Positions 1 through 53,498 of a DNA stretch of 53,498 nt are shown here, piece after piece. Source of the DNA: a virus (taxonomy: Duplodnaviria; Caudoviricetes); IMG/VR virus record IMGVR_UViG_3300031857_000256, positions 1-53,498 of that record; one strand, given 5' to 3'. The notes under the pieces were generated by a model. The model saw only the letters and a program-made list of their open reading frames with translations, had not been told where the DNA came from and made no database searches. The translations under genes and the position numbers were made by a program. How positions within the stretch are numbered: position 1 is the stretch's first letter; the number at the start of each line of letters is the position of its first letter.

Positions 1-1
1 A

Positions 2-337
2 ACAAATTTTCAAATCAATTGGAACGATGAGAGCGGTTCAGCGATTGATTTGAGTGGTTACCACGCTAGAATGCAAATTAGACCAGGTGTTGAATCATCT
101 GAAGTCTTTCTTTCACTTTCATCATCTCTAAAGTCCGATAATACGGGAATCAATTTAAGTGGTTCTAATTTTATAACTCCATTGGCAAGTGGTTCTATTG
201 GAGTGTATATATCTGCAGCATCTTCATCAGTATTAAATTTTGGTGAAGCATTTTACGATTTAGAATTGGTAAAAGGTAATGAAGTTACAAGATTATTAGA
301 AGGTAAGGTTAAGTTATCTAAAAACGTAACTCGATAG
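2..337 (+). CDS. 5'-truncated virion protein, BppU N-terminal-like (baseplate/fibre adaptor) domain
   Basis: The frame is open from position 2 (TNFQINWNDESGSAIDLSGYHARMQIR...), so the true start is upstream of the window. The IDLxGYxARMQIR...YDLEL...VTRLLEGKV pattern is typical of BppU-like phage adaptors. Confidence 0.65.
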   Translation, partial: TNFQINWNDESGSAIDLSGYHARMQIRPGVESSEVFLSLSSSLKSDNTGINLSGSNFITPLASGSIGVYISAASSSVLNFGEAFYDLELVKGNEVTRLLEGKVKLSKNVTR

Positions 338-338
338 G

Positions 339-2969
339 ATGTCAGTACAAATAAGCAAAGATATAACAACTGTCCAAGTTGAAATCCCAAAAACCAATGT
401 AGCGGTAGAAAATGCCGTTACGAATATTAATGTCCAAACATCTCAACCTCTAGTAACAATATCACAAGCGGGTGTAAGTGGTAAGGATGGAACATCTGGA
501 ACATCTGGTACTTTTGGAAATGTATTGAGTAGTTCACTTAAAATTTCCGGTTCAATTATTCCAAATGTAGCTGATGGAGATTTAACATCTTCGTTTAGTT
601 TGGGTTCTGCTACAAATGCGTGGAAAGACCTTTGGATTTCTAAGGGTACAATTTATTTTATTGGAGATAATAATGAATCTGCATCTATTTCTATAAATGC
701 AGACAATCAAATTGTAATATCTGATATTAATCTTGCAGGCTCATTAACTGCATCTTTAAGAGAAGGATACATTTGGGTTGGTGGACCTGGTAACAAAAAT
801 ATTGCAATACCAACTTCTTCTTTAGTAACTGGTGGTACTGGAGCAGGATTTCCATATGAAGGTGAAGCACAAATTACAGGTTCACTAATTGTAACAGGTT
901 CAATATTTTTAAATGGAGTTAATATAGCAGGTGGTGGAATTGGTACAAACGGCACATCTGGAACAAGCGGATTAACTATAACAGGTAGTGCTGGTTCGGA
1001 TGGTACAAGCGGAACGTCTGGATTAACTATAACAGGTAGTGCTGGTACATCGGGTATTGACGGTACAAGCGGAACGTCTGGATTAACTATAACAGGTAGC
1101 GCAGGTTCGCATGGTACATCCGGAACTTCTGGAATTTCAGTATTGGTAGATAGTGGTTCATTTGCAACAATTGGTTCAAATTCATTTAATGGTAACCAAA
1201 CCATAACGGGCTCTCTTATTCAAGGATTAGAGGGGAATATAGCAACAGGAGAAAACTCACATGCTGAAGGAAGTATTACTAAAGCAATAGGAAACTACTC
1301 ACATGCTGAAGGAGATAATACTCAAGCAAAAGGAGATTACTCACACGCTGAAGGTCAAGAAACAATAGCATCAGGCTCATACTCACATGCAGAGGGGTAT
1401 CAAACAATAGCATTAGCCAATCATCAACACGTACAGGGACAATATAACGCTGTATCATCTGTACCTTCCGCTTTTATTGTAGGTAATGGAACTGATGATA
1501 TTAATAGAAGTAATCTTATACACGCCGCTGGAAATGAAGTGGAGATAACCGGTTCATTAAACATAAATGGTTCATTTACTTCATCATTAGCAGAAGGTTA
1601 TGTTTGGGTGGGTGGAATAAACGATATAACTCATTTAGTAGCAACATCTTCATTTGCAATAACTGGTTCAAACACATTTATAGGTAATCAAACTATAAGT
1701 GGTTCAGTTTATTTACAAAATGGTGAATCAATATTGTCTGCTGATAAATTTGATTCGCCTGCTGGAGATTTAACTTTGAGAGCAGGAGATAGTGTAACTA
1801 GTGATGCAGGAGATTTGACCGTAAGAGCGGGAGATACAGTAACAGGAATTGGTGGTAATCTCATAATATCAGCAGGAGATACTACAACAGGTAATGCTGG
1901 TACACTTAATATAAGTAGTGGTGAAACTATAACGGGAAATGGTGGAAACTTTACAATTAACGCAGGTCAGACTATATCTGGAGACGGTGGTGATGTAAGT
2001 ATAAATGCGGGTCAAACTGTAACTGGTGCAGGTGGTGCTGTAAGTATAAAAGCAGGTGATACAGTAACTGGTGCCGGTGGTCATATAATCTTAACAACCG
2101 GAGATTCTGTTAATGGTAATCCGGGTGATATAACATTAAGAATCGTAAGTGCATCAGTAAACAAAGATTGGGTATTTGGTAGTGCTAGTGTAATATTTCC
2201 TGATGGAACAACACAATTAACCGCATTTACCGGAATCCCACAGGGAACGGTATCATCATCACAACAAATAACTGATTTTGGGTTTGTATCATCATCAACC
2301 GCAGATACAACTGCATTAAATAATTTTACTAGTTCTATAATAGCGGAAATAAACGGTATTGAAGTATATACGGCATCATTAAAAGCAACCACATTGATAA
2401 GTGGAGCTGCACAAATTACAGCATTAGGATTTGGAGCAGGTGGTGGAGATGTAACAGCACTCAATACATATACTGGTTCTCAAAGTGCAATTACAAATAT
2501 AATATTACAAACAACTGCATCTTTAAAAACTTATACATCATCAATTAGTGGAATTACTAATGCCATAATGGCTTACACCGCATCATTAAAAGCAACAACT
2601 TTAATATCTTCATCTGGACAAATTTCTGGATTTGCAACACTAACTGCAAATACATTTGTTGGAAATCAAATAATAACAGGTTCTTTAATTGTAAGTTCAA
2701 CTGCAGTAAGTGATGCAACTTTATTGACAAGTAGTTCTAATCTTATTTTAAACTCTGGAAGTAATTTATACATTAATAATGGTGGTTTGGCTCAAATAAG
2801 TGGTTCACTAAATGTAACTGGGTCAGCAACTATAAATGATATTTTAATACTTACACCAAGAACAACAAATCCAACAAATCCAATTTCTGGTAGTTTTATT
2901 GTTAGTTCTAGTGGAGATACAATTAAACCATTCTTTTGGGATGGTAATGATTGGCAAGCACTTTATTAA
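339..2969 (+). CDS. Fibre/adhesin-like virion protein (876 aa) with YadA-head-like SHAEG repeats and Gly-rich repeats
   Basis: 14-aa (AxGxYSHAEGxxTx) repeats like trimeric-adhesin head repeats; short GTSG tract; 15-aa AGDTxTGxGGxLxI repeats; duplicated GSxTxSLxEGYxWVGG motif. Confidence 0.75.
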   Translation: MSVQISKDITTVQVEIPKTNVAVENAVTNINVQTSQPLVTISQAGVSGKDGTSGTSGTFGNVLSSSLKISGSIIPNVADGDLTSSFSLGSATNAWKDLWISKGTIYFIGDNNESASISINADNQIVISDINLAGSLTASLREGYIWVGGPGNKNIAIPTSSLVTGGTGAGFPYEGEAQITGSLIVTGSIFLNGVNIAGGGIGTNGTSGTSGLTITGSAGSDGTSGTSGLTITGSAGTSGIDGTSGTSGLTITGSAGSHGTSGTSGISVLVDSGSFATIGSNSFNGNQTITGSLIQGLEGNIATGENSHAEGSITKAIGNYSHAEGDNTQAKGDYSHAEGQETIASGSYSHAEGYQTIALANHQHVQGQYNAVSSVPSAFIVGNGTDDINRSNLIHAAGNEVEITGSLNINGSFTSSLAEGYVWVGGINDITHLVATSSFAITGSNTFIGNQTISGSVYLQNGESILSADKFDSPAGDLTLRAGDSVTSDAGDLTVRAGDTVTGIGGNLIISAGDTTTGNAGTLNISSGETITGNGGNFTINAGQTISGDGGDVSINAGQTVTGAGGAVSIKAGDTVTGAGGHIILTTGDSVNGNPGDITLRIVSASVNKDWVFGSASVIFPDGTTQLTAFTGIPQGTVSSSQQITDFGFVSSSTADTTALNNFTSSIIAEINGIEVYTASLKATTLISGAAQITALGFGAGGGDVTALNTYTGSQSAITNIILQTTASLKTYTSSISGITNAIMAYTASLKATTLISSSGQISGFATLTANTFVGNQIITGSLIVSSTAVSDATLLTSSSNLILNSGSNLYINNGGLAQISGSLNVTGSATINDILILTPRTTNPTNPISGSFIVSSSGDTIKPFFWDGNDWQALY
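952..1130 (+). repeat. Three near-identical 51-60 bp tandem units encoding GTSGLTITGSAG
   Basis: ggattaactataacaggtag occurs three times (~970, ~1020, ~1080) with shared flanks. Confidence 0.85.
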
Positions 2970-2971
2970 TT

Positions 2972-3547
2972 ATGGCAATAGAATTTACAAACGGATACCA
3001 AATTATTTCAAATACACCATTTTATTCTAATATTGATAATTACATAATAAATGGTGTAAGGCAGGCATCTACCGGAGAATTATTTAGAAGTAATATAACT
3101 CCCAGTAGAAGAATGACAGTCACACAAACTATTACATTTACAGGATTTAGAATGGTCAGAATACCAAATGATAACTGGAATCAATTATCAACAGTTGCTT
3201 TTTATTCACCAAATGTTTCTTTAGCAGTTGTAGGTGGTAGTGGAGGAACAATTGATGGTGGGGTTTCATCTAAAAGTTTTGAGACTAAATCAGTTACAAA
3301 CCGTCCAAATGTAACGGCTCAAAGAGCAAATCAGACTTGGCAATATGATATAAACATCATTAGAGCGGTAAACAATTCCGTAACTACCCTAACACCTGGC
3401 GAATACAGCTTAACAGTATTGGGAAAAAGTGGGATTGGAAATTTGACAATAGCAACCCTAACAAATTCTTTATTTCCAATTGATACCACTAAAAAGATAT
3501 ATCCATCCTCAAATGTATCAACACACTTTGTAATTGAAGTGTTTTAG
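2972..3547 (+). CDS. Hypothetical beta-rich protein (191 aa), possible fibre tip or accessory protein
   Basis: In-frame ATG at 2972, 2 nt after the upstream stop, is preferred to TTG 2951. No recognisable family. Confidence 0.6.
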   Translation: MAIEFTNGYQIISNTPFYSNIDNYIINGVRQASTGELFRSNITPSRRMTVTQTITFTGFRMVRIPNDNWNQLSTVAFYSPNVSLAVVGGSGGTIDGGVSSKSFETKSVTNRPNVTAQRANQTWQYDINIIRAVNNSVTTLTPGEYSLTVLGKSGIGNLTIATLTNSLFPIDTTKKIYPSSNVSTHFVIEVF

Positions 3548-3584
3548 GGATATATCTCTCAAATAACTAATCTTCCCTTTTCTA

Positions 3585-3617
3585 ATATTTATAAGTAACC
3601 TAAAATATATACTTATA
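3585..3617 (+). promoter_or_regulatory. Putative late-promoter motif, two copies (ATATTTATA 3585-3593; ATACTTATA 3609-3617)
   Basis: The same 9-mer recurs in most larger intergenic gaps of the window, upstream of a start codon. Confidence 0.6.
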
Positions 3618-4784
3618 ATGGCATTAGAAACTTTAATATATCCTGGTTCATCTTCGTTCTTTCCGGGACAAACTCCTTTTGGAATATATGATAACGATTA
3701 TGAGTTCCAAGAAGAAGCTCCAAAAGTGGCACTTTGGTGTGCTAGAAGATTGGGGTATCCTATTCAAAACATTGAACTTTTAGATGAAAATTTTTACGCT
3801 TGTTTAGAAGAAGCAGTATCAGAATACGGTGCGCAAGTAAATCAATTCAATATTCGTAATAATTTAGATGTTTTGAGAGGAAAAACAAAATCTACAAATC
3901 TTTCTAATAAATTAGTTCAAGGTTCAAATCTTCCAACATTAATTGGTATTTCGGATGCATATGGAACTTTAGCTGGTGTGGGTGGTAATACTGATATCAA
4001 AAAAGGATATGTAGAATTACAAGCCGGACAACAAGAATATGATTTAGATACACTATGGGGAGCTGTTTCTGAAAGTGGAAAACGTATAGAAATTGTAAAA
4101 GTATTCCATGAACCAGTACCTGCAATTAATAGATTCTTTGACCCTTATTCAGTAAGTGGACAGGGTACGTTAAACTTAATTGATGAATTTGGATTTGGTT
4201 CATTCTCACCGGCGGCACAATTTATATTGATGCCGATATTTGAGGATATGTTAAGAATTCAAGCTATTGAGTTTAATGACCAATTTAGAAAATCTGCATT
4301 TACGTTTAATATTGTAAATGGTAAGATTAGAGTATTTCCAAGACCAACATCTCAACATATAAATCTTTACGGAAAATTATATTTTGATTATTTTGTAAAA
4401 GACGATTTTACTGAAAATTCTACAAATATAACACCAAATGTAATTTCTGATTATTCGGATATCCCGTATGATTTTATGGAATTTGGTGGCATTAATGATG
4501 TTGGTAAACAGTGGATTAGAAAATATACTTTAGCATTGGTAAAGGAACTATTAGGAGCGGTTAGAGAAAAATATTCTCAAATTCCAATTCCTGGTTCTGA
4601 AATTAGTTTAGATGGTGCAGCGCTTAGAGCAGAAGCAACAACGGAAAAAGAATCACTTATGACACAATTAAGAGAAACTTTGGAAGAATTGGGAAGAACT
4701 AAACAATTTGAAAACCGAAATACGGAAGCTACTGCTCATCAAGAAATGTTACGAAAAGTTCCACTAGCAATTTATATAGGTTAA
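3618..4784 (+). CDS. Neck / head-tail adaptor protein (T4 gp13-like)
   Basis: RRLGYPIQNIEL near the N-terminus and WIRKYTLALVKELLGAVREKYSQIPIPG...LDG near the C-terminus match gp13-like neck proteins. First gene of a neck cluster. Confidence 0.8.
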   Translation: MALETLIYPGSSSFFPGQTPFGIYDNDYEFQEEAPKVALWCARRLGYPIQNIELLDENFYACLEEAVSEYGAQVNQFNIRNNLDVLRGKTKSTNLSNKLVQGSNLPTLIGISDAYGTLAGVGGNTDIKKGYVELQAGQQEYDLDTLWGAVSESGKRIEIVKVFHEPVPAINRFFDPYSVSGQGTLNLIDEFGFGSFSPAAQFILMPIFEDMLRIQAIEFNDQFRKSAFTFNIVNGKIRVFPRPTSQHINLYGKLYFDYFVKDDFTENSTNITPNVISDYSDIPYDFMEFGGINDVGKQWIRKYTLALVKELLGAVREKYSQIPIPGSEISLDGAALRAEATTEKESLMTQLRETLEELGRTKQFENRNTEATAHQEMLRKVPLAIYIG

Positions 4785-4788
4785 TATT

Positions 4789-5256
4789 ATGGCAAGATTT
4801 GCACTATCAAGAGATATAAAATTCTTTGAAGGTATATCCAGAGAATTAGTAGATGTGGTTATAGAAACCGCAGTTGTTCTTTACAAATTAATTGTAGAAG
4901 AAAGTAAGACTAATTTGTATGGAGAATCTTTAAATAAAACATATTATCAAGGTGTTGAATGTAGTGCGATAATTCAAAGAGATGAAACAACTGCAAATTA
5001 TGAAGGATTTGGTGTAGATGCAAATCAAAACGTACAATTTCGTTTTAATCGTTTTACACTTAAAGATAAAGATTTTTATCCAGAAGTTGGTGATATTATT
5101 TTTCATAATGAAGCATATTTTGAAATAGATAATGTAACGGAAGACCAATTAGTAGGTGGCAGAATTGAAACTGGAGATGGAGAAAAATTCTCTATCGTAT
5201 GTTCTACATTTATGACTAGAAGAAGTAGCATACAAACTGAAATGAGAATTGTATAA
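4789..5256 (+). CDS. Head-closure / neck protein (T4 gp14-like)
   Basis: NLYGES..K.Y, FG.D and PEVGDIIF...YFEI motifs; lies between gp13-like and gp15-like genes. Confidence 0.7.
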   Translation: MARFALSRDIKFFEGISRELVDVVIETAVVLYKLIVEESKTNLYGESLNKTYYQGVECSAIIQRDETTANYEGFGVDANQNVQFRFNRFTLKDKDFYPEVGDIIFHNEAYFEIDNVTEDQLVGGRIETGDGEKFSIVCSTFMTRRSSIQTEMRIV

Positions 5257-6317
5257 TGGAAAGAAAAGAAACAAATAGGGCCAAACATTTATCAATAGAT
5301 AAAGAATTTCAGAAAGGTGTCAAAATTATTGATGTCGATACTGCTATTGCCGATTATATGTCTAAAGTTATTATTCCTGATTTGGAAGAAAATGGTAATT
5401 TAGTTAAAGTTCCATTAATCTATGGAAACGCCGAAAGATGGACAAGTTCAAGACAACAAGGTTATTTAAGAGATGAAAGGGGAAAGGTTCAAATTCCTTT
5501 GGTAATGTTTAAAAGAAATAGCATTGAAAAGGATGAAAGTTTACCGCATTTTAGAGAAGTAATTACACGTCCATTTGCAAAAAAATATTCTCAAAAAAAT
5601 AGATATGATAGATTTAGCATAATGACTGGAGCTAAACCTACATACGAATTTTATAATATAGCAATTCCTGCATATGTTACCGTTGTATATGAAGTGGTAA
5701 TTTGGACTTCATTTACCGAACATATGAATAAGATAATTGAACAATTTCAAAATGAAAGTGAAAAATATTGGGGAAATGTAGATGGGTTTAAATTTAGGTC
5801 AATAATTAATTCTTTTGAAACTTCTCAAGATTTAGTAGGAGCTTCAGAAAGATTAATTAGAACCACTTTTAATGTAAATGTTAGTGCATATCTTTTACCT
5901 GACCAGGTTAATGAAAAACCAACAATTAGTAAATCATTTTCAGCAAAAAGAGTTGTATTCGGTATTGAAACTGACCTCTCTGGAGACCTGTTCACCGGTG
6001 CAAATCTTTATAATGAATATGCAGATGTTATTAATTTTGTAGCTATAAGAGGTTCTCAAATGGCAAGTTATGTAAGTCCAACTTCTGTTAAATTAACAAA
6101 TGTTAGAAAACCACTTCTTCCATCCGAACTTATTGGTGTATTTGATACCGATAACTGGTTTAGAATATATATAAATGGCGATTTTATATCACCTTCGTTT
6201 TATACATATACATTTAGTGGTGGTACAAATGAGATAGTATTTAATTTTGTAAATTTAAATTTTTCTTTGGATGTAGATGATGAAATCGCTATAACTGGTA
6301 AATTCCAAGAACTATGA
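5256..6317 (+). CDS. Tail terminator / sheath stabiliser (T4 gp15-like) with an extra C-terminal domain
   Basis: KVPLIYGNAERW, LP/IP-x-M and PxYVTVxYEVxIWT...MNKIIEQF motifs; TAATG overlap with the upstream gene. Confidence 0.75.
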   Translation: MERKETNRAKHLSIDKEFQKGVKIIDVDTAIADYMSKVIIPDLEENGNLVKVPLIYGNAERWTSSRQQGYLRDERGKVQIPLVMFKRNSIEKDESLPHFREVITRPFAKKYSQKNRYDRFSIMTGAKPTYEFYNIAIPAYVTVVYEVVIWTSFTEHMNKIIEQFQNESEKYWGNVDGFKFRSIINSFETSQDLVGASERLIRTTFNVNVSAYLLPDQVNEKPTISKSFSAKRVVFGIETDLSGDLFTGANLYNEYADVINFVAIRGSQMASYVSPTSVKLTNVRKPLLPSELIGVFDTDNWFRIYINGDFISPSFYTYTFSGGTNEIVFNFVNLNFSLDVDDEIAITGKFQEL

Positions 6318-6670
6318 ATATACTAGATTTAAAAAATATAATGAAAGAAGTAAATGAGCCAAATGAATTTGTATTAGAAGTTCATGACTTGTTACATCCA
6401 TACTATTGGATTTTCAAAAAAGATAATTTAAGAATAAAAACATTATATAAGACTTTGGAAAAATTTAGAAAACCCACTGCAAGATTTGATGTTTTTATAA
6501 ATGGATTATTTATATCTGAAAATGATTATGAATATGAGAATATATCAAATACATTTTATTTAAAATTTAAAAAAGAAAGATTTCCTGAATTTGACCGCTT
6601 TGGTAATCCATATGAAATCGAAGTTACTGATGAAATAAAAATAAATGGAGATATAGAAATTTATAGATAA
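6314..6670 (+). CDS. Hypothetical virion protein (118 aa), similar to the C-terminal domain of the gp15-like protein
   Basis: ATGA overlap with the upstream stop; FDVFINGLFIS...TDEIKINGDI resembles FRIYINGDFIS...DDEIAITGKF. Confidence 0.7.
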   Translation: MNILDLKNIMKEVNEPNEFVLEVHDLLHPYYWIFKKDNLRIKTLYKTLEKFRKPTARFDVFINGLFISENDYEYENISNTFYLKFKKERFPEFDRFGNPYEIEVTDEIKINGDIEIYR

Positions 6671-7053
6671 TGGCGAGAAAATTACCAAATATAAATAGAG
6701 GAAACGATTTATTAAAAAGACAAAGATTGGAATTTAAAGATTTTGTGCTTAGAGTAAATACGGATACTTTTATTTATTCATATATACCGGACACACTTGA
6801 AGTAGTTGAAAATCTTTATTTTATACTAACATTACTAAATAAAAAATTTGTTTTTGATATTTTAGAAGTAGATGATGTTAGAGATTACATTGATGTATAT
6901 TTATTTGGAGTAAAACAACCACAAAGCAGATACAATGTAGAAGTTAGTGGAAATAATATAATTGTTACATTTGTTGCAGATGTTACTCGTTTACCAAATG
7001 AAGTACCTGCATCGGCATTTGAAATTAAAGGGAAAATAGTAGAAATAGTATAA
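6670..7053 (+). CDS. Hypothetical virion protein (127 aa), third copy of the same small beta domain
   Basis: TAATG overlaps at both ends; IDVYLFGVKQ...NNIIVTF...FEIKGKI. Confidence 0.7.
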   Translation: MARKLPNINRGNDLLKRQRLEFKDFVLRVNTDTFIYSYIPDTLEVVENLYFILTLLNKKFVFDILEVDDVRDYIDVYLFGVKQPQSRYNVEVSGNNIIVTFVADVTRLPNEVPASAFEIKGKIVEIV

Positions 7054-10000
7054 TGGCAAGACTGATACCTCGTAAACAGATAGAAGAACAACAGAATATT
7101 TCTGGTTCCCTTACCATACAACAAAATGTAGATATAGGTAATGATGCCATTATTTCTGGCTCACTTTTTGTATCAAAAAGTTTCTTTTTAGGAAATGATG
7201 TTACCGATAAAAGTGAAATTACAGGATCTGTATTTTTAACAGGTTCGTTAGAAATAGATGGACAACTTGTATTTAAAGGACCAGAAGCAGTTTTATCTGC
7301 AACTGCATCAAATACTTTATTGGCAGTGGATACTCAACGATATGCTGGTATTCTTGCAAAAGATTTTGGTGCTAACGTTCCTACACTTTATGTATCTTCA
7401 ACCGATGGTGACGATAATAATGATGGTAGAAGTATTCAATATCCACTTCGTACAATTAAAAGAGCGGCATCTTTAGCTTCTCCTGGGTACGATGGTAGAT
7501 ACGGCTTTGATACTGGCTCAATTTTTAATGGATATGTGATTAAAGTACAGGCTGGAACGTATTTAGAGGATAATCCTGTGATTCTTCCTAAAAATACAAC
7601 CATTTGGGGTGCAGGTCTGCGTATTACAAAAATCAACGCTAAGAATCCAACGGAAGACCTATTTTTAGTAAACTCTGGATGTTATATAGCAGAGGTTACT
7701 ATGGGTGGACTGAGATTATTTCCAGACCAAATAAATCCTGTAAAGGGGTTTGCTGTGGCTTTCCAACCAGGAGCGTTTATTACAACTTCCCCATACGTTC
7801 AGAACTGCTCGCAAATTTCAAACCAAGAGAATTCATTCACCGAACTTTACGAAGATATTCCACCAGGCGGCGGAGGTCTTTACGTTAATGGTGATGTGAT
7901 AGATCCAGATTCTCCGTTGGCTTCAATGGTATTGGATGCTTACACTCAAATTTCTCCAAACGGCGTAGGTTGTTTGGTTAATGGTAGAGGGTTCATTCAG
8001 TTGGTATCTTTCTTTAATAACTTTTCATATTATTCTATTAGAGTAAACAACGGTGGACATGCTACCCTAAACAACTCAAACATTTCGTTTGGTTTGTATG
8101 GTATGTACGCATCAGGTTCTCGTTTTATATCTGGTAGTGGTGGTAACATAGCAGCTAGAGATTCCGTAAGAGGGACTTGGAGTGTAGTTGTAGACGTGTT
8201 AAATAAAGGATTAGAAGCGGGATTACCTACAATTACAAAATTAAATACCGATGAAGGTATTCGTTTAACATCACCGGCATTATATACACAAAGTAGAGTA
8301 TCGGCGGGTACTACATTATCAACAACGGCAGCATCGGAAATAGCTTCTGATTATAAATTAATTAGTGCAATTGTAGAAAATGGTACTGCAGACTTTCCAA
8401 CATTATTGGCACAAAGTTCTAATAAAGGATATGGATTTGATTCCCCTTACAATATTTTAGGAGAAGTACAAATAACATCATCCATATCAGCAACAAATAC
8501 TGATTTAACAAATATAAGTGGTTCATATGCGGCATTATTAAGTATATTGGCAAACGGTACTGGTTCATTTACATTTAAATCAAATAATGAAGATGCAATT
8601 AAAGTAACAAATACCACGGAATATCCATTGGGAACTGCATCACCATTTACGGCGAGTGTGAGTTCTTCATTTAGTACTATAATTGATATTTTGAAAAATG
8701 GATTATCGGCAAGTCCGGTATTGGTTTCAAATACTAGTTCAAGTTTATTAATAGGAACTGGTTCTCAATATTTTACCGGAATATCATCATCTATTGCAGT
8801 TAGAAATTCGGTAAGTGCTAGTTTTGGTATAGTATATGGTGTTTTACAAAATGGAACTGGTAGTAACATATTACCAATACCTGAAAATCATCAAAGAGTT
8901 TATACGATAGTTAATAGTGGTAGTATTGGATTTAAATTTGATGATGTAAATAATTCATTAAATCCAACTCTAACTTTATTCAGAGGTGAAACGTATAAAT
9001 TTAATGTAGATGCTACAGACGAGTTTGGTGGATTATTTTATCCGTTTTGGATTAGAACTGCACAAATTGCAGATATCGGTACTAAATATGATTATAATAA
9101 AGGTGTAATAAATAATGGTGATAGTACTGGTACAATTACATTTACTGTACCATATGATGCACCTAATACTTTATATTATGTAGCGGATAATAATAGTGTA
9201 ATGGGTGGCAAGTTGAATATTGTAAATTCATCAACAACACCTAGATACTTAATTCAAAATACATTAACATATCCTGAAACAATTTTAAGTTCATCGATAG
9301 CAAGTACTGATGTTGATAAAATAAATGCTTATGATTTATTAATAGGAAATAAAGAGCTTGTAAAAGATGAAGTAGTAAGATTTGTAAATTCGTCTTGGTC
9401 TGATTTAGATTATAATCAAGAAACTTGTAAAAGAGATGTTGGATTTATTATAGATGGTGTAGCTAAAGACCTTTTATTTGGCGGTAATGAAGAAAGTTTA
9501 AGAAGTGCACTTTATTATTACATATATCCATCTGAAGCTACCACAACACAAAAAGAACCAACAACATCTGCTGTAAAATATGCAGCTGGGCTGGTTGATA
9601 AATTATTAAGCAATGTAACATTACAGTCTGCTAATAATGATAAATTGGCAGTAGCGGAATCTATTTTAGATAATAGAATATTTGTACAAAATGAAACAAT
9701 AGCATTTTTAAGTTCTTCTTGGAGTGGAGATGATGGGTTCTATTACAATGAAGAAAAATGTAAAAGAGATGTTGGTTACATTTTAGATGCGGTAGCAACT
9801 GATGCATTATATGGTGGAAATGAAAGAGCTATTACGGCTGCAAGATTTTATTACTTATATCCATCGGCAGCAACTGTAGCTGGAGTTCCATCTTCAACCG
9901 CACAATTAGAACAAACATTAACCGGTATTAGATATGCGGCGGGTGTAGTTGGTGCATTACTTAAAAATAAAACATTCCAAACAGCATCGGCTACAACACA

Positions 10001-13000
10001 AGCGGCATATGATTTATTAAAAGCTAACAAAGAATTAATTCAAAATGAAACAATTCAATTTATTAATGTAACATATCCTCAATTAAAATATAATCAAACT
10101 AAATGTAGACGTGATGTTGGTTATATAATTGATAGTGTTGCAACCGATTTATTATATGGTGGAAACGAAAGAGGTGTTGTATCTGGTAGAAACTATTATG
10201 CATATCCATCAATAGCAACTTCAATACAAAGGAGAGAAACAATTGCTGGTGTTAGATATGCTAAAATTATTGGAGATTATATTGTTCAAAATATTATATT
10301 AGATACACCTAGAATTGTTAATAATGATGAAAAAAATATTAAGGTAACTGCTTTAGAAAATATAACATCATCATTTAGTGGCACAATTACTGAAAAGGCT
10401 TTAATTAGTAGTTCGTTTTCAATTGTTGAGGGAATTATTAAAGGTGGGTTACAAGCCATTCCATCTGTATTGGCACAAAATACTAATCAAAATTGGGGAG
10501 AAGCTAATCCATTAAATGTAACATCAAATGTTCAAACTACAAGTTCGTATGTAACTCCAAACGAAATTAATACAATAGATAGAAATTTCGGAATCGTTAC
10601 AAACATTATAGATAATGGAATATCATTAGAACCTGTATTAACTTCATCATTAGATGGATTAATTAAAGTAACCGATATTGCTCAAATAAGTGGAACATCT
10701 GCAACAAATAATGAAACTGCAAGTATTAGTTCATCATTTGCATATGTAATGAATGTTATAGCCGGTGGATTGGGACAACTACAACCATTGGTATCTAATT
10801 TAAGTGCAAGTATTGTAGTAACAAATACACCATTCATATCATCAACTGCTGCAAGTGGTTCTATTGGAACTTCCATTAGTTCTTCAATGAATACTATTGC
10901 AACTATTATAAGTGGTGGATTAGGTGTAGTTCCTACATTAATTTCATCTGTAGCAAATAGTATTAAAGTAACAAACACACCTCAATACATTTCAGCATCT
11001 TATAGTGGAAGTTTAGAAGATGTATCGTTTGTATCCGCATCAATCGCTATTGTAACAAGTATAATTAAAGGTGGTCCATCTCCGGCCAAAGTAGTTTATA
11101 CAACACCAGTATCTACCGTAAACGCTAAAGCTTCTTACGATTTATTAAAGCAAAACATTCCATTTATACAAAATGAAACTATTGCATATTTGAGTTCGTC
11201 TTGGGCTGGATTTGAATACGATGAGGTTAAGTGTAAAAGAGATGTTGGTTTAATAATTAGTGGTGCGGCCGAAGACCTTATATGGAATTCAAATTCGGCA
11301 TCTATTGTAAATGGTGAATATTATTATGAATTCCCATCACAGGCAACCGATACACAACTAAATCAAACTTTAGATGGTATTAATTATGCTAGTAGATTAG
11401 CTCAAAAGTTAATACAAAATATAGAATTCAACACAGCACCTATTAACAACCAAAATGCCGATACTTTATTAAAGAACAACAAAGTATTCATACAAAACGA
11501 AACAATCGCTTATATGAGTTCTTCTTGGGGTTTATTTGAGTATAATGAAGCTAAATGTAGAAGGGATGTTGGATATATCATAGATGCGGTTAGAACTGAT
11601 ATCGTTTATGGTGGAAATGAAAGAACAATTGAAGCAGGTAGATACTATTATTTATATCCATCTGAAGCAACTAGCACTCAATTGCAACAAACTACCGATG
11701 CGATTAATTACGCAAGTAGATTGGCACAAAAAGTAGTAGCAAATACAACCTTTGTAGTAGCTGATACGAATGCTTTAAATGCAAGTAATTTACTATCTTT
11801 AAACAAATCATTAATAGCTAGTGAAGTTGTTGAGTATGTAAGTTCTTCTTGGAGTGGTGTTCAATACGATGAAAATAAATGTAAGAGAGATGTAGGATAT
11901 ATTTTAGAGGCAGTAAGAACTGACTTAGTTTATGGTGGTAACGAGAGAACTACAATAGCTGGGCAGTATTATTATCTATTCCCATCTGCAGCAACTGTTG
12001 GTGGTGAACCTACCGCAACTCAACAATTAGACCCAACAATAACTGGTGTAAATTATGCACGTAGATTAGCACAAAATATTGTATTAAATAAAACATTAGT
12101 TTCTCCAACTCAAGCTGTTTTAGATGCTAGAGAATTGGTAAAAACTAACACAACATTTATACAACAAAATGTAATTGAATATATTTCTGATACATACCCT
12201 ACATTGAATTACAAAGTAGATAAGTGTTTCAGAGATGTAAGATTTATTGTTGATGGAGTACTTACTGATTTGGTGTATGGTGGTAATGAGAGAAGTTTAC
12301 AATCAGGAGAATTCTATTACAAATATCCATCACAAGCAACCGATTCGCAAGCAAATGAAACAATAGATGCAATTAACTTTGCAAAAGAATTAAGTAAATT
12401 AATTGCAATTGGTGGTAAGGCTATTGAAGATGGATTTGATACTGTTGTAGATATTATTAGTAGTGGAAGTTTAGGTTATCCAACTTTAGTTTCAAATACT
12501 TTAGCTGGAATTAAAGCAACAAACGAACCACAATTTGTAACACAGAGTTCGGTATTAACATCGGATAAATCAATAGTATCCGCATCTTTTGGAAATGTAA
12601 TTAATATTATAGATAAGGGTGTAAATGTTATTCCAACTATTATATCTTCTACAAATAGAGGTATTAATAAACTTGGTAATGTTCAAACTACATCATCAAT
12701 AACTCCAGTTGCAACGGATATAAACAAAGTTGGAAGTGGATTTGATATTGTATTAAATATTATAGCAAACGGAACTGGTTCAATACCATCCAAAATCACA
12801 AACACATCATCTGTAATTAAGAGAACCGATAGTGTACAATATATTACAACGGCATCTATTTCATCAACATATTTAACAAATGCAAATTCTGCATTTGATA
12901 TCGTATTGGATGTTCTTGAAAATGGAACTGGTTCTTTACCTTCGTTGGTTAAAAATGTAAATGGTTTAGTTAAATTAACAAATAGTACGCAATATACATC

Positions 13001-16000
13001 TTCAATGAATGTTAGTAGTTCTAGAGTTAATAGTATCACTTCATCATTTAATACTGTTATAAACATATTAGAGAATGGAACTGGTTCGTTACCAAATATT
13101 ATTTCAAATAATTTTAATAATGTTAAAGTAACAAATGGATTAAATTATGTATCAGCATCTTATAGTGGCACATCGATACAATCTACATTTATATCGGCAT
13201 CAATTTCAATTGTAACAAATATAATTGCGAATGGAACTGGTAGTTTACCTAATATAACTTTATATACATCATCAATATCATCATCTGCTGTTTTAGATGC
13301 ATATAATATATTAAAAGCACATATACCATTTATACAAGATGAAACAATCGCATACTTGAGTTCTTCTTGGAGTACCGCATCTTATGATGAGGCTAAATGT
13401 AGACGTGATATTGGTTTAATTGTAAGTGGAGCAGCTGAAGACCTTATATGGAATTCAAATTCTGCCTCCGTTGTAAATGGTAAATATTATTATGAGTATC
13501 CATCGCAGGCGCAAGGTGCACAATTAAATCAAACGTTAGATGGTGTATTCTATGCAAGTAAATTGGCACAAAAAGTAATATTAAATACTTTATTTACTTT
13601 ACCAACACCACAAACAAATACGGCATATGATTTATTAATTAATAATAAAGAGTTTATCCAAAACGAAACAATTGCATACATTAGTTCTTCTTGGAGTACA
13701 AAGGAATATAACGAAACAACTTGTAAGAGAGATGTTGGTTATATATTAGATGCAATTGCAACTGATGTTAAATGGGGTGGTAACGAAAGAGCAGTAACTG
13801 CGGGAGTGTTCTATTATAAATATCCATCAGCGGCAACCGGCTCTCAATTAAAAGAAACTGTGACTGGTGTAACTTACGCTAAAAATTTAGCAGATAAGTT
13901 ATTAAGAAATGCACAATTCCAAAAAGTATCTCAAAACAAATTACAAGCTAAAGACCTTATTGTAAATAATAAGAGTTTTATAGAAAATGAAGTAATTGCA
14001 TATGTATCGGCTAGTTGGAGCGAGTTTTCATATAACGAAACAACTTGTAAGAGAGATGTTGGTTATATATTAGATGCTGTAGCAACTGATATTATTTATG
14101 GTGGAAATGAGAGAAGCTATGAGGCTGGTAGATATTATTATTACGAACCGTCAACAGCAACTACAACTCAATTAGGCCCAACGTTAAGTGGTGTTAAACA
14201 CGCTAAAGGGTTGACACAACAAATACTTAAAAATTTATTATTTGTTAAACCATCTAATTCTGCACAAATTGCATACGAACTATTATTTAATAATAAGGCA
14301 CTTATACAAAACGAAACAATCGCATTTGTAAGCTCTTCTTGGAGTATGTTTAATTACAATGATGTTAAGTGTAGACGTGATGTGGGATATATTGTAGATG
14401 CAGTAGCAACTGATATTCTTTATGGTGGTAATGAAAGAGTTTCTGAAGCAGGAGAATATTATTACTTATATCCATCATTAGCAACCGTTGAAGGTGATGG
14501 TAACGAATCCGGACAATTAGACCAAACATTGGATGGTGTTAAATACGCTAAAGGAATAGCACAAAAAATTGTAGCAAATACTTTATTACAAACACCAACA
14601 GAATCCGAAAGAGCTGGATATGATTTATTAATAAAGAATAAACAATTAATTCAAAAAGAAACTATTGCTTATATTAGTTCTTCTTGGAGTGGTATTGGTT
14701 CATTCTCTTATAATGAGGCAAGTTGTAGTAGAGATGTGGCTTACATTTTAGATAATGTAGCAACCGATTTATTATATGGTGGTAATGAAAGAAGTTCTAA
14801 AGCTGGTGAGTACTATTACTTATATCCATCTAAAGCAACTGTAATCAGTTCAATATCACCTGATACTAATTCTCAAAAAGGACCAACAATAGATGGTGTA
14901 ACCTTTGCTGCAGGAATAGCACAAACTATTTTAAATAATACTACATTAATACAACCAACCGATTATGTTAAATCGGCAGTAAGTTTATTAAAAGCAAATA
15001 GGCAATTTATACAAAATGAAACAATTCAATACATAGATGCATTCTTCCCTTACTTAACTTATTTAAGAGAAAAATGTAGACGTGATGTTGGATATATTGT
15101 TGATGGTGTAGCAACTGATTTATTCTATGGTGGAAACCAAAGAAGTATAACTTCTGGTGATTACTACTTTAGATATCCAAACAAAGCAACAACATCGGAC
15201 CAACTTTCAGAAACGGTATCCGGTATTGAATACGCTAAAGCAGTATCTAAAAAAGTAGTACAAAATATTTTATTAAGAAAGCCGGTTACTAAAGATAATA
15301 CATCCGCTAATATAAAGGCAACTGATACAAATCAATATACTTCATCTATAAATGTTAGTACAACTGAAATAAGTAAGATTAGTTCTTCATTCTCAATTGT
15401 AACTGATATAATAGCAGGTGGTGTTAGTGTATCTCCAATAAAAGTATTAAATACAGAAGCTGGAATTAAAGTAACCAATGAAACGGCAGTAACTTCATCT
15501 ATAAATGGTGGCAACACATATGCTGATTTAGTAACATCATCATTCAATTTAGTAAGAGATATTATTTACTATGGTGAAGCTGGTATACCTGATGCATTGG
15601 CTAGAAACTATGATTATGGTTTCGAATTACAAACTCCAACTTTATTACATATCAGTTCAACTGAACAAAGTGTAATAGGTGGAACTAATAATGCTAGTGA
15701 TTTGGTTGATGTTAGTGCCTCTTACGCAACTGTAATTGATATTGTTAATAATGGTACTGGTTCTATACCAACTATTATAGAAAATACATCATCATCAATA
15801 AATGTAATAGGTGGAACTCCATATCAATCTCCTGTAGCCGGTACAACTACTGATATAAATAAAATTGGTAGTGGATTTGGAATTGTAACTGATATAATTG
15901 AAGGAACTTATCCAACTGTTGTATCAAACACAACAAATGGTGTTAAGGTAACAACAACTCCTCAGATATTAATAAATGGTAGTACCGCACAAAGATTACA

Positions 16001-19000
16001 AGCTAAGTTAGTATCATCATCATTTGCGGTAGTAACAAATATTATCTTAAATGGTACTGGTTCTCAAACATATGTAGCACCATCGGCAACCGCAAATACT
16101 AATCCAAGAATAACATCAGCTTACAATTTATTAGTAAGTAATAGTTTAATGATTGTTGATGAGACTATAGCATATATGAGTTCATCTTGGAGTACATTTG
16201 ATTATAATGAAGAAAAATGTAGACGTGATTTAGGATATATTATTGATGGAGCAGCTTCTGACCTTTTATATGGTGGAAACTCTGGTTCATTCTTAAATGG
16301 ACAATTTTATTTATTAATACCATCACAAGCAACATCTTCTCAATTAGACCAAACTCTAACTGCTATTAGATATGCTAGTGGTATTTCTGAAAAGGTAATT
16401 CAGAGCCAATTATTAACACATATTTCAGCATCACAAAGTACATCAGCATCTTATGTATCATTATTAGAGAACAAAGAGTTCATACAAAACGAAGCAATTG
16501 CTTATGTATCTTCGTCTTGGTCAACATTTGATTATAATGAAACAACTTGTAGACGTGATGTGGGATATATTGTAGATGCGGTAGCAACTGACCTTTTATA
16601 TGGCGGTAATGAAAGAAGTTGGATAGCAGGAGATTACTATTTCAGATATCCATCACAGGCTACAACTTCACAATTACAACCAACATTAGATGGTATAAAT
16701 TACGCCAAAGGTGTGGCAATGAATGTAGCTAAAAATACTACATTTGTAACTGCTGATGTAAATACACAATTCTCTTATGATATTTTATTAGCAAATAAAG
16801 AGTTCATACAAAATGAAACTGTTGCATTTGTAAACGCTAAGTATCCTAACTTATATTATGACCAAATCAAATGTAAGAGAGATGTGGGATACATTGTAGA
16901 TGCAGTAGCAACTGATTTATTGTATGGTGGAAACGAAAGAGCAGCAATAGCTGGTGAGTTCTATTACTTATATCCTTCATTGGCAACTGAATCAGAGCAA
17001 GTAGTTGAAACAACTGCGGCAATTGATTATGCTAGAAGATTAAGTTTAGAAATAATTCAAAAGAATACCATTTCTACTCCACAAATTGTATCAAATACAT
17101 TTAATAATATCAAAGTAACAAATATATCACAAATAAGTGGTGTAGCGGCAACTCAAACTGAAGCAACTGCTATATCTTCTTCTATTGGTATTGTAATTGA
17201 TATCGTATCGAATGGTACTGGTTCATTACCAATATCAATTCCTTATACAACACCATCTACTGACCCTAATGTAATAAATGCATATAATAACTTAAAAGCT
17301 AATATACCATTTATCGCAGCAGAGACAGTTGCATATATAAGTTCGTCTTGGGTGACTGGTTCTAATTCGGATACGGCATTTGTTTACAATGATTTAAGTT
17401 GTAGTAGAGATGTTTCGTTGATTGTTAGTGGAGCAGCAGAAGATTTATTATGGAATAGTAATTCGGCATCTATTGTAAATGGTAAGTATTATTATGAATA
17501 TCCATCACAAGCAACCAATACACAATTGGATGAAACATTGGATGGTATTTCTTACGCATCTCAATTAGCACAAAAGATTGTATTGAATACATTGTTTGTA
17601 ACCGCATCACCAACCGCTTCAGCAGTTTACAACGCATTAAAAACCAACAAACCATTCATACAAGCAGAAACAATAGCATTTGTATCTTCATCTTGGAGTT
17701 CATTAAATTATAGTGAAGCTAAATGTAAGAGAGATGTTGGTTTAATAGTGGATGCAGTAGCAACTGATATTCTTTACGGAGGAAATCAAAGAAGTGCAAC
17801 TGCTGGACAATATTATTTCAAATATCCATCACAAGCTACTGGTTCTCAATTAGATTCAACATTGAACGCAATTGATTTCGCAGGTGGTACGGCTAAGAAT
17901 GTAATTACAAACACAACATTTGTAACTGCATCTCAATCAGTATCAGCATCGGTTGAATTATTAAGAAACAATAGATTATTCATACAAAATGAAACTATGG
18001 CTTACTTAACTGCTAGCTGGAGTTCATTTGAATATAACAAAGAGAAGTGTAAGAGAGATGTTGGTTATATCTTAGATGGTGTAGCAACTGATATCTTATA
18101 TGGTGGTAATGAACGAAGTGTAATGAGTGGAGATTTCTATTACAAATATCCTTCAAAGGCAACTTTATTAGGAGATGGTGATGGTGTGGGTCAATTAGGA
18201 CAAACTTTAGATGGTATTATTTACGCAAGTAGAATAGCTCAAAAAGTTGCACAAAATATACAATTCGTAACAGCATCATCAGCAGTATCTGCCTCATTTG
18301 ATTTGTTGAGAAAGAATAAAAATTTCATAGCAGCTGAAACTATCGCTTATGTTAGTTCTTCTTGGAGTGGAGTTTATTATAATGAAGCAAGTTGTTCACG
18401 TGATGTGAAATATATCATAGACGCGGCGGCAACCGATTTATTATATGGTGGAAGTGAAAGAAGCGTAACCGCTGGTTCATACTATTTCTTATTCCCATCA
18501 AAAGCAACTGTAAAAGGTGTACCATCTGAGGCAGCACAATTAGACCCAACAATTACAGGCGTAAGATATGCTGGTAAATTGGCAAGTAAGGTTGTAACAA
18601 ACCCAACTTTCATATTACCATCAGCATCTCTATTAACAACTGTTAATTTATTAACATCGAATAAACCATTAATACAAAAAGAAACTATAACATTCTTGAG
18701 TTCTTCTTGGAGTACATTGAAGTATAATGAAACGAGTTGTTCTCGTGATTTAGGATTTATTATAGACGCGATTAGAACTGACTTAGTTTATGGTGGTAAC
18801 GAAAGAAGTATTGAAGCAGGTTCTTATTATTATAAGATTCCATCTGTTGCAATTAAAGAATCATATACTGATAACGGCGAAGCTGGACAAAAAATCCAAA
18901 CTGTTGATGGTATTGATTTCGCAAGAGGCCTTTCTGAAAAGATTGTTTCAAACACTTTATTAACTTATCTAGCACCATCTACAAAGAGAAGACAAGCGGC

Positions 19001-19601
19001 TGATAGATTGAGAGGTTCTAAAGATGAATTAAGACAAAGAGCAATCGGATACACAAACGGAGCATTCCCTTATTTAGTTTATAACGAAGCGAGTTGTTCT
19101 CGTGATACTGGTTTGATTGTTGATGCTTGTTGTACTGATTTATTATATGGTGGAAACGAAAGAGGTATTGCAGCGGCATCATCTTACTATAATGGTCAAT
19201 ACGGTAACGCAATTGCCGTAACTAGAGACCAACTTTTAGAGACTTTGGAAACTAATAGATATTTAAGAACAAGAGCAGAGTTTATAGCAGCTGGAGCACC
19301 ATTAGAATCATTTGGTTCATTGATTGTGGCAACTGGTATTGACTACTCTTATAATGGTAGTGGTGTTACGTTTAAAGCACTTCCACCGAATCAGGGTGGT
19401 AGTGGTGTTGCAAATCCGGCATTTGAAATTACCGAATTGGGTGGTGGTAGAATTTACTTTACATCTGGTAACGAAACTGGTGACTTTAGAATTGGTACGG
19501 GATTAAGTATTAATCAGGCAACTGGTACTCTTGTGGGTAGAACATTTAGTAAATCTCTATTCTCATTGGTAACTCCGTTCTCATTGGCACTACAAATATA
19601 A
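7053..19601 (+). CDS. Giant virion structural protein (4182 aa): pectin-lyase-like beta-helix scaffold interrupted by 22 phycobiliprotein/globin-like CxRD repeats
   Basis: Uninterrupted 12.5-kb ORF. N-terminal LYVS..GDDNNDG..P.RTIKRA..I.V.AGTY.E.NP and SPYVQNCS motifs; C-terminal GG.IYFTS..E.GDFRIG..L.INQATGT, resembling large structural proteins of T4-like marine phages; 22 CxRD repeats counted. Confidence 0.85.
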   Translation: MARLIPRKQIEEQQNISGSLTIQQNVDIGNDAIISGSLFVSKSFFLGNDVTDKSEITGSVFLTGSLEIDGQLVFKGPEAVLSATASNTLLAVDTQRYAGILAKDFGANVPTLYVSSTDGDDNNDGRSIQYPLRTIKRAASLASPGYDGRYGFDTGSIFNGYVIKVQAGTYLEDNPVILPKNTTIWGAGLRITKINAKNPTEDLFLVNSGCYIAEVTMGGLRLFPDQINPVKGFAVAFQPGAFITTSPYVQNCSQISNQENSFTELYEDIPPGGGGLYVNGDVIDPDSPLASMVLDAYTQISPNGVGCLVNGRGFIQLVSFFNNFSYYSIRVNNGGHATLNNSNISFGLYGMYASGSRFISGSGGNIAARDSVRGTWSVVVDVLNKGLEAGLPTITKLNTDEGIRLTSPALYTQSRVSAGTTLSTTAASEIASDYKLISAIVENGTADFPTLLAQSSNKGYGFDSPYNILGEVQITSSISATNTDLTNISGSYAALLSILANGTGSFTFKSNNEDAIKVTNTTEYPLGTASPFTASVSSSFSTIIDILKNGLSASPVLVSNTSSSLLIGTGSQYFTGISSSIAVRNSVSASFGIVYGVLQNGTGSNILPIPENHQRVYTIVNSGSIGFKFDDVNNSLNPTLTLFRGETYKFNVDATDEFGGLFYPFWIRTAQIADIGTKYDYNKGVINNGDSTGTITFTVPYDAPNTLYYVADNNSVMGGKLNIVNSSTTPRYLIQNTLTYPETILSSSIASTDVDKINAYDLLIGNKELVKDEVVRFVNSSWSDLDYNQETCKRDVGFIIDGVAKDLLFGGNEESLRSALYYYIYPSEATTTQKEPTTSAVKYAAGLVDKLLSNVTLQSANNDKLAVAESILDNRIFVQNETIAFLSSSWSGDDGFYYNEEKCKRDVGYILDAVATDALYGGNERAITAARFYYLYPSAATVAGVPSSTAQLEQTLTGIRYAAGVVGALLKNKTFQTASATTQAAYDLLKANKELIQNETIQFINVTYPQLKYNQTKCRRDVGYIIDSVATDLLYGGNERGVVSGRNYYAYPSIATSIQRRETIAGVRYAKIIGDYIVQNIILDTPRIVNNDEKNIKVTALENITSSFSGTITEKALISSSFSIVEGIIKGGLQAIPSVLAQNTNQNWGEANPLNVTSNVQTTSSYVTPNEINTIDRNFGIVTNIIDNGISLEPVLTSSLDGLIKVTDIAQISGTSATNNETASISSSFAYVMNVIAGGLGQLQPLVSNLSASIVVTNTPFISSTAASGSIGTSISSSMNTIATIISGGLGVVPTLISSVANSIKVTNTPQYISASYSGSLEDVSFVSASIAIVTSIIKGGPSPAKVVYTTPVSTVNAKASYDLLKQNIPFIQNETIAYLSSSWAGFEYDEVKCKRDVGLIISGAAEDLIWNSNSASIVNGEYYYEFPSQATDTQLNQTLDGINYASRLAQKLIQNIEFNTAPINNQNADTLLKNNKVFIQNETIAYMSSSWGLFEYNEAKCRRDVGYIIDAVRTDIVYGGNERTIEAGRYYYLYPSEATSTQLQQTTDAINYASRLAQKVVANTTFVVADTNALNASNLLSLNKSLIASEVVEYVSSSWSGVQYDENKCKRDVGYILEAVRTDLVYGGNERTTIAGQYYYLFPSAATVGGEPTATQQLDPTITGVNYARRLAQNIVLNKTLVSPTQAVLDARELVKTNTTFIQQNVIEYISDTYPTLNYKVDKCFRDVRFIVDGVLTDLVYGGNERSLQSGEFYYKYPSQATDSQANETIDAINFAKELSKLIAIGGKAIEDGFDTVVDIISSGSLGYPTLVSNTLAGIKATNEPQFVTQSSVLTSDKSIVSASFGNVINIIDKGVNVIPTIISSTNRGINKLGNVQTTSSITPVATDINKVGSGFDIVLNIIANGTGSIPSKITNTSSVIKRTDSVQYITTASISSTYLTNANSAFDIVLDVLENGTGSLPSLVKNVNGLVKLTNSTQYTSSMNVSSSRVNSITSSFNTVINILENGTGSLPNIISNNFNNVKVTNGLNYVSASYSGTSIQSTFISASISIVTNIIANGTGSLPNITLYTSSISSSAVLDAYNILKAHIPFIQDETIAYLSSSWSTASYDEAKCRRDIGLIVSGAAEDLIWNSNSASVVNGKYYYEYPSQAQGAQLNQTLDGVFYASKLAQKVILNTLFTLPTPQTNTAYDLLINNKEFIQNETIAYISSSWSTKEYNETTCKRDVGYILDAIATDVKWGGNERAVTAGVFYYKYPSAATGSQLKETVTGVTYAKNLADKLLRNAQFQKVSQNKLQAKDLIVNNKSFIENEVIAYVSASWSEFSYNETTCKRDVGYILDAVATDIIYGGNERSYEAGRYYYYEPSTATTTQLGPTLSGVKHAKGLTQQILKNLLFVKPSNSAQIAYELLFNNKALIQNETIAFVSSSWSMFNYNDVKCRRDVGYIVDAVATDILYGGNERVSEAGEYYYLYPSLATVEGDGNESGQLDQTLDGVKYAKGIAQKIVANTLLQTPTESERAGYDLLIKNKQLIQKETIAYISSSWSGIGSFSYNEASCSRDVAYILDNVATDLLYGGNERSSKAGEYYYLYPSKATVISSISPDTNSQKGPTIDGVTFAAGIAQTILNNTTLIQPTDYVKSAVSLLKANRQFIQNETIQYIDAFFPYLTYLREKCRRDVGYIVDGVATDLFYGGNQRSITSGDYYFRYPNKATTSDQLSETVSGIEYAKAVSKKVVQNILLRKPVTKDNTSANIKATDTNQYTSSINVSTTEISKISSSFSIVTDIIAGGVSVSPIKVLNTEAGIKVTNETAVTSSINGGNTYADLVTSSFNLVRDIIYYGEAGIPDALARNYDYGFELQTPTLLHISSTEQSVIGGTNNASDLVDVSASYATVIDIVNNGTGSIPTIIENTSSSINVIGGTPYQSPVAGTTTDINKIGSGFGIVTDIIEGTYPTVVSNTTNGVKVTTTPQILINGSTAQRLQAKLVSSSFAVVTNIILNGTGSQTYVAPSATANTNPRITSAYNLLVSNSLMIVDETIAYMSSSWSTFDYNEEKCRRDLGYIIDGAASDLLYGGNSGSFLNGQFYLLIPSQATSSQLDQTLTAIRYASGISEKVIQSQLLTHISASQSTSASYVSLLENKEFIQNEAIAYVSSSWSTFDYNETTCRRDVGYIVDAVATDLLYGGNERSWIAGDYYFRYPSQATTSQLQPTLDGINYAKGVAMNVAKNTTFVTADVNTQFSYDILLANKEFIQNETVAFVNAKYPNLYYDQIKCKRDVGYIVDAVATDLLYGGNERAAIAGEFYYLYPSLATESEQVVETTAAIDYARRLSLEIIQKNTISTPQIVSNTFNNIKVTNISQISGVAATQTEATAISSSIGIVIDIVSNGTGSLPISIPYTTPSTDPNVINAYNNLKANIPFIAAETVAYISSSWVTGSNSDTAFVYNDLSCSRDVSLIVSGAAEDLLWNSNSASIVNGKYYYEYPSQATNTQLDETLDGISYASQLAQKIVLNTLFVTASPTASAVYNALKTNKPFIQAETIAFVSSSWSSLNYSEAKCKRDVGLIVDAVATDILYGGNQRSATAGQYYFKYPSQATGSQLDSTLNAIDFAGGTAKNVITNTTFVTASQSVSASVELLRNNRLFIQNETMAYLTASWSSFEYNKEKCKRDVGYILDGVATDILYGGNERSVMSGDFYYKYPSKATLLGDGDGVGQLGQTLDGIIYASRIAQKVAQNIQFVTASSAVSASFDLLRKNKNFIAAETIAYVSSSWSGVYYNEASCSRDVKYIIDAAATDLLYGGSERSVTAGSYYFLFPSKATVKGVPSEAAQLDPTITGVRYAGKLASKVVTNPTFILPSASLLTTVNLLTSNKPLIQKETITFLSSSWSTLKYNETSCSRDLGFIIDAIRTDLVYGGNERSIEAGSYYYKIPSVAIKESYTDNGEAGQKIQTVDGIDFARGLSEKIVSNTLLTYLAPSTKRRQAADRLRGSKDELRQRAIGYTNGAFPYLVYNEASCSRDTGLIVDACCTDLLYGGNERGIAAASSYYNGQYGNAIAVTRDQLLETLETNRYLRTRAEFIAAGAPLESFGSLIVATGIDYSYNGSGVTFKALPPNQGGSGVANPAFEITELGGGRIYFTSGNETGDFRIGTGLSINQATGTLVGRTFSKSLFSLVTPFSLALQI
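8151..19290 (+). repeat. Interleaved protein repeats: 22 cores of ~100-110 aa (CxRD...YGGNER) and 22 units of ~45-50 aa (SxSFxxVxxIIxxG)
   Basis: Counted in the translation. First core Cys codon at 9426, last at 19095. Confidence 0.85.
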
Positions 19602-19628
19602 AAAAGAAAATAAAAAAATAAAAAAGAA

Positions 19629-20546
19629 ATGGCAGAAGTTTTTGTACCGTTAAACCGATTCCAGTCAGTAGTAACAAATCTGACTGGCGAGCAAGATGAA
19701 ATTTATATAACCCCGGCCGGAGTATCATCAATTGTGCTATCAGCGCAAATTACCAATAATGATTTAATAGTTCAGCCGGTTACGATATTGGTAACATCTA
19801 ATAGAGAATTACCTGTGCCAAGATTTGAAACAATATATAGTGGTAGTTCATTTATAAGTTCTTCTGTATCTTTATTAAATTTTAGCGGTAGTTTTGCTAG
19901 TGCATCTTTATTATTAAATGCAAATAGACAATTTTTAAGAAAAGAAATAGCAGCCTATACTCAAAACCAAAATAATTTATCGGAAACTCCATTTACCTTT
20001 ATATCATCATATTTTGAACAAAATACATTAGATGATGTGGATGCAATAAAATATGATATTGCAAATAACACAACTAGTAGAACAAATAAAGCGGCAAAAG
20101 CGTATTTTGATAAAAATGGGGTATCCGCAATCGCTTCAACTGAATATTCTGCATCAATATTTGCTTTAGATTATTTAAAAGTATTATCAAATCAAATTAT
20201 AAAAAATGAATCTGTAACGGGTTCTGCTCAAGTTGAATTAATATACCAAAACACGGTAACACAATCTATATTATCCGGATTCAATAATGGAACAAGTAAC
20301 GAAGTATCAGCATCTATATATGTAGTAAATTCTTTAGTAGATGTTATCAAAGCAACTATTGAAAGCCCTGTATTTGTTGAACAAGAACCGGTTAAATTGG
20401 TTACAAATGTAACAATACCGGCTGCGGATTCACTTTCACCGGTAGTTTCTGGTAAATTAGTATTAGAAGAAGGTTATGGTTTTATAGTTTCCGGCTCAAC
20501 AAATCTATCGGTAGTCCTATCTTTACTTGAATCTGCGAATGAATAA
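19629..20546 (+). CDS. Fibre adaptor-like protein (305 aa), paralogue of 33189..33521 with an inserted Cys-less globin-like repeat
   Basis: N-terminal (IYITPAGVSSIVLSAQITN) and C-terminal (LVTNVTIPAADSL...GKLVLEEG...VVLSLLE) parts align with the 110-aa protein. The middle resembles the cores of the 4182-aa protein. Confidence 0.7.
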   Translation: MAEVFVPLNRFQSVVTNLTGEQDEIYITPAGVSSIVLSAQITNNDLIVQPVTILVTSNRELPVPRFETIYSGSSFISSSVSLLNFSGSFASASLLLNANRQFLRKEIAAYTQNQNNLSETPFTFISSYFEQNTLDDVDAIKYDIANNTTSRTNKAAKAYFDKNGVSAIASTEYSASIFALDYLKVLSNQIIKNESVTGSAQVELIYQNTVTQSILSGFNNGTSNEVSASIYVVNSLVDVIKATIESPVFVEQEPVKLVTNVTIPAADSLSPVVSGKLVLEEGYGFIVSGSTNLSVVLSLLESANE

Positions 20547-20565
20547 CGATATATGTCAACCTATA

Positions 20566-20596
20566 ATATTTATAGGTGATTTTTTGAATATTTATA
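20566..20596 (+). promoter_or_regulatory. Putative late-promoter motif, two copies of ATATTTATA (20566-20574, 20588-20596)
   Basis: Recurrent intergenic 9-mer upstream of ATG 20616. Confidence 0.6.
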
Positions 20597-20615
20597 ACAA
20601 AGCTGGAAAGTACGA

Positions 20616-23600
20616 ATGGCAATTAGTAATCTTTTAACGGGTAGGGTTAGGGTTGTATCCCCAAAAAATGTAACACAGGACAGGTATCAATTTATTGATT
20701 TATCTCAAGTTGAACCCAATTTAGGTGTTCCAAACTTTTCTGCCTCATTATCAGGCTCTCCGGCTATCGTAGTTTCGGATGACCAGGGTAATAGAGGATT
20801 TGTAAGAAGTTTAGATTTAGATAGAGTAAGTGGACAATTTACAGGTTCATTTACCGGAAGTGCAGATTTAACTGGTTCTTTTAGAGGAGATTTTAGTGGA
20901 GATGGTTCAAAATTAATTAATTTACCAATTTCCGATACCGCACAAAAATTAGCATCTGCATCTTTTACCGCATCATTTAGTAGTGGTGGTCTTGATATCA
21001 ATACAAATACCAATATACAAGGTAATTTGTCCGTAACCGATGATGTAAGAATTGGTGGAAACTTATATGTTTCAAAATCTATATATGCAGACCAATTAAT
21101 TGTTAATGTAATATCATCTTCAATTATATATTCATCTGGTTCAAATAAATTTGGTGATGAATCAATTGATAAGCAAGAATTTACTGGTTCGGTTGAAATA
21201 AGAGATAGAGTTGGTGCAAATGAAATTACAGCATCTTCTATTTTGAGTCAGTTTACTGGTTCATTCTTTGGAGACGGTAGAGATTTAAAAAATGTTCCAG
21301 CTATATTATTAGCAAGTGGCTCGGTAACCGCTTCTATTGTAGGTGACCTTATTATATTCAATGCACAAAGTGCATCGTTTTTAGGTGGCGTACAAATTAC
21401 AGGTAGTTTATTATTAAACACAGGATCTGTTGTAATTGAATCGGGTTCTATTGTTGCAGCAAGGGGTGTTATCAATCAACTTACTGCATCTTCTATTATA
21501 AGCCAGTTTACTGGTTCATTCTTTGGAGATGGTAGAGATATATTCAATCTACCACAGGCTACAAAATTAGCAACGGGATCTGTAACCGCATCAGTTAGTC
21601 CTCAATTTGGATTTAAAGTAGAATCTATTTTAAGAGGTTCTGAATTTACTGGTAGCGTAGATGTATTAGGTAATATATCAGCATCTATGTTTAGTGGTAG
21701 TGGTAGAGGATTATTTGATATTCCACGTTCTGCTCTAACACCGGATGCATTAACATCTACCGAGATATCATCGGGTTCAGTAACGGCATCTGTGGCACCG
21801 GAATATGGATTTAGAGTTTTATCAATAGCAAGTGGTTCACACTTTAGCGGAAGTGCATATATTGATTCATCTTCTTTTATATACGCTGATGGTTCTAGAT
21901 TAAGAAACATACCAAGAAGTGCATTAACCGAAGATGCATTGGTTACTACCGAAATCAAATCTGGTTCAGTAACCGCATCGGTTGCACCCAATTACGGATT
22001 TAAAGTATTATCAATTGATAGTGGTTCGCATTTTAGCGGAAGTGTTTATATCGATTCTTCTTCATATCTTTATTCCGATGGTAGATATTTAAGAAACATA
22101 CCAAGAAGTGCATTGACTGAAGATGCGTTAGTTTCTACTGAAATTAAATCTGGTTCAGTAACAGCATCAGTTTCACCTGAATATGGATTTATTGTAACCA
22201 CTCCATTTAGTGGTTCCAGTTTTGGTTCTAGATTTACTGGTTCGGTTGATGTGAGTGGAAGTGTTAGAGCATTTTCATTTATTGGTGATGGTTCTCAATT
22301 AACAAATGTTGCATCGGTAGTTTCTCCGAGAATTGCAAGTGGTAGTGTAACTGCATCGGTATCACCAAATTTTGGGTTTGTAGTATTTTCACCAAATAGT
22401 GGGTCTCAATTTACAGGTTCACTTTTTGTAAGTGGAAATATAGAAATATATACGGGTTCTTTTTCTGGTAGTGGTAAATTATTGAGAGAAATTCCTGTAT
22501 CTGCTATACCTGATTTAGACCTTTCAAAAATAGGTAGTGGTTCTGTAACGGCATCTATAACGCCAAATAAAGGATTTACTGTAAATATATTTTCACAATT
22601 TAGTGGAAGTATGGTGGTATCTTCTTCTGTATTTGAAATACCTACTGCATCATTAGATACTGTTTTTGATGTAAGGAATGATGGAACTACCGCATATATT
22701 TTTAGTAATGCGGTAACGGGTTCTAATCCAACATTAACATTAGCTAGAGGAGTTCTATATACATTCAACTTAAATGCGGCGGGACATCCATTCTATATCA
22801 AAACCGTACAATCATCTGGTACTACAAACGCATATAATACCGGTGTAACTAATAATGGAGATGATGTGGGTGTTATAACATTCATTCCATCGGCCGGTGC
22901 TCCTGATACTCTTTACTATAACTGCCAATTACATTCCGCAATGGGTGGTAGAATTAATATTGTTGATAAAATAGTAAGACCTGCGGAAATTAAATTTATT
23001 GGAGATACTACTGTAACGGGTAGTTTATTTGTAAAAGATAGAATAGAAGCTAGAGAAATAAGTGCATCATTTAGTGGTTCATTTAGAGGAACTTTTGATG
23101 GAGATGGTTCTAATTTATTTAATTTACCATCTGCAACAAGATTGGCATCTGGTTCCATTACTGCATCGGTAAGTCCAGATAGAGGATTTGTTGTACAATC
23201 ACAAAATAGTGGTTCACAATTCACTGGTAGTATTAATGTAACTGGTTCCGTAACTGCAATTAACTTTATTGGAAGTGATTTTAGTGGTTCATTTCAAGGG
23301 GATGGTAGTAGATTAGTAAATCTTCCGTTACCTCAACCAAATAGAATTTTAGATGGACCAGTAACGGCATCGGTTTCATCTATTGATGGATTTGTTGTAA
23401 AATCTCAAGCAAGTGGTTCTCAATTTAGTGGAAGTTTAAGAATTAGTGGTAGTATATTTTTAGCATCTGGTTCTTTCTATTCTGGAAGTGGTAGAGGATT
23501 ATTTGATATTCCAAGAACCGCTTTAACTGAAGATGCGTTTTTAATTGATAGAATCGTAAGTGGTAGTGTAACTGCATCCGTATCACCTCAATTTGGATTT

Positions 23601-26600
23601 AGAGTTGTTTCGTATGATAGTGGTTCACAATTTACAGGAAGTTTAAATGTAAGTGGAAGCATATTTTTAGCATCTGGTTCTTTTTATTCTGGAAGTGGTA
23701 AAGGATTATTTGAAATTCCACGTTCTGCGATATCCGATTTAGATATATCATTAATATCATCTGGTTCGGCAACTGCTTCTATTTCACCTAACAAGGGATT
23801 ATTAGTTAATGTACCAACTACAATTAATGGATTTTTAGTTGTAACCGGTTCTACTGATATAAAAGCAAATTTAGTAGTAACGGGTTCTGCAATTATTAGT
23901 AGTTCTTTATTATCTAAAGGAGTTTCTAGATTTGAATCTGGAGTTTCTGCATCAGTATTTAGTGGTAGTGGTGCTGGGTTGACAGACATACCTTTTTCGG
24001 CATTATCACAAGAATTAACTAGAATTGCAACTGGTAGTGTAACGGCATCGGTTTTTCCTGATAAAGGATTTGTTGTAGAATCATTAAGAAGTGGTTCACA
24101 ATTTACCGGAAGTTTGAGAGTTAGTGGTAGTATATTTTTAGCATCTGGTTCTTTCTATTCTGGTTCTGGTGAAGGATTGTTTAATATTCCAAGAACCGCT
24201 TTAACACCGGACGCATTAGAATCAACATACATAGCATCAGGTTCTATAACAGCTTCGGTATCACCTAGATTTGGATTTAGAGTAGAATCTCTGGAAAGTG
24301 GTTCTCAAATTACTGGTAGTATAAGAATTAGTGGAAGTTTGTTTGCAACAAATGACTTAACGATTAGTGGTAGCGGAAATGTATTGGGAGATATTAATGT
24401 ACAAGGTGATGCAACGGTATCGTCTGGTTCTTTCTTTGTTGGAGATGGTAGATATCTATCAAACATAACATTAGCTAATTTAGCAATTGATTCAACAAAA
24501 ATATTTAGTGGTTCAGCAACCGCATCGGTATCACCAACTGAAGGATTTGAAGTAAATGTTCATTCTAGATTTGATGGAAGTTTTATAGTATCATCATCTG
24601 GAAGACCTACACCTGATTATTTAATTGATACAATTGTTAATGTAACAAACGATGGTTCAAATGCATATATAATAAGTAATGCTTCTATATCTGGTTCAAA
24701 CCAAACAATAACATTACAAAGAGGATTACAATATACATTTAATGTAAATGCATCTGGACATCCATTTTGGATTAAATACGTTAATTCTACCGGAACTATA
24801 TGGGAATATAGTGGAAGTATAACAAACAACGGAGAAGATAATGGAACAATACTTTGGACTCCACCATCTGGTTCTCCTAATGTTCTTTACTATAATTGCC
24901 AGTTACATAGTAGTATGGCTGGTCAAATAAATTTAATTGACTACACGGAAATACCGGCAGAAATTAAATTTATTGGTGAAACTAAAGTAGAAGGTAATAT
25001 AACCGCATCTATGTTTAGTGGTAGTGGTAAGGGATTGTTTGATATTCCTTTCTCAAACTTAACTGGTGATGCGTTTAGAATTGCAAGTGCAAGTGTAACA
25101 GCATCGGTTTCTCCAGATAGAGGATTTATTGTAGAATCATTCCAAAGTGGTTCTGGATTTAGCGGAAGTATTTATATAGATTCATCATCTTTCATATATT
25201 CAGAAGGTACTTATTTAAGAAACATACCAAAATCTGCACTTACGGAAGATGCATTAGTTTCTACTGAAATTAAATCGGGTTCTGTAACCGCATCGGTATC
25301 TCCTGATTTTGGATTTAAAGTACAAACTCCATTTACATCATCTGTATCTGAAAGTGTGTTTACAACACAAATTGCTTCACAATTTACCGGTTCGGTTTCA
25401 ATTAGTGGAAGTTTATTTGTTAATGATATTAGTGGTGGATTGTTTGTAGAATCCGGTTCATTTATTTACGCGGAAGGTACATATTTAAGAAACATACCAA
25501 AATCGGCAATTACTGAAGATGCATTATTATCTTCGTTTATTGTATCTGGTTCAGTAACAGCATCAGTTTCACCTGATTTTGGATTTAGAGTTGTAACACC
25601 ATTTACTGAATCGCAAGTGGGTTCTCAATTTACAGGAAGTGTTGATGTTAGTGGTTCATTAAGAGCATTTTTCTTAATAGGAGATGGTTCGCAGATTACA
25701 AACGTACAAGCAGCGGCATCTCCGTTGATAGCAAGTGGTTCGGCAACTGCATCGGTAGCAAGTGGTGATAGATTAGTAGTAACAACTGCTAAAACTGGTT
25801 CGGAAATTGGTTCTGAATTTACCGGTTCAATAGAAGTTAGTGGTAGTATAAGAGCAACCGATGATATATACGCAGACTTCTTCTATGGTGATGGTAGATA
25901 TATCACAAATGTAGTAGCCGCAGCGGCACCATTCATTGGAAGTGGTAGTGCAACTGCATCGGTAGCGGATGGTGAACGTTTTGTTGTAATTACTGCAAAA
26001 ACTGGTTCACAAATTGGTTCTGAATTTACTGGCTCTGTTGAGATTAGCGGTTCATTAATAGTAAAAGATGATGTAACTGCGGATTTCTACTTTGGTGATG
26101 GTAGATTCCTTACCAATGTACAAGCGGCGGCGGCACCATTGATTGCTAGTGGTAGTGCAACTGCATCGGTACAAAGTGGTAGAATATTTGAAGTAATTAC
26201 TAAAGCTCCATCTGGTTCATTTGGTTCTCAATTTACCGGTTCGGTAGCTATTAGTGGTGCATTATCAGCATCTTTATATCAAGGAGATGGTGGTGGATTA
26301 TTTAACATTCCTGCATCAGCACTTCAAAATCTTCAATTAGATAGAATTCAATCCGGTTCTGCTAGAGCAATTATAAGTCCTGATGAACTAAATGTAAACG
26401 TACCAATAACAGCGGCACTTTACATAGGTGATGGTGGTGGACTATTTAATATCCCTGCAAATGCATTGCAAGACCTTAAGTTAGATAGAATTATATCTGG
26501 TTCCGTAGAAGCTGTTATTTCTCCAAATAAAGGTTTAGAAATTAATACTAGAGTAAGAATCTTCTCTGGTTCGGCAGAAATAAGTGGTGGTTTATTTATA

Positions 26601-29600
26601 AGTGGTGGTAATGTTGTTCTACAAAGTGGTTCGGCATTCGTTGGAGATGGAAGTGGTTTAACAAACATTAATATCGCTAACTTAGCGTTTCAAACTCCAA
26701 TATTAAAGAGTGGTTCGTTTACTGCATCAATTTCACCGGATAATGGATTTGTTGTTAATACATCAGCTAGTATTTGGGGTAATGTATATGTGGGCAATGA
26801 TTTAAAAGTTGCACATAATATAAGTGCATCTAATACCATATCTGCACAATTATTTACTGGTTCATTTAGAGGAACATATACATTCCAAGGAGTTGGACCA
26901 ACTGCATCTGCGGACTACGATATTTTAAGATACAACGAAACGCAAGGATATTATATTCCACAACCAGAAACTTCATTAACTGAAACGGTATCGTTTAATA
27001 ATATAAGTGATTTAACAATCGTTCACAATTTGGGAATCAGATATCCAGTTGTTCAAGTTTACGCAACTGGTTCCGAAGACCAAATTTTACCTGGTACTAT
27101 TAAATCAATTGATGAAGATACAATTCAAATTATATTTGCTGGATTAACTTCCGGACATGTTGTAATCGGTAGTGGTGGTTCTTTAATACAAGGTACAATT
27201 CAAGGTGATAGAGTATTCGGTACCGTATTATCTGCATCATATGCATTTAAAGCATCTTTTGCAGATAATGTAGCTGGATTTGATTCTGCATCATTATCTC
27301 AATTATCGGCATCTTTAGGAGATACTGCACAATATATAAGAAATAATCAAACCGCATCAATGAGTGTTGGTAGAGCGGTTTCTGCATCATACGCACTAAC
27401 TGCATCTTATGTTGAGAATTTGAGTGGATTGAATTTGGTTGAATATGTAAGAAATGACCAAACATCTTCAATGACTGTATTGAGTTCATCATTTGCAATA
27501 TCTTCGTCTTACGCACTTTATGCAGCGAATGCGGCAAATGTTGATACATCTAATTTTGTATTGAACTCACAAACCGCATCTATGTTAGTAGGTACGGCTT
27601 CATTTGCATATACTGCGAGTGTTGCTCTATTTGCATTAAATGCGGCAAATACTGATACCGCATCGTTCTTACAAATTAATAAAGACCAAACTATAAATGC
27701 ATCACTTACTATTAGTGGAAGTATAGGTGTAAGTGGTAGTATAATTGGAAATGGTGCAATACAAATAAATAATTTACCAACTGGTTCATCTGAAGAAGTT
27801 GTAATTTGGAATAGTGTAACAAAAAGATTAGAAAGAAGAAACGTAGCAGCGGCTGTAGGTTCTTCTGGTACATCTGGTACCGAAGGCTCTGGAGGTACAT
27901 CTGGTACATCTGGTTCATCTGGTTCATCTGGAAGCAGTGGCACTGCAGGAAGTAGTGGTACATCCGGAGAAGATGGCACATCAGGAAGTTCTGGTACATC
28001 GGGAACTGCTGGAAGTTCTGGTTCATCTGGTTCATCTGGAAGTTCTGGAAGTAGTGGAACTGCTGGTTCATCTGGAAGTTCAGGAAGTAGTGGTTCATCT
28101 GGAAGCAGTGGCACATCAGGAAGTTCGGGAACAACCGGGTCAGCAGGAACATCTGGTACATCAGGAAGCTCTGGTTCATCTGGTACATCAGGAAGTAGTG
28201 GCACATCAGGAAGTTCTGGAACCACTGGTTCATCTGGTTCATCTGGTAGTAGTGGCACATCTGGAAGTGGAGGCACATCTGGAAGTAGTGGTTCATCAGG
28301 AACTTCTGGAACCGCAGGCACATCTGGAACATCTGGAACAACCGGGTCAGATGGCACATCTGGAAGTAGCGGCACATCAGGAAGTTCTGGTACATCTGGA
28401 ACATCTGGAAGTTCTGGCACGAGTGGTTCATCTGGAAGCTCGGGTTCTTCTGGTTCATCTGGAAGTGGTGGTACATCTGGTACGAGTGGCACATCTGGTT
28501 CAACTGGAACTGGAGGTTCATCTGGTACGAGTGGCACATCTGGCACGAGTGGCACATCAGGAAGTTCCGGTTCATCTGGTTCTTCTGGAAGTGGAGGCAC
28601 ATCCGGTACATCTGGTAGTGCGGGTAGTGGTGGCTCTGCAGGTTCATCTGGTACGAGTGGCACTAGTGGCACATCTGGTTCAACTGGTAGTGGTGGTTCA
28701 TCTGGTACAAGTGGAAGTTCTGGAACCGGAGGCACAGGTGGTTCTGCAGGTACTTCGGGTAGTTCTGGTAGTAGTGGCACATCCGGTTCAACTGGTTCCG
28801 ATGGTACTTCTGGTATAGATGGTTCATCTGGAAGTTCTGGTTCATCTGGTACATCTGGAGAAGATGGTACATCAGGAAGTTCTGGTACATCAGGAACTTC
28901 TGGAACTAGTGGCACAACCGGGTCAGCGGGTACTTCTGGTTCATCTGGAAGTAGTGGAAGTTCTGGTTCATCTGGTTCATCGGGAAGTTCGGGAAGTAGT
29001 GGTTCATCTGGTACAACTGGTTCTGATGGTACATCAGGTAGTTCGGGTTCATCTGGAAGTTCAGGAAGTAGCGGCACGAGTGGTTCATCTGGCAGTAGTG
29101 GTACAACAGGTTCATCTGGTTCATCGGGAAGTTCAGGAAGTAGTGGAAGTTCTGGTACATCTGGAACTGATGGCTCGACTGGTTCTGCAGGTACATCGGG
29201 AAGCTCTGGCACATCAGGCACAACTGGTTCAGAAGGTACATCTGGAAGTTCTGGAAGTAGTGGAAGTTCCGGACAAGATGGTACATCAGGAAGTTCAGGA
29301 AGTAGTGGTTCATCTGGTAGCTCTGGAAGCAGTGGAAGTTCTGGTACATCGGGACAAGATGGCACATCGGGACAAGATGGCACATCTGGAACTGATGGCT
29401 CAACTGGTACTGCAGGTTCGAGTGGCACATCGGGAAGTTCGGGTACAACTGGTTCAGAAGGTACATCAGGAAGTTCTGGTACGCAAGGAAGTAGTGGTTC
29501 ATCTGGAAGTTCTGGAAGTGCTGGTTCATCTGGCTCATCTGGAAGCAGTGGCACATCTGGAAGTACTGGTTCTTCAGGATTAAATGGAACATTCTTCGGC

Positions 29601-31496
29601 TCATCGGGTACATCGGGTTCAAATGGCACATCTGGTACATCTGGTACATCTGGAAGTAGCGGAAGTTCGGGTTCATCTGGATTAAATGGTACATTCTTTG
29701 GTACTTCTGGCACATCAGGAAGCTCTGGTACCGATGGTTCAACCGGTACTGCAGGGTCAACTGGTAGTGCAGGTTCATCCGGCACTGCGGGCAGTTCGGG
29801 TACATCTGCAGAAGGAACATCTGGTACATCTGGTTCATCTGGTAGTTCGGGAACTTCTGGTTCAACTGGTTCAGCCGGCTCGGCAGGTTCATCTGGCACA
29901 TCAGGAAGTAGTGGCACATCCGGAAGTGGTGGTACATCGGGACAAGATGGTACATTCTTTGGTTCATCTGGTACAACCGGTACATCTGGTTCAACTGGTT
30001 CTTCTGGTTCGGCAGGCACTTCTGGTTCAACTGGTTCCGCTGGTACAAGTGGATTTGATGGAACATTCTTTGGTTCACATGGTACATCTGGAACTTCTGG
30101 AAGCTCTGGTACGAGTGGCACATCTGGTAGTACTGGTACCGCGGGTACATCTGGATTAGGTACTGATGGTACATCTGGAACTTCTGCAGTAGGTACATCT
30201 GGTACGAGTGGCACAACGGGAACTGATGGCAGCTCTGGAAGTAGTGGTACAACGGGTACTTCCGGTTCATCTGGATTAAATGGTACGTTCTTTGGTTCAT
30301 CTGGAACCGCAGGTAGTTCGGGTAGTTCGGGCTCAACTGGAACGAATGGCACATCGGGTAGTTCGGGTTCATCTGGTTCTTCTGGATTAAATGGTACATT
30401 CTTTGGTTCTTCTGGAACTTCTGGAAGTAGTGGCACAACGGGTACTTCTGGTTCAAGCGGAATGAGTGGCACGAATGGCACATCTGGTTCATCCGGATTG
30501 AATGGTACATTCTTTGGTAGTTCGGGTACTGCAGGTAGTTCTGGTACATCGGGTGCTGGTTCATCTGGTACGAGTGGCATAACTGGTACAAACGGTACTG
30601 CGGGTACATCCGGATTTGATGGTACATTCTTTGGTAGTTCGGGTACTGCAGGTAGTTCTGGTACATCTGGAGCAGGTAGTTCCGGTACATCAGGATTAGG
30701 TACTAATGGTTCATCTGGTACATCTGGACAAGACGGAACATTATTTGGTTCATCTGGTACATCTGGTACAAATGGTTCTAGTGGAACATCGGGAGCAGGT
30801 ACATCTGGTACAAGTGGATTGGGTACTAACGGTTCTGCGGGTACATCTGGATTTGATGGTACTTTCTTTGGAAGTAGTGGTACATCTGGTTCAAACGGTT
30901 CATCGGGACTTACTGGTTCAAACGGTACGAGTGGCACAACTGGCTCAAATGGAATAAGTGGCACAGATGGTACATCCGGTTCATCTGGATTTATGAATGT
31001 ATCTGGTACTACTGAAAATGGCGTAATTACTTGGCAAAATGTGCCAGCTGGGGGTGTAGTTGAAAGTAATATTACATTTGATGGAAGTACATTAAGCGTA
31101 ACTGGTAATGTAACAACAACAACATCAGTAGCAGCAACTACGTTTGTTTCTGCTGGTACTTATGTAATAGGTACAACGTTTAGAGAAACATATTCAGACC
31201 AAGGAACTGGTGGAAGCGTAACATTGGACCTTGCAACTGCAAATAATTTCAGAAGACAATTCAATGGAAGTGCAACAATTACTTTCAGTAATCCACCATC
31301 ATCACCTAATGGATTTGGATTTACATTTACTATGGTTAATGCGGGTGCATATTCTATTACATGGCCTGTGAGTATTGATTGGGTTGGAGGACTTTCACCT
31401 GTATTAACTTCAGCCGGAACTGATGTATTAACATTCTTTACATTTAATGGAGGTACAACATATTATGGATTTGTGGTAGGAAAAAATATGAGTTAA
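20616..31496 (+). CDS. Giant fibre protein (3626 aa): ~24 SGSVTASVSP beta repeats, two cupredoxin-like domains, ~1040-aa Gly-X-Y tract, C-terminal fibre tip domain
   Basis: Uninterrupted 10.9-kb ORF. Repeats of IxSGSVTASVSPxxGFxV...SQFTGS...FxGDGxxLxNIP; GHPF...YYNCQLHSxM twice; C-terminal TLDLAT.NNF...ITWP.SI.W.GG..P.LT..GTDVLTF domain common at phage fibre ends. Confidence 0.85.
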   Translation: MAISNLLTGRVRVVSPKNVTQDRYQFIDLSQVEPNLGVPNFSASLSGSPAIVVSDDQGNRGFVRSLDLDRVSGQFTGSFTGSADLTGSFRGDFSGDGSKLINLPISDTAQKLASASFTASFSSGGLDINTNTNIQGNLSVTDDVRIGGNLYVSKSIYADQLIVNVISSSIIYSSGSNKFGDESIDKQEFTGSVEIRDRVGANEITASSILSQFTGSFFGDGRDLKNVPAILLASGSVTASIVGDLIIFNAQSASFLGGVQITGSLLLNTGSVVIESGSIVAARGVINQLTASSIISQFTGSFFGDGRDIFNLPQATKLATGSVTASVSPQFGFKVESILRGSEFTGSVDVLGNISASMFSGSGRGLFDIPRSALTPDALTSTEISSGSVTASVAPEYGFRVLSIASGSHFSGSAYIDSSSFIYADGSRLRNIPRSALTEDALVTTEIKSGSVTASVAPNYGFKVLSIDSGSHFSGSVYIDSSSYLYSDGRYLRNIPRSALTEDALVSTEIKSGSVTASVSPEYGFIVTTPFSGSSFGSRFTGSVDVSGSVRAFSFIGDGSQLTNVASVVSPRIASGSVTASVSPNFGFVVFSPNSGSQFTGSLFVSGNIEIYTGSFSGSGKLLREIPVSAIPDLDLSKIGSGSVTASITPNKGFTVNIFSQFSGSMVVSSSVFEIPTASLDTVFDVRNDGTTAYIFSNAVTGSNPTLTLARGVLYTFNLNAAGHPFYIKTVQSSGTTNAYNTGVTNNGDDVGVITFIPSAGAPDTLYYNCQLHSAMGGRINIVDKIVRPAEIKFIGDTTVTGSLFVKDRIEAREISASFSGSFRGTFDGDGSNLFNLPSATRLASGSITASVSPDRGFVVQSQNSGSQFTGSINVTGSVTAINFIGSDFSGSFQGDGSRLVNLPLPQPNRILDGPVTASVSSIDGFVVKSQASGSQFSGSLRISGSIFLASGSFYSGSGRGLFDIPRTALTEDAFLIDRIVSGSVTASVSPQFGFRVVSYDSGSQFTGSLNVSGSIFLASGSFYSGSGKGLFEIPRSAISDLDISLISSGSATASISPNKGLLVNVPTTINGFLVVTGSTDIKANLVVTGSAIISSSLLSKGVSRFESGVSASVFSGSGAGLTDIPFSALSQELTRIATGSVTASVFPDKGFVVESLRSGSQFTGSLRVSGSIFLASGSFYSGSGEGLFNIPRTALTPDALESTYIASGSITASVSPRFGFRVESLESGSQITGSIRISGSLFATNDLTISGSGNVLGDINVQGDATVSSGSFFVGDGRYLSNITLANLAIDSTKIFSGSATASVSPTEGFEVNVHSRFDGSFIVSSSGRPTPDYLIDTIVNVTNDGSNAYIISNASISGSNQTITLQRGLQYTFNVNASGHPFWIKYVNSTGTIWEYSGSITNNGEDNGTILWTPPSGSPNVLYYNCQLHSSMAGQINLIDYTEIPAEIKFIGETKVEGNITASMFSGSGKGLFDIPFSNLTGDAFRIASASVTASVSPDRGFIVESFQSGSGFSGSIYIDSSSFIYSEGTYLRNIPKSALTEDALVSTEIKSGSVTASVSPDFGFKVQTPFTSSVSESVFTTQIASQFTGSVSISGSLFVNDISGGLFVESGSFIYAEGTYLRNIPKSAITEDALLSSFIVSGSVTASVSPDFGFRVVTPFTESQVGSQFTGSVDVSGSLRAFFLIGDGSQITNVQAAASPLIASGSATASVASGDRLVVTTAKTGSEIGSEFTGSIEVSGSIRATDDIYADFFYGDGRYITNVVAAAAPFIGSGSATASVADGERFVVITAKTGSQIGSEFTGSVEISGSLIVKDDVTADFYFGDGRFLTNVQAAAAPLIASGSATASVQSGRIFEVITKAPSGSFGSQFTGSVAISGALSASLYQGDGGGLFNIPASALQNLQLDRIQSGSARAIISPDELNVNVPITAALYIGDGGGLFNIPANALQDLKLDRIISGSVEAVISPNKGLEINTRVRIFSGSAEISGGLFISGGNVVLQSGSAFVGDGSGLTNINIANLAFQTPILKSGSFTASISPDNGFVVNTSASIWGNVYVGNDLKVAHNISASNTISAQLFTGSFRGTYTFQGVGPTASADYDILRYNETQGYYIPQPETSLTETVSFNNISDLTIVHNLGIRYPVVQVYATGSEDQILPGTIKSIDEDTIQIIFAGLTSGHVVIGSGGSLIQGTIQGDRVFGTVLSASYAFKASFADNVAGFDSASLSQLSASLGDTAQYIRNNQTASMSVGRAVSASYALTASYVENLSGLNLVEYVRNDQTSSMTVLSSSFAISSSYALYAANAANVDTSNFVLNSQTASMLVGTASFAYTASVALFALNAANTDTASFLQINKDQTINASLTISGSIGVSGSIIGNGAIQINNLPTGSSEEVVIWNSVTKRLERRNVAAAVGSSGTSGTEGSGGTSGTSGSSGSSGSSGTAGSSGTSGEDGTSGSSGTSGTAGSSGSSGSSGSSGSSGTAGSSGSSGSSGSSGSSGTSGSSGTTGSAGTSGTSGSSGSSGTSGSSGTSGSSGTTGSSGSSGSSGTSGSGGTSGSSGSSGTSGTAGTSGTSGTTGSDGTSGSSGTSGSSGTSGTSGSSGTSGSSGSSGSSGSSGSGGTSGTSGTSGSTGTGGSSGTSGTSGTSGTSGSSGSSGSSGSGGTSGTSGSAGSGGSAGSSGTSGTSGTSGSTGSGGSSGTSGSSGTGGTGGSAGTSGSSGSSGTSGSTGSDGTSGIDGSSGSSGSSGTSGEDGTSGSSGTSGTSGTSGTTGSAGTSGSSGSSGSSGSSGSSGSSGSSGSSGTTGSDGTSGSSGSSGSSGSSGTSGSSGSSGTTGSSGSSGSSGSSGSSGTSGTDGSTGSAGTSGSSGTSGTTGSEGTSGSSGSSGSSGQDGTSGSSGSSGSSGSSGSSGSSGTSGQDGTSGQDGTSGTDGSTGTAGSSGTSGSSGTTGSEGTSGSSGTQGSSGSSGSSGSAGSSGSSGSSGTSGSTGSSGLNGTFFGSSGTSGSNGTSGTSGTSGSSGSSGSSGLNGTFFGTSGTSGSSGTDGSTGTAGSTGSAGSSGTAGSSGTSAEGTSGTSGSSGSSGTSGSTGSAGSAGSSGTSGSSGTSGSGGTSGQDGTFFGSSGTTGTSGSTGSSGSAGTSGSTGSAGTSGFDGTFFGSHGTSGTSGSSGTSGTSGSTGTAGTSGLGTDGTSGTSAVGTSGTSGTTGTDGSSGSSGTTGTSGSSGLNGTFFGSSGTAGSSGSSGSTGTNGTSGSSGSSGSSGLNGTFFGSSGTSGSSGTTGTSGSSGMSGTNGTSGSSGLNGTFFGSSGTAGSSGTSGAGSSGTSGITGTNGTAGTSGFDGTFFGSSGTAGSSGTSGAGSSGTSGLGTNGSSGTSGQDGTLFGSSGTSGTNGSSGTSGAGTSGTSGLGTNGSAGTSGFDGTFFGSSGTSGSNGSSGLTGSNGTSGTTGSNGISGTDGTSGSSGFMNVSGTTENGVITWQNVPAGGVVESNITFDGSTLSVTGNVTTTTSVAATTFVSAGTYVIGTTFRETYSDQGTGGSVTLDLATANNFRRQFNGSATITFSNPPSSPNGFGFTFTMVNAGAYSITWPVSIDWVGGLSPVLTSAGTDVLTFFTFNGGTTYYGFVVGKNMS
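27858..30989 (+). repeat. Low-complexity Gly-X-Y (GSS/GTS) collagen-like coding tract, ~1044 codons
   Basis: 9-bp periodic ggt-tca-tct / ggt-aca-tct / gga-agt-tct units with Gly at nearly every third residue. Confidence 0.95.
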
Positions 31497-31504
31497 TACT
31501 TATA
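31496..31504 (+). promoter_or_regulatory. ATACTTATA variant of the intergenic motif
   Basis: Sits 3 nt upstream of ATG 31508, like the 3609-3617 copy. Confidence 0.4.
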
Positions 31505-31507
31505 GTT

Positions 31508-32407
31508 ATGAGTATAGCAAGAAAATTAATACCAAGTGGAGAAGAACAATTTCCATTTAAGATTCAAATAACAACAACTCTAGCAAATACGGTATTTACT
31601 GTACCGTTGGTTGATTATGGTGGATTGGCACCACAACTAACTATTAATTGGGGTGATAGTAGTAGTTCTCCATTAATAACATCATCCACATCCATTAATA
31701 GAACACATACTTACGTTTCTCCTGGTACATATATCATTAGTATAACTGGATTTATGCCTGGGTTTAAAGTAAATAATAATACAAGTATAAGGAGTTTAAT
31801 AACGGCAATTATACAATGGGGAAATGTTGGTTTAAGAACAATGGACTTTTATGGTTGTGTAAATATAACATCAATACCAACTAGTGCAAGTATTAGTAGT
31901 TTTGGTGGATATACCGGATTAAGTGAAATGGTATTATTTTCTTCATTTATGAGAGGTACTCGTATAACTACAATACCTGATGATTTATTTGATTATTCAC
32001 CAAATGCAACAACGTTTGCGAATGCGTTTGATGCTATAACAACTTTAACTTCTGTACCTAATGGATTATTTGATAATGTTCCATTGGCATCGACATTTGC
32101 ATCTTGTTTTTTAGCATGTACGGCACTCACGTCAGTTCCAACAGATTTATTTGACCAAAATATAAACGTCATAAACTTTTCATCTACGTTTCGTAACTGT
32201 AGGTCATTAGTAAATGTTTTACAATTTACATATAATACGAATGTTTCTATTTTTAATAACATTTATAATATGTCTACAACAGCAAACGCATTGACAGGAA
32301 CTGCACCGGAATTATGGAATAGAATTCCAGCACCATCTGGTACCGATGCTTTTAACAACTGTATTAATTTATCAAATTTTGCATCTATACCTTTAAATTG
32401 GAAATAA
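31508..32407 (+). CDS. PKD-like plus BspA/DUF285-type leucine-rich-repeat protein (299 aa), candidate receptor-binding subunit
   Basis: TINWGD...THTYVSPGTYIISITG (PKD-like) followed by PxxLFDxxxxxxxFxxxF repeats. Confidence 0.75.
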   Translation: MSIARKLIPSGEEQFPFKIQITTTLANTVFTVPLVDYGGLAPQLTINWGDSSSSPLITSSTSINRTHTYVSPGTYIISITGFMPGFKVNNNTSIRSLITAIIQWGNVGLRTMDFYGCVNITSIPTSASISSFGGYTGLSEMVLFSSFMRGTRITTIPDDLFDYSPNATTFANAFDAITTLTSVPNGLFDNVPLASTFASCFLACTALTSVPTDLFDQNINVINFSSTFRNCRSLVNVLQFTYNTNVSIFNNIYNMSTTANALTGTAPELWNRIPAPSGTDAFNNCINLSNFASIPLNWK

Positions 32408-32411
32408 AATT

Positions 32412-32855
32412 ATGTATTTAAGAATTATAAATAATGAAATTAATTATCCATACTCTTTGCAAAAATTAAGAGAAGATAATCCCAATACGAGCTTCCCATC
32501 TGAAATGACAGAAAACTTAATGTTAGAATTAGATATTAGTGAAGTAAGAACTACTCCAAAGCCAAATGATTATACAAAAAATATTTCAGAAGGAACACCG
32601 ATATTAGTAGAAGGTGTTTACTATCAAAATTGGGTACAATCAGATGCAACTGAATCGGAAATAAATGATAGAATTGAAAATAAATGGATTGAAATTAGGG
32701 ATTTAAGACAACAACTATTATATGAATGTGATTGGACACAGCTATCTGATATTCCATCGGAAACAAAAGATTTGTGGACAACTTATAGACAAAATTTGAG
32801 AGATATAACAAATCAATCTAATCCTTATAATATTGTATGGCCAGTAAAACCTTAA
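32412..32855 (+). CDS. Tail-fibre assembly chaperone (Phage_tail_APC-like)
   Basis: C-terminal WxEIRxLRxxLLxECDWTQLxD...WxTYRQxLRDIT...WPVKP signature. Confidence 0.85.
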   Translation: MYLRIINNEINYPYSLQKLREDNPNTSFPSEMTENLMLELDISEVRTTPKPNDYTKNISEGTPILVEGVYYQNWVQSDATESEINDRIENKWIEIRDLRQQLLYECDWTQLSDIPSETKDLWTTYRQNLRDITNQSNPYNIVWPVKP

Positions 32856-32870
32856 AAGGAGATTACGTTT

Positions 32871-32879
32871 ATATTTATA
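32871..32879 (+). promoter_or_regulatory. Putative late-promoter motif ATATTTATA
   Basis: Recurrent intergenic 9-mer, 16 nt upstream of ATG 32896. Confidence 0.6.
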
Positions 32880-32895
32880 CCTAAAGATTCAATAA

Positions 32896-33174
32896 ATGAT
32901 AATCCACAGTCCCATATTTTCTGGTTCAATTACACAAGCATCAACAGCACATGCGCAATTGAGCGGTTCTTTTACGGGTTCTTTTAGTGGTTCGTTTAAA
33001 GGAGAGATTGAAGTTCAGCAGGCAACTTTTAATACTTTAATAGTTACTAATAAGTTTACTGTATCTGGTTCTCAATCTATAACGGGTTCTATTTATTTAA
33101 CCGAAGGTGGATATTTAGTAGATGGAGTAAATGTATTGGATTCTGCTATAGCTTTTGCAATAGCATTAGGATAA
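32896..33174 (+). CDS. Short fibre-stub protein (92 aa) ending in AIAFAIALG
   Basis: SGSFTGSF repeats like the 3626-aa N-terminus; hydrophobic IALG tail precedes an adaptor gene. Confidence 0.75.
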   Translation: MIIHSPIFSGSITQASTAHAQLSGSFTGSFSGSFKGEIEVQQATFNTLIVTNKFTVSGSQSITGSIYLTEGGYLVDGVNVLDSAIAFAIALG

Positions 33175-33188
33175 AATGAAACAAAAAA

Positions 33189-33521
33189 ATGGCAAACACT
33201 TTTAAAAATAGTATAACGGGTTCAATAGGAACAACAAATACAATAACATACACAGCACCAGCACAAACATCAGCTACGGTTATAGGTGTGAGTGTTGCGA
33301 ATGTTGTATCTAATAATATATCGGTTAGTGTAAGATTAACTGATACATCAACATCTAAAACTGTATATTTAGTTAAGGATGCTTTATTAGTTCCTGGTGG
33401 TTCTGCTGTTTTAGTAGGTGGCGAACAAAAATTGGTGATGGAAGAAAATGATTATTTATCAGTTGTTTCATCAGCAGCTAGTTCAGTAGATGTAATTGTT
33501 TCGGTTTTGGAAATAACATAA
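33189..33521 (+). CDS. Small beta-sandwich fibre adaptor protein (110 aa)
   Basis: MANTFKN...YTAPA...VIGVSVAN...KLVME..D...DVIVSVLEIT pattern, common beside fibre genes in aquatic phages. Confidence 0.75.
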   Translation: MANTFKNSITGSIGTTNTITYTAPAQTSATVIGVSVANVVSNNISVSVRLTDTSTSKTVYLVKDALLVPGGSAVLVGGEQKLVMEENDYLSVVSSAASSVDVIVSVLEIT

Positions 33522-33533
33522 AGATTGTGATTA

Positions 33534-36500
33534 ATGACGAATTTGGGTAGTACAGCAAATGGTTTAAATCAACTAAGCGCAAGCTTGGTTTCTTTGTTTG
33601 TAAGTGGTAGTAGAATTGCCAACTTTTCATCGGCATCGGTGAGTGTTGTTGGTCCTTTTTCTGCTTCCGGTGTTCAAACAAACGTAATTGGTGTAACCAA
33701 TAATGGTGCTCCTCTTGAATTAAGAGGTAATGTCCAAATTAGTGGTTCCGTAACATCTTCACTTTTTAGAGGTGATGGTAGTGGTTTATTTAATCTATCA
33801 GCGGAAGCTTTAGGAGATTTGAATCAGTTAAAATCTGGTTCAGCAACAGCAAATATATCGCCAAATAGAGGATTGGTAGTAAATGTACCAACATCTATTA
33901 GTGGTGGATTATCTGTTAATGGTAATTCTAATATAACTGGCTCTCTTACAATCACTTCAAATCTTAACGTAAGTGGTAGAATAACAACAACTGAAATTTC
34001 TACCGTATTAATATCTTCATCGGTAATATTTTCATCAGGTTCAAATAAATTTGGTGACAATGTTTCTGATAATCATCAATTTACCGGTAGTGTAGGTATA
34101 AGTGGCTCAATATTTGTAACGGGAGATACAATACCAACCGATAATTCAACAAATGAAGTTTTAGTATTAAATACAACAACTGGTAGAATTAGTAGAAGAT
34201 TTGCAGCAGCAAGTTCTGGTACATCAGGTACCGGTGGTACATCTGGTACTTCTGGTAGCTCTGGAAGTAGTGGAAGTTCCGGTTCATCTGGTTCTTCTGG
34301 AAGTGGTGGCACATCTGGTACATCAGGAAGTTCTGGTTCTTCAGGTTCTTCAGGAACAAGTGGTACATCAGGAAGCTCTGGTTCTTCCGGTAGTGGTGGA
34401 ACGAGTGGCACATCAGGAAGTAGTGGAAGTTCCGGTTCATCTGGTTCTTCTGGTAGTGGAGGCACAAGTGGTACATCCGGTAGTGGAGGCACAAGTGGAA
34501 CATCTGGTAGTGGTGGTTCTTCGGGTTCATCTGGTAGTAGTGGAAGTAGTGGTTCATCTGGAAGTAGTGGCACATCTGGTTCAGCAGGAACTGCTGGCAC
34601 ATCTGGTAGTGGTGGTAGTAGTGGTACTGCCGGCCAATCCGGAAGTTCAGGAAGTAGTGGTTCATCCGGAAGTGGGGGCACATCTGGAACAACTGGTACT
34701 GCCGGCACAGGTGGTACATCTGGTCTGACCGGTGTAGGTGGTACGGCAGGTACATCAGGAAGTTCTGGTTCATCTGGCACATCCGGAAGTAGTGGTAGTA
34801 GTGGCACATCAGGAAGTGGTGGTTCATCTGGTTTAACTGGTGGCGGTGGTGCTTCTGGTAGTAGTGGTACATCGGGAAGTAGTGGCTCATCTGGAAGTTC
34901 GGGTTCATCCGGTAGTGGTGGTTCATCTGGTACATCTGCAAGTGCAGGTACCGGTGGAACGGCTGGTACTGCAGGTACGAGTGGCACATCTGGAAGTAGT
35001 GGCTCATCTGGTACATCGGGAAGTGGTGGTTCATCTGGCACATCTTCAAGTGCAGGTACAGCCGGTACAGCTGGTACATCTGGAAGCAGTGGTTCATCTG
35101 GAATCTCTGGTTCTTCTGGTTCATCAGGTTCATCTGGAACTTCAGGTAGTAGTGGTTCATCTGGAAGTTCCGGTTCAAGTGGACAAGCGGGTTCATCTGG
35201 AAGTTCAGGAAGTAGTGGTTCATCCGGAAGTGGGGGCACATCTGGAACAACTGGTACATCAGGTTCATCTGGAAGTGCAGGCACATCTGGTACTAGAGGA
35301 ACATCGGGAAGTGGTGGTTCGTCTGGTTCATCTGGTAGTGGTGGAACGAGTGGCACATCTGGTTCTTCTGGTAGTGGTGGAACGAGTGGCACATCTGGTA
35401 GTGGGGGCACATCTGGAACAACTGGTACCGCAGGTTCTGGAGGAACATCTGGATTATTGGCATTAACGGGTAATACTGATAATGGTGTAATCACATTAAA
35501 TGGAACTGCACCAAATGGTACAGTTGAAGCAAATTTAAGATTCGATGGTACTACGTTAGCGGTAACTGGTAACGCTACAATTAGTGGTGACCTTACTGTA
35601 AGTGGTACAACAACATATATTAATACAACAACTTTAAATGTAGGTGATAATATCATTACATTAAATGCAGATATTGGAGCATCAACTACACCAACTGAAA
35701 ATGCTGGTATAGAAGTTAAGAGAGGTAATGCAGCAACAAAGACATTCTATTGGGAAGAAGCAAATGATAGATGGTACGCTGAAGATGGATTGTATGTAGG
35801 TGGTAACGTAGTTCTTAGCGGAACTGTAGATACTGGACAAGGTGCAACGGAAGTTTACTTAATGAATCAAAATGTTCGTACAACGGACGCAGTGACATTT
35901 GCAACAGTTGATACCGGACAAGGAGCAAACGAATTATATGCAATGAACCAAAACGTAAGAACTACGGATGCGGTTACATTCGCAACGGTCGATACTGGTC
36001 AAGGTGCAAACGAATTATATGCAATGAACCAAAACGTAAGAACTACGGATGCGGTGACATTTGCAACCGTTGATACCGGCCAGGGAGCAAATGAATTGTA
36101 TGCAATGAACCAAAACGTAAGAACAACCGATACGGTACGTTTTGGAAAAGTTGAAATAGATGGTGCATCAAATTATATAGATACTAATACAGGATATTTC
36201 AGTATTACATCAGCAGGTAATGAAATAACATTAGGTGGTACAACCGGAAATATGTACATTAACTATCGTGCGGCATTAGGTAGTACTCCAACTGGATATA
36301 TTTGGAACGCTGGTAGTAGTACTTCATTTGCTACTCATACTATGGGTAGAATTGATGCGGATTCTTTATACGATAGAAATGATACAGGATATTATGTAGA
36401 CCCTGCTTCAACATCAAGACAAAATGTTATTAGAGGTACTCAAATAGCAACTGGATATCATTCATTAACTTCCGGTTATTATGCCGGTGGTGCAACTCCT

Positions 36501-39500
36501 TCAACCGGGTATCTAATTACCACAAATATTGATTATGGCGTATTTAATATGCCTATTGTTATTATTGAAGGATATGCATATGGAAATGGTGCACCTATTC
36601 ATTTACAAATTGTTTGGTACGCATATTCACCAGACCCTTCAGGATGGACAAGTGTATCTTATATAAACAAAGGTGGTTGGGATCCTGGTACCGTTTCTAT
36701 TGGTAGAAATGGTAGTGGTAAAGTTTGTATTCATCTTTCAAGTAACATTTACTATGGTAGATTTAATGTAAGAGGTATTTATGACCAAGGACATTCATAT
36801 TTAGAAAACTGGTCAATTACCGAAGCATCAACTTCCGGTTTATCTTTAATAAGAACTGTTGGTAGAGCAACAATGCAGACCGATATTAGTGGTACTGCTG
36901 CATCTGAAACTTTAGCAACTGTAACTAATAGAGGAAATATTTCAACTGGTGACATTTATACGCCAAATGCATCATCATATTTTAGAGCACGTTATACTGC
37001 GGGTTCTAACAACTATCATGGTTCATTTAACTGGTATCATCTTCAATTGGGTAATAATGGTGATAACTATATCATAGCAGGTAGAACTGCAACCGGCGGT
37101 AGATTAAGATTCTATGTAAATAATACATCCGATTTCACTTCAATCAATGGTACTGAAGGTATGAGATTAGATAGTGATGGTAGATTGTATTCTTATGTGG
37201 ATACTCGTTCACCATTATTTTATGACCAAGATAATACGGGATATTATTTAAATCCAAACGGCACTTCCAACTTACTTTATATAACAATGCCGCATAGAGG
37301 CAATGGTACTGAAAATATTTTAGTAAATGATGGTGGTAGTGAAAACTGGAACGCAATAAACATTAGAGGTGGTGCTAATAACCATATGGGTATTGGTTAT
37401 CATGGAACTTCAAGAGGTGTTTTTGGTAGAGATGGATTCTCAATTCATTTTGATGAAACTGATTCATTCCGTTTGCATACAAATGGTTGGGACACTGAAT
37501 TTGAAGTTACTGGTGATGGTAGAGCATGGTTAAAAGATAGACTTGGAATTAATACAACTGATTTTTCATATACATCTTCGGATAATAGTGCAGCTGTAGG
37601 TAGTAATCCAACCGCTAATAAATTATTTATAAATGGTTCAATACAATTAATAGGTAACAACGATGCGATTGTATTCGGTAGAGGTACTTCATCATTCCTT
37701 AAAGATGAAGAACTTGCATTTGGATGGGGTGGTGGATGGTTTATGCAGGATAGTACTTGGATTCGTTCTAGAGGTTCTAAAAATGTGTATGTAGATGCAT
37801 ATATAAGAGCACAGGGTTCATTTAGAGTTGGTAGTGAATACTCCATTTGGGGAACGTATGGTACATATAGTGCATATATTAGTAGATTAGCATATATTTC
37901 ATTGGACTGGGATGCTGCTTATGATTCGTATAGTAATCATGGTTTAGCATCAACTGACCTTAATGGAAACTTTAGTGATAGTGTATCTTTAAACTCATTT
38001 AATGATATTATTTTAAGACTTGATAGTAATAATAATAATACCAACTCTTATGTAAGATTTATGGATAATAGTGCCGGTAATGGGCAGTTTGCTTATATCG
38101 GTAGAGAAAATGGTTCATCTATAATGGAATTATATGGTGATATTTACGCAAATAGATTTTTAGATAGGAACGATAGTACATATTTCCTAAATCCGGCATC
38201 TGATAGAGATACCAGTATAAATGGATTTACTGCTAGAACTGTAGAAGGTACAAAAGGAACTTGGAAATATAATATTCCAAGATGGGCACACACATCAGAT
38301 TCTAACTATTGGGTAGGTTCTATGGGATGGGGAACTACTGACTTTAATTCAGTAATGACTTGGGGTAGTGGTTTCTTTGATACTTGGTCATCTCCTGCAA
38401 ATAGTCCTGGTGATGCATCACATTGGACAGGAATGCAAGCACTTCACTATACAAATGCATATAATAGTGCGTATGGATGGCAATTAGCAGGCGGTTCAAC
38501 CGATTCATTATGGTTCAGAAGATTCTGGCCAAATAGTGGCGGTTGGTTTAAAGTTGCGATGTATGATAATACACATTCGGCAAGTAGAGGATTCTATGCA
38601 TCTATTTACTATGATAATGATAACACAACTTATAGAGTAGACCCGAATGGTACTTCAAGATTATTAACACTTCAAGTAGATAATATAATTCAAGGTGGTG
38701 TTCAATACGCACAAAGATTGGATAACGTAGCTAGAACCGCTATAACTGTTGGTGGTAATGCTAGTACATTCTATCCAGTAATTCTTAATATTGGCGCGGG
38801 TGCAACTGTTCAACAATATGGTGAATTCGTAATTGAAAGAGGTGGATATGATGACCCAGGATACTCCGGAATTGGATTCAGTACAATGAATGCAAGATTC
38901 ACTGTTAAAGCGAGTGGATGGGGATTTGGTGCAACATATGAAAATTTAGAATATTACGGAAGAACATTTAATGGAATTGCAAACTGGCAACAAATTTCGG
39001 AATCATCTCGTTTGGTGATTTGGTTAAGAGGTGCAACCGTTTATTATTTATTTAATATTGTTGGTAGTACATCGGTACATTTTGCGAATGGCAGTGGTAC
39101 ATCATATTCTGAAACACATGGTAGTACATATACATTCTCACCAACTTCAACGATTTCCGATAAGGCATCGTATGAAAGATGGCAAGGTGGTAACATAAAA
39201 TATACCGGAATTATCTATTCGGACAGTGATGTAAGAGCACCGATATTCTCTGATATTTCAGATACAGGTTATTACATTAATGCAAATTCAACTTCTCAAC
39301 TTAATAGACTACAAATCAACAATGGTTTAATAGCGGGTGGTATTGATAATGGGTCAGTAATACTTTATAGAGCATCAAATCCATTTAGTTTAGGCGGTAC
39401 TGATGCTGTATTAACTTTATCCGATAGAAGTAACAATGACTGGGGATTAAGAATTGATAAGAGTGCACATGATTATGGTATGTACGTTGAAGTTTCAAAT

Positions 39501-42500
39501 GGTGCAACTTACGGATATGCTGTTAATAATGGTGGTGGTTGGGTATATAGAGTTCATGGTAATGGATATATCTACGCACCTTATTGGTATGATATTAATG
39601 ATACCGGATATTATGTAGACCCTAATGGTACATCTTCAATGGTGACGGTGTATGTGAGTGATTGGATTTATCAAAGAAGTTCAGGTGGTATGTATTGGAC
39701 TCCATATTCTAGAGGTATTGCATCTCCTGAAAACGTTGGTAATCCATATGGAACTGTAGCAACTACAAATGCTAATGGTAGAAATGGTTGGAACGGATAT
39801 GCTTTAGGTTCTCAAATGACATTGATGCATGACTACAATAATGGTGGTAACACTATGGGTATGCATGATACATCTTATGGTTGGATTTGGAGATGGATTA
39901 GAGATTCTTACTTTAGAGTAGATAGAGGATATAGTGAATTCGCAAATAGTGCAAGAGCTCCAATATTCTACGATTCGGATAATACTGGATACTATATTAA
40001 CCCAGCTTCATTCACCGAAATTTATGGTGGATTACGAATGAGTGGTGGTCATGGTGATTCTACAATAAGAAACCGATTATTAGCATCTAATAATGGTGCT
40101 GGTACCGGTGTTGTTCAATTACAAATGTGGTGTTCTGAACCAGGTAATACTTGGGATTGGGCTGGATTTGGATATAACGTTGATAACACATATCATGATG
40201 GTTCTGGACCTTATTACTTTAGTAGACCTAATACTTCGTTTGGTCAAGCGTATTTTAGATTTAGTACATCTGGACATATGTACGTTTACAACACAAATAC
40301 TTCTGGTACTCGTTATACTAATATGGAGTTCTATGCAAGTAACTGGGTATATGTAAACAACTATTTGGAAGCAGGTAACTCATTAAGAGCACCTATATTT
40401 TATGATTCAAACGATACATCTTATTATAGTAATCAAGCTAGTACAAGTATTTATAATGTAATTGGTACAAATAAGCTTCGTGCGGACACTAATAGAAACT
40501 ATAATGATGGTAATGGTTGGTGGGGACATGACCCTTATGGATATGGCTGGGGATTACCGCATGGTTCATTCAGAACATTAGAAATATCAACTTCTGGTAA
40601 CTTCTCTACTGAACCGGCAATGTTCCGTTTACACCAATGGGGTTCTGGTTCTCCGGAATTCTGGAAACCACAAGGTACAACACTTTATTTAAGAGAAACT
40701 CCAATTGGCGGTAATATTAAACACTCTAACTGGTTTACTCGTTTCTATGTACAAAGATACATTGAGACTGATGAATCAATGAGAGCACCGATATTCTATG
40801 ATACTGATAATACTGGATACTTTACGAATCCAGCTGGACGTTCTAGGCTTTCCGAAATCGATTATGGTGATGGCTCTTATTATTGGAGAAGTGGTTCTTG
40901 GGGTTGGAGACATCAAACTCCGTCTGGATATATTGAGTTTGGACCTGCGAATACTGGACATGCTCACATTTATACCGACCGTTCAAACTTCTACTTTAAC
41001 GTAAATGAATTATATGGTAATGGTTATCATGTAATAATGCATAACTTATGGTGGGGTAACACTTACTTTGGTAGTGGTGGTGATATGTATGCAACTATTT
41101 GGTATGATACAAATGATACCGGATATAGATTAGACCCGAATGGTTCTTCAAGACTTAACTTTGTTCATACAAATAACTTGTACATTAGTGCGGGTAATAT
41201 GTTGTATAGTGATTCGGGTGGATGGCAAGGTGAATACAATAAATTACAATGGCACTCATCTCACGCTTATTGGCAAAGACTATCCGGTGGATACTTCATA
41301 ATGAGAAGGGGTGATGGTAATGATAGAAACTATTTTAATGATAGTGGTGATATATGGATGGCTTATTTAGGATGGATGTCATCTCACTTAAACCAAAACG
41401 TAAGAACTGATGCGGGACCAACTTTTGCAGAAGTTTATAACAATGGTTGGTTTAGAAATAATAGCAATGGTACTGGACTCTATAATCAAAATAGAGGAAT
41501 GCACTGGTACACTAATAATGGATATTGGAAATCAGCGGGTGGTGGATATGGATATGGTGGTATTCAATTCTATAATAACTACGAATCTGATAGTAGAGGA
41601 TATGCTGGATATTGGGATGGTAGTGGTTTCGGTATGTTGAACTCATCTGGTAACTGGCAAATTCGTATTGAATATGGTAACGCTCATATGGAGTTGTATC
41701 GTATTACATATATGAACGATGCTAGACCATATATAACATACGATAGAGATAATACTGGATATTATTCTGACCCTAATGGTACTACTAATATGTACGCAAT
41801 TACCGATTATACTCGTAGAGCGGCATTTATGTTAGGTAGGTCTAACACCAATCGTAGAGATATTACTGGTGATAGTAACTATTGGACAGGTACACAAGGA
41901 TGGGGTACTGGATATGGTAACTGGGATAATGCTTGGTCTGGTGGATTTAATGGATGGGATATATGGGGTGGTGGAACTGCTCACCCTCAAGGCGGTGGTT
42001 ATGTTCACGCTCAAGGTATCGTATCTGGTCAACACTATTCAACTTCAGATGGTGGAGCGGGATATGGTTGGATGATGGTAGGTGCAGCAGATGCAACCGC
42101 AAATAGATATTGGGCTAGAGGTAAGTGGGGCGGTGGTGTATCCGGTTGGAGAGAATTCGTAATGAGTGATTCTAACCCTGGATATTATCTGTACGCATAT
42201 ATTATGTATGATTCCAATAATACAGGATATTATTGTGACCCTCAATCTTATTCACAATTTAGTAGTGGTGAGTTTAACAACTATGTAAGAGTAGCTAGAA
42301 TAGATTTCATTGGAACTGGAGGCAACTCTGGACAAGGTACAAACGCTTATAATATCTTCCAAGAAGGTGGTGGATGGAGTTATCCTTATCCGGATTTAAG
42401 AATCGCATATCACACAGGTCTTAAATTAGGAGCAAATGCTGGTTCTTATGAAGGAACTAGAGTTTATTCCGATTATGATATGAGTGATTTGTGTTTCACT

Positions 42501-43187
42501 TTAGCAGGTTCATCAAATTATTCATTTAAATATAAGTGGCAATATACGGCAACAGCTGGATATTATTCAGATTATAATGGTGCACACTGGTATCCAAACT
42601 ACGCATCATCTTATGGTTCATGGAGAGCTGATGGAAGTAGGAATGGATGGTATGGTATCAGTATTGGTACCGGAAATCAACCACATTTAATGTTTGATGG
42701 TAGTGGTAATGGTGGTATGTACATTCAAGACTATGGTAGATGGACATTTTATCATTCATTAGGAAACAATTGTACTGGTTTTAATACATCATCAACATCT
42801 TCATCTTATGGTATTTATGTTGAAAAAGGAATTTACGCAACGGGTGATGTTGTTGCATATTCTGATAGAAGAAAAAAAGAAAACATTGAAACTGTTGACA
42901 ATCCTTTGGATAAATTATTAAGATTAAGAGGTGTTTGGTATAACAGAATTGATGATGAAACCAAAAAAAGAAACATTGGTGTAATTGCACAGGAAGTTGA
43001 TGAGGTATTACCTGAAGTAGTAACTTATGCGGAAGATGTTGATGAATATGGGGTTGCATATGGTAACTTTGCAGGTTTGTTTATTGAAGCAATTAAAGAA
43101 CAAAACGAAATTATCAAAACTCAACAAAAAGAAATTGAAGAATTGAAAGAAATTGTAAACAAACTAATACTTAATAATAAAGGATAA
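33534..43187 (+). CDS. Long modular tail fibre (3217 aa) with Gly-X-Y tract and C-terminal intramolecular chaperone (peptidase S74 / ICA domain)
   Basis: C-terminal YSDRRKKENI...LRGVWYN...IGVIAQEV..VLPEVV...V.YG...LFIEAIKEQ plus coiled coil; 12 xAPIFYDxxxTGYYxDP joints; Trp/Tyr/Gly-rich modules. Confidence 0.9.
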   Translation: MTNLGSTANGLNQLSASLVSLFVSGSRIANFSSASVSVVGPFSASGVQTNVIGVTNNGAPLELRGNVQISGSVTSSLFRGDGSGLFNLSAEALGDLNQLKSGSATANISPNRGLVVNVPTSISGGLSVNGNSNITGSLTITSNLNVSGRITTTEISTVLISSSVIFSSGSNKFGDNVSDNHQFTGSVGISGSIFVTGDTIPTDNSTNEVLVLNTTTGRISRRFAAASSGTSGTGGTSGTSGSSGSSGSSGSSGSSGSGGTSGTSGSSGSSGSSGTSGTSGSSGSSGSGGTSGTSGSSGSSGSSGSSGSGGTSGTSGSGGTSGTSGSGGSSGSSGSSGSSGSSGSSGTSGSAGTAGTSGSGGSSGTAGQSGSSGSSGSSGSGGTSGTTGTAGTGGTSGLTGVGGTAGTSGSSGSSGTSGSSGSSGTSGSGGSSGLTGGGGASGSSGTSGSSGSSGSSGSSGSGGSSGTSASAGTGGTAGTAGTSGTSGSSGSSGTSGSGGSSGTSSSAGTAGTAGTSGSSGSSGISGSSGSSGSSGTSGSSGSSGSSGSSGQAGSSGSSGSSGSSGSGGTSGTTGTSGSSGSAGTSGTRGTSGSGGSSGSSGSGGTSGTSGSSGSGGTSGTSGSGGTSGTTGTAGSGGTSGLLALTGNTDNGVITLNGTAPNGTVEANLRFDGTTLAVTGNATISGDLTVSGTTTYINTTTLNVGDNIITLNADIGASTTPTENAGIEVKRGNAATKTFYWEEANDRWYAEDGLYVGGNVVLSGTVDTGQGATEVYLMNQNVRTTDAVTFATVDTGQGANELYAMNQNVRTTDAVTFATVDTGQGANELYAMNQNVRTTDAVTFATVDTGQGANELYAMNQNVRTTDTVRFGKVEIDGASNYIDTNTGYFSITSAGNEITLGGTTGNMYINYRAALGSTPTGYIWNAGSSTSFATHTMGRIDADSLYDRNDTGYYVDPASTSRQNVIRGTQIATGYHSLTSGYYAGGATPSTGYLITTNIDYGVFNMPIVIIEGYAYGNGAPIHLQIVWYAYSPDPSGWTSVSYINKGGWDPGTVSIGRNGSGKVCIHLSSNIYYGRFNVRGIYDQGHSYLENWSITEASTSGLSLIRTVGRATMQTDISGTAASETLATVTNRGNISTGDIYTPNASSYFRARYTAGSNNYHGSFNWYHLQLGNNGDNYIIAGRTATGGRLRFYVNNTSDFTSINGTEGMRLDSDGRLYSYVDTRSPLFYDQDNTGYYLNPNGTSNLLYITMPHRGNGTENILVNDGGSENWNAINIRGGANNHMGIGYHGTSRGVFGRDGFSIHFDETDSFRLHTNGWDTEFEVTGDGRAWLKDRLGINTTDFSYTSSDNSAAVGSNPTANKLFINGSIQLIGNNDAIVFGRGTSSFLKDEELAFGWGGGWFMQDSTWIRSRGSKNVYVDAYIRAQGSFRVGSEYSIWGTYGTYSAYISRLAYISLDWDAAYDSYSNHGLASTDLNGNFSDSVSLNSFNDIILRLDSNNNNTNSYVRFMDNSAGNGQFAYIGRENGSSIMELYGDIYANRFLDRNDSTYFLNPASDRDTSINGFTARTVEGTKGTWKYNIPRWAHTSDSNYWVGSMGWGTTDFNSVMTWGSGFFDTWSSPANSPGDASHWTGMQALHYTNAYNSAYGWQLAGGSTDSLWFRRFWPNSGGWFKVAMYDNTHSASRGFYASIYYDNDNTTYRVDPNGTSRLLTLQVDNIIQGGVQYAQRLDNVARTAITVGGNASTFYPVILNIGAGATVQQYGEFVIERGGYDDPGYSGIGFSTMNARFTVKASGWGFGATYENLEYYGRTFNGIANWQQISESSRLVIWLRGATVYYLFNIVGSTSVHFANGSGTSYSETHGSTYTFSPTSTISDKASYERWQGGNIKYTGIIYSDSDVRAPIFSDISDTGYYINANSTSQLNRLQINNGLIAGGIDNGSVILYRASNPFSLGGTDAVLTLSDRSNNDWGLRIDKSAHDYGMYVEVSNGATYGYAVNNGGGWVYRVHGNGYIYAPYWYDINDTGYYVDPNGTSSMVTVYVSDWIYQRSSGGMYWTPYSRGIASPENVGNPYGTVATTNANGRNGWNGYALGSQMTLMHDYNNGGNTMGMHDTSYGWIWRWIRDSYFRVDRGYSEFANSARAPIFYDSDNTGYYINPASFTEIYGGLRMSGGHGDSTIRNRLLASNNGAGTGVVQLQMWCSEPGNTWDWAGFGYNVDNTYHDGSGPYYFSRPNTSFGQAYFRFSTSGHMYVYNTNTSGTRYTNMEFYASNWVYVNNYLEAGNSLRAPIFYDSNDTSYYSNQASTSIYNVIGTNKLRADTNRNYNDGNGWWGHDPYGYGWGLPHGSFRTLEISTSGNFSTEPAMFRLHQWGSGSPEFWKPQGTTLYLRETPIGGNIKHSNWFTRFYVQRYIETDESMRAPIFYDTDNTGYFTNPAGRSRLSEIDYGDGSYYWRSGSWGWRHQTPSGYIEFGPANTGHAHIYTDRSNFYFNVNELYGNGYHVIMHNLWWGNTYFGSGGDMYATIWYDTNDTGYRLDPNGSSRLNFVHTNNLYISAGNMLYSDSGGWQGEYNKLQWHSSHAYWQRLSGGYFIMRRGDGNDRNYFNDSGDIWMAYLGWMSSHLNQNVRTDAGPTFAEVYNNGWFRNNSNGTGLYNQNRGMHWYTNNGYWKSAGGGYGYGGIQFYNNYESDSRGYAGYWDGSGFGMLNSSGNWQIRIEYGNAHMELYRITYMNDARPYITYDRDNTGYYSDPNGTTNMYAITDYTRRAAFMLGRSNTNRRDITGDSNYWTGTQGWGTGYGNWDNAWSGGFNGWDIWGGGTAHPQGGGYVHAQGIVSGQHYSTSDGGAGYGWMMVGAADATANRYWARGKWGGGVSGWREFVMSDSNPGYYLYAYIMYDSNNTGYYCDPQSYSQFSSGEFNNYVRVARIDFIGTGGNSGQGTNAYNIFQEGGGWSYPYPDLRIAYHTGLKLGANAGSYEGTRVYSDYDMSDLCFTLAGSSNYSFKYKWQYTATAGYYSDYNGAHWYPNYASSYGSWRADGSRNGWYGISIGTGNQPHLMFDGSGNGGMYIQDYGRWTFYHSLGNNCTGFNTSSTSSSYGIYVEKGIYATGDVVAYSDRRKKENIETVDNPLDKLLRLRGVWYNRIDDETKKRNIGVIAQEVDEVLPEVVTYAEDVDEYGVAYGNFAGLFIEAIKEQNEIIKTQQKEIEELKEIVNKLILNNKG
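34212..35453 (+). repeat. Second Gly-X-Y (GSS/GTS/GSG) coding tract, ~414 codons
   Basis: Same 9-bp periodicity as 27858..30989. Confidence 0.95.
35823..36146 (+). repeat. Four tandem 81-bp repeats (TVDTGQGANELYAMNQNVRTTDAVTFA)
   Basis: Units start at 35823, 35904, 35985 and 36066; near-identical protein sequence with synonymous differences. Confidence 0.9.
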
Positions 43188-43190
43188 ATT

Positions 43191-43622
43191 ATGGCAATAC
43201 AAAGAAATTACGAATTACCTGGTACTGGATTAGAAGCACAAAATGCATATCATGTTGTTACCAGTGTTAGAGTTGAAAAAAGAATGGCAGATGTTCCACC
43301 GCCACCCGATACATCTAGACCGGATGGTTTAACAGCTAGAGATGAAACACCTGGTACTGAAGTTTATTGGAAAGCTGGATATGTTGGCGAAATAGCCGTT
43401 ACTATTTGGAAAGACAAAGCGGCCAGAGATGCTAATGCAAAACCAATTGGATTTATTGGAACAAACCCATCGGATAATCAATACGGAGTTAGTATTGGTA
43501 CTGCTGGAATGGACCATAAATGTAAATTCTTTATAGATATAACAAGTCCATTAACTGAAGTAGAACAAGCGTATAATCATTTATTAAGTACGGACTATTA
43601 TAGTGGTTGTTCACAAATTTAA
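43191..43622 (+). CDS. Hypothetical fibre-associated protein (143 aa)
   Basis: Starts 3 nt after the fibre stop, AAGGA upstream; same strand and composition as neighbours. Confidence 0.7.
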   Translation: MAIQRNYELPGTGLEAQNAYHVVTSVRVEKRMADVPPPPDTSRPDGLTARDETPGTEVYWKAGYVGEIAVTIWKDKAARDANAKPIGFIGTNPSDNQYGVSIGTAGMDHKCKFFIDITSPLTEVEQAYNHLLSTDYYSGCSQI

Positions 43623-43642
43623 TTCGTTATTTTAAAAACTAA

Positions 43643-43651
43643 ATATTTATA
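43643..43651 (+). promoter_or_regulatory. Putative late-promoter motif ATATTTATA
   Basis: Recurrent intergenic 9-mer upstream of ATG 43671. Confidence 0.6.
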
Positions 43652-43670
43652 ACATATAAACAAATATATT

Positions 43671-44054
43671 ATGGCATTACAATACACATGGAAATTAGAA
43701 GGCTTAAAAAAGCAAAATAGTGATGAACTAGATAACATTATAATTGGTACTCGTTGGAAAGTGACAGGTACTGATGCAGATGGTGTTTTTGGTGCATTTA
43801 TTGGTGCAACTCCATTTAAAGCCGAAGACGTTGATGTAGATAATTTTACTGAATACGAAAGCTTGACAGAAGAACAAGTATTAGGATGGATTAAAAGTAC
43901 AGTAAGCGGTTCTGCTTCAACAAATTATTGGGAGCACATTAGTGGTAGAATAGAAAAAGAGATATATGAGAAAAGATATGCTGTTAGTGATATATCTGAA
44001 AATTCTCTACCTTGGGCATCAGGATCGGTAACACCAACACCACCAACACCTTAA
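43671..44054 (+). CDS. Conserved phage protein of a family usually found beside tail fibres (127 aa)
   Basis: YTWK...W.VTGTD.DG..G.F.GATPF...F..YE.LTEEQVLGWIK...LPW pattern. Confidence 0.75.
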   Translation: MALQYTWKLEGLKKQNSDELDNIIIGTRWKVTGTDADGVFGAFIGATPFKAEDVDVDNFTEYESLTEEQVLGWIKSTVSGSASTNYWEHISGRIEKEIYEKRYAVSDISENSLPWASGSVTPTPPTP

Positions 44055-44077
44055 AATAAAAAAATTAAAAGTATAAT

Positions 44078-44118
44078 ACCCAAAGCATAGTTAATTGAAA
44101 TTGTGTTTTGGGTTTTTT
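44078..44118 (+). terminator. Intrinsic terminator closing the fibre block
   Basis: ACCCAAAGCATAGTT / AATTGTGTTTTGGGT 15-bp stem (with G-U pairs) followed by a T run. Confidence 0.75.
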
Positions 44119-44122
44119 CATT

Positions 44123-44131
44123 ATATTTATA
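44123..44131 (+). promoter_or_regulatory. Putative late-promoter motif ATATTTATA upstream of tail sheath
   Basis: Directly follows the terminator, as expected for a new transcription unit. Confidence 0.65.
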
Positions 44132-44188
44132 TGTGTATTTTTATACATTAATAAATCTACAAATTAAAACTGAAATCGGAGAAATAAA

Positions 44189-46501
44189 ATGGCAGAAAGA
44201 ATCGTATCACCTGGAGTATTTACGAGAGAAAATGACCTTTCCTTCTTAGCGCAAGGAATTGGTGAAATTGGCGGAGCATTTATAGGACCTTTTAAACAAG
44301 GACCTGCTTTCGTTCCAACAATCGTAAGAACACAATCAGAATTTGAAACAATATTCGGTACACCGGATGGAACTTTTTACACAGAGTATGCAGTTCAGAA
44401 CTATTTAAGAGAAGCTGGTTCTGCTACTATTGTAAGAGTTGCCGGTACTGAAGGATATACACAAAACGCACCAGTAGGTATATTTGCCAGTGGTAGTGGT
44501 TTTGGTGATAAATTAGTTGGTGTATTATTTAATACTAAAGTTGGAGCAACGTATCAAGCGATTGACTCAACTGGTAGTATTTTAGATAATATAGCCGATA
44601 AGGGTTCATTTATTATAAAAGGAAATGAATTTGGTGGAACAACTGGTATATCAGCATCTATTCTTCCATCTGATGTGAACGATTTAAAAGATGTATTTGG
44701 CGAATCTCCATTTGGTAGTAAAAATGCATATGCTTATCTATATTTTGAAAGTAGTGCATCTCTATTCCCAACAACCGATACTTTTTCTTCAGTTTATTCT
44801 CAAATTTTACCTGACCAAGATTTTACCGATGAAGCATTATCTGCTGTAACTCCTTGGATTAAATCTCAAGTAATTAGTGGTGATAGATATGACCTTTTCC
44901 GTTTCCATACAATTGGACAAGGTGAGGTTTATAACAAAAAATATAAAGTAAGTATTTCTAATGTTAAGGCTGCCGGTGAAGATGGTTCTACGGACTATGC
45001 AACTTTCACTGTAACTTTAAGAGGATATGGTGATACTGATAGAAGAAAGAGTGTAATTGAACAATGGGGTAATGTAAATTTAGACCCATCATCTCCAAGA
45101 TACATCGCTAGAGTAATTGGTGATAGATATTTCACAATTGATAACAATGGTAAAATAACTGAAAATGGTGATTACTCAAATAAATCACTTAACGTATGGG
45201 TAGAAGTTTCTGAAGCGGGTTCATTCCCTATTTCAGCAGCACCGTTTGGACATGGGGCATACACTAACCCTGTTAGAGTATCTGCGGCAACTAAAGTTCC
45301 TGCGGTAGTTTACCAAACCGGTTCAGCGGCTAACAATTCATCATCTCCAATATATTTTAGTGGATTTGATTATGAATCAGTAGGTGCTGTAACTGATAAC
45401 ACACAATATTTAAAACCAATACCTACAAGTGCTGGTACTGGTGCAAACGTAGCATTCGCATTTGATTCTCAATTGAGTTATCAACTGACAGGTTCTGCGG
45501 CATCGGATATGGTTAAAAGACAATTCGTTGTAGCATTCCAAGGTGGTTTTGATGGTGTAAATCCGATTGTAAGATTAGCGAAAGCTGGTGATGCAGATTG
45601 GGGAGCTGGTAACAATCAAGGATTGAATTGTACTAACTTAACATCAGCAGGTTCACAAGCATATGTTAAAGCAATAAACGCACTTTCTAATCCAGATGAA
45701 TACGATATTAATTTAGTTGCAGCACCTGGTATTAATAGAGAACTTCACCCAGCGGTAACACAAAAGTTAATTGATATGTGTGAAGAAAGACAAGATTGTT
45801 TCTACATCGCTGACTTTACTGATTATCAATCTTCAATTACAACCGCAACTGAGCAAGCTAATTCAGTAGATTCAAACTATGTAGCTTGTTATTATCCTTG
45901 GTTAAAAACGATAGATGTTAATACTAATAAATTAACAACCGTTCCACCATCAGTATTATTACCTGCAGTATTTGCAAGTAGTGATAGATTGGCGGCTGAG
46001 TGGTTCGCACCTGCTGGTTTGAATAGAGGTGGTATTACCGGAGCAGTTAGTGTATTGAATAGATTAACACATTCTGAAAGAGATACTCTATATGAGAACA
46101 AAGTAAATCCAATTGCATCATTCCCTGGACAAGGTATTGTAGCATTCGGACAGAAAACATTGCAAGATAAAGCATCTGCATTAGATAGAATCAACGTAAG
46201 AAGATTACTTATCGCTGTTAAGAAGTTTATTGCATCTACATCTAGATATTTAGTATTTGAACAAAATACTGCAGAAACTAGAAGCAGATTCATTAACACT
46301 GTGAATCCTTATTTGGAATCAATTCAACAAAGACAAGGTTTATACGCTTTCAACGTTGTAATGGATGATTCAAATAACACACCGGATGTAATTGATAGAA
46401 ACATATTAGCTGGAGCAATTTACTTACAGCCTACGAAGACTGCGGAATTCATCATAATTGATTTCAACATTCTTCCAACTGGAGCATCATTCTCAGCATA
46501 A
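44189..46501 (+). CDS. Contractile tail sheath protein (T4 gp18-like)
   Basis: SPGVFTRENDLS N-terminus; YYPW, EWFAPAGLNRG, RDTLYENKVNPIASFPGQG..AFGQKTL, RINVRRL, FEQN, LQPTKTAEFI motifs. Confidence 0.97.
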   Translation: MAERIVSPGVFTRENDLSFLAQGIGEIGGAFIGPFKQGPAFVPTIVRTQSEFETIFGTPDGTFYTEYAVQNYLREAGSATIVRVAGTEGYTQNAPVGIFASGSGFGDKLVGVLFNTKVGATYQAIDSTGSILDNIADKGSFIIKGNEFGGTTGISASILPSDVNDLKDVFGESPFGSKNAYAYLYFESSASLFPTTDTFSSVYSQILPDQDFTDEALSAVTPWIKSQVISGDRYDLFRFHTIGQGEVYNKKYKVSISNVKAAGEDGSTDYATFTVTLRGYGDTDRRKSVIEQWGNVNLDPSSPRYIARVIGDRYFTIDNNGKITENGDYSNKSLNVWVEVSEAGSFPISAAPFGHGAYTNPVRVSAATKVPAVVYQTGSAANNSSSPIYFSGFDYESVGAVTDNTQYLKPIPTSAGTGANVAFAFDSQLSYQLTGSAASDMVKRQFVVAFQGGFDGVNPIVRLAKAGDADWGAGNNQGLNCTNLTSAGSQAYVKAINALSNPDEYDINLVAAPGINRELHPAVTQKLIDMCEERQDCFYIADFTDYQSSITTATEQANSVDSNYVACYYPWLKTIDVNTNKLTTVPPSVLLPAVFASSDRLAAEWFAPAGLNRGGITGAVSVLNRLTHSERDTLYENKVNPIASFPGQGIVAFGQKTLQDKASALDRINVRRLLIAVKKFIASTSRYLVFEQNTAETRSRFINTVNPYLESIQQRQGLYAFNVVMDDSNNTPDVIDRNILAGAIYLQPTKTAEFIIIDFNILPTGASFSA

Positions 46502-46523
46502 TAATGGAAACTACAATCAATTG

Positions 46524-46532
46524 ATATTTATA
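46524..46532 (+). promoter_or_regulatory. Putative late-promoter motif ATATTTATA upstream of tail tube
   Basis: Recurrent intergenic 9-mer. Confidence 0.6.
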
Positions 46533-46556
46533 AAAGTAAAATAAAAGGAACAAAAA

Positions 46557-47060
46557 ATGGCAGACAATTTAATATTACCATATGAGCAGATGATATTCAG
46601 GCAGTTTGAGCCAAAAATGAAGAATCGCTACTACATGGAAATGGCAGAAGTAGGTATTCCGGCATTTATGGTTAAAACCGCAAATAGACCTGAAATTCAG
46701 TTTGAAACTGTGAAGATAGACCATATCAACACTTATAGAAAGTTAAAAGGTAAAGGTGAGTGGCAGGATTTATCCGTGACACTTTATGACCCAATTGTTC
46801 CATCTGCAGCGCAGTTGGTAATGGAATGGATACGTTTATCTCATGAATCTATTACCGGACGTGATGGATATGCAGAATTCTACAAAAAGACTATTAACTT
46901 TTATATGTTAGGTCCAGTAGGTGATAAGGTTGAACAATGGACACTTCATGGAGCGTTCATTTCTAGAGCATCTTTTGGTGATTTGGATTTTTCGTCAACA
47001 AACGAACCAGTATCAATTGAATTAACACTTACATACGATTACGCAGTTCTTGAATACTAA
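46557..47060 (+). CDS. Tail tube protein (T4 gp19-like)
   Basis: FEPKMKNR, W.D..VTLYDPI, V.EW, YKK, EQWTL.GAF.....GDLDF...LTLTYDYA; follows the sheath gene. Confidence 0.93.
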   Translation: MADNLILPYEQMIFRQFEPKMKNRYYMEMAEVGIPAFMVKTANRPEIQFETVKIDHINTYRKLKGKGEWQDLSVTLYDPIVPSAAQLVMEWIRLSHESITGRDGYAEFYKKTINFYMLGPVGDKVEQWTLHGAFISRASFGDLDFSSTNEPVSIELTLTYDYAVLEY

Positions 47061-47082
47061 TATTCAAAACATTATAAAAAAG

Positions 47083-47110
47083 AAGGGATACCAAAAGTAT
47101 CCCTTTTTTA
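47083..47110 (+). terminator. Intrinsic terminator after tail tube
   Basis: AAGGGATAC-caaaa-GTATCCCTT perfect 9-bp stem followed by a T run. Confidence 0.88.
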
Positions 47111-47132
47111 TTTTCAAATTTTTTTGTTTTAT

Positions 47133-47141
47133 GTATTTATA
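47133..47141 (+). promoter_or_regulatory. Putative late-promoter motif GTATTTATA
   Basis: Motif variant between the terminator and ATG 47167. Confidence 0.55.
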
Positions 47142-47166
47142 TATACAAACTAAATAAAGTAATGTT

Positions 47167-47931
47167 ATGAGTGAAAAAAATTATGATTTTCCAACGGAAG
47201 TATTAGACCTTCCATCAAAAGGATTAATATATCCAAAAGATAGCCCACTTGCATCGGGTAGAATTACAATCAAATATATGACAGCAAAAGAAGAAGATAT
47301 ACTTTCTTCTGCAAATTTGATTAAAAAAGGTATTGTTTTAGATAAATTGTTTGAATCAGTTGTTGTTGATAGCGTTAATATAAACGATATTTCAATTGGT
47401 GATAAAAACGCAATTATTTTAGCAACAAGATTGTTAGGATATGGTCCTGAATATAACGTTTCTTTTTATTCAAAAAAGAAAAATACTACTTTGGAAGCAA
47501 ATATAGACCTTTCAAAGGTGAATGTTAAAGATATAGATTATTCATCTTTCAATAATAAAAATGAATTTGAATTCGTTACACCTATCGGCAAGAATAAGAT
47601 AACATTTAGACTTCTTACACATGGTGATGAAAAATTGATTGATAGAGATATACAGGCTTTAGAAAAATTGAATAAAGATACTTCATTTGAAATCACTACC
47701 AGATTGAGATATATGATTAAAGCGATTGATGGTAATGCAGATTTAGGATTTATTACAAAATTTGTTAATAATTCATTTTTGGCTAAAGATAGTAAAGCAT
47801 TTAGAGATTATGTTAAAAAAGTTTCTCCAGATATGGACATGGTGTTTGAATTTACACATGAAGATGGGGAATTGGAGGTGGTGCCCATTCCAATGGGCGT
47901 GACCTTTTTTTGGCCTTCCGAAGAATCATAG
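47167..47931 (+). CDS. T4 gp26-like baseplate hub / tail assembly chaperone protein
   Basis: LPSKG..Y, MTAKEEDIL, GDKNAIILATRLLGYG and FFWP end; lies between tube and tape measure. Confidence 0.8.
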   Translation: MSEKNYDFPTEVLDLPSKGLIYPKDSPLASGRITIKYMTAKEEDILSSANLIKKGIVLDKLFESVVVDSVNINDISIGDKNAIILATRLLGYGPEYNVSFYSKKKNTTLEANIDLSKVNVKDIDYSSFNNKNEFEFVTPIGKNKITFRLLTHGDEKLIDRDIQALEKLNKDTSFEITTRLRYMIKAIDGNADLGFITKFVNNSFLAKDSKAFRDYVKKVSPDMDMVFEFTHEDGELEVVPIPMGVTFFWPSEES

Positions 47932-48124
47932 TGCATTACTTCATACTCAAATCTTTGATATGGTTGAGTATAGTAATGGATTTTCAATGATGGAATTATA
48001 TAAAATGCCAACTTATTTAAGAATGTTCTACTACAATAAATTGGTAGAATCAAAGAAAAAGGAAGCAGAACAGGCTAAAAAAGCACAAAATAACACAGGT
48101 AGTTCAAAAGTTAGGTTTAGGTAA
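47903..48124 (+). CDS. ORF missing from the track (gp51-/gpT-like), probable frameshift extension of the gp26-like gene; first ATG at 47960
   Basis: The +1 frame opens after TGA 47900-47902 and reads PFFGLPKNHSALLHTQIFDMVEYSNGFSMMELYKMPTYLRMFYYNKLVESKKKEAEQ...RFR*. The FS..ELY.MP..LR.FY..L pattern resembles gp51/gpT-type proteins. Confidence 0.7.
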   Translation, partial: PFFGLPKNHSALLHTQIFDMVEYSNGFSMMELYKMPTYLRMFYYNKLVESKKKEAEQAKKAQNNTGSSKVRFR

Positions 48125-48153
48125 AGTATTTACTTATTCCTAACTTTTTCTTT
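48106..48153 (+). terminator. Long hairpin terminator overlapping the stop codon of the gp51-like ORF
   Basis: AAAAGTTAGG (48106-48115) / CCTAACTTTT (48139-48148) outer stem, TAGGTAAA / TTTACTTA inner stem, T-rich tail. Confidence 0.7.
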
Positions 48154-48159
48154 TAGTAG

Positions 48160-48168
48160 ATATTTATA
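48160..48168 (+). promoter_or_regulatory. Putative late-promoter motif ATATTTATA
   Basis: Directly after the terminator and upstream of ATG 48195. Confidence 0.62.
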
Positions 48169-48194
48169 GTTTGAATAAGTGTAAACAATTTAAA

Positions 48195-48428
48195 ATGGCA
48201 AAAAAATATAAAATATCCGAATCATATATAAATGAATTTTGGGGTTTATTCACAAGTAAAAAAACACCTGAAAAACTTCAAAAAGTAATTGATAATGACC
48301 CGGTTTTAAAACAATTGCAGGCTAAAATTGATGCAATTGATGCAAAATCTAAAAACTATTTAGATACAGTAAAAAAAGATGATCCTGAAATTTACGGCTA
48401 TCTTTTAAAGCATGGATTTGTAAAATAA
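48195..48428 (+). CDS. Small hypothetical helical protein (77 aa)
   Basis: ATG 48195 with A-rich leader preferred to TTG 48171; ends 10 nt before the tape measure gene. Confidence 0.7.
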   Translation: MAKKYKISESYINEFWGLFTSKKTPEKLQKVIDNDPVLKQLQAKIDAIDAKSKNYLDTVKKDDPEIYGYLLKHGFVK

Positions 48429-48438
48429 TTAATAAAGA

Positions 48439-50853
48439 ATGGCAGAGGTTAGGAATCTTACTCCAGAAGAACTGGAAAAACAAAATAAACTACTCAGAGA
48501 GCGTGATGAAATCATGCAACGTCTTGAGGAGAGGAATAAGCGTATTGCCACAGCGGGAGCCGATGAAATAAAACGTTTAGAAAAACGAAATCAAAAAGAT
48601 AAAGAGCATCTCGATAATATTGGAAATCAATTAGATGCTATAACTGAAATAACAGATAAGGTTGAGGACTATGCGGACTTTTGGAAAAAAGCAGCGGAAA
48701 AACAACAGGATTATTTAGACCTTCAAGAAGATTTTGGAACATCGTTTGCAAAATTATCACCACAGGTAAAAAATTTATTAGTTTCTCAAGAAAAGGGTGG
48801 TGGTGCATTTGCTGCAATTACCGCTAGAATTTTAGATATTAAAAAGAAAGAAATTAATGCAAGTGGTGATGAATTGGCATCATTGGAATCAAGAAGAGCA
48901 GAATTAGAAAAGATAAGACAAACACAAATTGATTCAGCAGATAGTCTTGCATTTGAAAAAGAATCATTTTTTGGTATAAGTGATGCAGCTAAACGAAGAC
49001 AAGAATTTCAATCATCAATAGTTGGATTATCGGAAGAAGATAAAAAATTAGCAGAAGAAATTTTTGAAAGAAATCAATTATTACTTGCACAACAAGAAAG
49101 ATATGTTGAGTTGAAATCTCAACTAAATGATATTACAAATTCATTACCGGAAGGTTTGAGTAATCTAGTATCTGGTATAACGTCATTGGTAAAAGGAATT
49201 GCAAAAGGTTTAGGTCCTGTTGTAATTATAGCAGGGTTAATATCACTTGCTATAAAGGAATTTACCGAACTAAATAGTGCAGCCAAAAAATTTAGAGAAG
49301 AAACTGGTTTAACGGCAAAGCAAACAAAGGATGTAGATAATCAGGTTAAGAGTATTAGACATGAGTTTGCGGATTTAGGTGTAGAAGCGGAAGATGTATA
49401 TGAAAGTGTAAAGGCGTTAAAAAGCGAATTTGGAGACTCTATACCATTTACCAAAGGAATTGTTTCATCTTTAACTGTGATGAATAAAAACTTTGGAATT
49501 GCACAATCTGATGCAGCAGCTGTTAATATGATTTTTCAAAGTATGGCTGGATTAACTGCACAAACTGCACAAAATGTTTCCATGCAATTGGTAGACCTGG
49601 CACAAATGTCCGGTGTTGCACCATCACAATTATTTAAAGATATCGCAGAATCTGCCGAAGAGTCTTACAAATATTTTAAAGGTGATATAAATGCGTTAGG
49701 AAGAGCGGCAATAGAAGCTAGAAGATTGGGTACTAATTTAAAAAGTGTTCTAAAAACAACAGAATCTCTTTTAGATTTTGAAAACGGAATTGAAAAGGAA
49801 TTAGTAGCGGCAACGTTTGTAGGTGGGCAATTTAATTTAACGCAAGCTAGAGCATTGGCATTTGCTGGTAAAACTGTAGATGCACAAAAAGAAATATTAA
49901 GGCAGGTACAAAGAACAGGTGACTTTAGGAATAAAGATGTATTCACTCAAAGAGCATTAGCCGATGCAGCCGGTATGTCTGTTGAAGAAATCAGTAAACA
50001 ACTTACAATGCAAGAAAGGTTAGTTGGACTGAGTGATGAGCAAAAAAAGTTAGTAGCTGATGCAATGGATAAGGGATTAAGTCTTACGGACTTAAGTGAT
50101 TCACAATTGCAGGATAAAGTTAAAGAATTAGCAGCACAAAAAGAAATAGCAGATAGTGTTACTAAAATGGAAAACGCATTCAAAGGAATAGCTGCTTCGT
50201 TGGGTACTGCTGTTGTACCATTATTGGAAGGATTAACACCGGTAATTACAATTTTAGCTGAAGGATTTGGATTCATATTTAAAGTATTAAATTATGTTCC
50301 AGGATTATTCCCAGCGATTATAGCAGGATTAGGTGCTATGTATATCATGTCTAAAAAAGTTGCAATTGCACAACAAATGGCAGCAATTGCAAAAGTATAT
50401 TCTACATATGGTGCAATGCCGTTTATTGGAGTTGCATTAGCGGCAGGTGTAATTGCGGCTATGATGGCATCGATGGGTAAAGCTAAGAATGTGGGTGATA
50501 TGGCAATAACTGATGGTGGAAAAACTAGAATATCGACACAAGAAGGTGGAATATTTGCCCCAAGTTCAAATGACCAAATTGCAGTTGGACCGGGTGTAGT
50601 TGATAGACTTGATAGATTAAATCAGGCCGGGAAATTGGGAGCAGCATCAGCCTTACCATTTGCAGGAGGTGTCGCCACATCACAAGCTATTGGTATCCTA
50701 GTTCAGGAAATGAAAGCATTAAGACAGGACATGAATTCCGGTAAAATAAGAACCAATACTTATCTAGATGGACAAAAAGTTACAACTGGAATTGCAGTAG
50801 CAAGTGAACAAAGTACGAGAAATAACTTCTCTTACGGACAAAGACTTTTATAA
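48439..50853 (+). CDS. Tape measure protein (804 aa)
   Basis: Long Ala/Glu/Lys-rich helical sequence with hydrophobic Gly/Ala segments; position after tube and chaperone genes. Confidence 0.8.
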   Translation: MAEVRNLTPEELEKQNKLLRERDEIMQRLEERNKRIATAGADEIKRLEKRNQKDKEHLDNIGNQLDAITEITDKVEDYADFWKKAAEKQQDYLDLQEDFGTSFAKLSPQVKNLLVSQEKGGGAFAAITARILDIKKKEINASGDELASLESRRAELEKIRQTQIDSADSLAFEKESFFGISDAAKRRQEFQSSIVGLSEEDKKLAEEIFERNQLLLAQQERYVELKSQLNDITNSLPEGLSNLVSGITSLVKGIAKGLGPVVIIAGLISLAIKEFTELNSAAKKFREETGLTAKQTKDVDNQVKSIRHEFADLGVEAEDVYESVKALKSEFGDSIPFTKGIVSSLTVMNKNFGIAQSDAAAVNMIFQSMAGLTAQTAQNVSMQLVDLAQMSGVAPSQLFKDIAESAEESYKYFKGDINALGRAAIEARRLGTNLKSVLKTTESLLDFENGIEKELVAATFVGGQFNLTQARALAFAGKTVDAQKEILRQVQRTGDFRNKDVFTQRALADAAGMSVEEISKQLTMQERLVGLSDEQKKLVADAMDKGLSLTDLSDSQLQDKVKELAAQKEIADSVTKMENAFKGIAASLGTAVVPLLEGLTPVITILAEGFGFIFKVLNYVPGLFPAIIAGLGAMYIMSKKVAIAQQMAAIAKVYSTYGAMPFIGVALAAGVIAAMMASMGKAKNVGDMAITDGGKTRISTQEGGIFAPSSNDQIAVGPGVVDRLDRLNQAGKLGAASALPFAGGVATSQAIGILVQEMKALRQDMNSGKIRTNTYLDGQKVTTGIAVASEQSTRNNFSYGQRLL

Positions 50854-50854
50854 T

Positions 50855-52729
50855 ATGCCAACATTATTAGAATTATTTAAAACACAAAGAATATCGGAAG
50901 GAACTAATGCCGGAAAAACGGTAGAAGAAGCATACTCTGTCCAAAATAGTAAAGATGTTCAGATACAAACTACCAATCCAATATTACAACCACTTACTGA
51001 AAAAATAAATAAAAGAAGAAAAGATACTATACGATTAAAAGAAACTCGTTTAGAAGAAGAAACCGCAGGATTGAAAGCATTTGGTGATACTGCAAAACTT
51101 GTTCTTTATGGTGGTGATTATTTCAGAATTATCAATGGTACAACTCGTTCTAAACAATTAATGTTAAGAAGTATAGGAGCAAGTGGTGCTGGATTGGCCG
51201 ATAGTCTAACCGATAAAATTGGTAGTGCGGTAGGAAATTTAGTAGGTGATAAAATTTCAAATTTATTTTTAAAAAAAGAAGATAGAGTACCACCAAAACT
51301 TGATACTAGAGCATTGGGTACTGATATATTAGCGGATGTTGCTAGTAGAACATTGGGTAGACTTTTACCAGAACCGATGATACCTTCAAAAGTTGCGGAA
51401 GAATTTGAAAAAGGTAGAGCAAAAAAAGAGCAGGATTTTATCCATGAGTATGATATTGATAAAAAAATCATACGATTAAAAAATAAAAAAGGAATACCCA
51501 AACTTATAGATGGTTTATTGAAAAATAATAAAGACATAATGGGTCAGACTAAGGATGTTTTAATGTCCACCGCCGGCACTATTGCAGGGGGATTAGTTGC
51601 TGGTGGTATTGGTAAATTGAGCAGTTTGATTTTTAATAAAAGAAAAAATAAAAAAGGTGGAAGTAATCAAACCACACAACCAACAACATCAACGGGATTC
51701 AAATGGTCATCTGACCAACCATATTCGGCAAAACGTAATATAGCAACATTAAAAAATCCGGAACCATTTGATAGAAACGATTTATCTACTGTATTTTTAG
51801 AAGCTAAAATATCAGCTTATGAATCTATTACTGGCCAACGAGTTCAGAGACCAGGAGAAGCGCCATTATCATTACAGTTTGGCCAAATTGCTCAAATTGG
51901 ACCAAATCCAATTTTAGAAAGTTTGAAGTCAGAGCCTATAAAATATTCCGATTATGATAGAATTACTAAAGAAAATAGATTTAAAAAGAGAGGTATGAGT
52001 GATGGAGCAGATGCTTTGAATATTATGAACAGTATAGTTTATAGTGGACAATCTGCGACATTAGATTCTGCAGGTAATAGTGCAGATAGTTATGATTATA
52101 TACCATTGAAATTCTATTCCATATACAACAATGAAACTTTACAATTTAGATGTACAATCGCAGATTTATCGGAAACATTTACTCCATCTTGGGAAACTAA
52201 TAAATTTATAGGTAATCCTTTTTCTTTTTACACATATAGTGGTATTGAAAGAAGTGTGACGTTTAGTTTTAAAGTATTTTCTTTAAACTTAATGGAGCAT
52301 CAATTTAATTGGGAAAGAATTAATGAATTAGCATCATACACATACCCACAGGACTATAAAGGAATAAGTGGTGCCGTTGTACCACCAATTTTAAAAATTA
52401 CAATTGGTAATTTATATAAAAATAAAGAATGTTTTATTGATAGCTTATCATATACGGTTGATGAAACTACTCCTTGGGAAATTGGTATGAATAAAAAATT
52501 AACATCACCAATTGTTCCTAAACTTTTTGGTGGATTTGTATATTCGGTGGATGAAAATAATCCGGCTGATGAATATAAGTTACCGATGATTATAAATGTG
52601 GAAATTACATTGAAATTTATTGAAGGAAGAAATAATACTTCACCAAATAGTATTCTATATGGATATACTGATTTTACGCCAAAAAATATTACTACACCAG
52701 ACCTAACCACAAATACATTTACAATTTAA
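50855..52729 (+). CDS. Baseplate / tube-initiator-like protein (624 aa)
   Basis: ATG 50855 follows the tape measure stop. C-terminal FR..I..LSETFTPSW...FIG....YTY...ERSVTFSFKV...YP...PPI..ITIGNLY...FI.SLSY resembles tube-fold baseplate proteins of contractile systems. Confidence 0.7.
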   Translation: MPTLLELFKTQRISEGTNAGKTVEEAYSVQNSKDVQIQTTNPILQPLTEKINKRRKDTIRLKETRLEEETAGLKAFGDTAKLVLYGGDYFRIINGTTRSKQLMLRSIGASGAGLADSLTDKIGSAVGNLVGDKISNLFLKKEDRVPPKLDTRALGTDILADVASRTLGRLLPEPMIPSKVAEEFEKGRAKKEQDFIHEYDIDKKIIRLKNKKGIPKLIDGLLKNNKDIMGQTKDVLMSTAGTIAGGLVAGGIGKLSSLIFNKRKNKKGGSNQTTQPTTSTGFKWSSDQPYSAKRNIATLKNPEPFDRNDLSTVFLEAKISAYESITGQRVQRPGEAPLSLQFGQIAQIGPNPILESLKSEPIKYSDYDRITKENRFKKRGMSDGADALNIMNSIVYSGQSATLDSAGNSADSYDYIPLKFYSIYNNETLQFRCTIADLSETFTPSWETNKFIGNPFSFYTYSGIERSVTFSFKVFSLNLMEHQFNWERINELASYTYPQDYKGISGAVVPPILKITIGNLYKNKECFIDSLSYTVDETTPWEIGMNKKLTSPIVPKLFGGFVYSVDENNPADEYKLPMIINVEITLKFIEGRNNTSPNSILYGYTDFTPKNITTPDLTTNTFTI

Positions 52730-52741
52730 TAAAAAATAAAA

Positions 52742-53498
52742 ATGTCAGATAGCAACAATCGCCAACCCGCAACCCCAACAGTCGTACCAAAAAAGCCGTC
52801 TGGTAATACCGTTTTGTGGCAAGCATCTGATGGGAGTATGTATATTTTAACTGAAAACAATTTTGATGCAGTTTTAAAAGCGGAATATGGTGAAAAATAT
52901 AAAAGAGAAATTGCAGGATTGGTAACTAAAGAAACTTTAAACGCATTTTTATCTATAATAAAAAGTGTTCCAGGTGAAGGGGTAGCTGCAAACTTGGCTA
53001 TAACCGGTGTAAAAATTTTAGCAAAAGGCGTAGTTAGTACAATTGGCGATGCGGTAGCTGGTAAAGAAATTACTCCTGGTAGTGTTTCGTATAATATTTA
53101 TAGTGAACTTTTTAAGTTATCCAATTTTGCTGGGGGTGGCCCGGTAGGCGGTGAAGGGGCCATACCAAGTGCTTTAACTTCTGCATATAAATATAAAAAG
53201 TTCATTACTACCAAAGATCCTGGGTTTTCGAAAGTAGCTATTATTAAATTTGCACAAACAAAATATTCGGACGAACTAATCATAAAAGGTGAAATAGGAT
53301 TTTTTTCAATAGGAAAGCGAGCGGAAAAGGCAGTTATAACATATATAAAAAACAAACTAGGTCATAAACCAGGACATAGTGAAACCGCCGGAAAAAATAT
53401 CGAAGAATATGATATATCAAGTATTGCACAAAATTGGGACGGAACTGATTTGGAAAATTTTGATAGATTTATTGCACAAGGATATAATATCGGAGAGG
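52742..53498 (+). CDS. 3'-truncated hypothetical protein (MSDSNNRQPATPTVVPKK...), missing from the ORF track
   Basis: ATG 52742 after an A-rich leader; manual translation finds no stop before the window end. Confidence 0.75.
   Translation, partial: MSDSNNRQPATPTVVPKKPSGNTVLWQASDGSMYILTENNFDAVLKAEYGEKYKREIAGLVTKETLNAFLSIIKSVPGEGVAANLAITGVKILAKGVVSTIGDAVAGKEITPGSVSYNIYSELFKLSNFAGGGPVGGEGAIPSALTSAYKYKKFITTKDPGFSKVAIIKFAQTKYSDELIIKGEIGFFSIGKRAEKAVITYIKNKLGHKPGHSETAGKNIEEYDISSIAQNWDGTDLENFDRFIAQGYNIGE

Follow-up and report, generated by a model that had tools for sequence, protein, structure and literature searches.

A giant phage fibre protein probably built of nested split globin-like domains

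In the SMC and Rad50 proteins, with their coiled-coil hairpin and split head, and in the needle formed by phage T4 gp37, the polypeptide chain runs out and back, with one hairpin and one split domain. Nested (discontinuous) insertion of domains is also known, the familiar cases being one to three levels deep and involving unrelated domains. A literature search for a nested split-domain architecture found no description of one. Here we analyze a viral protein that probably represents such a case, namely a phage virion fibre made of nested split globin-like domains.

The window, i.e. the whole stretch of DNA that was analyzed (53,498 nucleotides of IMG/VR virus record IMGVR_UViG_3300031857_000256; Duplodnaviria, Caudoviricetes), contains a repeat stretch (8151..19290) that falls within a single ORF (7053..19601, + strand) encoding a protein of 4182 aa, hereafter P0001. 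This protein matches the PHROG tail-fibre and virion-structural families phrog_4527 (5.5e-196), phrog_5342 (5.4e-178) and phrog_701 (2.6e-68); the family names are annotations, so that the presence of P0001 in the virion and its role in adsorption as an adhesive fibre are inferred. Also encoded in the window are a tail sheath (44189..46501), a head-tail adaptor-like protein (3618..4784) and two further giant fibre-like ORFs. In P0240, a distant relative, the N-terminus is of the Mtd_N fibre type (PF18454, E 4.5e-13) and also matches the N-termini of phage hyaluronidases. The ORF probably specifies a giant fibre protein of the virion of a large myovirus that has not been cultured.

Two kinds of units, denoted H and C, make up the repeat stretch. 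A regular expression for the CxRD motif identifies 22 C cores in blocks of 3, 4, 6, 3 and 6, and one for H yields 23 matches, of which the match at aa 1723 lies inside core C7, leaving 22 H units in blocks of 5, 5, 6, 5 and 1. Hidden Markov models built from the H and C units of P0001 return exactly HHHHHCCCHHHHHCCCCHHHHHHCCCCCCHHHHHCCCHCCCCCC. The first-pass annotation had reported 22 units of each kind in the order H5 C3 H5 C4 H6 C6 H5 C3 H1 C6, and this order is borne out by both the regular expressions and the HMMs; with H counted as an opening and C as a closing bracket, the running depth is 5,2,7,3,9,3,8,5,6,0, so it follows arithmetically that, as also claimed there, the depth is never negative and ends at zero. 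The sequence variants said to track this topology are present as well: SGAAEDL[IL]WNSNSAS occurs in C4, C8 and C17 and partially in C14, the SxSI-type helices are H10, H16 and H22, and [YF]PxLxY replaces SSSW in C3, C7, C13, C16 and C22. Three features are not mentioned there: a 144-aa non-repeat insert (aa 614-757) separates H5 from C1; H11 consists of a helix only, which is fused to the final helix of C7; and the repeats are flanked by an N-terminal domain of 346 aa and a tail of 96 aa.

In the architecture that we propose, the repeat region would not be a string of independent beads. Each C core is predicted to be a four-to-five-helix domain resembling the middle of a phycobiliprotein-type globin, with an invariant CxRD, and each H unit a short strand-bearing linker followed by one amphipathic helix, such that one H would complete one C core, with partners matched on the principle of last opened, first closed. 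The chain would run out along an H row, turn and come back along a C row, producing a two-stranded ladder in which a rung consists of one H and one C. The inferred tree has five arms (3, 4, 6, 3 and 1 rungs) on a five-rung stem (H1-C22, H2-C21, H6-C20, H17-C19 and H18-C18). At its root, presumably the point of attachment to the virion, the two ends of the protein, N-terminal domain and C-terminal tail, would come together, and the extra domains at tips and junctions could face the host. The features are as follows, the assignments to stem, arms, tips and root being predictions:

7053..19601, + strand: giant fibre gene, 4182 aa (P0001); single open frame with PHROG tail-fibre/virion-structural matches
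7053..8090, + strand: non-repeat domain at the N-terminus (aa 1-346), which is predicted to be the root of the tree; its MARLIP start is conserved in relatives
8091..8891, + strand: H1-H5 (HMM matches), with a long junction linker before H3
8091..8891, + strand: within the same block, H1 and H2 in the stem (predicted partners C22 and C21), H3-H5 in arm 1 (C3-C1)
8892..9323, + strand: tip-1 insert, 144 aa, between H5 and C1, seen as a gap of ~144 aa between H and C matches
9324..10316, + strand: C1-C3, with CxRD at aa 792, 903 and 1018 (HMM matches)
10323..11105, + strand: H6-H10 (HMM); H6 in the stem (partner C20), H7-H10 in arm 2
11127..12419, + strand: C4-C7; with H7-H10 they constitute the closed bracket modelled by AlphaFold2 (10503..12419)
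12351..13271, + strand: H11-H16, arm 3 (HMM); the helix-only H11 overlaps the end of C7
13296..15293, + strand: C8-C13 (CxRD regular expression, HMM)
15297..16088, + strand: H17-H21 (HMM); H17 and H18 in the stem, H19-H21 in arm 4, with a junction linker before H19
16113..17087, + strand: C14-C16 (CxRD regular expression, HMM)
17094..17252, + strand: H22 (HMM), one-rung arm 5 paired with C17
17277..19310, + strand: C17-C22 (CxRD regular expression, HMM); C18-C22 close the stem
19311..19598, + strand: C-terminal tail, 96 aa, with a predicted position next to the N-terminal domain; conserved in distant relatives and matching the end of phrog_3442

Because about 24% of random block arrangements are never negative (24.5% of random compositions in which 22 H and 22 C are each divided into 5 blocks, and 144 of 600 when the observed block sizes are permuted), the pattern in P0001 alone is weak evidence. 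Across relatives, the balance is far beyond chance. As the first-pass annotation had anticipated for homologs with other repeat numbers, H equals C in 138 of the full-length relatives (n = 139) and, counted by distinct order, in 21 of 22 (15/15 to 28/28 units), and additionally in two complete mini-relatives, P0211 (1092 aa) and P0226 (1086 aa), that consist of the N-domain, H4 C4 and the tail; the single unbalanced full-length relative is L016 (21 vs 22). This count includes helix-only units of the H11 type that were added by a post hoc regular expression; in the first pass without it, H equals C in 96 of 121 proteins, all misses being truncated ORFs or missed units. A tree of the non-repeat ends requires at least 46 changes in the number of H units and at least 47 in that of C units, and a single change in the difference between the two, with the caveat that these counts come from a FastTree phylogeny of recombining phage genes and may be inflated. 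Matched changes in both rows are observed, with the balance kept (H6C6 to H5C5 or H7C7; H1C6 to H2C7 to H3C8; H5C4 to H4C3, H6C5 or H8C7).

Equal numbers could also arise if H and C were independent beads of a linear fibre that inherited them from an ancestral C+H unit and preserved them through recombination of balanced cassettes, any signal of pairing being co-inheritance. Relatives at 25% identity, in which the 96-aa tail is still conserved, show a plain, strictly alternating C-H order, so equality is trivial there and the ancestral unit was probably C+H; moreover, a conversion of H5 C3 H1 C6 to H5 C8 is conceivable through one recombination between neighbouring cores, and in P0001 by itself a never-negative depth has a chance of about 24%. 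However, the matched changes listed above need separate events in the H row and the C row with the balance kept, and a single change of H minus C stands against the dozens of changes (at least 46) of each number. Given, furthermore, the co-evolutionary and structural evidence below, we consider linear beads improbable, with the reservation that co-inherited balanced cassettes could imitate co-evolution.

To characterize co-evolution, we performed a mirror-tree analysis of the 55 non-identical proteins among 61 with the canonical order, with shared phylogeny removed. The covariation between H and C units follows the bracket pairing and not the rival pairings: the mean residual r is 0.395 for the nested pairing, compared to 0.125 for the parallel order within the same arms and 0.14 for a shift of one; random pairings give -0.023 +/- 0.041, with none of 200,000 attaining 0.395, and a first-in-first-out pairing is rejected (0.024). 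For 14 of the H units the bracket partner is the best-ranked of the 22 cores, and for 18 it is among the top two. The unconstrained best assignment regains 16 of the 22 bracket pairs, and the nested signal withstands the removal of one to five principal components and persists in every one of 200 random halves. Coupling is detected in arm 1 (H3-C3, +0.4), arm 2 (H10-C4, H9-C5 and H8-C6, each +0.7; H7-C7, +0.44), arm 3 (H12-C12, +0.47, and H16-C8, +0.4, both at rank 1) and arm 5 (H22-C17, +0.7, rank 1), as well as in the long-range stem pairs H2-C21 (+0.48), H1-C22 (+0.40), H6-C20 and H18-C18. The predicted stem rung H17-C19 is uncoupled (r 0.0, rank 13 of 22), and the bracket partners of H13, H14 and H20 rank 4-5. 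The coupling of H9 with C5 at +0.7, although the intervening H10 and C4 couple to them at only +0.2 to +0.3, argues against simple linkage along the chain, and H12 couples to C12 rather than to the nearer C8-C11 (-0.2 to 0.0), a lack of decay with distance that linear beads do not predict. Nor does P0001 conform to a linear tandem repeat (solenoid or beads on a string), whose contiguous repeats fold with their neighbours; its halves reside in separate blocks and coupling follows partners.

At the residue level (MI-APC), the mean of the top 20 inter-unit values is 0.167 for the nested pairing, 0.077 for the shifted, 0.032 for the first-in-first-out and 0.029 for random pairings, the top pairs joining columns 33 and 36 of the H helix to columns 81-88, which belong to the last helix of the core. 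Two other arrangements were discarded: with reversed brackets (C opens, H closes), the predicted pairs show r of about -0.2 to +0.3 (e.g. H6-C3 +0.1 and H12-C6 -0.1), and for an antiparallel homodimer with the H of one chain on the C of the other, the unit strings are, by inspection, not complementary.

Structure prediction for closed brackets, a check of the kind proposed in the first-pass annotation, gave two confident whole bodies. The AlphaFold2 model of H7-H10+C4-C7 (639 aa) has a mean pLDDT of 85.5 and a pTM of 0.80, and that of H17 to C19 (15297..18278, 994 aa) a pTM of 0.69; the input alignments were shallow, with 70 rows (a mixture of paralogous brackets) and 41 rows, respectively. 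The models are all-helical, with 4-5 helices per core and one per H unit, the H units reaching pLDDT ~85-94. Beta-bridge residues are confined to the linkers between successive H or successive C units, and their numbers and lengths agree with antiparallel pairing; the H-C contacts and the beta-bridge partners in these models are inferred from secondary-structure strings alone. A complex prediction for C21-C22 (aa 3845-4101) with H1-H2 (aa 340-470), performed with a 30-row alignment for each and without controls, gave 0.00, 0.81 and 0.00 and counts neither way. For linear beads, it is a further difficulty that the H-row linkers reach pLDDT ~90 only within the body of pTM 0.80. The split-domain bracket reading thus gains support from family counts, covariation and closed-bracket models, whereas physical contact between H and C and pairing within a single chain remain inferences.

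The latter point matters because the same nested pairing could operate between the subunits of an oligomeric fibre, a domain-swapped dimer or trimer, resulting in a bundle instead of a single-chain tree. Phage fibres are usually trimers, the Mtd_N-type N-terminus of P0240 is that of a fibre, and neither the counts nor the co-evolution can distinguish cis from trans. Nonetheless, the single-chain models of closed brackets are already confident whole bodies, the chain turns tightly from H to C at each tip (~15 aa), which speaks for intrachain pairing, at any rate in the tips themselves, and a global swap over five arms and the stem appears topologically awkward. Pairing between subunits is accordingly unlikely but deserves to be kept in mind, and we retain the single-chain tree as the preferred reading.

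The junctions of this predicted tree are marked in the sequence: long junction linkers are found ahead of the H at a predicted arm base in 386 of 411 cases, compared to 140 of 1897 elsewhere. The linker before H7 keeps to the second H of its block in the H4C3, H5C4, H6C5, H7C6 and H8C7 variants, and new junctions made by duplication have no junction linker. At the junction before H19, the relative P0014 carries a domain of the F5/8 type C family (PF00754, E 7.6e-13). The tip-1 insert is missing from some relatives and has no sequence match in Pfam or the PDB (0 hits in the PDB search); an initial impression that it is cupredoxin-like was dropped as unsupported by any search. The N-terminal domain shows a weak pectate-lyase-like match that is below the cut-off of the model (PF12708, E 0.0025), and its best match among PDB sequences (E 0.002 over 58 aa) is not useful; a PDB sequence search with the C-terminal tail gave nothing useful either. 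Searches of Pfam with P0001 and with its N-domain, insert, single core, H row and tail returned nothing credible.

With regard to the cores, CxRD is present in all 22 of P0001 and in 3074 of the 3076 cores of 138 proteins, and aligns with AKC[VA]RD of phycocyanin alpha. CxRD is described as the motif for covalent bilin binding in phycobiliproteins and in BBAG-1/3 of the bilin biosynthesis-associated globins (BBAGs) (PMC10151467). The phycobiliprotein family PF00502 is matched above its 22.2-bit cut-off in the relatives P0158, P0060 and P0240 (26.5-37.7 bits), and at E <= 1 in 23 of 70 fragments (best 1.3e-6; FAM195, presumably by chance, in 28 of 70); P0001 itself has no match to PF00502 at E <= 10, and its H4C4 fragment has none either. 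The sub-threshold matches of relatives to Wza_C (PF18412), DUF3850 and FAM195 are short and helical and were treated as chance. In PDB searches with broader core profiles, phycocyanin alpha chains are the best or second-best match, aligned on the CxRD site (phycocyanins at E 0.046-0.5 for profile A7 and 0.098-0.24 for A8), and the P0001 core profile A3 gave 0 hits among PDB sequences. The match takes in the helix with CxRD and the long helix after it and ends ahead of what we take to be the last helix of the globin, consistent with a core that has no terminal helix. The earlier description of the cores as globin-like is strengthened by these matches, and judged by sequence the C cores resemble phycobiliprotein globins, those of P0001 itself falling below the Pfam model.

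At the level of the fold, an incomplete globin is not demonstrated, given that a Foldseek search of the PDB with the eight-unit model yielded nothing at E <= 0.001, no globin or phycobiliprotein match being found (no globin among the 50 matches listed, which are all-helical noise with TM at most 0.13); a search of the ESM Atlas with H10+C4 retrieved only generic phage-tail clusters with scores of 0.90 or less. The lack of a Foldseek match would be compatible with H and C rows that are merely length-matched rods lying side by side, with complete cores and the H helices outside them, and equal rod length would likewise demand equal counts and antiparallel order. Yet the top MI pairs connect the H helix with the last core helix, and the phycocyanin match leaves room for one more helix after the long one. 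We find side-by-side rods improbable and continue to prefer cores completed by H helices.

The likeness to phycobiliproteins raises the question of whether the fibre is pigmented. The ferredoxin-dependent bilin reductase PF05996 is found in 3 of the 10 related viral records searched (both records that are 100% complete and the one at 70%, but neither the one at 64% nor any of the six at 20-41%), and in the same 3 of 4 records searched it adjoins the heme oxygenase PF01126; both complete related phage genomes encode the two enzymes, whose genes do not neighbour the fibre gene. The record that contains the window is only 26% complete and lacks PF05996 and PF01126. Neither lyase genes, including CpeT and CpeS, nor a psbA-type gene were found in the 4 related records searched, and an AlaS-type aminotransferase was not found in the related records searched. 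It is possible, albeit doubtful at present, that the fibre is a biliprotein in which all 22 CxRD cores covalently bind a phage-made bilin, yielding pigmented and possibly light-responsive branched fibres; bilin binding by the cores is an untested lead without binding data, and a literature search for bilin-binding virion proteins retrieved nothing relevant. A previous study leaves open how bilins are used by phages whose hosts have no phycobilisomes, a bilin-binding globin being one possibility (PMC11480375). If the lead is true, the fibre would be a phage-encoded acceptor for bilins in phages with phycobilisome-free hosts, and the CxRD likeness together with the bilin genes makes the purpose of phage bilins testable in phages without any sign of cyanobacterial hosts.

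If the split-domain reading holds, a single polypeptide uses a balanced-bracket grammar, branched and nested up to nine deep, to build rigid rods, and this grammar is closer to RNA secondary structure than to known protein repeat architectures. Pairing and counting half-domains would then predict topology and thus change the way in which giant repeat proteins are parsed. Such a fibre would also be a natural scaffold whose arm length can be changed by single rungs, with the evolution of fibre length explained by matched gains and losses; split bracket domains may be a new way of building proteins, with a possible use for phage-made bilin pigments.

Compared to phycobiliproteins and BBAGs (PF00502), the fibre core is shorter (~106 aa vs ~160), lacks at least the terminal helix and recurs 4-28 times in one virion-fibre chain. 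The C core is shared, at ~24-37% identity, with the giant 'short tail fiber' or virion structural proteins of T4-like cyanophages (S-RSM4, S-PM2, S-H9-1, S-CAM1 and others), and the likeness extends to the profile level (phrog_4527, 5342 and 701) and to predicted structures (9 BFVD matches at E <= 0.001). Only cores are matched in these proteins (aa 310-735 of a 767-aa query), the H rows being undetected, and the blockwise nested order is seen only in the family of P0001 itself, the unit order in the T4-like cyanophage proteins being undetermined. Like the SMC and Rad50 proteins and T4 gp37, P0001 appears to join distant segments by a chain that goes out and back; unlike them, a single chain of the fibre family would contain as many as 28 split domains, arranged in several branches and with nesting that reaches nine levels. 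As in nested domain insertion, a complete domain interrupts another one, but here the same two-piece domain would insert into itself and, in doing so, build rods.

The entire repeat finding lies in one open frame of the viral record:

7053..19601, + strand, giant fibre ORF (4182 aa), a single open frame

In this protein, a CxRD regular expression detects 22 core repeats (C), in blocks of 3, 4, 6, 3 and 6, and a helix regular expression detects 22 amphipathic helix-plus-linker units (H), in blocks of 5, 5, 6, 5 and 1, with one additional false match within C7; unit HMMs return exactly H5 C3 H5 C4 H6 C6 H5 C3 H1 C6. The unit counts and block order given in the first-pass annotation are borne out by all three procedures, and the motif variants that it described are all found. 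With H read as opening a bracket and C as closing it, the depth never becomes negative; this is also the case for ~24% of random arrangements with equal totals, and the bracket property of this protein on its own is weak evidence.

A homologue search with aa 1090-1800 as the query gave 478 matches among 1694 scored candidates, of which the 120 listed were analysed; in the initial count, 96 of 121 proteins had equal numbers of H and C, and the others were either ORFs that end at contig edges or off by one. Addition of 96 loci (22 viral, 74 metagenomic) and rebuilding of the HMMs from all matches led to 139 full-length proteins. Every off-by-one protein contains, right behind a core, a helix-only unit of the H11 type that the HMM missed; 44-53-aa gaps at other places contain no H helix. 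With the helix-only units added to the count by a post hoc regular expression, H equals C in 138 of the 139 proteins, and 21 of the 22 distinct orders, spanning 15/15 to 28/28 units, are balanced and never negative; the sole unbalanced full-length relative is that of locus L016 (21 versus 22). The balance is local: H6C6 swaps with H5C5, H7C7, H6C4H4C6 and H4C2H4C6; H1C6 with H2C7 and H3C8; and H5C4 with H4C3 and H6C5. On a rough FastTree tree built from the non-repeat ends, the minimum numbers of changes are at least 46 for the H number, at least 47 for the C number and one for H minus C. Among shorter relatives (425 matches among 7997 candidates; 120 listed, mainly fragments; 13 inspected), two complete mini-proteins, P0211 (1092 aa) and P0226 (1086 aa), consist of an N-domain, H4 C4 and the tail, H4 C4 being called directly in P0211 and after one missed H was read in in P0226. 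Both are small enough for whole-protein folding or structure solution.

To identify the partners, distance matrices were derived from 55 non-identical proteins (of 61 with the canonical order), one per unit position (44 positions); the shared signal was removed, and the residuals were correlated. The bracket partner of an H, meaning the C that closes it when brackets opened last are closed first (for example, H10-C4 or H1-C22), comes out on top of the 22 candidates for 14 H units and among the top two for 18. The mean residual r is 0.395 for nested pairing compared with -0.023 +/- 0.041 for random one-to-one pairings, none of 200,000 of which reached the nested mean; the values for the rival pairings are 0.125 when the same arms (side brackets on the stem) are paired in parallel order, 0.14 for a shift by one unit and 0.024 for first-in-first-out. 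Free optimal assignment recovers 16 of the 22 bracket pairs, and the nested result is robust to rank correlation, removal of up to 5 principal components and random halving (200 of 200 halves). There is no distance dependence along the chain: H9-C5 reaches +0.7, the intervening H10 and C4 couple to H9/C5 only at +0.2 to +0.3, and long-range pairs are coupled as well (H2-C21 +0.48, H1-C22 +0.40, H6-C20 +0.32, H18-C18 +0.58, H12-C12 +0.47), H17-C19 failing to couple (r 0.0). Residue-level MI-APC (3076 pairs, 138 proteins) ranks the pairing models in the same way. H3, H7 and H19, exactly the H units predicted to be arm bases, each follow a longer linker that carries an aromatic-Pro motif, and their bracket partners are the [YF]PxLxY cores. 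This linker is found at 386 of 411 predicted arm bases versus 140 of 1897 other positions. Two of the checks proposed in the first-pass annotation, namely, that H and C counts stay equal at other repeat numbers and that H-C covariation follows the brackets, both came out in its favour.

The model of H7-H10+C4-C7 (639 aa; alignment of 70 rows, 2 from the window and 68 of 124 fragments kept at <92% identity) has a mean pLDDT of 85.5 and a pTM of 0.80; for the stretch from H17 to C19, a bracket enclosing two arms (994 aa; window plus 40 of 49 fragments), the values are 83.8 and 0.69. The predicted H unit is one 20-residue helix with an ordered linker, and the predicted core has 4-5 helices; bridge residues occur exclusively in H-H and C-C linkers, in numbers and lengths compatible with antiparallel pairing. 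H-C contacts in the models are only inferred, without sight of the coordinates and without control folds. Foldseek found no solved structure resembling the modelled body, and all that it matched in BFVD were homologous segments of giant proteins from cyanophages. The repeat observation is confirmed, and the proposal that the cores are split domains paired with distant H units in nested brackets is supported by independent comparative evidence, with consistent structure predictions; we consider this reading likely, with pairing in cis and the tree shape being inferences. In the literature, paper supplements not covered, we found neither this nested-bracket architecture nor virion proteins with bilin-type globins described.

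Proteins of ~25% identity that share the tail have the layout N-domain-(C-H)n-tail, with strict C-H alternation:

L018:8087-17719, alternating C-H relative, same C-terminal tail
P0240, P0236 and P0235, alternating C-H relatives, same C-terminal tail

Given this order, the ancestral unit was probably a contiguous C+H domain of ~160 aa that became nested later in the family of the window protein. The N-terminus of P0240 is a Mtd_N-type fibre domain (PF18454, E 4.5e-13). Extra domains in relatives sit within H rows or at H-to-C tips (gaps of ~157, 333 and 415 aa), including, where H18 meets H19 in P0014 (aa 3507-3622), a discoidin (F5/8 type C) domain; one insertion, in L016, lies inside the final C row, behind a 149-aa gap.

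The window, which makes up one entire viral record (53,498 bases, completeness estimated at 26%), contains the cluster of fibre genes of a large myovirus, with a head-tail adaptor-like gene also among the neighbours:

44189..46501, tail sheath gene, near the fibre gene
20616-31496, + strand, giant ORF (3626 aa), no H or C units, Gly-X-Y collagen-like run at aa 2414-3445
33534-43187, + strand, giant ORF (3217 aa), no H or C units, Gly-X-Y collagen-like run at aa 228-627

The fibre role of the 4182-aa protein is inferred; it matches PHROG families of tail fibre, short tail fibre and virion structural proteins, and a Pfam search with it gave no credible domain. The collagen-like runs account for the climb of G+C to 0.46-0.50 in both other giant ORFs and for the abundance of spurious antisense ORFs there; the end of the 3217-aa ORF presumably resembles fibre C-terminal chaperone domains. 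Immediately 3' of the fibre gene, a 305-aa ORF (19629-20546, +) contains a single divergent C-like core (aa 92-197, core HMM E 1.3e-12) without CxRD, flanked by weak H-like stretches; its product could serve the fibre as a separate one-rung partner or as a cap. At the DNA level, the upstream structural genes (1-7000) resemble those of Flavobacterium phages and of a single Microcystis phage only faintly (~70% over ~225 bases).

Of 3076 cores, 3074 contain CxRD, the motif at which bilins are attached in phycobiliproteins and in the bilin biosynthesis-associated globins BBAG-1/3, the latter attaching them without lyases (PMC10151467). A ferredoxin-dependent bilin reductase is encoded in 3 of 10 related viral records searched (both 100% complete records and one at 70%, not the one at 64% or the six at 20-41%), adjoined in all three by a heme oxygenase, distant from the fibre gene:

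G001:95819-96926, heme oxygenase and bilin reductase, record of L003
G002:243389-244533, heme oxygenase and bilin reductase, record of L010
G003:130750-131857, heme oxygenase and bilin reductase, record of L005

No CpeT, CpeS, AlaS-type or psbA-type genes were found in the related records searched. In two of these genomes, the sole PF00502-like stretch, sub-threshold, is within the fibre ORF. Discussing a phage with alphaproteobacteria as its proposed hosts, PMC11480375 considers light harvesting an unlikely role for such cassettes; among the possibilities that it names is a bilin-binding globin. Co-occurrence of cassette and fibre in three genomes is not proof of a bilin link.

The cut-off of PF00502 (phycobilisome protein) is exceeded in the relatives P0158, P0060 (its C7) and P0240; at E <= 1, this family appears in 23 of 70 fragments but not in the window's own, and FAM195, a chance family, in 28 of 70. 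A window-only profile had no match in the PDB search. With profile A7, built from contiguous C+H units, and profile A8, built from 44 diverse cores, phycocyanin alpha chains are the best or second-best PDB matches, at marginal E of 0.046-0.5, the alignment being centred on AKC[VA]RD[VI]GYY with a weak second stretch in the next long helix. It stops ahead of the last globin helix, which fits the idea of the first-pass annotation that H supplies a missing terminal helix.
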